Of a stretch of 64,000 bases of DNA, positions 1 to 64,000 are shown piece after piece. Under the pieces are notes generated by a model. It did no database searches and was not told the origin of the DNA. It worked only from the letters and a program-made list of their open reading frames with translations. The first letter of the stretch is position 1; every line of letters starts with the position of its first letter. The stretch comes from Trichoplax adhaerens. Lineage: Eukaryota; Animalia; Placozoa. The stretch is from NCBI RefSeq assembly GCF_000150275.1, contig NW_002060947.1, forward strand, positions 2,779,740-2,843,739. Reading direction: 5' to 3'. Made by a program: the position numbers and the translations under genes.

Positions 1-73
1 TACTGTGAACTCTTTTTATCACTCTGTTTGTTCGTTAAAAGCGTCTGTTTTATACGTAAAATGTTTCCGATAG

Positions 74-3000
74 GGAAATCCTCTGCAAAAAATAGGGAAC
101 TTCATGCTGCGCTCATGCTATTGGATTATTATCTTACGAGCTTATCAGCCAGTGCTTGCAAAATATTTAGGAAAGCTGTTCAAATCTTGAAAGAGGAGGA
201 GCAGTTCTATGGAGGAATTATTGATCTCCTAACTAAGAGTGCTATTGGTAATAATTAGGAACGAAATTTTTCACTTTATTATTATTAAATTATAAGTATT
301 GACTGGAGTCACTTCCCATTTTCTACTCAGGTGTTTTGTTGCCCGAATTGGTAATAGATCTACTATTGTTACAGTCCCGTGTTCCGGATAAAATATCAAA
401 GTTATCTGAAGTAACCTCCTTAATTACTTTACTCAACGTCCTTGATGAATTTAATTTGCTTGCATCCGATATATCAAAAGAAGATGAAAGTGATATGACA
501 TGGCCTGAAGGTTTTTAAATGAACTTTTTAACGTTCTATTATAGTAATTTGAATGCACAGAATAAAATATCTTAAATTTCAATCTGTGGTTATAGTCTTG
601 GTTATCAGTGAGGAACTTAAATATAATGAAGATGTTCCAGTAATACGGCTAGAAGATATTGAAAATCATAACAAAGAAGGTGGCGTATGGACCATTATTA
701 ATGGCAGAGTTTACGATTTAAGTGAATTCATGCTACAAGCTCCCTGTTCGGAAGAGAAATTGAATCAGTACGCAGGTTAGAATGTTTATAGTTAATTACC
801 TTCTGAACATGTTTTTTCATTGTTTATTTATAAAATTGTATTAGGTAAGGATGCTACGGAAGTATTTGATAGCGCGGGCCACTCAGAAGAAGCAAAAGCT
901 CTGATGCAAGCTTTCTTTGTTGGGTTATATGCTGAGGTTAGTATTGAATCAGTTTTAATTATGTACGCATATCTGTATTTTTATTAACCAATTTAAATTG
1001 CTAATGCAAAATTGAAATTGAATTTGACAGCCAGAAAACATCGTGAAATGTCGCGGAGTTCAGCCTGTTTCATTGATATTTCTAGATACGGAAAGGGCTC
1101 TAGGTCGTTTGTTAGGCTTACACGCGTGTTATTTATCAAAGAGTGGTATATTGACGCCGGAGGAGGAATGCTATGGGCCATTACTATCTTCAGAGTTTTT
1201 TAAAGGTGGGATGAATGAATCCGTTCATTCGAATGCAGGAAATACATCTAGTACGGAAAACAAAGTAGATGGCCCATCTACTCTATTTCTAACAGCCCTA
1301 GCGAATGGACATACCAATGAAACGCAAGTAAAAATATTCGATAACTTAATTACTAATTACTGTCAACGAAAACATTTGATTACTCCAATGTCGTTAACCG
1401 GCGATCATCCACTGGAGCGTTGTGGAAAGATCTTATTGGCTTGTTTAATAAAACATCTTGGCCTTACACCATTAACGCTTGCAATAATACAGAGGGAGCA
1501 AATATCTATGACGGAAGAATCTGATAGATTTGAAGGGAAGACAGCTAATAATTCCGTTGGCTGTATGAATGAATTACCAACAGCTCTTGGAGAAATTTGC
1601 AAGATTGTTTATCGTGCTAAATGTGCAATTATTAGAGCTCATCAAGAGTCATCTTGTTCATATGATGAGATATGCTCCACAATCTTGGAGCGCTGTGAAT
1701 TTGTGTTAAACGATTTACGGCCTGCAGTCCTAGGTAACAAGCAGCTAACATCTCCCAATCGAAAAACTAATAGTTGCTCGCGTTGGAAAAAGATTTATTC
1801 TAAATTAAAATCCAAAGGCCCCATCAAACCTAACCATGAACAGGATAAAAATATCTCCGAATGCGACGTTGATACAAAACATAGCTCACAAACTGAAGAA
1901 AAAGTAGCAATAGAAACAGAGATGGCGCCCATATATAAGGTTAATCTTTAAATACTATTGTTATATATTGGTATGCACATTTTCGTAGGTGTAATTACTG
2001 CTTTACAATTCTTAGGAATCAAGTCTCGATCTCATTAGTGCTGAAAGCATATTAGCTGGAAAGTACAAATGGCTTCATCAATTAGTTTCGACCGGAACCA
2101 CAAGTCAAGAATACTTGTCTAGAAGTATCGTCAGCTTCGTTTTATCTGAAGATAAAGTTGATATTACCAAGCTTAGATTTTGCTTAAGGCAACAGGTACT
2201 TAGATTAGCATATTTAATTTGTAGTGTTGGTGATAATGAAATATACAAAGTAAGAAAAGTAAAACAATTTCCTAAAGGACAATTATTTTATAATTTTGAA
2301 ATTGGTAAACAACTTTTACTATAGATGAACAGAATTGAGGAACGGCTGAAAGGTTCAGCGCTAATGCTGTCTATTCTGGCGCAAGACCAACTTATAAATT
2401 CTGTTAAGTTTAGCTCGTTAAGTGGTTGGCAGGGTATCCCTTTGCATAATTCCTACAACAAGTAAGCTAAAGTCTATGCGAATTAATGCTTACTTTGATG
2501 AAAAGATAAGAATTACCGACATGATATCATTGTTTAGGATGGTGATAACACATAGCTTCGTAAATACGGGTTTAGCTCCGCCGCGGTATCATCTTGACCT
2601 GCAAGATAAACTTGAGAAAATTCACGACTGGACAATAAATAGTTTAAAGGACAGTATACTTGGTTATTATACTGCTGTAGAAAAGACTCAGATGGGTGCT
2701 GCTTCTTCGGCAGATGTTACGACTCCCGATGTTCTCTCTCATTTTCGATATATATTAAGCTATTTCAGCATTCTCTCTTCCGAATTATATTCGATTGACT
2801 TAAGCCTTTGCTTAGATTCAGGTGTTTTAGCACTCACTCAGGTAATTTACGCAATGTAGCGCTTTACATATGGCTAGGATAATAGATGATTACTTAGATA
2901 GTGAATATGATAGTTTTTACTTATGACCGTATAATGTTCGCATGTTTTTTTACTTTTAGTCTATTCTTAATTCCCTGGGACCGCAGCTGTCCAACAATGA

Positions 3001-6000
3001 TAAAGAGGTTAACGAAAATGCTGTTGCAGCCGTAGAAGAGAACGTTATTGCATTTCGTCCTTCTGTTCCCATCAACTTATCTGGCCCTGAGATGGCAAAA
3101 TTAATGACCAAAGGAACTAGAGTAGTTCGTGGTCCAGATTGGAAATGGGGAGATCAGGTGCTACTTTTATATGATATATTGTATATTTCTACGAGATTTG
3201 ACGAGGCTATATACAGTAGTATCATCTATTGTATTTTGAAGGTTTTGAAGCGATACCAATAATTATTTACGTATGATAACTACTCTTTGATTATTAATAC
3301 TTTTACTGCGATGTTTAAATAGGATGGAGGACCCACCGGCTTAGGAACTATTGTAGATGAACTTGGAGATGACGGATGGATTCGTGCTCAATGGGATAAT
3401 GGTAATACAAACTCATATAGAATGGGAAAAGAAAGCAAGTACGATCTAAAGTTAGCGCAGTCTAGCATTGGTGGAAACATCACTGATGAAGAAGAAGAGG
3501 AAGCGCACAGCAGGGATAGTGGGGGTCTGTTGATAGTAAAATTCTAAACTGTTATCACTTGTTGCTGATAAGATTATACTAATTTGTATACCGGATATTA
3601 ACAAAGTGATTTATTTTCATAGACTTGAGAAAAAAGCATTCCGATAGTGTAAAGGATTTAATACATAGATCATGTTTAAATCTACTTCGGATAATTTCTA
3701 TCTCTACCGGTATTTTTGCCGATGTCATTCCATATCGATCTGTGCGAATGGTTTGTTCTTTAATAGGCTCTATTGTCGAGAACAATTTCCATTTTGACTG
3801 CGGTAAGGAATAAGGGTTATGGTCTGTTATCGAATATATTTTAAGAAAGATCGGTAGATTTTATTTTGTACTGTAGTAGTTACCTGTATCGCATTTAATC
3901 GATCGATTTATGGAAATATTAAAATCTTGTAACTAATGGTCCTTTATTGCACAGGATTGTTCGATCAACAAAAAACATCGGCTCAATCTTGGGCTTCGTT
4001 AGGCTTTATACGCAGTATTGCAGTATCTACATCAATGTGTAAGGCTTTAAGCTCTCCAAAAAATGTACGACTAATTCTTACGATGGTGAGAGGAAATTCT
4101 AATGGGCCTAGTTTACAAAGTCTGAACAATATTACCATTTCCTCGAATAGTATAATTCGACAGGTATATTGTAATACTGTGTATAATTAGGTTAATAGTT
4201 GTTATGTGTGATACGATGGATTTAAGGTTATATTATTGATACAATAATGTATAGATATTAAGTATCCGCCTACTGAAGAGTTTGTTGCCATCATTAAATT
4301 CTGAAGTTGAAAATGAAGTTGTACGTTGCCTTGTTGAGAATATTTTCAGTCTACTTGGAAATGTGCTCTCCTACGAAGGAGATAGCTCTCATTTGATCGA
4401 TATTTCACAATCGCGTACGTATGCGTTAGTTAACGAAAGAATATAGTTCTTACCCACGTGTAGCTCATAAAAATCTTAATTGTACAGAGCTTTTATAATA
4501 ACGCTCAAATGCATGCTAAAATGTTTATTGTAGGCAAGCGCAGCAAGAAACCTGTAGCTTCGTTGTCCGCATTATATAATACGACAATAGCGGAAGAATT
4601 AGTCTCATTAATCAGATCTTTGCACTTTTTACCATACTGGAATATTCACATCAACAATTTTATATGCACGAAATTAAGTATGGTTCCTGTCGCTCTCGAG
4701 AAAAGTGTTACATTGGTAAATTTCAATCGCATTCTCATCATTACATTAAAAATGTATTAACTCTTATAAGAATCATCTATAATTAGAATGTTTCAGAGCC
4801 AGATTCGGAAGATAAAAAAAGTGTAACTATTATGGCTTTGGCAGCATTATCGGTGATTGGTGGAGTAGATTGTCGGATACGACTGGGAGGAACAGTTGTT
4901 CATTCTGAGCATGGGAAGGGTACCGTGAAACGTATTGCATCATCTGGAAAAATTACTGTTATGTTCCATGATAAGAAAGAGTCTCGTAGCTGCTTCTTAA
5001 ACCGTTTGAAAACGGTAAGTGAATTTTGGGGTGCTGGGCTGTTATTTAATTACTAGAATTGTATTTACAACATTAAGAAGTAATTTAACGAAGGCTTAAT
5101 TTTGTTTAATTATACTAAATACATTAGTCCTGTAAATTTAGTTAATCCTCAGAACTGTCTTAATTTCGTTTATTATAGCAACCAATGCAGGTCTTCAGCA
5201 TTGAACAATTTTTTGTCACCGAAGCAACTTCAAATGCATGGATGACACTCCTAAAGTTAGTTATTTCAGAAAAAAATTTTACAGGTAATAATTCTTTTAT
5301 CATTAATTAGTCGATTTTTGAGAGCATAGTGTCATGGTATTAGTAGTAATGTATTACATTCGCTTATATACGAGCTGATAAAGTTAATGAATTGTTACAT
5401 TAGAAAGTGATGGCACTATTAGTGGAGTGCGTGATTTGTCACCTCACGAGCTTACACGTACTCAAATTTGGATGGCTTTACTGAAATCTTTAAAAGTATT
5501 ATTTGGTGCACGTGATTATTTTCGACGACTGCTAATGCAAGGTCTCGTAGATAATACTAACAAACAGTTGGAAGATGTGCAAGGAACGTTCCTGTTACAG
5601 CAATTTCTTGATACAGCGATTGTCCCATTACCAATTAAAGCTACGTTTAACAGAGACGAAATTGAGGTATTATCCACACATTAAAATGCTATGTATTGTT
5701 GAAATATTTTATGTAAGGATTTGTATATCTACTTTTTCAGGCTGCCTTACTATCTGTGTGCCATTGTTTGGCTAGTAAAGTTTTTAAAAGGAATAAATTA
5801 TCTGCTGATAAAATAGCAAATCGTAATAGAGCTGTGGTTCATAGAACAACTAACCGTAAGAATAGTAATGAAGCTCCGCCATCGAATATAAGTAAAAAGT
5901 TAATGGAAATGGGATTTTCAAAATCCAAAGTAGAAATGGCCTATTCGGCTATAAATGACGTCGATAGATTAGCAGACAGTAGACGAGGAAATCTGATTGA

Positions 6001-9000
6001 AGCCCTGGTTAACTGGTTAATTGAACATGGAAACATTGCTCCTGATGGGAAATCAAGTTCTGATTGTATGTGTTCGTCATAATGGTGTGTTTTTTCACTT
6101 TCTTATTGATATTTATCTTAATTTATTGCTATGAATTCTAGCTACTGATTCCGATTCCAGTTATACAGCATTTGAAAGCGAGTCAACTGCAGAAACGATA
6201 GAAAGTTCGGACGACTCTGATACTAAAGCATCCAGATTAATTGAAATACGTAAATTTTTAACGAGATCAGATTTTGAAAATTCCGATGATTATGCTCGGT
6301 ATATACGAACTAATGTGCAAATTGGAATGAAAGTCCGCTGCATAGCCGATTTTGAGGAAGTTAAAGAAGGAGATATTGGAAGAGTTATCAAGGCATGTTT
6401 AGTGAAAGAATTTTAAATTAATAATATAAATTTAATGATGTTTTCTTTTTGTTATTAAATCTTTAGCTGGACTGTGATGGTTTACATGATTTAAACGTGC
6501 AGTGCTTTTGGCAGCAGAACGGAGGCACATACTGGGTGCGATACATTCAATTCGAGCTGACCCCAATAGAGATTACAGGTATTGACACCATCTTTGCAGT
6601 TTAATAAATGTTTTAATCTCTATATGCAAATGATTGATACTTGTAACTTGTAATTGCATTGTAGGATCCAACGATATGGAAATTAATGTAGGTGACTACG
6701 TTCGCGTGAAACAAACAGTGCAAACACCAAAGTTCAAATGGGGTTCAGTAACCCATGAAAGCATTGGCAAAGTGTTAGCAATTACTAATAATGGGAAAGA
6801 AGTTAAGGTTGATTTTCCTGAGCAAAGTGGGTGGAATGGTGCGTTAGATGAAGTGGAAAAAATTCTCTCACGACATCCTTCGATTGAGTAAGATAGTATA
6901 CTGCATTTTTCAACATATTTAACGGTTGTGTAAGCTATCACTTGTTTAATTTTGGGGTAAATTTTGCTTGATTTTATGTAGGTGTAACCAATGCTACGCG
7001 AAGCCAATCGAAGGAACTCGTTTTAAGTGCAAAATTTGTCCTAAATTTAATTACTGCAGGGAGTGTTTTACAACGCAAAATACTCATGAACACGATTTTG
7101 TTAGTTATGAAGATCCAAGTTCGGAACCTGTTGCTGCTCATCGTCGTGATCCACATCGTAATAAGAAGAAAAATACAAATACGGTATATCGCGCTTGGAA
7201 TGATTGTGTTCGTAGTGTTTCGGTGTCATCTAATAGTATTCAGGCAAAATGTTTATATGATGATAAAGAATCTACATTTTGGCAGTCATCTGGAAAACAA
7301 GGAAAGGTACGTTAGATTATCCTTTATGCACATCGTTGCGATTTTGTGTGCTGATACGTAGATACTTTAAACAGTAATTGACACTGGCAGGAACAATTTT
7401 AATCAACTATAATGTTTTTATCGTTGTTATATTCTATTAGCACTGGATACTATTGGAATTAAATGCAAATCTGCTTATTCATCAGCTATCTATTGATATC
7501 AAGCCGTCAGATAGCAGCTATATGCCTTCTGTTGTAGTTGTATCTGGTGGAAATAGCATGATGAATTTAAAGCCTCTTAATACAATTAAAGTTGGAGCAC
7601 ACGATTTACGGATTACATTACTAGAAAACCAGTCGGAGGTAATTGCACGATTTAGTATATTGATGACATTTCGCTTAAAGTTCAATGAATTTTTAAGGCC
7701 TTCCCCAATATACATCTCCAAGTTTACGGTATATGTTATTGTAGGATAACTTATACTATTTTCTAATTTCAGGAAATGAAACTTATTGAGATTGCTATTC
7801 GCCATTGTAAATGTAATGGAATCGATTGTAGAGTACATTCTATCAACATTGCCTGCATTCCTAACACCTGTGAACAAGTAGCCGTCACGGATAATTTTGA
7901 ATACTTAGCTGTTAGATCTTCACATAGATCAGATGATACCTTAAGGAATGAAAATAAAGGCACAGGTATCGATAATACCGATATTGATTCGCGAGTGTTC
8001 GTGTGGGGCTTAAATGATAAAGGCCAGCTAGGTGGCTGCAAAGGTTCTAAGGTTAGCGATAGTATTAATGTAAGTACATAACATGATTGACATTTGAGAC
8101 TGGCCAACGATAGAGTTCTAGTAAGCGGTTAGAACACTACTTGTATCGTATAGTTATGTTACTTACGTTTCGCTGATCGATTTAATACTTGAACGCGTTG
8201 TTTACGTAAACATATAAGCGAAAGCTATATTTAGTTATCTGGTGCTATGACTACTTGTAATAAAGAACAGAATTATTACTACAAATCTTCATAATTATTT
8301 AGTGATATTATAATACAGGTATTTCACTTGCATCTACTTTCGATAACTAAATTGGGATTACAGCTTGCGTGTTACAAATACTTAAGGTTTAATGTACCTT
8401 GGATGCAATATCATACAGTAATGTGCAAAATTTAGTACGTTATGTATTTACAACTAACAGTATATCAATGATGGTTTATCATTGTAACAAATGACTACCT
8501 CTATAACAGGTTAAATCTCCTACTGAAATGAAGAATATAGCTGCTTTGCGGCCTGTATCTATAGCTGGGGGATCTAAAACTGTTTTTATAGTCACATATG
8601 ATGGCAAGGTTTACGTATCTGGAGAAGGCGCAAATGGACGCTTAGGTTTGGGTAACACAGAAAATATCTCTATACCTGTACAGTTAGATACCTTGAACAT
8701 GCATTTTGTAAAGAAAGTCACAGTGCATCCTGGTGGGCGTCATAGTCTCTGTATAACACGGGAAGGTAAAGTATTTTCATGGGGAGAAGGCATCGATGGC
8801 AAGCTTGGCCATGGCGATGTAACGTAAGTTTTGAGATTGATGCCCGTTGATGATTTATTTGAATCTGATGTGATTGAATTTTTTTAATTATATCTTAGGT
8901 CTCGCTTGTCTCCAACTTTAATAGAAGCGTTAGAATCAAAATTAATAGTTGAAATTGCGTGCGGCAGTTCGCATAGTGCAGCGGTAACTGCCGATGGTGA

Positions 9001-12000
9001 ACTGTATACATGGGGGTTGGGAGATTACGGTCGCTTAGGACATGGAGATAGCAAGACTTTACATATACCCAAGCAGGTATATACATATCAGATATAGATA
9101 TACGAGTATAGATACGGATGTAGTATAGATATGTTTTACGCTTTATAGAAGAATATTTGTAGCGCTTAGCTAGCAGACAGTGACTGTTATATGTAGTACT
9201 GATTTTAAATTTGATGCGACCAAAATATCTAAACAGTAACTCAATTTAGTACGGTATACTGTAATTCTAATTGAGTCGTTTAATTTATGGTTTTAATGGT
9301 GCATGTATGAATACTTTATCGAAAATTAGCTCTCACCCTTAATGTATTACTGTCTTCATCAAATTAACAGGTAAAAGCATTACAAGATTATAAGGTAATT
9401 GATATTGCCTGCGGTAGTAGAGATGCGCAGACGTTAGCTCTGACTGATAACAACTGCGTTTGGTCATGGGGAGATGGTGACTTCGGCAAACTAGGACGAG
9501 GAGGAAGTGAAGGATGTAACATACCCCAAAAAATTGACGCCTTATGCGGACGGGATGTTTGTAGGATTGCGTGTGGTGCACAGTTTTCATTGGCATTGTC
9601 GACAACGGGTAAAGTTTGGACTTGGTATGTATCAGTTAAATCCCAGTATATCCGGAATATGTATTTTCTTAAGGAACTTACATACTTAACATTAGTAACA
9701 TGTTACTTGCAGGGGTAAAGGAGATTACTATCGATTAGGGCATGGAAATGATTCACATTATCGGTCTCCTCAACTAATTGAGGGTCCACTTAAAAAGAAA
9801 AGAATTACGGAAATTGCTGTTGGTGCTTTACATTGTTTAGCTGTTACTGATACTGGAGAGGTTACTGATTTGGATTTTATTGATTTGAGTGTAGATTTTA
9901 TTTCAAACTAGATATTTCAACCTATGCTATTCAGATGATATATTGTTATTACGTTATTATCCGTAAATCTGTAGGTGTATTCATGGGGTGACAATGACCA
10001 TGGTCAACAAGGGAATGGTAATACTACTGTAAATAAAAGGCCCCAGATTTGCTTGGGAGAACTTGATGGAGTCAAAATATCGCACATAGCTTGTGGTTCT
10101 TCACACAGTATTGCTTGGTGTGGTAACTTGCAGTTAACTGTTTCATATGTGCCGGTTCCGATGCTAAGTGTTAAAGATCCTCTAGGTTCAAGTTTCATGA
10201 AGGTATACTCATGTCATGTGTACGTACTTAATAAACGCGATAATATCTGATTTATGACCGTACTTTGATTCTAAGGATAACGAAATCATGGCTATCGAAA
10301 AAAATAAGTCAGAATCTAGTATTGATAACCGTCCTTCGTTGTCAAAGATACTCATATCCAAGACTGCAAAAGAACAGATAGAGTCCTTGAGATTACTATT
10401 GCGATCCCTTCAAATCTTTTTTGCACGTGATGCTGTTGTTGAAGCGTTATCTGATTCTAGCATTCATACGAGTAGTTTGCTACATTATGAACCCGGTAGT
10501 TCAAGTAAATAGCCAATATTACCTGCGATTATTACTATGAATGTTTTTACCGCATTTGATGTCCTTTGCATTTTTTAAATGACCAATTTTAGACCTGGCA
10601 GAAACCAGAATATCAAGTGATCTTGATGATTTTATTAAATGTATGAATAAGCAGAATCTCCGTAAGCTGGTCGAATTACTCAGATTGGCCGCTGTAGGTC
10701 GTACTGGTAGCCGTGGTAAAGAAACCATCTCGAACCTACTATCAACATTGTGGCGCAGCTACTTAGGAGTACGTATGTGTTAATTTATCAAGTTAATAAT
10801 TTGCCATAGTAGTAAATCAGTTTATTTTCTCTATTAAGATGTCAAGTTCGTTATTGGATATGTGCGTTCATGAATTAGAAAGAGTTGTAGAAAATGCAAA
10901 ATCGAGAGATGTCCTAATCAAACCTATTCATCAAGAAAGTGATCATCCATATCAAGCAAATTGTAATACCTCAGCTATCGTCAGAATAACGGGCGCTGAC
11001 TTGCTTCGAGTTGAATTTGATCGTCGTTGCGGCACTGATAGCCGTCATGATCTCCTGACAATCTTGGACCAAAACGATAATATTCTTTCTGCGAGATCGG
11101 GACGAGATGGAAATGACTGGCTATCTGAACTGAGAGTTCCTGGAGGTACATCTAGTGCTGTATTTGTTTAAACCTGTCGACGAAAGGCCAACTGGTTTGA
11201 TGGTCTATTAATAAATTATCGTATCTTGAAGTGTTTATTTTTTCAACTGCTGTTCGTAATAGATACTCTTAAATGGAAGTTTGTCAGTGGAACTTCCGTT
11301 AGTGGCTGGGGATGGCGATTTGTAGTCAGTCCTGTAATTGAATCAAATATTCCGAAAGTTTCGGTACCAGATGAAACTATTATAAGGCAGCCTTCGTTTG
11401 AGCTAGTTCGATGCCTCTTTCGCTATCAATTAATTGAGAAGACTGCTAACATTGTACAAATCAAAGAAATAATGAAGCTACTTGCAGCTTGCATAAAGTT
11501 TAATACCCTTACTACGGCTCAGAGAACTTGGGCGATAAAGCAATTACGAGAACTTATACATTTGATTAAGAATGATCGTACCAGTAACTTGCACACGGAT
11601 AATGCCTCTAATGGTTACTTTATGAAATTGCTTGTAAGTATGAACAAATTGATGCTTTTCTTTTATAAATATCCTTTTGGCAATTACTTTTTGTAATATC
11701 TGCGGTTTTATGTGCTTCAGAATGATAGCAATAGTCCCCTTCGTCCATTATTATCTTATCTGCCGGTGGCTCTACTTTCCCAGTATACCTATGAGGATAC
11801 ACTCATTAAGAGTGGGAAGCAGCTCACTCATAGTGTTTTTTTCAAAGTAAATATTTCAATGTTGCGCAGATTTGAGTGAATGATCTTTGTGTTGATTAGT
11901 AATCTTGTAATTAAAATATATTCATAGTCCTTAGTATTACTTGGATGTGATCTAACATTTGATAAGAAAATTTCGGAAGAGGATCAGGAGTGGTCATGGT

Positions 12001-15000
12001 TTCGTTGCTTTTGTAAAGCCCATCGCGTAGGATTAAACATAATTCGAAGGGAACCAATTCCAGAAATGTTTTTAAAAGAAGTCAGGTCTAAAATTTCCGA
12101 ATCTTATTCTGAATCTGAAGCTGATATTTCCAATTTGCACGAAGATCATAAGGTGTTTTCAGGCGAACAAGACAGAGAATTACTGCAATGGTTATACAGG
12201 TTTGAGCACAAATTAAGATTATCGCACCTGCTTTATTATCAACATTAATCGGACCGTAAATTACTTCTAAATTTCATTTTTAATGCTATGCTATGGTTAT
12301 GATCAGCCGACCAGACGACTGGAGCCTATTATGGGGAAGTAATCACAAATTTTATGTATGGGGTCATAACCACAGAGGTCAGCTAGGTGGTGTGCAGGGT
12401 ACTAAAGTAAAATCTCCTGTAATTAACGATATCATCGCAGCTTTAAGACCGACAGCTGTAGCAGGCGGTGAGCAAACACTGTTTATATTGACAAGTGAAG
12501 GAAAGGTAAGATTTATAGGATAAATACAGAGAATTTCAGATTTCACAGATATCATGATTTATTGCCTTAAAATATAATTAATAATAGCATTGTCATTGCA
12601 TATTCCAACTCTGGCTGGTGGCTAAATTTTGTGCTTGAAAATACTTTACATATAGGTTTACGCATCTGGATTAGGTGGTAGTGGCCGCCTCGGAATTGGT
12701 AGAAGTGATAACATCGTTACTCCAGTGATAATCGAACCTTTACAGCATCTTAAAATTGAGAAACTATCCGTTCATTCTGGCGGGCGACACGCGATGGTAT
12801 TAACGTCTAACTTCGAAGTTTTCTCGTGGGGTGATGGTGAAGATGGGAAATTAGGCCATGGAGATAAATTGTATGTTCAAATTATGTGAATTCTAAAGCA
12901 ACAATGCATAACGTAGAAATCATTCTTTTGCTCCAATTATTAGATCATCTGAAACGCCTCGAAAAATTGAAGCACTATTAGGGAAGCAGATTGTGCACAT
13001 TAGTTGCGGAAGTTCACATAGTGCTGCCATAACGTCTAAAGGGGAGTTATATACGTGGGGTAAGGGTCGTTATGGTCGATTAGGACATGGTGATGGCGAT
13101 GATTGTCTGAAACCAAAGCTACTAGAGGCATTGAAGAGCTATAAGGTTATTGATGTAGCTTGCGGTAGTGGTGATGCTCAGGTATGTACATATGTCTTGC
13201 TTATCATTTATTAGAACATTCCTTGCTAGCTCTTTGAATAATAAAAATTAATCTTAATACATTTCAGACACTTGCTATTACCGACGATGATTGTGTTTGG
13301 TCGTGGGGAGATGGCGATTACGGAAAGTTGGGTCGCGGTGGTAGTGATGGATGCAAGAAACCTCTTCGCATTGAATCGCTAATTGGGATGGCTGTGTGTA
13401 AGGTCGAATGCGGCTCGCAGTTTTCCGTAGCTCTTACAAAGAATGGCGATTTGTATACATGGTAGTTGAATCTAATACAATCTGTATAAGTGTAATAATA
13501 TAACGTTGCTACATCATCGTAGACCATCAAGTAAGGATTTATAAGTTATATGTGCAATTGATTTATGACTGATCTTAGGGGGAAAGGCGATTACTATCGA
13601 TTAGGCCATGGCACTAATGATCATGTACGTCGCCCTCGCAAGGTTGCTTGTTTACAAGGTAAACAAATCGTAACTGTTGCTGCCGGATCATTGCATTGTG
13701 TTGCATGCACGGATGCTGGTGAAGTCTTTACGTGGGGAGACAACGATGAAGGACAACTAGGAAATGGCACTTTGAACCCAATACCGGAGCCAACTCTTGT
13801 TACGGTCCTAGAGAATGTGAAGCTTAACCGAGTAGGATGTGGTTCTGCACATAGTTTTGCCTGGTCGACAGAAGCCCCTATTGATATTGGATACATGCCA
13901 AATCAAATCCCTGTTGAATTTAATCATTTGCACCATTTACCACTGCCCGCTTTACGAAATCGTTTAATATTACTTCATCGGTTTTCTAGTTTAGTAGCGC
14001 CAGTTATCAATATGTTTAATCTGTGTCAAGAGGCAAGTAATGACATTACTTGCATAACATTAGATGCTTTGAAAGATATTTTGGTATCAACCGTCAAGGT
14101 ATGCGTTATTTGTTTAAACTGTAGTTACATAGTTTCAATCGTTTATGTTCGATTAAACATAACCATAATTTTTTTTGTAGGAAAATATCTTCAATAAGAT
14201 TATTCAAGCTACTATGATTAGGGATAGGCAGCATGGTCAAACTATAGAATTAAATAGAATACAGGTAAATTACTACTCGTTTATTTGTAGTTACTTATCT
14301 TACTTTGCTACTTTAGAATAGGCTAATCGGTGCGCATTATGCTAGACTAACCATCAGGTTGCATTATATACATTTTGCTTTTGCACTTTTTATTTATGGG
14401 TTACATAATTCGTGATAAAATTGTTGTTACTAAAAACAGGTTAAACGTTTCAATGGAAAAAATAAGACCAGCGGTAACTACGATAGTTCTGTATTTTACC
14501 AAGTTAGTACTGCAATATGTGCCTCAAATTCAGATAATCTATTGCTACCTCATCGAGTATGGAAAGTTAAATTTGTCGGTGAAAGTGTCGATGACTGTGG
14601 TGGTGGGTATTCCGAATCTATTGCTGAAATATGTGATGAATTACAAAATGGATTGCTTCCTATCCTTATTCCAACTCCCAATGGACGCGATGAAGCCGGT
14701 GTCAATCGAGATTGTTTTATAATTAATCCAGAAGTACGTCCATCTCAATCGCACCAATTCATGGGTACTTTAATTGGAATCGCAATACGTACCGGGAGTC
14801 CATTGAGTCTGAACATAGCCCAACCATTTTGGAAACAGTTAACCGGACGCCTATTATCGCTTAGTGATATCACAGAAATTGATAAAGACTATGTGCCTGG
14901 GTTGTTGTGGATTCGTGATGCTAACCCTGAAGAGTTTGAAATATTCGCTTGTAAGGAACCAACGTTTAGTACTCCAAGTGCTAGTGGTAAAGAAATGCAT

Positions 15001-15700
15001 CTTTCCGGTGAACATTCGCGAGTTACTTTAGAAAATAGACATGAATACGTTGCTAAAGCATTAAATTATCGTTTGCATGAGTTTGATGATCATATTGATG
15101 CCATCAGAGAAGGCATGTCCAAGGTTATACCGGTTCCGTTGTTGTCTTTATTTACTGGACAAGAACTAGAGCGTATGGTTTGTGGAAATCCGGAAATACC
15201 TATAGATTTACTGAAATCGGTATCAACTTTTAAAGGGGTTAAAAGTGATTCACCAATAGTGCAATGGTTCTGGGAAGTATTAGAAGGTTTTTCCAGTTAT
15301 GAGCGTTCGTTATTTCTACGCTTTGTTTGGGGTAGAACCAGATTACCACGTACTATAGCAGACTTTCGTGGTCGTGATTTTGTACTTCAGGTAAAATCTG
15401 GCTATATCAGTGAAACTATGTTATATGAAGTTAATAATTTCCTACTGTTACAATTCAATGTTTTAAATTAATGTTCCTATTCTGTTAACTTAGGTATTAG
15501 ATAAGTATTCTCCACCTGATGATTTCTTGCCAGAATCGTATACGTGCTTCTTCTTACTTAAAATTCCGCGATATTCATCCAAAGAAGTTTTACGTGAAAA
15601 ATTGAAATACGCAATTTACTTTTGTAAGTCTATCGATACTGATGATTACGCAAGAATTGCCCTAAATGTCGACATGACAATGGAAGATGATCTAATTTAA
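74..15700 (+). CDS. HERC2: E3 ubiquitin ligase HERC2, multi-exon, 5'-truncated by the window edge
   Basis: Exons give the HERC2 domain order: cytochrome-b5-like ([14 protein letters not shown], ~600-935), MIB/HERC2 ([13 protein letters not shown]|DGG...[13 protein letters not shown], ~3100-3460), UBA-like (KLMEMGFSK), CPH ([26 protein letters not shown]), ZZ finger (CNQC...[13 protein letters not shown]), DOC/APC10 ([10 protein letters not shown]|HWILLE), two RCC1-like domains ([13 protein letters not shown] repeats, ~8000-10130 and ~12350-13870), and HECT ([19 protein letters not shown]...LPESYTCFF). The last exon ends ...MEDDLI TAA at 15700. Confidence 0.97.
6393..6466 (+). other. GC-AG intron in HERC2 (CPH domain)
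   Basis: The exon ends ...GRVIK (aag|gcatgt) and the next exon resumes LDCDGLHD after ctttag. HERC2 homology (VIK-LD) requires the GC donor. Confidence 0.75.
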
Positions 15701-17753
15701 GTTATTATTATTGTAATTAATCAAAATAGCATGATGTGCTTATAACTATGATTTTTAAAATTCTGCGTATTTTAGTGCATCAGGAACTATTTAGTGTTAA
15801 TAAGAAAAAATCATTTTAAATCTGTAGATATAGCACGTGTATGACATCGAGAAGGACATAATTTACCTGTAATATCCATTTGATTTTACTACGTTGAACG
15901 AATTAACGATTACTTGCGTATCGTTTGCTGATGTGTAGTAGTCAAATTACATTAAACACACTAATTATGTGAACAACTGGGGATTGTCAGTAAGCCGGAT
16001 AATAAGCACAGTATTATATGATATACTGATGATTGATCGACATTGTTTATTATTTATATCTTTAATGATCAAAATTACCCCATGGTAGACAACGTAGTAA
16101 TTTTTGCTCTATAATATCTGTTGATATGTCATTGACAGATACACTTTGGTGTTATCTATGGATATAAATATTTGATTTGACAATTTGTTGTACGCAGAAG
16201 AATATATGGTATTTTGTGAATGTTTTCAACAAAGTAATAATAAATTATGCAGAATATGTAATTAACCTATATTTATGGAGGGCCATGATCTTTCTACGTC
16301 AATTTTACCGATCTGTAAATTGATGCTATCAAATGCAAATAATGATGTTTATAGCAAAATTTAAAGAGAAAGCACTTAAGAATAGGAGATACAGCCAATT
16401 TTTTTTCGTACTGTAAATAGTACAATAAGAGATATGATACATTTGGCCCAAAATTCCGGTTTAATAGTCTCTTAGGTATACAGTAAAACAAGATATCTTA
16501 TTTGCCAAGTCACATATAGTAAAATATTGTAGATAGTCTTGACTCGAATTAACAAAATCTAGTGGAAAGTATAGGCGGTATATTCAGTTAGTTTATTACA
16601 TGAGACCAATTCTAAAAAAAGTGGCTTCTGCTAACCGCTGTGACATTAATGTGCTGCATAAAAATTATCAATTAAATCATGATTTTATTTTTAATATTTG
16701 CTATATTTTTAGCTTCTGTCTTCAAGTGGTAATGCCTTACTTTAGTTCAGATTTTATGAGATGAAATATTCCCATTTCATAATTAATTAAAAAATTACAT
16801 GAGTAAAATTAGAGTTATTTTGAAAACAAATCGACTCATATTTATAAAATTAACGATGAATGGCAGAAAATTGGTAGGACTATCAGTTAGGTAGGACAAA
16901 TGGACAACCTCATTAAAAAATTTTGGTAACGTCATTAATTTCATTTTCAGCGCTAAAAAATTAACAAACCAAACTAAATATCGTAGCGCCTCTTATGAAA
17001 TAGTTATGTCAATGTAGATTGCGATTAATGTCATTTATTTCTTTGATATCCTCTATTTGCTTACTTTAACACTTCTGTATGATTGTCTACTATTAAATTG
17101 CAATTATAAGATTAAGTAGTAACAATATTATCGACAAGTAAACCATGAAATAAACAGAAGATATTAACAATAACAATCTTCAAGAATAGCATTTTATTTA
17201 ATACCGTGTCAAATAACTTATTCTTGAATAGTAATCCTATTATTTCAAGTAGTGTCTTGTTGAATGTACCGAGCAATTGTTTGTTTTTATATATGCACTG
17301 GACGATTAATCATGTATATGAGTATCGTATAATTATTGATTATTTTTATTTAATACTAAAATGTCAGTATTAGTCTATAATAACAATGTAAAATTTTAAA
17401 TAGTAATGTTTGAGGTAATGTACTGTATAACCAGAGGAGAAATGTTATATGCAGATAGTAGAACTTGAAAATTACAAATGCATATGAATATACCGCATTT
17501 TATGTATATTTCGTAAATATATTTATAATAACGATGCCTATGCAATGGCACTTATTCGTATTCAAGATCACGTTAGTAATTAATGCAACAATCGAAGCAC
17601 ATGATAGACTCATTTTCTTCGCTTAGCAATTAGATGAATACATTCTCTTTTAACAGATCAATTGCCATCTCTTGTAATTTTGAAATATCCCTAAAAGAGG
17701 ATATCGCACTCATTTTTATGCACTTTGAGCAACACAAAGATAGCTAAAGCTAT

Positions 17754-20700
17754 TTATACCAACGAAATATGTTGTACATCTTTTCGAGTAGTACCCATAT
17801 TAAATTGGTGTTGCATTTTTTCAAATAATTCCTGATCTTTTTCCGCATCTCTTTCTGCACCTCTTTCTGTATCACCATGAGTTGGCGTAATTAATAAGTG
17901 GATTTCAGCGGGTAAGCCAGGCGTTTGTTCTACCCCACTACCGGTAATCGATGAATTTTGTACTGTGTACATATTTTCAACACTTTTAGCTAGGAATTGA
18001 GAAGATGCTGTATAGGAAGAGGCTACTGGACTTGTATTTGCTGGTTGTTTATACCTATTTTTTGATTCACAATTAGATGAGGATCTAGCACGTCCGTATT
18101 CACCTTCAAATGGATGATTACTAGATGAATTATATCGATTATTGATTGGATAGGGTGATGCTTTAAAGGCAACATTGAATTGATCGATAGATCGATTCGG
18201 TATGCCTTGTGGCTGACCATTAGGATAATTTTGAGTATGATGACGGCTGAATTCATCTTTTTCAGGTGCAGCTAGTGGTGGTTGATAAATGTTAGGTGAT
18301 GACGTTGGTTGGCGATCTTCATGATGACCCATCGATGATGAAGTAGCAAATTGTATATCTACAGTTTCATTACGATTCCATTGTTCTACATGTGCTATAT
18401 TATTGTAATTGTCATATGTTTGATTACGATACTGGAATGAACTTCGTCGTTGTGGCATATTATTTGGTTTATTTAATGAATTATTTAATGGATATTCCTG
18501 ATAGCTATGATCACGACTAGATCGATGTTTAGTACTCTGGGAGCGAGTAATTCTGCTATTACGATTACTATAGTTGCCATTACTAGTATCAGTATTGACA
18601 GGATCTTGATTTGGCACTTTAGTTTTATGTTGACGTAGTCCGTCTTGTTGATGGAAAGTAGGTATAATGTTTAAATTGTTGCCATTGTTAAAAATATTAT
18701 TGCTACTGGCGATAACAGCGTTATTGGTGTTACTATTGTTATTACTAGATGTTGTTATATTACTATTATTGATAGTACTATTATTATTGTTATTATTAGC
18801 GCTACTATTAATATTGGTATTACTATTAGCGTTTATAAGTTCCAGATTAGTGCCGCGCATAGCTTGCTGTCGCATTCCATCTTGAGAAAGGATATTGCTC
18901 TTGATATCATTACTGTTCTTGATATGGTCTTGATTTGGCGTTCTTATAGTTTGTTGGTGATTGCTATCCTGATGTGATGTTCGTATAGTTTGCTGCCTCA
19001 AACCATCATGATGATGTTGAAATGTTGGCATTATACTTAGATCAACATTATTAACAATGCTACTACTATTGCCATAATCTTGTGTTGGTGTTCGTATTGT
19101 TTGTTGTCGTACACTGTCTTGATTATGAAATGTTGATGTTATATTAACGTCTGCGATACTGCTTCCACCATTGCTATTCATATTAGATTGCTCTTGATTT
19201 GAAACTCGATTGGTTTGTTGATGTAGTCCGTCTTGATGACGAAATGTTGGCATAATACTAATGTCACCAACACTATTTTCACGAGGACGCGAGGGTGATG
19301 CTGGTTCGTGATATTCGTTGCTTCTAGCTGCTAAGATTGTTGATAAGTTGGTGTCACTAACTCGATCACTGTATCGCCGTAATAGTGGATTAGTAGTAGC
19401 AACTGAAGAAGAAGAATTGGGGTAATCTATCTCACTATTGCTACTAGATGACGTATAACTGTTAAGATTTAAGGTAGCTGGATCATTGCCAACTTGCACT
19501 TGCTGTTGATTCAATGTCGTCTTAAGCCTTCGATTTTCACGTATGCTATCATTATTATGATGCTTAGCCGCTTGGAACTGGTTCTCCGATTGGTTACTCT
19601 CGGTATTGCTACCATTAACTGTTGCCTGTGATATCGGTATAATTTCAGTTTGTTTTAGGCCAGCATTGGTTGAAGATGGCAAACTTAAGTTAGATGCCGT
19701 TAGTTCTGATCGGTCAACAGTCTCTTTTGTATTACTATCATCACGTTTCAGTTTCTGTCCCAGATTTAAAGTTTCATTGCTTTCTTTCTCCCTATAGAAT
19801 TTATACCTTAAGTTATAATCTGCGTTTTGATTTATAAGGGACAGAGTATGGTATATAACTTTCCTCAACTAAATTATTGTCGCTGTAATTTGTTAGTATT
19901 TAAACAAAAGATACCACTATATCACTGAGTTTATCTTTATACCTAAGCAATTGCTCTTGTTTCTTGTTTAATAGCTGAACGGCAGCGGCAGGTTCCCTTT
20001 CCAGGAGCGCAAGGAAACTCTTGCGATAGAGATTGGAGGAGATCTGTCGGCAAATATAAGTATATGATTTCGTAAATTCTAACAGTAAAAATTAGTGATT
20101 GCAGCGAATTAGATCAATTTAGAGATTATCGTATCTTAATATAGCTATCTCGTTATTCTGTAAGGAAGAAAGACTACCTCAAATAGAGTAGAATTTAATT
20201 CAATAAGATCTTCAGTTATGCCAATAACTATAGGCGTGTCATCAACACGATCAGCGCTATCGACAGCGAAATCTTGATTAACATTTTTCATCTATTTCAT
20301 GACATAAATTCAATGAAAGTTTATTATTTACATTTAAATCTAAAAATCATATTAAAATATAATATTAGTAAAAATTTAAAGTTTACCTTATGCAAAATAT
20401 TTGGGCCCATAACCTTAGCCAAATTGCTGATATCCATTTTATTTCCTGGTATCTTTAAAGATGGGCATAGAGATATTAGAAAATATTGTATGTAAATAAT
20501 GCAATTTGAATGGCGGAATAAAACTACGATATTATCGAATGGTAGAATGATATTAATATGAATTTTTATTAGAGCTACCTTTTCTCCATCGTTTGTTACG
20601 ATATCATCCGCATTTTTAGCAACATTATTTAGGAATGCCACTAAAGATCTCAAAGTGTCACGATTGGGAATTGGCAGAATACAGCATAATAGCTTTAACG

Positions 20701-23700
20701 CTTCTTTTCTTTCTTCCGGCGATAGTTCTAGAACAGATATTAAGGAAAAACCATTAATTAGATTCAGAATTTATCATTATAATGAATTATTTGCGAAAAA
20801 GCAAAATGTTTGTAATAAATTTTTAGTGATTAATATGCTAACGAATATAATGCATGATTCACTTACTTTTTGTGGCTAAAAAGGAAGAATATAACTCTCT
20901 TGTTAAGAGGGGTTCCGGTAAATAACGAAAGAAATCTTTAAAAATGGAGATAACATCATGTGGTGTATGTTCGTTTTCGTCAAATTGTATCGGTTGACCA
21001 TTATCAAGATCCGCGCATATCTAGGCACGTTAGCATCGCGAAATCAATCAATTGATCGTACATCAATAATTCATTCAGTATATACGGTAATTTTTCTATG
21101 ATTAACTTAATAATCCGATATTAAGTTATGAAATTCTGTTGATCTTATACCTGCTTAATCTTTTTCTTGGATGATGCTATTCTAAATAAACCTTCTGCCC
21201 GCAACCCTGATATCAAGAATGCATAGAAAGGAAATATTGAATTTTTGAGTAAATGATAAGATTCCTGGTTTACTGCTGTATTTGTATCCAATAATTACGG
21301 TGTTGTATTAGTATCAGTTTGATTATTAGTATAAACTTTAATACCTCAATATAGGGTAAAATCATCTAACGTTCCTAGTAACTTATAACTATTAAATATG
21401 AAATGCTGTATAAAAATTGCTTATTACATTATCGTCTGTTCTTAAATGAAAGTACAGTGCATGAGCTGAGCGAGTATAAAATAACTGATTTTATATTTTG
21501 AACTAACTTGTTGTCGTTGCTATATCATTCATTAATACGTTTTGATCACTGAACTGGATATCGATAATCCTTCTACATTTAGGGTACAATAGTTTTAAAC
21601 TAAAGATTAAATTTATCTGTTTACTGACCATTTTTTTCTATAAATTCGATCGATTTGGTAACGATCAATGGTATTTTAGGTTGTTGGACAACATATTCAT
21701 CAGGATCTCGATGGTTGTTATTTTGTCGACGTTTATTTTCGTCAGAAGAGGGCAAGGTTAATGCTTCAACCAAGATCGAATTTCGTCTTTCCATAATTGG
21801 TGAAGTCAGTATATTTTGTTTACGGCGACCTTGGTTTAATCTAGGCATTTTACAGTCTTTGTTAACTTCTAGTGCAGCAATTAGTGATCGACGAAATGCT
21901 TTTGGACTTCCGAGTGATGCGCTAGCAAAAATCTGATTGATATCTTCAGCGTCTACGTCACCTTTAGTATTTGCTGATTTTTGAGCTAACTTTAATTGAT
22001 TAATCTCATCTTGTCTGGATTTTTCATCATTAGCAATTACTTTAGATAACGGAATAGTAAAAATTTTGGTCGATGTCTTGGAATCTATGAAATTTTAAGA
22101 CACGTGTAATACAGCAAATGTTGTTAATAAATTCAATCGTTATTAAAGCTAAATGTCATTATTTGCCTACAATTTTAATTTCCGTAAAATTAATAAGTAG
22201 CAGCTATTTTCTTCGATTTTAATCATTTTCATGTGTTCGATAAATTTTTTGAACTAGCTTATATATTCATAATTAGTATTATGATGCACTTTGATGTCAA
22301 AGTTTAAAGTTTATTTATCTTAAATTAGACTGAGGCAGACTATATCATCGTCATAATCACAATACGTGCTAGTATTTGTATACTAGAGCGTAATTTTGTT
22401 ATTAACCTTTATCATTGCTAGAATTATTTCTTTTCTTCTTGGAAATTCTTTTCTTAAATGAGCGCTTATGAGATGCTTCTGAAGCGTAATTCAAAATGTA
22501 AAATTTTTAAATTCTATAAATATTGGTGTAGTAATATCATTTTATAATTAGAGTTATCTGATTATAACTATTGGCACGTTTGTGTTGAGCATGATGGCTC
22601 TAATGGACTAACCTTTAGGCATTACAACATCGGTGATACCATAATCGTTTTTTAATATCTTGATCGCAGCATCTCTCAACCCTACATTTTCAGCTTTACA
22701 TAATTCAAGCATTTGGATTGTTTTCTTATTGGCAATATATTTAGTTAGCAAAGATTGCCACTGCAGTGTTTCCTTTAATTCAAGATTAAAAAGATGAAAA
22801 ATAAGTTCGATCAGTAACTATACAAATCATACCATTACTATGGATGAGCTATATTGTAATGATCATATACGTATATTAAAGATATTCTTCACTGGAATTA
22901 AAGAATCTACAATATTTGTACCATCTGCAAGTATCATGTTGATAAAGATAGTATTGGTGTTGGATGCTAACAAAATCTAATTCTATTGTGATACTGCAAG
23001 TTTATCCATAAGTAGGTAATAGGCTCGTGCTTAGAGCAGAAACGGTAGTAAAGAATCATTATTGAGATAATGATGAATAACTTATAGTTATTATTAGGAA
23101 ATGAAAGACAGATAGAATAATATGTGAGATTGAGTAGAATGGCTTGTACTACACTTATGAATTACTATAGAGGATATGTTATATTTAGTTAGTAATAATT
23201 AACTTCAATAAGTCTAAGTCTCTACTGTGTTCGAACGTTTATCAGTTTGAGTGATCGCAATATTGGATAGAACATTTGCTATAATTTTAATATGGAAAAA
23301 TTTATGTCCTTATATCTAAAAGATATCGATTCAGTTCAATTAAAATCATTCTTTGTAAGACCATGTATAGCTTATCTAACATAAATGCTAATTCTTAGGG
23401 CTGTCGATAACAGAATCATTAGAGTTAATTGCTAACATCTTCAGTCAAGTACCAAATGTAAAATTGTAATACTTTAATCATTTCCAAAGTATTTCTAACA
23501 GAAGAACTACATAATGATATAAAAGTTACCAGTTTAATTTGATTATGCCAGTTAAGCATCAATCGTCGAATCGATAACGTCTTTCTGTAACCCATTATAC
23601 AGGAAAGTCAAGGTATATTAATGAGTAGTACAGTAAAATCTATACTTGTAAGTAGTGAATCAGCACAGTATTAGTGATGATATAGTAACGTTGGAGTTAA

Positions 23701-26700
23701 AAGAGAAGGTTGACGTTTAAATTACTGGAACAAATATTTTATTAATATGTTATCATGATAGCAGGTCCTTTTGGATGAAAGTACTGATTTCCATTACTAT
23801 TGTAGTAATTATATAAGAACCTAAAAGATTTCAGTCTCTCTAAACAATTTATTCAATCTAATTCTGTTAACTTTAAGGTAGTATCAATGATTTTAATGTT
23901 GTATTAAGTGACATTTAGGATTGATAGTTAATTGTTTTATAGTCATGTTAACAAATTATCTAATAGCGATGACAAAAACATGTTGACGTTTATCGACTAG
24001 TCGATATGGCAGACATACAGACTTCAATTTATCAGCTTGTATAATAACATTGCGTATTATTATGTCACCCTTTTCATTATCCGATATTTTTAAGGTTAAA
24101 AATAATATATTTTTGTCTAGAGTGATTGTTTTCTTATAGACTAACAAGGGAACAAATAGAATAGGTCAATGACTACAATGGATGATTAATGTAAGAATTA
24201 AAAGTTTAAGCAGGCAATCTATAATAGCGTACATAACTCTGACATGATTGCTACAAGTAACACTTTATATGTTTTGAAGACGTACAGTTTTAAGCTTTTG
24301 TTAAAGATTGGATAGTTGAAGAAATAATTTTTTCGAGCATAGTTAAAAATGTAATATTGATGATATGCATATATGGAGTGTGATGATAAATGAGAAATTA
24401 GTTACATGTAACAGTCGATAAGCAGTATTACATTAGATAGATTCTTGACTGAATCGATAAATAAATTGATAAGATGATGGATGATTGCTATTTTTACGTC
24501 GATTTTTTCATTCTGTATTGACGACAGTAATACTGCATTCAAAGTTGACGGGATTTCAACTTAGATCATCATTTGTCATGGTATAATTATGAAATGTAAA
24601 GGTCGACAATTCACAAAGTGGAATTTGTAGACATGGTTTACGTTGGCTATTACTCATCTTTACAATTAAAGAATAATAACATTCTTGTCATAACCCCAGG
24701 GGATATATACATAGACATGATAATACAATCTACGTTAAGATCGCCATTGACTAGAGCTAAATGTAAGGGATATTTACTGCAAATCTTAATAAAAAATGGA
24801 ATTAAATGATTATCATCTATACGTAAGCTGTCTAGTATGCAGAAAATAACAGGAAATTTCATGATTATAGAACATAAAAGGGCATTAATAATTCAATCAA
24901 TTTAAATGAAATATTAAAACATAATTTGGGTGACAGATATATGAGAAATGGATTTGATCGTCAACTTCTTTTAAATCTAAGTATGATTTCTTTATGGCAA
25001 TATCAAAATTAAATCTTACAGATTGGAATTAAGCTCTCATAATCCGCAAAATAATATATCTCAAGTAAATACAATGATAAATATTTTTACTTAAAGTCGC
25101 AATCTGCGATCTTCTGATTCATATATCGACACCGGCATATAATAAGCTCCATATTTGTCGGGAAGTTACAATATACACCAGCAATTTTCACGTTAAATCA
25201 TAATTTATGAGATTTGTTACGTACGATCAGGATCTACTTGATTAATATCGCACATGACTCGAACAAAAAAAGCGCCATAAATTCAGTACGTTTAAGTTGA
25301 TGACGACACACAAAACTTTACAGATGGTTCCCCTTTAAGGACGAAGATCAAGGTTTACGATATTGATAGCTTTCAAACTACAGTAATTGTTTATAATGAC
25401 ATTTTCATACATTTCAAGCCGTAAAACTGATAATTTATATATAGAATCCGTTTGTCGTATCTGTCTGGCTATAACACAAGCTAATTTGACTGACTCAATG
25501 AAATCGAGAACTATTTCAGTTTAAATTTATTATTAAAATTTTCGGTCAGGTCGTATTATAGGTTTCGACGAGGCAAAGAATTGATGAGTCTCATGGGGCT
25601 GTTTTATCCAATAATGCTAAAGTCTATCTTGGTTGGTTTGAGCCTCTCTTGTGGAATTTTTGTAAACAACAAATTACAATACGGACAACGCCGAAGGATG
25701 CCGTTCTTATTGTAGTAAGAAAAGAAGAAGTAAACAATAATGTTTAACTTGAAGGATTATAATCTCCTAATGTGCACTACGATCATCAAAAAAATGACGG
25801 TACTTTTCTATGCAATATACTATACAATATGTTACTGACGAATTAATGTACATGTGTAGAAAGATAAACAAAAGATGAATACGGCAATGAAAAGTCGAAC
25901 TTATTAATATCACTTTGGCGGACGATAAAACAGTGTCTATCAAAAATAGCTGACATAGTAAAATAATAATTATGGACTGAATTAACGATAGCGAGCATTT
26001 TATCTTATCTAATACTATATTTACTGTCGTCAATGAGCGCTAAATGCTACTCTAATAATCTTCTATTGCGCATAAAATGGCATAAAGTCTCTTAATGATT
26101 AGTAGATAAGATCGGACGGTATCTGATATGATTATCCGTATCTGTGAAAAAAACCGAGCAAGGGTGAAAAAGCACCTATTTCAGCAAAATTTTACTTGTA
26201 GAATGATAACGCTGGACTATATGACAAGAATTTTTAAATGCACTGTACTCAAATAGCATTATTACGATTCCTATTATGAATGGAAATAAAATGTAAAAGT
26301 GTGAATTGATTCTAAAGTTATGTATTTGAGAAGGCTTATTTTAAATTTAACTGTTTTTCTCTAACAAATGATCAATGCTTCGTTTTGTTCTCTCTTCAAG
26401 ATTTATCTCCAACATCTGATACAACGAAGGCCATAGTTCTGTGAAACTTCACATTCTAACATTCATTATTTTACTCAAATCTAGTTATGGATATTTAATA
26501 GACGTGATACGACTAGCTAAACAAACTTAGCAATTACTGAACGAGTTCGATTAGTCGCCTAGTACCGTATTTACTGTTAGAATTATTCTATTATTTGCAA
26601 CACCCTTTGCTTGATTATAATGTTTTAGAAGCGATAATTATAGTAAAACGTTAGAATGGGATATTACTATTCATCACGATAGTGGCTAGTGTTAGAAAGT

Positions 26701-29060
26701 TATGAATCTTATTTGATTTTGATAAACATCTGTCATATTAAAATACTACAAAACACTTACAATAGTACGCATCATTCCGCGATATAAGCTAAGAACTTGA
26801 TGAATTATATGGAACCCAAGTCTTATCACCTATTCGCGGTTGTCTGGACGCTCATAACTGTTTAAGTCATATAAGAAACTACCTTGGTCTATTGCTAATC
26901 TAAGATTAAAACTGAGAATGTTTATATTTCAACGATTTATTTAAATTTTAATTCGTAATATCCGAATATTTTAATGTAGTCGATTGCAAAATAATTAATC
27001 ATTCGCATGGTAACGGAACTGCGTGAAATTTATATATCACATTTCACCGTAGGTTTACTCCTATCGGGATAATTCCAGTCGGGTGTATGAAATAAATGCA
27101 ATCAACGTAGATAAAAAAAGATAAACCAAGAAACATGATATCATGCTAATTTAGTAGAGATATTGAACTTATATCATTATAATTTATTGTCCTAACGCGA
27201 TATAATTCTAAATTACTTGATTAAGCCATGAAAAATTATAGTTACTAGCAGTCCATGAAGGTGTTTCAGTCTTACTTATGATATACTGCATTACTCGTTC
27301 ATTATCAGAGTTATGTACTCAATGATAACGGCATCTATTTGGCTTGTTTGTTAATGATCCGCAAAATATATGTATAACCTGCATTTATATACTGTTTGAC
27401 ATATGTAATGGACACTGAGTAATGTATGTCATTTAACATTTTTTTAACGATGCCTGAGAATGATTTATGATTTTGGTTCCAATATGCTTGGACTGCTAGT
27501 TTGAAAGTTGATGTGTATCTGTTTATCATTTCATGGATGTTTTACGAGCACGATAGCGTGGTCGTATACACGCGCCTACAGTCATATGATTAATTCAGAG
27601 TTTTTTATGGCGGCCAAGATCGTAGTTCATTCATAGATATAAAAATGGGGAGGGGAGGGAATGCTAAACTACGGTAATTATTAGAACTGTTCTTGATTGT
27701 AGCGGCTAATAGCTTTCAATGCTACATTTATTTGATCGAATCTTTTACTATATCAATAGAATATTTTAGCTTTACGATTACTTTATAACAAATTTCTTCA
27801 AGCTACCGATATCAATTTATTAGTACGCGTACATAAAAACTTCCCGCGTACTATCACGTATTGCAGTATACTTCAAAGGTCTTCCGGACTTGAATAGTGG
27901 TGGACAAGAAAGTATTTAAATACTTTTTAGCAAGATATTTAAACTGATCGAGTAAGGCAAACTGCAGGATTCCGATGCTTTCAATTTACATTCAGACTAC
28001 TATTTTGGTTCGTAACTTAATGATGGTAAGATATCGAAACTCATACTGAAAAGAAGAGCTATTAAACATGGCGAAGCAAATATTTTAACTGAGGATAAAT
28101 CATGGTAAATAGAAATTGCCCTTTATAATATAGATTTGTGTAAAATAACAAAGTGACTAGTAGAATAATTAAAATGAAATTAAAAATCTTATCTACATCA
28201 TGCTATAAATTGTCTTTGTAGCGTTTAAAAGGTGTGAATAAACCAAAAATCACGATTAATGACACCTTTAAATTAAAGTATCCACTGATCAATAACATCC
28301 ACCAATTATGAACGCTACCATATTCCTCGATTTACTATGATAAATCCTGTTCTTTCACTATGGCTTACATAATGTAAGTATTACATCGTAGTACATTCAA
28401 AAATGAGTAAAATAATGCCATGTCGTCAACGGTAGGTATCATATAGAGATAAATTTATTCTGAATATGCCTGATTAAAGGAGATTACGCGTTGATCAAAT
28501 AGAAATATGTTACTAACCTCGTGGTTCTTACTACTACCACTGCGATTCTTGCTTCGTTTGAATTTACTGCTTTTAACCTTTTCTTCCAATGAACTTTGTC
28601 CAGCAGACTGTGTACGCTTGATATCATTGCCATCTACTACAATATTGAACTGATCTCGATCTTGTTCATTCAAAGTCTCTAAGTCATCTTTACTGTGAGA
28701 ATTGTTGCTGAAAAGGCCGGTTAATTTAGGTAATTTTTTACTATTCTTTTTGACGATGTTACTGCCATTTTGCGCTGTTGGTGTTACTGCGGCTGCTGAT
28801 ATTGGCTCGTCATCACCATTTTCCAACTTATTACTTTGCAAATGGTGATATTGAGAAAGTGAAGGACTACTGTTGTTGCTACTATGACCATAAATCCCTA
28901 TATTGAGATTAGCCTGCTTACTGGCATTATTATCATCATGGTCTGAGGATTCCTGCTGCGAACAATATGGGGATCGATCGTTGCGACTAATATGGGCATT
29001 GGTAGCCATTCGAAAAGAATTTTCAAACGTTGGAGTTATTGGATTGGTATTCACACTCAT
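17754..29060 (-). CDS. ARHGAP6: Rho GTPase-activating protein, ARHGAP6/ARHGAP36-like, multi-exon
   Basis: Minus-strand exons: 29060-28518 (MSVNT...KNHE); ~22773-22614 (ETLQWQSLL...VVMPK); ~22480-22407 (KRSFKKRISKK); ~22084-21628 (IFTIPLSKVIAND...IPLIVTKSIEFIEKNG); then RhoGAP exons with GLFRIASSKK (arginine finger), HDVISIFKDFFRYLPEPLL, LPIPNRDTLRSLVAFL and GNKMDISNLAKVMGPNIL; and a long final low-complexity exon ~19791-17754 ending QHISLV*. The pre-GAP motifs resemble the ARHGAP6 family. Confidence 0.85.
18601..19266 (-). repeat. Coding ~25-aa imperfect repeats (5-6 copies) plus a poly-Asn tract in the RhoGAP tail
   Basis: Units DISIMPTFRHQDGLHQQTNRVSNQE, DVNITSTFHNQDSVRQQTIRTPTQD, DLSIMPTFQHHHDGLRQQTIRTSHQD, NHQQTIRTPNQD, NILSQDGMRQQAMR and NLNIIPTFHQQDGLRQHKTKVPNQD occur in ORF 17754..19868. 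Confidence 0.85.
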
Positions 29061-32000
29061 ACTACTGGAAACTATATTAAAAATCTATTTCTTTCCAATC
29101 AGGCTCTTACTCCTCAATATCGAGTACAGTAATTTCAAATGTTTGCTCATCAGCTCAGATCGTAGATGAAAATATTCGCAGGACTTCTAATTGTGTCGTT
29201 TTTATACTAATCAAAAAGTTGTTTTCTATGACCACAAGTCAACTAAAAAGAGAGGAAAATTTTAAAAACACAATTAAGCATACTAACTTCCTATTCCTTA
29301 TCGTTGTCATAAATTAAAATGTTAAAATGATTATAAACAGCTCAATAAAATCATCATGTGTTCTGTCATTTTTGTCCTATTCGCATACCTATAATATTTC
29401 TCGGTTTCCAAGGATCTTAAGCAATAAAGAGCCAAAACATAAATACACTGGTATTCTTACGCTACAAGGAAGCTAAAAATTAACAAAGAAATGGAAAATA
29501 TCTGTCATTTTGTCGATGTTTTAGTAATTAATAAAAATATCCTCTGTTAAGTTATAAATACAAGTTTAATATCTATTTTTAAATAGAGTGAAAAAGCTTA
29601 CTGTACATGGATGGAAAGTAATAACTGAAAACTGGTCTATCCCACCAATGTGAAATTTACAATAGCGTAGACTGACTATTGTATAAGGCTGTAATTAACG
29701 CCTTACTCATTCTGCTACCGTACAGTAGAATCACTTTGCTTCGTCAACAGTGGCGACTTACTACATTTTTTATTCTTTAATTGCCTGAATGATTTCTATC
29801 AAGATCATAAAACAATAAAATAATATTAACCAAAACAAGACTTGAAAACGATCGACAACATGTTTACGCTAGCTTGTGATAATAGTTTAAGACAAAGTTT
29901 GCTTTTTACAAGTTACTTTCTAATAGATTTAGTAGATTAAGATATTGCTGGTGATAAAATTCAGGAATATGAGAGTCTGAAGCTTTAACTTATGAGGGTA
30001 TATCTGATTTTATTTCGATAATACGTTAAAGGAGAACTTAATGGAAATAGTAAAGCGTAAATTTAAGAGAAGAAATAGTGATTATCGAATTGGCTTAGTT
30101 AGTCTACTATAATAATAAAATAAAGAAAGGATTTTTCGGTGTGAAACAGCATATGCTTTCCAATGATAATTAATTTAAATAAATCATAGATAACTGATAT
30201 ATTATTATAGCGTTGAGAGGAATACGGTCAAAATTGATAGAAATAATACTTGGTAACAAGGAAGTGCTGCTAAAGGTCACAAGTTAGCAATGACAACAAA
30301 TGTGAGCTAGAGTAATTAATTAATATCTGTCAGTTTAGATTTGATAAAGGCAGATAGAATCATAATAGCTTATAGTTTAGTAACGTATCACGAATACGCG
30401 TTATCTTCGTAGTAGATCAAATTCAGATATTTTTTGCTTTACTGCAGTTAAGTGAGAATAATAAATAGTAGATGGCAGCAACTGTATTTCTTTAACAAGA
30501 CTTACAGTTAATCAATCAATTTATCTAGATTAAATAAAAATTGATAATAATCATATTAAGCTCTAAAGAAATAATTTGGATAGAGCAAGATTAAAAAAAT
30601 TACGAACAGATTATATATAATCTGCAGCCCTGACAAGATCAGCCAGTGTAAGAAAAAGAAATTAAATTTCCTTGTTATTGTACATATATAATAAGAAAAC
30701 GGGTCTAAGAAAGTAACATCTTAGAATTTAATAATAACAAGCATCAAACTATTCCAGTTTGTCTATATTTCTAATATGCAGCCGTTCTATATTATGATTG
30801 TGAATTAGTGATGTAGAAATTTAACACGTTAATGTATGTATAATTAAAGCTGTATACAAATTAAATTGTATAAATAGCAAAAATTAAAAAAAAACACACC
30901 ATCATATGATTAATATGTAACGGATAAATGGATTAATGCTGATTTTTTGGAAATATTTTACTTAAAATAGGGTTTTTATTACAGAAAGACGTACAATCTA
31001 ACTTCATTCATCAAAACTTAAAAGAGAAAGAGTGTAGAAAGGTAGTTACCGTGTGCAAGGATGGATGAAAATTCAAGTTTGTAATAATAATAAAGAGCGC
31101 GTTTTACTCGGTGATATTTGTGTCAATTGCTACAGTTATTTTGCTTACCGTTGAGTTATATAGTAGTTAATCGTAACAGTATAGATCATTAAGTCAATCA
31201 GGATATGTTTGTTTGTAGTATAGATCCAATAAGAAAATTTGAGGAGAGACAAATGGAACAAAACCGATCGCTTAGAAATAGCTCAGCTTTGAACGCCATT
31301 CTATTGGACTTATTTTTGTATTTATCAATTGGTTATTATCCTATTGGTTGAAAGCTTCTGTAAATAATATGGATGGAATAATTTTGGCCCTCCTTATTGA
31401 TTTGTAATTAAATAACATGCATAACAATACAATAGATACAACCGAGGGTTTGCTTAATTACTGATGGAGTTATCAATCATATTTGTAAGGCAATATAATT
31501 CAATTTCGGCTTTACTAAGGCTCTCATCACTTGTTATACTTCTTCGCCTATTATGATTGAAGTAGAATAGACAGATGGAGATAACAAATTGAGATCAACG
31601 TGTGGTAAAATTTGTTGAATAAAGTTCTGAATACCAACACATTAATATGTCTGCCAAATAATTGAATAGCGTACTACCTCTTCGTTCTCCGTCGCCTTAT
31701 TATTTGTTATGAATACTTGTCATTGGTTAAGTTCCTATTACGTAGTATGCAGAATTAGATATTATACTTTAATAGTCTAATAGTTTAAAACAGACCTGTA
31801 ACCAAAATAATGATCGTTGCGTGTCATTCTATTACGTTTATATTTTTAAATAAAATTTTAAAGACTCGAAGAGATATTTGCGATGAACTGAGATTTCTTT
31901 CAGTATATGCGATTATTCTACAATATTTAAAAATCAAAATTCCTTCAATCCATTAAAAACAAAGTCGCTAATGATTTATATTAAAGATGACCACTTATTC

Positions 32001-35000
32001 GAAATCTTCTTTACGTAACCTTCTATTAGTTAGTACTCTAACTGATCATAGTACAGTAAATTTTATGTATACCATTCATTAGTAAGCTATTGTCAAAATT
32101 TTTAGATTGTAGTGTAATAGGGAGGGGGTAAGTTAAAAGAAAAGCTCTTTTGATCAAGGCAGACTTAATTAATTTAAACAAACGACACTGATTTTACTGA
32201 TATTACGTGAGCTAATATTTTGTTGTAAAAGCATAGCTTTAGAAGAATTCTTGATGTGATTCTTAAATTTGAAAAATATTCTTCTGTAACTGGTAAATCA
32301 ATAATTTGTTTATAGGGATATTGCTTCTTGTAATTTCATTCCTGCCTTTAGTTAGATCAGTATGAGAAAGTAGACTTATATTTGTGAGTAACTTAAATCA
32401 AATTAAAATATAATAATTATAATGTGATATAAATAGTATAAATCAATAAATTTACGTTAAAAACCGTAGGACACCAACAAATGCTAGTGCTGTAGAATTT
32501 GGTTAACATTACAGCCACTAAATTATTCTTCGATCGCTGTTATGAGTCATTAGTTTGGTAATTAACTTTTTTATCGTATGGTCACTTTTCTCATAGAATT
32601 ATTACTGCATAACTGGGTGTTTTGGATGTAATTAGAAGCGTTAGAGTAGTTCCTATCAGTGTAATGCTCTTGTTGAATTAATGATTAGGTCGAGAGAAAA
32701 TCACTCTTCTTACGCCTTTAGTAATTTTCATAATTGCTGACGCATTATTTTACTTTTTCAATCTTCAATTAAATCGGCTTAACTATAGAATTGATTAAGG
32801 TAGAGATGACATTTCTTGTCGATAATGATTTGATCGTATCATATACCATACATACATGAGTATATTGACATTGCTGATACGATGCTGTATTACAGTTCTG
32901 CTTTTAATAAGCTTTAACACCTTCATTTTGAGAGCCTTTGGGTTACTGCAATTCTATATTTAACCATTTTAAATTAATGAGCAGAATATACTTGATAGAA
33001 TTGTTACAGTATACGAGTACTGCTATTGCAAAATAAAAATATCAATTTATGCTATCAGATATCACGTAAAGAGAGTTTAGAATCGTTGCACATGGAAATA
33101 AATCGAAATACTGCTACATGCTACAGTAAAGAAAGACAATTATAAATGAGAAGATTTTCATGGTGTTGCATAGATGATATCATTGACGATTACAAAACTA
33201 TTTGTAGATGTTCGTTGTTAAAGCAACAAATAACCAAATTTTACTAAGTTATACAGGAGTAAAGACACTTAGAAAATTTTAATAAAGTTTGTTCAGTAAA
33301 TTCGGAATTCGCTACTCTATGACAAGAACTAGCATACAGCTATACCCGGAGCTAATGGCGTCTTCGCATAGTTACACGTAATATTTCATTTCATTACTAG
33401 TGATACTGATTTGGATTAGGAAAGCATCAGGTCTTAGAGAAAAAAGTAACAAAATATGTGTTAGCAACTAGATGTTTATATGCAGCAAAAAATTGGGTGG
33501 TAGCAGTTAAGTGCTGATCTATAAGGCAAACGTACGAATACATTCCATTGATGAGTAAGCTAAAATTTCACAGGCTCACTGCAATGTTTAATCTACAGTA
33601 TAAGAGTGTATGACTCAAATCATTACTAATACATGTTCATCTATGCGATATATTATAATTATCGGCAATATTATAAAGACACAGTACGCGGTCGGAAGCA
33701 TAGTGACGTTTACAGGATAAAGAGTTATTGTTTTTAGGTTAGTGAACTAAATCTTGTTGTGCAACAGCAGTCTACGAAGCAACTCCCTTGTAAGATAACC
33801 TGTAATCGCCTGCATTGCAAATTCTTTCGTGGATGTTTAAGCTACTACCATGAAAGACTTAAATATTATTAGGCTGCAGTTTTATGTATTATCGTACTAC
33901 TATCGTTTCTTCCTTTAAATTCATACTGATATTCAAGCTTTTAAACTAGTAGTTTAAGAATCTAGGTTACTACGCTGCAATTAATTGATTATCCTTTCAT
34001 CATAGCCGATGAATTTATTTGACCTTTGGCACAGTATTTCAATTCTTATGATTCTAATATAAATACTTAGTGGTAAGCGAGAGAACGAAAAATTAAGATA
34101 CCAACTTTTATAAGGTTAAAGATGTAGGTGCCATATATGCTGGCATATCACCGATGACTGATAAAATTGTCATCTACTTCTATTACTGCCTAATTCACTT
34201 ACTAGATATCGAAAAAAACTGCAAGTATTTGATTTATATGCAGTAATTAATCTATCAGATTCTGAAATATTGACTTTTCTAAAATACTCTAGCGGAGATT
34301 TCTTTGACATATGATCTTAATCTCTTTGATATTATAAAATATTAATTATAAATCAAATTAACATTATCGATCATTGAGGATGAAACTTTGTAAAGTTGTT
34401 TTAGTGAAGTGGCTGTATACTTCAATGCAAAAGTTTCCACAGCTGCGTGAGAAATTTTTAATTAATGACTCATCAAGGCATTTATTGGTAAAGTTAGTTA
34501 TTCTCCTCATGTTATTATAACTAATTACAACGATTCATTAGCAAACTTATAATGGCCATTTATTTATTAGGTCAATAATATAATTTAAGCCATCGATACA
34601 TTCAGTATCTTTTGCTGTGTTATCTGTGAAATGGCGCATCAATTAATTGTTCACGGTTTATTCTTGTTAGGAGAGTAAATTAATTTATGTTAATTGCGTT
34701 GATGATTAGGAATGTACACATAACAACTTGTCGATCACATGATTATTTACATCACGTTCAGTAACGTTGTAAAGATACTGCGATAAGATATTGTCCACCA
34801 TTGTTACGAAGTCGATTAATATTGAACATGTTGAAATGTTTCAGATTCTCTATCATATATCTCTATGAGGCCATTATGCAGGCAATTATCTTAAATTAGA
34901 AGCAAAATATGAATTCAAAATAGATGATGTTATTGGATACGATTAGCTATTGAAGCTATAGAATAACTATCGAAATGTGTCATCAAGCTGCAAGCGCTCG

Positions 35001-38000
35001 CATGCATTCTACTGTAGTATTTGATCAAACATGAAAAAGAGAAGAAGATTGTATACCGTGTAAATGGAATATTGCTTCAGAAGAAGATAAAATCAGACAT
35101 TAATCCTACAGATGACGTAGCAATGTATTCGATTGCGTCTAATAATAAAATTTATACTCGACCTATTGCGCAGTTAGCACTAAGGTTCCTTTTGGTAGTG
35201 ACTGTCACGGTGACCAATATTATTTAACGAAGCTTCGATCAAATAAGCAAAATACTAGGTCTGCATAAGTAATGCTCATAAAGTGTTATTTTGATGTAAT
35301 ATATTTGGAGCTTGTTCCTCACGGTAAAAATGAAATCGATAGAATATAAGGTTGATAACTCAGAGTACATGAAAACATTTTAATTAGGATAAGTGAGATA
35401 CATTTATTCTATTTGACGTGGTATGGCTATCCAACAGATAATATTGCCGATCTATACAATCGTATAAACATTGATAGTTCACAGATAGGACGAGAGAAAT
35501 TAAACGTTATGATTATATGGAGTACTTGCAATACTGATAGAAACACGTACTACATTATGATTGACCATTAATTACTCAAATTTCCAGTATTGTAGCTACC
35601 TAGACAAACTTAATTGGTTTGTTTGAAAAGGAAGGAAATATCAGTCATGATAGAGTATCAAAGATTCTATTCGAGTTTGTGTTGATTTTTATCCTGTCAT
35701 CTTTATACCGAAGGAAAGCATATCAGTGTTGTATATCATCTATGAAATCAAAGCAATAAAATTAATCATATACCTAAAGTAAAGAGCGTCTAAATGTTTT
35801 CTGTTATAACTCTTTATTTAAGTCAGAGCAGCATTGAATAATATAGAATACAATAGATTGCATGATTATTCAATTTAGGTTTCACACTGCCTTTTCGATA
35901 ACGTCCAAAAGTATAATTATTGCCATATTTTAAGTTCGTGTTCCTATTGGGTATGTTAATAAGATATTACAGTTCATAATGACATGGTTTGACATTTGCA
36001 TATGATCATGAAGCTAACATGTCTACTTAAAAATAATTCTTTATTATACATAATTAGCTTATGGAACAAAATGACTGCATCAATGAAATTTCGTTTCTAT
36101 AGATTTAAAAAAATTTTATGCAGTGTGCTCGTATTACAAGATATGCAACAGCAATTAACTTGAGACATTTACTTAAAAAGACTTGTTATCATCAAGCTAA
36201 GCATAAGATGTTTACTTACTAACGGCACTTCTTTACAAAAAGTTTATCTAAATAATGCAGGACACTATCTAAATGGCTACAACATAACCGGATTAGGTCA
36301 TCGTACTCTACTTTCGTGTACTATGGTGTACTTTGCTCAATGTTAAAATCTTGATATCAGCAGCCGTTGACATATTGAATATAAGAGAATGATATCATTA
36401 TACTGAGTGATAGTATATTATAGGAATCCGTCTAAAGGGCGCCTTGTTTTAGACATGTGTGCTAGTATTTTGAACAGATATATCATAGAAAACCTAACCC
36501 ACGACAAAAAGCTGAAAAATACTTTTATTTACGTATAAAAAGGAGAGATTGTAAATAAACAATCCATAAAATTATAAAGCAGAAGACTGCACTCACAACG
36601 TATAAGAATTGATGTGATTCATGAAACATCTGATATTACAATATATAAGCAGTAGTGACACATGAAACATAGTATGAGAATGGAACTGGAGAGAAGAAGT
36701 GGCAAACATTACCACTGTGTATTGTTTTAACAGACTACTAAAGCTAATCAATCTATAAAGATAGTCTTTCTTAATAGCTCAGATGTATGGTGAAAGAGAA
36801 TATTCTGCTGAAATCAGCTACTACAGCTCTTGCTATTCACTACGATGATAAACAATTTTATCATCTTTCCGCTTATTGTCATGACCAGTGAAAAAGTGAA
36901 ATCTCGAATACTATTGTAAAGATAATCCTAAAGTGAATACACAATGCGATGAAGAAGATTATTTACTAGTATAAAGTTAACTCTGCAAAAGAATAAATTA
37001 ATGTCTTTTATGATCATACAATGTCAATATGAAATTAACATGATATGCGGCTTTATGATAAAAAAACAAGTTTAGCCACTTTATTTTATTTATTGATGAC
37101 GTTTTTATACGATAAATAAAGGCTTACTTTTTCGAAGCATGTTTACGACAGTTATAAGTCAACAAATCTTGGAGTATTTTTCGGTTTTGATGCATGACAC
37201 ATACATTAATAGTTGGGATCGTTATAAGTCAATGCTAATAACAATCACTAATCGTATAAAATTAATAAGTTAGTTAAGGTAATCGGAAATGCAGTTAATT
37301 CTGGATTTTAGGGGTGTGGATGATCGTTTTAGCTGCACTGTATTTTGTAAAACCTCCGCCTTGAAATCTTAAGCTATCACGTAATTAAAGAGGTGGCAGT
37401 TTCAACTAAACAGTGAACCTAATTGAATCAGTAATATGATATAACTAAATGCGATTTGTAAATACAGTAATTTTATTAGTTAAATTGATAAATTTTTATA
37501 GCTTTAATGTGTAATACTTTGCTTTTACAATTGAATTAGATTTAATTCTATCATAATGACACGTAGTTATATGATAATAGCAATAGAATATTTGTGATGT
37601 CAGGGTTAGAACAAGTGGATATTTTAGCTTCTGGCAATTATTCTTGTTAATAGAAATATTAGATATCTGATGGCATTACTTGATTATAAACCAAATGTAT
37701 TCTAGATATGTGCAGAGTAATATGTTATATCTTTGGATCGTTGAAAGAATCAAATATGACATTTATACATGACATTAGAACTGAGTAAGTTAATTATTTT
37801 TTTATATTAATTATTGATGGAATAGTTCTAATTACGAGAATGTTGGCTAGTGCTGGCTTCTATCCTAACTTAAGTTCAAAATAGGCTTAATGGCAATTAG
37901 ATTATTTCCCAAAATATAGTAAATTCATTATGAATGAATTTAGTGTATTGTTCTATCGAGAAATGTGAATTTCATTCTTTGCATTTATTAGCGCTTTCCT

Positions 38001-41000
38001 GTTAACTTCAGAGTCGATTAATTATGGCAGTTAATTTGCGCTCATAGATAGTATTGAAAGGTATTTGCGGCAATTAACAGGACTGTACATATCTTCATTC
38101 AAGTTTGGTACCTGATTAAAGATTCCCAATGTATTACTTAAACAGGAGCGATTTCTTATCCTAAAGTACTTTTAAATAGCTTTATCTACCTTTAGATTGA
38201 TTTTAAACATTTTGACCTTTCTAACTTAAATGTATCTTAAATTTAAGGCTAAACGTTTAGTTTTTAATTTAAATAAAATTAAATACGAAATTATAGAAAT
38301 CGGCTCATGGACGTACATAGAATCTAATTGAATGATATGAAAACGTGCTCTATTTTCCTACATAATTCAATGGATATTTGTATCACATAAGTATTTTGTA
38401 ATTATTTTTAATTGACATATGGTCTTATTATAATAATATACCGTAAAATCTAAATCTATCTACCGCCTGGTTTATATTTCCAGTAAATGATCATAAGCTA
38501 TTAGGTAGACTTAATAGAAATTTTTTTCATCAATTAATTTTATTATTATTATATGAGAAACTTTTTAAAATGCTGAATTTATGAGGCAAACATCGCTCCC
38601 AGAACTCTCGATATTTAGAATAATACATTCTCAAGAGTTAAACAATAGTCATACAGGGTGATTTCGAAAGTATGAAATCAAACTATGCTACACTGAAGCT
38701 AAGACTAAGGCTTGAGACAAATTTGGTGTATTGTGATACTTCTTAATAAGACATACAACCTTCGGGTAATCTTATCTGCGCTACCCTTTATTGTGCTACT
38801 TTTTGAACTTCCTTATAAAAATTTATTTGGACGGTAATTAAATGTTTTCCTAACGTCATAGTAATAAAGTATTGTATATCTAGTATGTTAGTTAATGAAC
38901 GGAATTAATAAGAATTACTAGTTGCCAAACATGAAAATAGTAACAATAATCATTAGATGGCCTTTAAGACATACTTAAAAGCGATAATTAAGTTAATATT
39001 TACGCAAATATCGCAATTCTGAGCAAGGTAAGTGTTGATGATGTTTTGTTCGAAAATTTCACATCCTTAACTTAATTTAGATATTGCTATAGTGAATGAT
39101 GAAATTCTGTATTAACTGAATCAATAATATTGGTAAATTTATGCTTTATCAGCTAATATTATACGCGTAAAATAAAAGTTATATTCTGTGTACACTGTAT
39201 CTCTACAATTTTTGTAACATAGAATACTGGCATATTCTATCGTTCATTAAATTAAATAATTTTATTTCTTTAGTTGTATATACAGCATAAAGTACAATTA
39301 AATTTAATTTTATTATCATTGAGGCAACTAGAACTTTTTAGTCCGAACTGTCATTTGTTAATATACCTAGTATTTATTTACTGTATTAGTATAAATTATA
39401 TACTGAAGATGCTATGCGCAGATATAAATTCGTATCACCTTACATTCAGGAAAATTGCAGCACAACTAACATAGTTGTATCCGATAACTAAAGTAGGGTA
39501 TCGCCTTGAACAGTTTTATTAGTATCTGGTGTAAAGTATATTATACTTCGATATCTCATATTATATATGGGCATGACTTTTGTAGCTGTGTAGGTAATTA
39601 TGATATGTGCATATTTCAGGCACTGATAAGAATGGTAACATGATACTGGGTGCATATGTTAACATATACATAAGCGTATGCTTTAGTATACATTACGCAA
39701 AATTAAAGTTTGGCGCAACGAAGGAAATTTATCGCTATGTAGATGTAAAAGTGTGAGTACGATACGATTATTTTAGAGTGTAAAGAACTATTTTAATTTA
39801 TAAGAAAATGCTAAGCAAAATTTAATATAAGTTCTGATCGGTATACATACCGTAATGTATGAGTAACAAATACCTGCCATTTCAAGGTAATGGAATGCAG
39901 TCTTTTATGTTATTGTTAATCAAGGATTTCTACAAGGAATACAGTATAGTATAAGTCAAACTCGCAAATACATTTTATTATATCACAGTACCTGTATTAC
40001 TATATCGGTGGTTTAAGTATATATCCTCAGAGCTAGTTTCTCTAGATTAGGAGCTCGACAATAAGCGATATCGTATTGTATTTATCAGATAATCTATCAT
40101 TAATAAATTGGACTTTAATGCTCTACGAGCATGCTATATTTTATGTGATAACTAAATTTTCTATGCGTTTTTCATTCTCGTAAAGTGTTTACCTAATGTG
40201 CAATTAAATACGGTACTCGTATGTAACGAGATACGATTTTGACTTTATAACTTTAAAGTTTTTAATTGTATTAATTTAAGAAGTTAAGTGAGGATAATAA
40301 TCCATGACAACGGATTACCTTATCAACATAAACATAGATAAATTTCTACTTCTTTCGAATGCATGGAAACAATGACAATTACGTGTAGTAATATAGATTA
40401 AAAATTTATCAGGTATTCACGTAGCTTAAATGACACTTTTGTATGAGATAAGTGCATCTGTGCTACGTCAAGTTGTTCATGCATATGTAAATACAAGTTC
40501 ATAGTCCATTAACTGCACACAATAATGCAAAGCTTTCGTTGTATGATACTCGATGCGTTATTGATTATTTTATTTATTAATCCATACCTGATCTCAGTTG
40601 ATTTGTAGAAAATTGAACCATTAGAAGTTAATAATTCATATGGAAACATACACTAGCGTGGTATGAAGTTATCTAGACTGTAATGCCGTACCGGTATATT
40701 GCATAAGGTTACCGATTATTATTATAATAGGAAGTTTTACCTGTAAGCGCGTCTTCTGGTGTATATTTCGTCTTGACCTTCATCGATATCAAGCTTAATT
40801 CTACGAAATTTTATACCCGGTGAATTGATACAGGTAAGACTTTACACAGTCTGATTTAGTGTGTCTGAATTGATCAAATAGCTATTTTTTTTTTGTCCCT
40901 ATTACCTACGAATTTGGCTAGCAATGTTTACGGTATGTTGTAGCACTGTAGTTAATTAACCAGTTGCCAAATTGAAACTATATCGAAGATATACCACTGC

Positions 41001-42163
41001 TTAATATCGAAATCATGTTACTTTTGAAGATATGTATCCATTTTTGTTATAAGGCACGATAAAGTGCTGCACAATTAGTACAGTGGTAAATTTTACTTTG
41101 CCTTTATTTGATTTTTATCTACGTTAGATAGTTTTTTACTGTTTTAATATAAAAGATTTAAGTACTAAACAGTGTAATTCGACTGTAGAAAGTGTCAACT
41201 TAATTTGTTTCATGCATATTAAAAGGCACTATTGTAACTATACTTCGGCGAGCTTACTAGGTATGCGCTTAATTAATGGCAACGATTTTTGTAGATCATC
41301 TATAATAATTTCTCTGGAGAGAAAAAATCTGTGATGCAGTAATATTCGTAGATTACGATTATGTCGTGGATTACGTACGAGCAATTATGCGATACTGTAG
41401 TGCTCCATTTATAGTAATCCATGATTTAAATACGTACAGTATACGCTAAACTGCAATAAACGAAGGCACCGAGTGATTGTAAATCACTGATAACATCTAA
41501 TAGCCACAGCGTTAATAGTGTTTTGGCCAGTATCTTCCAATTTGGAGTCAAGTAGGTTCTTGTACGTACATTTGTGATGAGTTTCGCGTTAGGCTATCGA
41601 TGTAAGATTGGATGTTATGTTCGATGAGCTACAGGATATCAGCAGCTGTAGTTATTAATTAATTAATTATTCGTATACTGTATGAATTGAATATGAATTA
41701 GTCGATCCCTCGCTTGTTATACTTCGCGTGCTATACGAGTATACTGTACCAGCTGTACTTATACCTTACTGCGTTTTCATGTTTACAGTAAAGGAATTCT
41801 TTGAGATTTTGAATCCTGATATAGTATAAAACTGGATATGGCACGCTTCTATTCGCAAGCTAATCAGTATAAAGTATCAACTTGTTATTCAATATGCACT
41901 TTATGAACTGTACTGATCTATAGCAATTGTGCTGCATTGACATTCAACTGAATAAGAAATTTTGGGTTGAATCTGTAAAAGTGGGTTGAGAGCTTTACTG
42001 GACGTAGCCATTAGGGTCTATTGACTTATCAATTAATAGTAAAAATCGAGTGATTCGTCTATACATGACGCTCATGAAGTTACTGGCTCGGTATGAATGA
42101 AATGACACACGAATCGAAATTACGAAATTATGAACTCTGTCTCGATTTTCCTGCTAAAGGCTA

Positions 42164-42440
42164 CATACAGTACTGTACTGTAGTGTAAGTGCGTGCTCCG
42201 ATTTGCTACGAGATACCGTAGTGACGGAACTGTACTGTACTGTACTGTATAACCATTGTACTGTACAGTGTACAGTACAGTACAATATAAGCTTATCTAC
42301 AGTACAGTACTGTAAACTGGTGTACAGTACTGTACTGTATGTTACGAATAATCACAGGAATCATACTGTATCATGAGTCTATGTCTTTACTGTCTGATAT
42401 ACAGTATGTACTGTACAGTAGTTAAGAACATACGTACAGT
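42164..42440. repeat. TACAG/CTGTA pentamer array with orientation switches
   Basis: Examples: tacagtactgtactgta, actgtactgtactgtactgta, gtacagtacagtaca, tgtacagtactgtactgta. Confidence 0.9.
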
Positions 42441-42465
42441 ACCCGGTAAGGAGAAGAATTATGGT

Positions 42466-42709
42466 TAAAAGAAAAAGGGAAAGGAACAGGGAACGGTCGT
42501 TCAGTATGATAAAATGAGGGAGCTGACTATTTTACTGGCCATTTTAACTGAACCATATGCGTCAAACGGTAACTGTCCATGGCTGTGAACTTGCCATCCA
42601 AATTGGCCGCTTGATTAATTTTGTTCTCATTACAGTATACTGTATATTTCATTATTTTGCACTAAACGGACAGTAATCGTCCCTCTGTCTTTCTACTGGT
42701 GTAGTCGCT
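42466..42709 (+). mobile_element. Degenerate copy of the MITE-like element at 62385-62689
   Basis: taaaagaaaaagggaaaggaacagggaacggtcgttc...gctgactatttttactggccattttaactg...aaacggtaactgt...tccaaattggccgct aligns collinearly with 62395-62541. The right end ccctctgtctttctactggtgtagtc resembles the right TIR. Confidence 0.7.
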
Positions 42710-42914
42710 CTTAAATAGTGCACGGCTCTAACTTGAGCACTAGCCCCAGGCTAGTGAGGACGAATCTCATGTAAAAGTGGTGTCAATATATTCAGCGTGG
42801 CTATTATTATTAGCTTAATGAATGAATGAAGAGTGTGACCAAAACCACCAATCAGCAACGATTTCGTCGGGTCGTATCGCTCGTATGATCACGACCTTCG
42901 TTCTATTGTTTATA

Positions 42915-43085
42915 CTACTGTAAAGTGAGACTGTACAGTACTGTACTTCAAAATTGACACGTGTACAACATACAAAGTATGTACTGTACACTGTACAATA
43001 CTACAGTACTGTATACTGTACTGTACTGTACAGTACTGTAAAGTCCAGTACACACTACGATACAATGTACTGTAAAGTACAGTAT
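42915..43085. repeat. TACAG/CTGTA pentamer array upstream of the NRPS-like gene
   Basis: actgtacagtactgtac, tacagtactgtatactgtactgtactgtacagtactgta. Confidence 0.9.
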
Positions 43086-43982
43086 TTTAACCTTTAAAGA
43101 TAGTTTACCAATGGCAGCAGCAAGTTGCAGATCGTTTTGTATCCGCATGGTCAAAACCTGAAGCAAATCCCACCATAAAGTACTTTGCTTTCGGCATCAA
43201 CTGTCTTGTGTGGTAGTGGTATATTTTACGAAAAATACGCTAATAAAAAGGAACAGTGGGACTCGCATAAATAGGTATAAAATTGTAATTTAATGCTAAT
43301 ATTTATTATAGAATTTGAAAGATTGCAAACAGACACTATTCGAATGGAGATTAACAAGGGTGGCAACTAATGAAACTGATATGATTCCTTAGCAACTTAC
43401 TTAATCCGATTTCTTACATGTGAATGTTGATTTGCATGTAGGATAATATAATCGGTTCAAAATTTTTTCATTATCCTAACATATTTCTTATTAGAGGACT
43501 ACGTATTTAGATATTCTGACAAGTAGCAATTAGCGTGTACGATTTTGATTTTAGCAGAATCCTGAATGGAATAAATTAGTCTCTAGAATGAAATATATGT
43601 GTAGATCGACATAAGCGATTGAGAGAGTACAATACACTAGTAGATTGGTTCAGAATACGCATACTGAAAAGGATGAAATATCTGCACTTTCACGCATAAG
43701 TAGAATGATCGCGCTTAGCTAATATCAAAATATTAATCTATATGCTACAGTTTGGCTCATTTCATGCAAGAAAGTACTATGTAAATCCAATCTACTCGTA
43801 TCGCACATTGTTGTCCTTATGCATTTGCGTATGCATTAGTAATGTACAGTATTATGCACCCTGCTAGAAGTTGTTTATATTATTGTAAATCTCCATACCT
43901 GACTAATTATAAATATAAAATAATTGTCGTGTTCTATATGTTTCGTTTATTTGAATGCGCTCTCGTTAATTAGGTACAGAAA

Positions 43983-46900
43983 ATGAATAGTCAGCTAAAA
44001 TATTGTTTGCATGAAATATTTCGGCGCCAAGCTAGCCGAACACCCGATGCCATTGCTGTCGTCGACCCGGATAACAATAAATCTATGACCTTCAAGGAAT
44101 TAGATATGGCTAGTGAAGTCTTAGCGACTAATTTACGACATAAAGGTATCAAAGTTGACTCTATTGGAGGAATTTACATGGATAAATGCTTAGAATACGT
44201 TATAGCATATATTGCCATCTTAAAAGCTGGTGGAGCTTATCTCCCTCTCGATGTTTCCTATCCACCTGCTCTGTTGAAAATGGTTTTGGAGGACGCAGAG
44301 CCTGTTGCTGTCATCACAACACAAAGTTGGGCTTCGTTATTACCTTCTGAGTTAGAGATCATCGTATTAGATGATGGTTGGCAAAATATTTTGGAACAAG
44401 AAAATACTGCTAGAGGTGACGTTGAACAAATTAAAAACTCTTTGGACGATTTAGCCTATGTGGTTTATTCATCTGGTACAACCGGTAAACCAAAAGGTTA
44501 GTGCTATGCTATGTACGAGTATTATGTGCACTTGTGGCTAAGTTATTGACTATTATATTATTTAGAGTAATTCTAAAACTGTACATTATAAAGTATACAG
44601 TAGTCTTCACAAGAGACGACGAACGTCAAGGGGAGTTTATCCAAGAAAGATTGAAATAATTAAATATTTCTTGGATTTGCTAGATCTAGCCAGCTGTAGT
44701 GATGACGGCTAAAATACATCATGGCTGGGATTAAAGGCATTGTAAATACTGAAATAGCATGCCTCCGGTGTCTTATATATTGTACTAATAGTGTGCATAT
44801 ATGCGTTCAGCCACGTGCATTCACTTTACACTGTAAATTCGGCTGCAATCATGGTTACTGTTAGCGAATAATTTATTTAGCGTGTTATTACTGTACTCCA
44901 ACATGGATAGGCAATTGGCATGTACAGTACTGTATTAGATAATTTAGATCCACTATATCGCTGTGATGTATCAGTGAAGATCATTGAATCGAATCGAATG
45001 TTAAATACTGTCAGTATCATGTTATAATGCTATAGCTTAGCTTAAAAATTATCAAACTAGCAATGGCCGGATATCAATAAATAAATTACATTGATAGAGC
45101 ATATAGTCACTGCACAATATGGCTGCTAGTGTATAGTTATTATGGTAAAATTTATAATTGTATTTACAGTAATGTTACTCGATTTATGTAATAATTCATG
45201 CACTGTACTGAGCAAACTTGTTACAGTTATTTGTACGGCACTCATCAAATCATTCTAGCGGTTTATACGTCGTGTAACTACTTAAGAATAGTTAGATTAT
45301 CGAGATAGAAGAATTAATTGATGGTGCACACGATTGGTTATCGTTCATTTCTAATGTGATTGAAATTTAGCTATAAATCCATAATAATGCTAAAATTGTT
45401 ATGATCGATTGATTAGTCAATCCTAGGATTGACTAACGTATCGGCCAATCCTAGTCTGTTCAATACGAATCAGTAATGTAATCTGTCAATTTCGGGTTTT
45501 GACATAGCTGTTATATTTACGTTCTCCATGCGGAATATATCTAAAATTAGAGGACTCTTAATTAGTTGCTACCACTCCTCGTTTTATAATATTATGATGC
45601 AGTTTATTGGTGTCTTCGCGTTATGGTGCGCGATAATTAAAATGTTTTCGCATGTATTTATTTCAAGTTATAAATTTGTGAATTATATATACTGTACTTA
45701 TAGGCATTTGCTGTCCACATCGCGGAGCTGTCTTTTCCTATACCAAAAGATTCTTATTTTATCCGTTTGAAGATAATGATCGGGTTGCATGCAACGTTTT
45801 TTTTGTTTGGGAGTTGCTCAGACCTTTACTGAAAGGTATCACTCTGTATATTATTCCAAACGCAATAATATACGATCCGGTACTACTATCTCAGTTTATC
45901 TATAAGCACAGAATTACCCGTATCCTTTTCACACCATCATTACTTGAGGCAATGTTGGATTGTAGTGGTATTGACTTTAAAAAAACATTATCCAGTTTAC
46001 GAATCATCATGTTGTGCGGTGAGGTCGTTGCTACGGCTCTTCGGAATCGGTGTGTACGTGTTTTACCGAATGCGAAGCTAGTAAATCTCTATAGTACTTC
46101 GGAATCACACGATATGGCGATGGCTGAACTATCAGGACCATATGGTGCAATTGATAAAAACCGTAAATTTTGTCCTATTGGAAAGCCATACGACGAAGTC
46201 CATGTACTAATCTTAGATGATGATTTAAAGCAGCAGCCGGTTGGAGTTTATGGAGAGGTAGGATACTATAACGAAGCGTTCACTGATAAATTAAGGACTC
46301 ATTACAGTATTAGACGACAAATATGAATTCTACTGTTATTAAATTTTGTGTTATATGATTGAATATCTATAAAATAAAATCTTGCTTATCCGGTTAATAA
46401 AATCAATTATTTCTATGAAAGATATATGTTGGGGGCCCAACATTAGCACGTGGTTATCTTAAACGTCCAGAATTAAATGCTAAGAGATTTATTAAGACCC
46501 CAGATTATCTATCAGCTTACGGTCCGATCCTATATCGTGCTGGTGATTGGGGATGCTTGTTACCTGATGGTCAATTGGAAATTGGTGGACGATGCGACAC
46601 AATGGTTAAAGTTAGGGGTTACAGTATCGAATTGCAGGTGCGTAGTTAATTTCGTTTATGATAATATAGATTCTAATCATATTTATCTGTTTTTGAACTC
46701 TCTCAATAATTGTTACTACAGATATTTGATAAATTGAAAAATTACTAATATTTCATTAACAATTAATTATTATAATTAATGTAGGCGGTGGAAGCGGCTT
46801 TGTTGGAGTTAGATAAAGTGAATGCCGCTGTTGTAATTCCGCAGGGGGAAGAGGGTTCTGATAAATTTTTAGTAGCCTATGTTGTTCCGGAAGGGAAGGT

Positions 46901-49900
46901 ATAGCAGCTTTATTAAAATCACTGTACGATATGTAAACATTTTTATCTGGATCAATTGTATTACAAGCTAATATCACCGATTTTTCAATAGTTTAGTTGG
47001 TTTTTACTTTATTTCCGATTATAAATTTATTAGACTACCAGAAAGGAAATCCGAGAAGCTCTGAAAAAGCGTTTACCTTACTTTATGATTCCGTCTTATT
47101 TTGTTTTTCTTGCTAGGTATATGGAATATTGTTATCTTATTTTATTAGCAATCTAATAATTTTATTATTATGATACATTAATACCTTTTGTAATAACTGT
47201 ACTAGTGTACCGTTGTTACCAGCTTCCGCTAAATTAGACAAAAAGCAGTTACCATTGATAGATCCTTTAAGGGCTGTTCCTAACGATGATGAAGATAGTG
47301 TTCCGAGAACAGAAACAGAAAGAATTATGGCTAAAATGTGGTGCGATGTGTTACAGTTGAAAGCTGTTGATATTGATGAAAGTTTCTTCGATCTTGGAGG
47401 GTAAAAGAATCCTATATACTATAACACTGCTTACTTGCTAGTACTAATGAAGTTTGCTGTAAGATTGGTCGAATGTATATATTCATAATCATAGGCTATT
47501 AAAAGAGTATAAGATCAAGTAATGCAATTTATTAATTGGCTACTTTACGATCATTTATTGTAACTTTTCTAGTCATTCTCTTATGGCAACGAAATTAATT
47601 ACATCGATTAACGATCGGTTTAAAACCAAGCTGAGTGTCCGTGATTTGTTTACGTATAATACTGTTATAAGTATGGCCTCTTACGTTGAAACAGAATTAG
47701 GTATATCGAGTGACCTAAGTGGTAGGCAAACGTGAGTCGAATAATTTTATGAACAGATTACAATGTTTACAGTAGTGTTTGGATCATAATCTGATTTTAA
47801 TATTGATCAATTGTTACGGCGACAGTCCTCGTGAAGTAGATATCAGCAGCTTGGAGTCTGAAGTTGAACGTTATGATGATACAGTATCTGGGTATGAACA
47901 GTATATGTGGAGAAATATGAATTTTGATTACGGTATTAAATTTAGGGGTGTCTACATCATTAAATTACTCATAGATGAGATTTGCTTTACGCCATGTAGA
48001 TTGGATATACAATTGCGGGCTTTTTGGCATTCATTACGCTTTTCGAATAGATGGTATCATGGAAGTGTCTTACTAACCGGGGTCACTGGCTTCCTTGGAG
48101 CATACTTGTTGAAGGAAATATTAGCAACTACAGAGGTCTAGTTGTGCTTATTAATAATAGCTTACTTCATCATCTTATCGCAATTAAAAATTTGTTTAAA
48201 GCTTCCCAATTAAATATGCATTATTATTTTATTGTAGGTTGACGTATATTGTATAGTGCGAGAAGTACCCGATAGCAGCGGTAAGGATCGCGTAAGAGCT
48301 AATCTTGTAAGTTATGGTTTGCTACCGGCTGATCGTAATGATTCAAGTGGCGCTAACCAAGATTTCGAAAATGCATTTTCTAAAAGAGTGTATGCAATCA
48401 CCGGTAAATAATAATATAATTATAATCTTAGTGTAGTTGTTGTGTTATATTGCTCCATAACAGTATAAAGTGTGCTTAGTCCATACTGTATAGTATATCA
48501 CTCAAGTAAGGTTTTCTATGTTACATGTCTTTATGCGATCTAAATTCATGTAGGCGATATAACTTTACGAAATCTTGGAATGACAGAGGAGGAATTTATC
48601 TTTTTGAGTTATGAGGTGAGTAATATTTTGTGAAGCACATTATAAATCCATACATGTATCCAATTTGTTGACTGATTTTGGATTAAATATAAGATGATAG
48701 TTTACTTCTTTATTGCTGACAGGTTGATTACGTTATACACGCTGGTGCTGTGGTTAATTTAATATACCCTTATAAAGTTAGTAATAAAATCGTGCTTTGA
48801 TAAACTAGTAACATACCATGATCCGTACGAAAGAGGATCTACGTATTAGGAATTCGATTTTGTAAATCCTTATCGTAAAGGTAGCTGATATTACTGATTA
48901 CTTTCTTAGATGTTACGATCTGCAAATGTAGTTGGTACGAAAAATATCATTAAATTTGCTTCAGTTGGTAAGATAAAGCCTCTACATCATATTAGGTAAG
49001 GATAGGTTGTTCGTTCGTAGCTAAAACCTGATGACAATTGTAAAGTTGCATTACAGTTTAGGATATACTTAGGCAGGCTTTTAACAGAATCTGTTATATT
49101 ATTTCAGTACAAATGGTATATTTCCGAGAGGAAAACACGGGTGCTCTGAAAATGATGACATGATACAATTTGCTAATCGTCTTACTGATGGGTAACTGAA
49201 TCTAACCTCTGTAAAGAATGAATTTCATCTTTATTTGTTTTTATTGGAATATCGCTAACCTATATTTTTTGTTAAATCATAAATTACTGTAGATATGCGC
49301 AATCAAAATGGGTAGCAGAGCAACTCGTGCTGCGGGCACGTAACAGAGGACTCCCAGTTGTTATTTACCGGCCAGGTAAACGTATTAGTTTTTTAACTGA
49401 CGACTTTGTTAATTTTAACCTTTAAATTTATTCTATCTCAAAGGAAATCTATCTGGAGATAGAGATACAGGTGCTTGGAATCCTTCAGACTTTATTTTCT
49501 TGATGCTAAAAGCTTGCGTTGGTGCTAGATGTGCACCAAATATCGATTGGCAGTTAGAGATGACACCGGTAGATTTTGCGAGCGAAGCTATTGTCCGTTG
49601 TACCCAGGTGATATAGCTTTATCTATATTACTATACGTCGCTTAACGTTACGATACAGGGGTTTACATATTTTATTATTACTTAGACAGTAGTTACAGAT
49701 ATACGAACTAGGATAGCATGCTTTTTCAAAGTATGCAAATGTGCATTAAATTAAACTTTATGAATTACAGCGGGTTGTTGATATAGAATATCTGTGAATA
49801 TACTAAAATATACACGCAGATTGTTCATTCTTCATAAAGATATTATCAGTAGCAACTTATTTACAATTATATATTATTCATGACTAGAATCTCACTAATT

Positions 49901-52216
49901 GCGTTGGGCGAATTTACCATATAACCAATAGAAATACGGTATCTTTCCGGTATGGTCTTAGTATTATATACCTGTTTTATATATTAAAGTAAAGATTAAT
50001 TCAATATGGGCAATGTAGTTACGATCAGTTGTAGAACTTTTGATTGTACGCGTGTTTATAGATGAGAACTATGTATTACTCTTACAGTTTGGTTTGCGAT
50101 ACCTTAAGCCAATTTGGTTGCACATTAAAATCTGTTGATTACGAAGAATGGTTTCAAATGTAAGGGATCGAAATACAAGTATTTCCATAAATTTGATTAT
50201 CTTTTCGCAGAAGTGATCAATTATATTATTATCAATGTAATTAATGTAACAGACTTCATAACGATTCTGCTTCGGATGCTGAATTAAAGGTTGGAAAATT
50301 ACTGGAGACGTTAGTAGGGTGAGCTATTGTGAAGATATATATACGTATAACATAAAGTGGCGTGCTTTTGCCAAGTCAGATTCACAAAGTTTACGTTTAA
50401 ACATACTGACTTTATATGGAATTATCTCCTGTTTTAAATAATAGTACTTGATAAACGCTGTATATTTTTCAGCAATTATTCTGTTTTATATCTTTTAGGA
50501 ATGATATGTCTTTCTTTGGAAATTCCAACACATTCGACAACTCCATCTTTACCGATCAATTGACAAAGTTTGGTCTTACTTATCCGAAAATTGATAAAGA
50601 CCTAATTGAAACCTACTCAAAATATCTGGAGTGTCTTAGGAGTACTAAAATGATTTCTGAAGAGGGTACAGTATACACTAAGTGTTTATTTTTTGATTAA
50701 TGTTGAGAATTTATGGGTTTTAATAATAAAGAAAGACCGCTTGCATTACAGAATTACAGGAGGTAGCTAGTATCAGCAGAGCATCAGGTATGATATGATA
50801 TTTAAACGACCTCCTTTCTTTATGCCCAAAAATATTAATATTAATCATTACTACAATTTAAAATAGAGAATCAACCATTACGTGGTCAAGTAGCAGTAAT
50901 AACAGGCGCCTCAAGTGGAATAGGAGCAACTATTGCTAAACATTTAGCTCTTGCAGGAGCTTCCGTTGCATTAGGAGCTAGGCGAATGGACAGGTTGGAT
51001 ATCTTTCATGCGACCATAAGATTTGCTTATAACTTATTTTCCATGTTTAAAGCTTCTAAGCTATTGTGATTACTATTATTTAAATATATTTACTTAAGGC
51101 TTAAGTCCCTTTGTCAAGAAATTAGATCGGAGGGTGGTAAAGCTATTGGCGTACCAACGGATGTAACCAAAAAAGTTGAGGTAAAGATGATGTCACATAA
51201 AATAGTTTTCTACTTTAAAATGATAACATACTGTATACACAGGGTTGTCCGCTACATTTACTTATTGCTTACGGCGACGGCCTGGTTGAACCTTAGGTAG
51301 AGAAATTAGTGAATACAGCGAGGGAAGTTTTCGGAGAAGTTACTATACTTGTCAACAACGCTGGTTGTATGTACTACACCGAAATGAAGAATGCTCATAT
51401 AAATGAATGGGAAAGGCAAATCGACGTAAACTGCAAGGTAATTTATAATGAGTCACGATATCTGCAAAATATACTTTAACTTAAAATTTGAAGCGTTAAG
51501 TAGTGCTAGTTAATAACTAAAAATTACCGTTACGTACGCTACAGGGTATGTTATACGGAATAAGCAACGTTTTAAGCAGAATGTTAGCAAATGGTTGTGG
51601 CCATATTGTTAACATTTCATCAGATGCTGGTAGAAAGGTAAAAAGTTAATAACACCTAGGTAGCAGACATCGAAGAGAATCTAGACATTTATATATATTT
51701 ATATTAGGTATTTCCTGGTCTAACGGTTTACTCCGGCACGAAATTCTTTGTTGAAGCCATTTCGCAAGGTGTACGATTAGAAACCGCCGGTTCTGGTGTA
51801 AGAGTTACAAGTATTCAACCTGGTACGTTAATTAGATACAATTGGAATATTTTAATTATTATATCTAAAATGTTTGAAGAATTCCTGCTATGCTTATTGT
51901 TGTATAGGTGATGTATCAACGGAAATTCTAACTTACGGTGTAGATGCTGAAGTAAGTACATATATTTGTGCATTTATTGCATATATGAGCGTATATTAGC
52001 ATTTTTTACAAATTTATTTAGAACTACCAAAAATGATTTTATTCAATGGTTAATGAAATGTTATGATTTAAGGCTCGAAAGAAATACGGTGGCAGTGCAG
52101 AATCGAAAATATTACGACCCTTGGACATAGCTAATGCTGTGGTATATGCTTTAACACAACCAAGTTTTGTTGCTGTGAATGAGATACTTATTGAACCTGC
52201 AGATGTACCATGTTAG
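43983..52216 (+). CDS. NRPS-like A-T-R-R enzyme (adenylation, thiolation, thioester reductase, C-terminal SDR); glycine betaine reductase ATRR-like; about 27-28 exons
   Basis: A domain: LKAGGAYLPLD, YVVYSSGTTGKPKG, DRVACNVFFVWELLRPL, NLYSTSESH, YRAGDWG, GRCDTMVKVRGYSIEL. T domain: DESFFDLGG|HSL (phosphopantetheine Ser). R1: VLLTGVTGFLGAYLL, VIHAGAVVNLIYPY, G|YAQSKWVAE, YRPG. R2 (SDR): VAVITGASSGIG, LVNNAG, NISSDAGRK, VYSGTKF. The stop TAG ends at 52216. The exon junctions I checked keep frame. Confidence 0.92.
45413..45436. repeat. Perfect 24-bp palindrome in an intron of the ATRR-like gene
   Basis: ttagtcaatcct|aggattgactaa, with a partial third copy caatcctag at ~45446-45454. Confidence 0.9.
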
Positions 52217-53274
52217 GATATCGCTGATATGCATTATCGTAATTTCTGTAAATTCCTGGATACTTATTTTATATCTCATTAGGCTTAGCTTTATTTCGTG
52301 GCCTTAAAAGCTGTGTGCTCGATATTAATGTTATTAAATGACCTATCCTATGTAGTAGCTATATAATACCTAGTTATAATTAAGGGGAATTTACCAAAAT
52401 AACCTTAAAGTGATAGTTACTTCTTTTTACGGCTTTATAATCTTGTTTTTAAATTATAAGATATGGTATTTATACTATAATGATAATTAACCTTCTTTTT
52501 GATTTGCCGGATAATTGCCCGTCTTATTCGTTATTATTCATCGTGCAATAATTTAGGTCGCTTAGGAGTCGTTCAGTTTTTATTAACTTTTCAATTGTAC
52601 TTATGATGCTCTAGCCATTTCCTATCCATGATCTTAATAAACTGGACGCACGTTATTAATTATAGATATATTAGATAGATATCGAAATCGGCACTTTCGT
52701 GAAATTGATTTGCTTTTGGACTTTTTAATCTTTGAATTTACGTAATTCAGGCGTTTTTATTCCGGAAAGATTACATTCGATACTCTACGAGCATTCAGCA
52801 ATAATGTTTATATTTATAAGCAAACTTTTCAAAGTGCCTCAATCGCAAATACAAATGCGAGCGTATGACATTAGTGCCTTATACAATTAAATGTACTACA
52901 GTACAAGATCTAAAATGAAAATCTTTGACATAACAAGTAGGGCAAAAACGAAAGAATGTAATTTTTACAAACAAGAACAGATGTATACGGAAACATAGAT
53001 CAAAATGACATAAGTTACATTTACCATTCTGTCATTGTTGTATCTATACAGTGCAAACAGAGCACGGTCTTCTAGAAGAGTGTATAAGTAATAATGCAAA
53101 ATCAAAAATTTCTTCAAAGACCATACTGTAGACTGGGTATAGATTGTATCAACTATTCGCAAATATTTCTGAAGATGAATGCAGAATTAAATAATACAGG
53201 ATAAACATCATCAGAAAACAGATAATTTATGAGTCAAGTTATCAGATTAAATTCGTATTATTCCAGTGATAGCT

Positions 53275-56200
53275 TTAAGTCTTATCCGAGTGACTGGTGT
53301 CGTCCTCTTTCAAGTTTACCATAGAATTTTCTTTATCCTCATTCAATTCTGGATTATCACTTGAAACTTCAGCTTTATCTGATGCAGATACAGTGTTGTC
53401 CGACTTACTATCCTCATCTATTTCTGGCGAAAGTCCTTTCGTTGTGGTCTCTGACTGATTTCTCTCCATAGTATTCGCATCCTGTCCTTGATTACCTTCC
53501 ATAACAGAACTTTTATCTGTTGTTGAGCTCATCTGATGGTCACCATCAGGACTTCTTACATTGTGAACATCAACTCGGCATGTTATGGAGTCATCAGATG
53601 ATTTCTGTAACTCCTCGGTAGTAGACATGACACCACTGGCTAATTTTTGAATATTTTGCTCAGCTCTTCGTCTTATTTCAGCTCGTCGTTTATCTTCATC
53701 ATAGAGCTCTTTTGTAGGACCGTCAACAGAATTAACAGAGGAATGACGATCAATTTCTGAATCGCCTGATACACCATCGTCTTCAGAGGAGTCGTCCGGG
53801 GTGACATAAACAACTTCCAAAAGAATTTCACCATCTGCTTTTGATAAAATATGAACAGCTTCAACATGACTGGAATGTTTCAAAGACATGCCATTCACTG
53901 ATAGGATTGCATCGCCAATATATAAACCTTTACAACGTTCAGCTGGTGTTTGTTTATGGATCTCTGATATTAAAATGGGAACCCCATATTCTCTACCTCC
54001 CTATCATCAAATGTAGTCGTAGTTTTAGGCTACTAATAGGTACGATAGATATATCGTCAAAGCTGTTTACTTTAGGATATTAACCAACTATTTACGCGAT
54101 TATTAAAGTTTATTGACATTTTATGTCAATCCTTTATTATTTTTGATAAGTGATACAATGGCCCTTATATCATGCAATGTCATAGCTTTAGTTGTTTAGG
54201 CAATAATTCAAAATTAAATATTAGAGTACTTACCGTAATAGAAATCCCTAATCCTTCAGAACTATCCTTAAAAATTTGGACAGTTCTTATTTGGCCAATT
54301 CCTCTACGCTTTTGATGCTTAGGTACTTTAACTGGTGTTGGAGATTGAACCGGCTTATCGCTAGATTGGTTTCGCATTTTGCAAGTTTTGACGACAGTTT
54401 TATGCCGATGGAGATTGATTTCAGCCTCCAGTTGATTCCATAAAGCTTCATGTTGAGCGCCTTTCATATCTCTACCTAGTAATTGTAATTGCTGAACTCT
54501 AAAAGTAGTTATCAAACAAGGCAATACAATAAATATTCGACGTAAGTGTATAAGCTTTAAGACGAAAGTGAGTGATAGATTGAAGCAAGCAACAGTCCAT
54601 GATTCTTTAGGTTCGCGTAATGAATTTACAAGTAATGAAGAGTAAGAAACTAATTACAGAAATATTAGCTAACCTCCCAGCCAATTCTTTATCTAGATAT
54701 TTGGTAGCCAATCTAGCAGCATATAACTCGCTTTGTAAATAATCGATATGATATCTTAAGTCTACATTTTCTTTCCTAAGTAATTCGACTTCGGCTCGTA
54801 AGCGAGACTCTCGATAGGCACTCTGGCGAGATTGTTCTATCTCCAAAGCCTATAAAATTGATAATATTAATACGTGTGTCAATCAGTAAATGGCAATAAC
54901 GAAAACATCTAGCTAGAATATCAATCCTAGTCAAAGTAATTTTATCCAACCTGGTAGAGAAGTGTATATGACAGCAGATATTAATAATTGATAGTTCGAA
55001 TGTATAAAGTTAGATCTATAGTACATAAGTAGCGGAGATAACATAACTCATTCACATTCTTACGGGACTCACAAGTTTAGATTTATTCTTATCACCATCG
55101 ATGGGTTGATTGTCGGAATTTGCCCCATCCTGATCAGGATGTAACCGCACCAATTGATTGTGTAGTTCTTTTTCTAGAGCACATTTTGCAGCTCTTTCAT
55201 CACAAATATCGGCTCGTAAACTGATAAGTTGTGCCTAGTTCAGGGTCACGTTAAATATTTTATAAAAATTTTATTATAGAACATGATTAACCATATTAGT
55301 TTTCTAATCTTAGCAAAAAGACATTATCGCATATTCTTGTAGAAATATTTACGGCATGACTAAATGAGGCGAATATTACAGTTGATTTCGTTCTAAGTAA
55401 TGATTATCGGTTATCTAAATGACTATATTAGATCGAAACTCGATTGAATGAGAATAAATGGACGTCTCACCGTTTAATAGACTACACAATAAAATTATCA
55501 GTGAATGTAGGTTCTAAATTACTGTCAGTATAGTATTCAAAGCGTAAGGTTGCTATATGGAGCAGCCTGGAACGATAATTAAACGTTATTTTTATTTATA
55601 ACTTTAACATTGAACTATTCAGATATATTCAAGATGTAACATGTGGTCGCAAATTCGTATGTAACGCCATTTTCAGAAGAGAGCAGTTTCAAATGGTTAG
55701 AATCGGTACGAGAGTATCAATACACATTTGAATCATTTGTGCTCAAATATGAAATTTTGTGTATAATGCTGTAATGGCTGCACATGCTTATTTATTATGT
55801 TGTAGGTAAGTGATGAACTGCCAAAGTAGACAAATTATTATTGTACTCGGATTGACTTGAAGCAACTAAACAAAATTTCTTGACATTCACTCACTGAAAT
55901 TTTATCCAAGTACCTGTGTGGTTACAAAGTACAATACAGTACACACTATTATTAATGACACTAACGGAAAGAAAAATTCTTGGTCATAGACAAAATTTTA
56001 TATTGTACGAATTTACACTGTACAGTATATAAGTTTAATACTTGGTTACTAGTTAATGCAATTTATAACACTAGCACTAAAAGCGTAAATTTTCATAATG
56101 TTAACAGATATACAGGTGGATTTCTATCCAATAATTTTCTTCGCAGTGTACTGTGCGATCTATCTTTAACAGGAATTATATATCATACATTGTATTCCTC

Positions 56201-57134
56201 CAGAAGTATGCATATAACAATGTTTAATATACTGTACGTATACATCAATCAATTATGATTTATGTTGTACAATTGCTGCATTATAATCCCTATTAGGATA
56301 ATACCAGGCCTTTAAAAATGCCACATTCAATATAACAAGTACCTTCCTAATATAAAGGTAATCGAGTGTAGGTGCAAACGAGTTTAGATTGTTTCTAATA
56401 AGATACCCATAAGATACTCGTATATTATACAGTACTAAAATTTCGTACAGTTCATCATTTATTGTTACATTTTTAAACTGATAATTAATTGGTGATGCTA
56501 ATAATGGTGTATGATTCAGTACTATGTGTACTGCAAGTGATTCAAGAGCATCTAATAAGGAATGCATCAGTATCCTTATTCCTTTCCTGCTGTCTGTAAA
56601 TTATTTCGTAAATTGCATTAAGATTTAGGCTTGTCCTTGGTTTTCATATGGCTAATTCAGTACAGTAGCAGGACGTAGTGAAATTTTATCATAAATCGTA
56701 CTAGAATAGTAGACAGTAAACAGCAACTGGTAGGCCAACGTCATTACCAATTACGAGATTTACATCAAAAGATTGGGGACCTTATTTAATTATACAGTAT
56801 TAATATCATATTACATAATGGCTATACTCTGATAGTGTCGATTCTAGAAATCATATAGTATATAAAGTGATTCGAGAATCAATCATTAAATTAAATTAAT
56901 TATAAATATCAGGCCAACCTCATATTTAGCATTGGATTGGAAAATGGCTTGAGCTTTTTGTGACAACTGCGCGAATGCAGAGGATAAAAAAGTCATTTTA
57001 TTTCTTCCATCAACAGTTAGCTCGAACTGGTCAGGGTCAATTTGACCTAATAATAGATCTAAATCTACAAAGCTCTTGTCAAAGTCTTTTTCTAAAACTT
57101 CTAACCAAGAAAGCATTGTTACACCGGTGGCCAT
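53275..57134 (-). CDS. GOPC: Golgi-associated PDZ and coiled-coil motif protein (PIST/CAL), 5 coding exons
   Basis: Exon 1 [30 protein letters not shown]; coiled coil [23 protein letters not shown]|[36 protein letters not shown]; PDZ GLGISIT|[15 protein letters not shown]...GDAILSVNG; acidic tail. Exons are approximately 57134-56919, 55235-55072, 54849-54674, 54498-54233 and 54001-53275. Confidence 0.95.
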
Positions 57135-57154
57135 GATGTCTGCTTTGGTGAACC

Positions 57155-57365
57155 TCTACACTGTACAGTGTACAGTCTAGAGTGTACACGGAGTCTACAG
57201 TACAGCACAGTACTGTAGGGTTGAGTACAGTACAGTACAGTACAGTACTGTACACTGTACAGTAGTTGAATAAATTTAATTTAATATCCTACCGATTCTA
57301 CAGTACAGTACAGTGTACAGTATAAATACTGCTAAGAGTACAGTATGTTGTACAGTACTGTACAA
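57155..57365. repeat. TACAG/CTGTA array immediately upstream of the GOPC ATG
   Basis: agtacagtacagtacagtacagtactgtacactgtacagta and tacagtacagtacagtgtacagta. Confidence 0.92.
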
Positions 57366-57562
57366 AATTTCGCTTTGTATTGTAGTAGATTTTGTCTTTT
57401 AAACTGATATTTTATGATGGCAATTACGAGTAGCGTAATTCTATCAACTTGTATCAAAAATTTGCTTTCTAGCTACATAATGGTATAAAGTATAGTAATT
57501 TCACGTTAGTTTCAGTAATATTTTTTCCTTTTTTCGGAGTCTGAAAAGAAAATAAACACTTC

Positions 57563-57736
57563 GTACTGTACAGTGTACAGTACAATATCCCCAGTCCTCT
57601 GGGCTGTGGCGAGGGCTAAAGTCTGTTGTTAATAACTGTACAGTACTGTACTGGAGATAACAGTACAGTACAGTACTGTACTGTACTGTACGTACAGTTT
57701 GGTAGTCTAAAGACGTATTGTACTGTACTGTACAGT
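57563..57736. repeat. TACAG/CTGTA array in the GOPC/LicD divergent intergenic region
   Basis: cagtacagtacagtactgtactgtactgtacgtacag, which is near-palindromic. Confidence 0.92.
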
Positions 57737-57833
57737 AACCAAGCCACCGGATACTGCTCAAGTTACATTTCAGGCGTTTAAGAAGTCCATTGTTAGCCAT
57801 AGAGATTGAAATTTTTCTTTTAACTCCATGACT

Positions 57834-57914
57834 TCGATATTTTTAACATGACTTTTCCAAGATACAGCCTCGATTAGCTGTAAGGCTGTCTTGGAAACAT
57901 GTTCAAAATGCCGA
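57834..57914. repeat. Imperfect inverted repeat (hairpin)
   Basis: ttttaacatgacttttccaagatacagcct pairs with aggctgtcttggaaacatgttcaaaa around a ~12-nt loop. Confidence 0.75.
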
Positions 57915-58009
57915 GATCTAATATACAAGCAATAATATCATTTCGATTTGTGTTTACAGTATCCCCACAATCATTTATAGACCTGATGTTCAGTAGGTAG
58001 TCAGTAACA

Positions 58010-58120
58010 TGCTGTACAGTGTACAGTACTGTAGAGATGCAGTACGGTACAGTACAAGTTTTTTTCTTATACTGTACTGTACTCAGTACACTAAAGTCTA
58101 CACAGTACAGTACAGTACAT
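58010..58120. repeat. TACAG/CTGTA array upstream of the LicD-family gene
   Basis: ctgtacagtgtacagtactgta, tactgtactgtact, cagtacagtacagtac. Confidence 0.88.
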
Positions 58121-58593
58121 CGAAAATTTACCAACGTTGCTACAGCTTCCACTGTTGTGTCCATTGACTTAACACTACATTCTGTGTAACATAGTTAATG
58201 AGTTTTAGCAAATATCGAGTTGGAGATTGTAGCCATGTTGTAGCATATATTAAAATGATAAGCTGCATACTAACTGCTATACGTGTATCCTTATTAAATC
58301 AAGTTTAGATTTGACTTCTGCAATATATATTGGGCTAGATGGTCGGGTTACATACCAACTACGCTGGATAGCTGATCTCTGCATAATTTATGTATATAAT
58401 TAATATTAATTATACCTGGAATAAAGTACGTACGTACAGTCACAGTCGCCACAAATTTAGGCGCCCTTATATCATTGCAAGAAAGGTTAAATTTTTTTAA
58501 TGTTGCAACATTAGGCCTCATCGATGTTTTAGTTCTATTAAGAATCGTGACCTACTTATTATACTCTACAGGTCATTGCGTTGTCACTTTATA

Positions 58594-59265
58594 ATGCATT
58601 TCAAATTTACTTACTTTTTAAAGTTTGTTTGCGCGATAACTTTAGTTACATTAACAATTTTACTCTATTATAAGTTAAATGTTCATAATTACTCATGGTA
58701 TCACAACAGAAACATCAAACATCCATGCAAAATTGCTGAAAAGGATATGAAAGCGATGATCGACTTGTTAGGAGGAATTCATCGGACTTTACAGACTCTA
58801 AATGTGACACACTTTTTAATATATGGTACTTTGATAGGCGCTATTAGATATGGAAAAATTTTACCGTGGGACAATGATCTTGATATAGGTGTGCGATGGA
58901 AGGATATTTCACGTTATAGCAATGCACAGTTAACTCTAGCCTTTGCAAAAGAGTCTATTACCACTAAATATTGGTATAAGAACGGTTTATATAGATTACG
59001 AAAAGGTCAATTTGCTCGCGCTGATATAATGATTTTTGACGACTACTATGGTAATGGAGTAATGACAAGAATTGGCATCGAATCGTATTATGGCTGGATT
59101 AATTACAGAAGATATCATGTTTTTCCAGCAAGATTCCTTTTATTGCCGTTACCTACTGTAAATATTGCTGGTGTCAACATATCTATTCCGAGGGAAGGGA
59201 AGACGATAATAAAGTTATTGTACCCTGACGATCATTGGAAGGAGGTGAAACCATTCGGTTGCTGA
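58594..59265 (+). CDS. LicD/fukutin-related nucleotidyltransferase-fold protein, type II membrane, single coding exon (223 aa)
   Basis: N-terminal TM segment FVCAITLVTLTILLYY; LicD signature FLIYGTLIGAIRYGKILPWDNDLDIG; DIMIF strand; LLPLPTVNIAGVNISIP. The ATG is at 58594, just after a likely 5'-UTR acceptor (ctctacag|, 58571). Confidence 0.88.
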   Translation: MHFKFTYFLKFVCAITLVTLTILLYYKLNVHNYSWYHNRNIKHPCKIAEKDMKAMIDLLGGIHRTLQTLNVTHFLIYGTLIGAIRYGKILPWDNDLDIGVRWKDISRYSNAQLTLAFAKESITTKYWYKNGLYRLRKGQFARADIMIFDDYYGNGVMTRIGIESYYGWINYRRYHVFPARFLLLPLPTVNIAGVNISIPREGKTIIKLLYPDDHWKEVKPFGC

Positions 59266-60229
59266 AGTATTCGAGAATATAATTGCAAGTACGAAGTACA
59301 GTCAAGATATAAAGCTGGTTATAATAGAAATATTGAAGATTAATTTCGGAAATATGTTGTAGTAGCACCTGCAGCACTTAGTGAATGAGATGATTTCTTT
59401 ACAGTTATTGTAATAACAATTAGGGAAATTACGTATTTGAGTACTGTTGCATTTTTACACTTGAGATTTAGCGCAATTTCATTGACAATTATTGATAGTG
59501 AATCAGTTATAGTGTTACGATAAATAAATGATATTAAAAACTCGTAAATTATTAACTCTTTCGTAGGAATGGTTTATTAAACTAGGTAATAAATTATAGC
59601 TACTTCTGCGTGTACTCGTATTGTTAAAGTCACTTTAATTTATATTCAGCTAATACTCATTCTGTAACTTAGCAAATCGCCATTAATGGATTTGTCATAC
59701 GATATAATAGTTGTTGATATCTTTTACATGATTTCATTGAGGTGATTCATACGTGCAGTTTATGTGATTATATGCTTCTATGCGTATATCTTAAAATATG
59801 TACATAGTAGTAAACGTACTATAGTATGGGTAATAAAGGCAAAGATACAGTAGCGAATTTATATCGGACTATACCCAATTGAAGTTTTATTAAAATTCTT
59901 TCTAAAAATATATTCTTAATTTTAATATCGTTTCAGTAAGGAAAAGTGCTAAAATACAAGTATGATGCGTATGGTAAGTGGCTTCATTGCGGATGAAGCC
60001 GTCCAGGACAGCTTCCTTCGATAGGGTTGTAGAACTGAATTTCCTGATATGTTTATAAATGGTTATTTAGAGTAAATTATCCACAATACTAATTTAAATT
60101 TACTTTTGGGAGTATGCGTATCAAGATAAAATCGATTCAATGAATGCACACGAGCATCTAAATGCTAATACTGTATAAAGTTAATTTTAATTTTTGAATA
60201 GTATTATCATACCAATATTAAGAGACACT

Positions 60230-60370
60230 ATACTGTAGATAACTTCGAAGGAAGGTACTGTATACTGTACTGTACTGTACTGTACTGTACGTACAGTATA
60301 ATTATTACTCAGTCTACAGTACAATATACTGTAAGAGCTACCATGCAAGCTACAGTACTGTACTGTAGAA
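60230..60370. repeat. TACAG/CTGTA array
   Basis: tactgtatactgtactgtactgtactgtactgtacgtacagta and tacagtactgtactgta. Confidence 0.9.
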
Positions 60371-60845
60371 GTGTAGATGCTGAAATCTCTAGAAAATATA
60401 ATCTTGTAGTCTATTGCTACTGTGCAGTGTGCAGTACTTAACTGGTACTTTTTGAATACCTATTTGTTTGTTAATAAAAATCTCGCAGAAAACTACTGGG
60501 TTCAAAAGCTAATTTTAATTTTTGAAGCGCCTAAGAAAAAATTTAAACACTTTTGCAAGATTTACAAGGCTGACAGGTTATTTGCTCGATGCTTGCAGTA
60601 GAAGTGCAACCATTCCGTAGACACTTATTTGCACCGTTATGAAGGGTTGACTGTACTGTAAATGTGCACCATGATGTGCACTCAGAATCATAAATACGGC
60701 AGATTGCAGACTGAACACTGAACAGTGGAACTTATTCAATGAACAGTCGTAAATCGACATAACAGCACGGACAGCATACTGTACTGTATTCGCTATGCGT
60801 TACTGTATCATAATCAATCTCATGCGATACTGTATAGTACAGAGT

Positions 60846-61110
60846 CAGGGATTACTAAAAAGAAAGACTACTGTACGGTACCACTACAGTATACTGTATA
60901 CTACCTTTGAAACCGTATACCATATTGCACAAAACCAACTTAGCAGGCTAACAGCAGCTAATTTGTACCGCTACAAATACACGACACAGTTGAAATGACC
61001 AGTAAAATAATCAGCCTCCATATTGTTAGTATAGCGAACAACCGTTTTCTGCCTGTCCCGTGTCTTTCTTTTAGTAGGTGGCATATACTGTACTCTTTCT
61101 TTTTAGTAGT
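60846..61110 (-). mobile_element. Diverged, inverted copy of the MITE-like element upstream of HTATSF1
   Basis: It begins cagggattactaaaaagaaaga. Positions 60900-61077 match the reverse complement of 62390-62600, apart from one internal deletion. The terminal motif ctctttctttttagtagt is duplicated at 61093-61110. Confidence 0.85.
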
Positions 61111-61276
61111 AGGAGTTTACTCCTTCACCAAATCCGGCTTTTTTTTCGGCTTGCAGCGGAGACAAGATTGTGTTTCTTCATATTTTTTTAGGTTATACCT
61201 GAAGGTGCGTAGGATACTTGTCTTGGAAAGGCTATCTTAGCAAAGATAGGCGACTCATACTCGTGCATGAGTCCGG

Positions 61277-61345
61277 ACAGTACAGTACAGTACAGTGTAC
61301 AGTACTGTAAACAATACAGTACATTGTACTGTATAGCACAGTACA
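61277..61345. repeat. TACAG array ~70-140 nt upstream of the HTATSF1 ATG
   Basis: acagtacagtacagtacagtgtacagtactgta; scattered units continue into intron 1 (61582-61710). Confidence 0.9.
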
Positions 61346-61416
61346 ATGCAGCTACTGCAGTGATCACAACGGGTGCAGTGACATAGCACTACCGTAAACG
61401 TGATTACAACGTTAAG

Positions 61417-63947
61417 ATGGAATCACGAAAGGATGATCTTGTTGCTGATTTACGTGCTCAAGCACAACAGTATGAAAACTTATCCGAAACTGTTAGTACT
61501 ACAACTAATAGCAAACAACGCGTAGATAATGATGGCGTTGTTTACGAATTTGATGAAGAAAAACGAGCTTGGTTTCCGAAGGTACTATACGTACTGTATG
61601 TACGAATATACTATAAATTCTTGTATGGTCAATCGTACTGTACTAAAGTATAAAGCTATGCAAAGTATCTACCGAATGCAGTTTAATAAACATATAGTAT
61701 ACTGTACGATATATTGTATTGGACGAGGAATAAAATAGTTGATTAATTTGGGGGACATACCAGAACTAGTGACGTTTTTATCCATTATCAATTTTACTCA
61801 CTGTTTACTGTATGCACTGCAATGCACCGCTTAAAATATTACTACATCAAACTATCAAACCTTATGCTGTACTGTACTGACATAATATTGAGAGTAGAGC
61901 TCATAATATAATTGGATATACAGTAGTTAACTTAGGAAATTTAAAATTTAAAAGTATCCAGCTTTGCCTAAGAGGATGAAGTGCGAGGATTTTAACTTAA
62001 AGTAGTTACCAGTAGAAATAACATCGAGATATTCTGGTATAGATACGATAGCAATATTACTGAGGCTTATATATGCATAATAAACAGTAATACGGTATAG
62101 CTTATTTGATGAATTCTTACTTATTATAATTATAGTATTGTAGAATAATCCGTGTGGGCGATATACTACCTCGGTACTATTGCATTTTTAGCAACTAATT
62201 TACGAAACAAATTAATGATTGTATTAGATCGATGACGACTTCATCGCTGCTTATCAGTACCATTATGGAACGAATACGAATCAACAGGAACCTACTACAG
62301 GAGTCATTACAGCTGCAAATATGGCTCCTCCTACCGCTGAAGCTGCTAAGGTAATATAGCAACCTTTCACATTCCAGCTTCAGCCAGGGACTACTAAAAG
62401 AAAGAGATGGGACAGGCAGGAAACGGTTGTTCGCTATACTAATAATATGAAGGCTGATTATTTTACTGGTCATTTCAACTGTGTCGTATGTCTGTAAACG
62501 GTACACTGTACTGTCTGCGATTGACGTCCAAATTAGCTGCTATTAGCCTACTAAGTTGGTTTTGTGCATTATGTTATACGGGTTTCATCGGTAGCATATA
62601 GTAGAATGATCGAAAAAATGATAAGCCTTCACATTATTTTTACAGTGTGATCGTTTCCTTTCCCATCTCTTTCTTTTTAGTAGTCCCTGCTTGTACATAT
62701 TGTAAGCTGAACAAAATTCATTTTGTGTTAAAATCTTGTTAGCCTATCGTAAATGCTTCAAATGCGATTCCCAAGCAAAAGCAGAAAGGGGAAGAATCAA
62801 AAGATAGAAAATCTCAACCTGAAGGTGATATCATGCAATAAAGCTTAATCAGTCACAACTAGCTAAGTCCTTACCTACAGTTATAACATGGAATAGAATA
62901 GTACAATTTAATGTTTACTATCAACCTATATTTCTTCGTGCTAAGAAGTCGCGAAATCATATGCATATTGATTGACTTAAGAATGGTAATCTTTCAATTA
63001 TAGGCTGGTTTGATGTCGATGAAACTAAAAATACGAACGTTTATGTCTCAGGTTCTATATTGATATACGAGATCATAAATTATTAAATAGCTTTTAAAGA
63101 ATAAGATTAAATTAATAGCATCTTAGGGTATTATGGAGAAAAGCCAGTTTTGGTATCACCAGTCTAAGCGTGTAGTTATAGTAAGAAAATTTTCGCCTTG
63201 TAATTAATTTGATGTTAGGCTTACCTATGGACACTACAGAAGAAGAATTCGTAGAATTAATGAGTAAATGTGGTATAATTATGCAGGACGATGACACTAG
63301 TATGTAAATATATATTCGTAAAGAAAAGTTATTATCATCTATAATGAAAGTGTTAGATTGACGGTGGATGTCGGTTTATCGTTATTCATAATAAAAATAG
63401 AAGAATTCAAGGTGAAACTTTATAGGGATACAGATGGGCAATTGAAGGGTGACGGACGATGCTGCTACTTGAAGGTATACTCGATAACGAACATTGAATT
63501 GCTGATTTACGCTTACTGTAGTTAAAAACTATTCTAAAAATCCGTTCGTGTCATGGTAATTTGCGCAAACAGCTCCTAATCAGTCGTTCGAATAACATTT
63601 GCTCAAGCAGCGATTCCTATTTCGATCCTAGGTCGAGTCAGTAGACCTCGCTTTACAAATTCTTGATGGTTCCTTATTTAAAGACAGCACAATTAATGTT
63701 GAGAGGGTAAAGTACCTACTAATGCATGTCAGAATGTGAAGATATATAGCTAAATAGACGTTAGAGACCTCCATTTGGGAGATGCAACCAATTCGAATTA
63801 AAGTATTTAATTTCTCCTGTTGTCTATCAAAAGTTAAACGTGATATTGAATCTTTTAGGCGATGTTTACGTTAAAAGGACGGTATGACCCATCGCTGCGA
63901 AAAAAGAAGAAAAACACGAAAAAGAGAAAGAGAAAAACACAGGAAAA
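61417..63947 (+). CDS. HTATSF1: HIV Tat-specific factor 1 / Cus2 homolog (RRM/UHM splicing factor), 3'-truncated by the window edge
   Basis: Exons: DGVVYEFDEEKRAWFPK|IDDDFIAAYQYHYG; GWFDVDETKNTNVYVSG|LPMDTTEEEFVELMSKCGIIMQD; FKVKLYRDTDGQLKGDGRCCYLK|VESVDLALQILDG; AMFTLKGRYDP. These match the HTATSF1 RRM1 region. Confidence 0.93.
62385..62689 (+). mobile_element. MITE-like non-autonomous DNA transposon (305 bp, CAGGG termini, long imperfect TIRs) in HTATSF1 intron 2
   Basis: The left end cagggactactaaaagaaagagatggga and right end tcccatctctttctttttagtagtccctg are near-perfect inverted repeats, and imperfect complementarity extends to ~85 bp. It has no coding capacity and two other copies lie in this window. 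No clean target-site duplication is visible. Confidence 0.85.
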
Positions 63948-64000
63948 GTAATTCACTGCCATACATATTAGAGTATACCATTTGAAAAAGTTTCATAATA

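Follow-up and report, generated by a model that had tools for sequence, protein, structure and literature searches.

The ATRR characterised in the fungus Aspergillus nidulans reduces glycine betaine, an osmolyte, to choline (Hai, Huang and Tang 2019, bioRxiv 10.1101/559534 / PNAS), and the same paper noted homologues in invertebrates. Such homologues have been studied in nematodes, where ATRR relieves betaine toxicity in yeast and an RNAi phenotype is rescued by choline (PMC11050029), and they have been mentioned for molluscs. The name "glycine betaine reductase ATRR" or "ATRR-like" is also in use in RefSeq for members from Haliotis rufescens and Nematostella vectensis, so the occurrence of ATRR-like genes in some invertebrates, which a preliminary description of the present locus had mentioned, is documented by several sources. 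For PtNRPS1 of the diatom Phaeodactylum tricornutum, which the paper describing it treats as a homologue of the A. nidulans enzyme, reduction of L-tryptophan to tryptophanol is reported, and the reported substrates do not include betaine (PMC13194791).

In this article, we analyse a window of 64,000 nucleotides from the placozoan Trichoplax adhaerens that contains a real, intact gene whose product is an NRPS-like member of the ATRR family. Given that ATRR is already annotated in other invertebrates, the gene is an addition to this family and not a new kind. We interpret the locus as the Trichoplax orthologue of ATRR, an A-T-R1-R2 carboxylic-acid reductase that probably converts betaine to choline, and we give this reading a probability of about 0.6. 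The Trichoplax and A. nidulans proteins have the same A-T-R1-R2 order, a similar length (the fungal orthologues that we fetched have about 1275–1290 aa), the catalytic tyrosines of R1 and R2 and the glycine motifs for NADPH; the Trichoplax gene differs in having 27 introns, and its activity is predicted from sequence. MiATRR of the nematode Meloidogyne incognita (PMC11050029) falls in the same animal clade and has the same architecture, but its function is backed by in vivo evidence while that of the placozoan protein is inferred from homology. PtNRPS1, compared here by the text of its paper only (PMC13194791), likewise has the A-T-R1-R2 order, and its residues N212, F214, F215, W217 and E319 correspond to the A4 motif and the acidic site of the Trichoplax protein.

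Gene structure and domain order

The gene lies on the plus strand at positions 43983–52216 of the window, from the ATG at 43983 to the end of the TAG stop codon at 52216, which are exactly the ends given in the preliminary description. That description had proposed a single spliced open reading frame of about 27 exons; the single frame stands, and protein-to-genome mapping of the public protein P0193 (0 mismatches) sets the count at 28 exons, separated by 27 introns with GT-AG borders. Intron 1 measures 1207 nt and the remaining 26 have 68–280 nt. The gene is single-copy, and its 1294-aa product is identical to GenBank RDD46798.1 from Trichoplax sp. H2, which carries the misnomer "linear gramicidin synthase subunit D". 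Per-exon Pfam scans found AMP-binding, AMP-binding_C, PP-binding, NAD_binding_4 and adh_short in this order on the plus strand, that is, adenylation, thiolation, thioester reductase (R1) and a YdfG-like SDR (R2). The Pfam analysis of the whole protein P0193 agrees, and together with the colinear exon map these results bear out the A-T-R-R architecture proposed earlier. An Rfam scan of positions 40000–56000 gave no match.

The adenylation domain starts with exon 1 (43983..44496, aa 1–172; Pfam AMP-binding 8e-38, exon map), which carries the start codon, the N-terminal half of the domain and the A3 motif SGTTGKPKG. Exon 2 (45704..46257, aa 172–356; AMP-binding 2e-19) encodes the adenylation core with the nine pocket residues mapped below, and exon 3 (46422..46637, aa 357–428) was assigned from the exon map and the A6–A8 motifs GEIYVGG, YRAGD and GRCDTMVKVRG. 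AMP-binding_C is encoded by exon 4 (46785..46898, aa 429–466; 1.8e-4 on the exon, 1.6e-9 in P0193) and exon 5 (47034..47116, aa 467–494; exon map and Pfam on P0193). Exon 6 (47206..47400, aa 494–559; same evidence and motif) contains the A10 lysine K503 and opens the thiolation domain, as far as GG, and exon 7 (47573..47731, aa 559–612; PP-binding 1.4e-8, motif) continues this domain with the phosphopantetheine serine S561 (GGHS), so that an intron between 47400 and 47573 splits the GG|HSL motif. Exon 8 (47826..47891, aa 612–634; exon map) forms the T-R1 linker.

R1 begins in exon 9 (48000..48135, aa 634–679) with the NADPH motif TGVTGFLG and a NAD_binding_4 match, and it continues through exon 10 (48238..48403, aa 680–735) and exon 11 (48554..48615, aa 735–755), both placed by the exon map and Pfam on P0193, exon 12 (48723..48776, aa 756–773) and exon 13 (48910..48995, aa 774–802), both with NAD_binding_4 matches in addition to the map, and exon 14 (49108..49191, aa 802–830), placed by the map. 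Exon 15 (49293..49375, aa 830–858; NAD_binding_4 7e-9) holds the catalytic Y831-x3-K835 (YAQSK), and exon 16 (49444..49607, aa 858–912; Pfam, exon map) ends the NAD_binding_4 region. The C-terminal subdomain of R1 is encoded by exon 17 (49888..49949, aa 913–933), exon 18 (50088..50159, aa 933–957) and exon 19 (50253..50318, aa 957–979), followed by the end of R1 and part of the R1-R2 linker in exon 20 (50499..50665, aa 979–1035); all four were placed by the exon map and the PDB match to the reductase domain of MxaA. The linker also contains exon 21 (50752..50787, aa 1035–1047; exon map, intron comparison), a micro-exon of 36 nt preceded by the sole intron private to Trichoplax.

R2 starts in exon 22 (50867..50993, aa 1047–1089; adh_short 6e-8) with the NADPH motif TGASSGIG and runs through exon 23 (51099..51180, aa 1089–1116; exon map and Pfam on P0193), exon 24 with the NNAG motif (51297..51437, aa 1117–1163; adh_short 3e-8), exon 25 (51545..51637, aa 1164–1194; adh_short), exon 26 with the catalytic Y1202-x3-K1206, YSGTK (51708..51822, aa 1195–1233; adh_short 2e-6), exon 27 (51908..51951, aa 1233–1247; exon map) and exon 28, which ends with the TAG stop (52073..52216, aa 1248–1294; exon map). 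The motif check finds the catalytic set complete (K503, S561, TGVTGFLG, Y831/K835, TGASSGIG, NNAG and Y1202/K1206).

No ATRR structure turned up in a search of the PDB, where the adenylation domain best matches LgrA and other NRPS modules. R1 matches the terminal reductase of MxaA (4U7W) over aa 656–1020, and it has the same thioester-reductase fold as MxaA and the bacterial CAR reductases (5MSP and others); these enzymes are part of PKS/NRPS assembly lines or are A-T-R CARs and, unlike the Trichoplax protein, have no fused second SDR. R2 most resembles NADPH aldehyde reductases of the YdfG/clavaldehyde dehydrogenase type.

Two other NRPS-like enzymes of animals start with the A-T order: Ebony continues with an amine-selecting or N-acetyltransferase-like domain, and AASDH (ACSF4-U26) continues with PQQ-type repeats. 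Both identities were rejected, as the C-terminal domains found by Pfam on P0193 are NAD_binding_4 and adh_short.

Relatives and age of the gene

A representative search with exon 2 was dominated by multimodular NRPSs but still gave the first full-length orthologues. Many animal phyla have orthologues of 1260–1320 aa that share the four-domain architecture, including unnamed ones in echinoderms, hemichordates, tunicates, molluscs, annelids, nemerteans and hemimetabolous insects; the highest identity of the Trichoplax protein to these animal orthologues is 54% (a crinoid). The sequence P0311 was recognised as a fungal ATRR by its pocket residues and served to obtain further fungal sequences. Trichoplax ATRR is 41% identical to it over 1220 aligned positions, with a common architecture.

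Phylogenetic trees covered A-T-R-R proteins of animals, protists and fungi, with the A-T-R proteins P0020, P0040 and P0065 as outgroups. All A-T-R-R proteins group together with support 100 against these outgroups. Animals and protists together are the sister group of the fungal genes, which make up a separate clade with a long stem, and Trichoplax falls among the animals. This establishes the family membership suggested by the preliminary description, whose proposed phylogeny had also listed Lys2, CAR and Ebony; the part of it that concerns the fungal ATRR is answered by these trees. Animal monophyly was recovered with poor support (IQ-TREE, SH-aLRT 20), and we therefore claim no resolved position for Trichoplax.

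The preliminary description had regarded the gene as long-resident and not a contaminant, and had proposed a comparison of intron positions with other animal homologues. This comparison upholds its view: 25 of the 27 introns have the same position and phase in jellyfish and coral, and 16/27 and 15/27 are common to starfish and annelid, respectively. The introns shared with cnidarians point to an ancestral animal gene rather than contamination or recent transfer. For the ATRR family only, they settle a question raised for animal NRPS-like genes, in that recent horizontal acquisition is not the source.

The flanking genes are ordinary animal genes. They include the end of an RCC1 + HECT (HERC-type) gene located upstream at 13565–15471. 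Conserved synteny was considered and rejected: Trichoplax has the HERC-type gene and a LicD gene as neighbours, coral has PPAT/PAICS and Capitella has a DHHC gene. The LicD gene adjoining ATRR is most likely a coincidence.

Substrate pocket and proposed reaction

The pocket of the Trichoplax adenylation domain consists of V203, F204, W207, L246, M274, C276, L300, D308 and M309. V203 occupies the site of the aspartate that binds the alpha-amino group (D235 in PheA); the 127 family members covering this position all have V or I there. The loss of the aspartate is common to A. nidulans and Trichoplax, as is the NVFF(V/I)WE motif with the cage Phe and Trp, and code position 330 is acidic in both, Glu in the fungus and Asp in Trichoplax. 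In P0311 the cage residues F201, W204 and W270 and the anionic E304, which stabilises the quaternary ammonium, are numbered exactly as in the A. nidulans paper and align to F204, W207, M274 and D308. Four of the nine code positions match between Trichoplax and fungi and five differ, namely W270 to Met, E304 to Asp, and N, C and I at positions 301, 322 and 331 to C, L and M.

Animals and protists have the pocket V-F-W-L-x-C-L-D-V compared with V-F-W-L-W-N-C-E-I in fungi, that is, four fixed differences and a variable one, with eight of nine positions nearly invariant across animals and protists. Our 10-position mapping reproduces the number of differences from the fungal code (five), and the one His/Ile-variable site, given in the nematode paper; MiATRR, with V-F-W-L-(H/I)-C-L-D-V, differs from the V-F-W-L-M-C-L-D-M of Trichoplax at positions 299 and 331. 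The variable position is the third cage site, which is Trp in 64/128 members, about half, and I, V, L, H, T, M or C in the others, including V in a second placozoan fragment. It also lacks Trp in the nematode enzymes with a betaine/choline phenotype. The acidic site is Asp in 126/128 animal and protist members and Glu in fungi, and Met at position 331 (M309) occurs, among family members, only in Trichoplax and the second placozoan fragment. The same pocket type was found in two other architectures, TE-A-T-R and TE-A-T-KS-AT-KR-T.

The triad of Phe, Trp and an acidic residue, combined with the loss of Asp235, suggests a fit to a cationic substrate without an alpha-amino group. From homology we infer a betaine-to-choline function; this applies to every chemical step below, and above all to the identity of the substrate. 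The adenylation domain would bind a small carboxylate with a cationic head group, most likely glycine betaine, via F204 and W207 (cation-pi) and D308 (charge), and adenylate it with ATP. The acyl group would then move to the phosphopantetheine arm on S561, presumably installed beforehand by a host transferase of the AASDHPPT type. R1 would use NADPH to release betaine aldehyde, and the fused R2 would spend a second NADPH to yield choline. The Trichoplax genome contains an AASDHPPT-like gene (AASDHPPT_N exons on contig C1379), which is a better candidate for the host transferase than an ACPS hit on the 1-kb contig C78, an intronless ORF that may be bacterial.

Two alternatives concern the nature of the protein itself. 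R2 is missing from some database models of relatives, such as those of two Capitella paralogues and of Nematostella isoform X2, which would be in line with SDR exons 22–28 being a separate gene, or with the locus being a pseudogene or contaminant DNA, so that there is no A-T-R-R protein. We consider this very improbable: the frame stays open from exon 1 to exon 28, the splice sites are canonical, the independent H2 gene model agrees without a mismatch, the exons differ from Trichoplax sp. H2 by three substitutions, all synonymous, compared with 16 plus indels in the introns, and the introns on either side of the R1-R2 linker are common to cnidarians. A coral metatranscriptome contig (Acropora palmata) carries the whole ORF of 1293 aa without interruption, and the flanks, as stated, hold ordinary animal genes; exact look-ups of the Acropora millepora and Ptychodera ATRR proteins gave no match. 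An alpha-aminoadipate reductase of the Lys2 type, or a carboxylic acid reductase of the CAR type, is even less probable, in spite of the common A-T-R core and the GenBank label "L-2-aminoadipate reductase" on the protist relative Hondaea. The Trichoplax protein has the fused second reductase and V203 in place of the Asp that binds the alpha-amino group, its adenylation domain matches those of NRPSs with no CAR adenylation domain among the 47 PDB hits of exon 2, R1 matches the MxaA type at E 8e-76 and CAR reductases only at 1e-20, and the 41% identity to fungal ATRR extends over 1220 aligned positions.

A more serious alternative, to which we nevertheless give well under even odds, is the same machinery with another substrate. 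Two NADPH steps would still take a carboxylic acid to an alcohol, but in place of glycine betaine the enzyme would act in vivo on a different small onium acid, such as dimethylglycine, dimethylsulfonioacetate, beta-alanine betaine or DMSP, or on an aromatic amino acid, as has been claimed for PtNRPS1. The five pocket positions that depart from the characterised fungal enzyme, among them the Asp in place of Glu and the Met in place of the cage Trp, would be consistent with it, as would the restriction of M309 to two placozoan sequences, the tryptophanol reported for the diatom homologue and the occurrence of the pocket type in other architectures. In contrast, the triad and the lost Asp235 suit a cationic, non-alpha-amino substrate, and the near-invariant eight positions extend to nematodes, whose phenotype ties the gene to betaine and choline. 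No test of betaine is described in the diatom study, where tryptophan scored as a poor substrate in the hydroxamate assay (PMC13194791).

Implications for choline metabolism in animals

Membranes and methyl metabolism depend on choline, which animals, in the usual description, only oxidise to betaine. Vertebrates are not known to have an ATRR gene. We tentatively propose, at somewhat less than even odds, that the last ancestor shared by placozoans, cnidarians and bilaterians already had a multi-intron ATRR, that this gene provided early marine animals with a reversible betaine-choline couple, and that lineages which lost it came to depend on dietary or PEMT-made choline; if so, early marine animals would have made choline from an abundant osmolyte. 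In a variant of this proposal, the Met/Met pocket of placozoans may have turned the enzyme towards another onium acid.

In practical terms the gain is modest: a misleading name in GenBank is corrected, and a well-defined gene model becomes available, with pocket residues that can be mutated. As a small animal with few cell types that can be cultured, Trichoplax would be convenient for an isotope-tracing test of the conversion of betaine to choline. The ancient and widely kept ATRR suggests that many invertebrates may run this conversion with a single enzyme, spending ATP and two NADPH, and that the reverse choline route may extend down to one of the simplest animals, Trichoplax.

Gene model and genomic surroundings

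The presence of the ATRR gene is confirmed. Full-length analyses were based on a public protein from Trichoplax sp. H2 (P0193, GenBank RDD46798.1), which maps colinearly to the window with 0 mismatches in 28 exons, from the ATG at 43983 to the end of the TAG stop codon at 52216, exactly the limits given in the preliminary description. A gene of many exons had been proposed and is found, with the number corrected from about 27 to 28. The 27 introns are of the GT-AG type, the first being 1207 nt and the others 68–280 nt long, and the coding sequence comprises 3885 nt including the stop codon (1294 aa). Exon-by-exon searches against Pfam and PDB (for exon 2 also against a representative protein library) recovered from single exons, in order on the forward strand, the domains AMP-binding, AMP-binding_C, PP-binding, NAD_binding_4 and adh_short, that is, the anticipated succession of adenylation, thiolation, reductase and SDR domains; the GGHS phosphopantetheine site is interrupted by an intron (intron 6), again as described.

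The window corresponds to C1410:2779740-2843739, and the match of its gene product to the H2 protein without any difference confirms that the genome is that of Trichoplax. In the whole genome (105.6 Mb, 1414 contigs) the adenylation, thiolation and R1 parts have no second locus, and the generic SDR part alone has distant paralogues (26–32% identity). Comparison with the H2 locus (L010) yields 3 differing sites in exons, all synonymous, and 16 differing sites plus 3 indel columns in introns, numbers that are low but consistent with purifying selection.

Upstream of the gene lies the RCC1 and HECT end of a HERC-type gene. Arrays of TACAG/CTGTA pentamers occupy 42229–42339 and 42976–43052, which places them 0.9–1.7 kb ahead of the start codon of ATRR; pentamers of this kind recur at 57157–57695. 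An uninterrupted ORF of 704 aa with no Pfam match (17754–19868, reverse strand) is unusual for an intron-rich genome. LicD enzymes transfer phosphocholine or ribitol phosphate, and a LicD-family domain (Pfam 1.3e-10) is encoded in a single-exon 229-aa ORF (58576–59265, forward strand) 6.4 kb downstream of the putative choline-forming enzyme; this adjacency is probably due to chance because it is absent at the coral and Capitella loci. No conserved neighbourhood is seen among the Trichoplax, coral and Capitella loci, and the fungal ATRR has likewise been reported without one (bioRxiv 10.1101/559534).

Shared introns and the age of the gene

Four orthologues were mapped to their own genomic loci and their intron positions were compared in one alignment. 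Both the jellyfish Rhopilema and the coral Oculina match 25 of the 27 Trichoplax introns in column and phase, the starfish Asterias matches 16 of 27 and the annelid Capitella 15 of 27. One more Trichoplax intron lies within 3 alignment columns of a same-phase intron of the other animals, and only one is private with respect to these four, preceding the 36-nt micro-exon 21 (50752–50787) in the R1–R2 linker. The shared introns occur in all four domains and also on either side of this linker, and both the fusion and the gene structure therefore arose before placozoans, cnidarians and bilaterians diverged. The entire 1293-aa ORF is present uninterrupted on a coral metatranscriptome contig (L007), and a fused ATRR mRNA therefore exists in a cnidarian. 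Taken together, the shared introns and the coral ORF answer the question of contamination in favor of the long-resident gene originally proposed, and make it unlikely that the SDR exons form a separate gene.

Family relationships

A search with the starfish orthologue (P0007) returned proteins that share this four-domain architecture and are 1260–1320 aa long, from echinoderms, hemichordates, cnidarians, molluscs, annelids, nemerteans, a brachiopod, tunicates, a flatworm, an acoel, hemimetabolous insects and nematodes; such proteins are likewise present in several protists. The Haliotis and Nematostella proteins are named "glycine betaine reductase ATRR(-like)" in RefSeq, and among the fungal ATRRs, found via P0311, the Exophiala member is already named ATRR. 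When A-T-R and TE-A-T-R proteins serve as the root, all A-T-R-R proteins group together in the trees (support 100), and the fungal ATRRs form a single long-stemmed clade whose sister group comprises animals and protists (support 97–99). The Trichoplax protein is placed among non-nematode animals, beside cnidarians in the larger tree, at a position that is not firmly resolved; it reaches at most 54% identity, with a crinoid protein, and 41% with fungal P0311.

The ichthyosporean ATRRs P0299 (Creolimax) and P0301 (Sphaeroforma) cluster with stramenopile sequences, not animals (55–57% identity to a diatom), which could reflect transfer between protists or old paralogy. Capitella has two extra A-T-R copies lacking the second reductase (P0014, P0260), sisters of its full-length ATRR, one of them with the altered pocket I-F-Y-M-I-C-M-D-V.

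Catalytic domains, substrate pocket and function

All expected catalytic motifs were found in the Trichoplax protein: A3 SGTTGKPKG, A7 YRAGD, A8 GRCDTMVKVRG and A10 K503 in the adenylation domain, S561 in the thiolation domain, TGVTGFLG and Y831/K835 in R1, and TGASSGIG, NNAG and Y1202/K1206 in R2. Mutagenesis of the corresponding tyrosines in fungal ATRR assigned aldehyde formation to R1 and alcohol formation to R2 (bioRxiv 10.1101/559534). R1 is closest to the MxaA terminal reductase (8e-76), whereas CAR reductases match more weakly (1e-20); R2 is closest to SDRs of the YdfG type, among them clavaldehyde dehydrogenase and sulfoacetaldehyde reductase.

At nine code positions (235, 236, 239, 278, 299, 301, 322, 330 and 331 in PheA numbering), Trichoplax reads V-F-W-L-M-C-L-D-M, animals and protists V/I-F-W-L-x-C-L-D-V, and fungi V-F-W-L-W-N-C-E-I. 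Site x (299) is occupied by Trp in 64 of 128 family members and otherwise by an aliphatic residue, His or Thr; it changes even within echinoderms. In A. nidulans ATRR, F201, W204 and W270 form a cation-pi cage, E304 is the counter-charge and D235 is lost (bioRxiv 10.1101/559534). Fungal P0311 carries these residues at identical numbers, and its alignment leads to Trichoplax V203 (the D235 site), F204, W207, M274 and D308. In a second placozoan fragment, Val occupies site x, and D308 and M309 are retained. The nematode study reported five pocket sites unlike the fungal code and one His/Ile-variable site (PMC11050029), and our PheA-based mapping reproduces both statements. The Trichoplax pocket thus retains two of the cage aromatics along with an acidic residue, Asp where fungi have Glu. 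The third aromatic is dispensable in this clade, and the pocket of animals represents a fixed variant of that in fungi.

ATRR-type pockets (V-F-W-L-x-N-D-D-V, or V-F-W-L-W-C-L-D-V/A) also occur in other architectures, namely TE-A-T-R proteins (P0040, P0065), an A-T-R protein with an N-terminal extension (P0020), and P0025, a hybrid synthase of the order TE-A-T-KS-AT-KR-T in which the A domain serves as the starter module. P0025, P0062, P0069 and relatives are ~2400 aa long, the relatives matching P0025 in length and A-domain position. The activation of cationic acids may therefore extend to a broader range of enzymes.

Fungal ATRR has been characterised rigorously (bioRxiv 10.1101/559534). Support for nematode MiATRR is in vivo only (yeast betaine tolerance, RNAi, and opposing effects of betaine and choline; PMC11050029), and PtNRPS1 purified from diatoms is reported to convert tryptophan to tryptophanol, with no betaine test reported (PMC13194791). 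Given these data, the family chemistry, from acid to alcohol via thioester and aldehyde, is well supported, and glycine betaine is the probable, although not certain, substrate of the animal enzymes. Homology supports the interpretation first proposed for the Trichoplax gene, an ATRR-type enzyme with a putative betaine-to-choline function.

Exon-level six-frame matches in the Trichoplax genome comprise AASDHPPT_N exons, one PEMT exon, two S-methyltransferase-domain exons and two GMC-oxidoreductase exons that could be part of a choline dehydrogenase, and would fit an ordinary choline/betaine network. An ORF of 263 aa without introns (G000:C78:223-1014, L001) encodes an ACPS phosphopantetheinyl transferase domain; this part of the assembly, a contig of 1 kb, is possibly of bacterial origin.

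The Trichoplax ATRR is a new, well-documented member of an already known family; the present analysis adds its exact gene model, a comparison of the pockets and evidence from introns that the gene originated in ancestral metazoans. In the choline/betaine network of this animal, the enzyme would add the reverse step.
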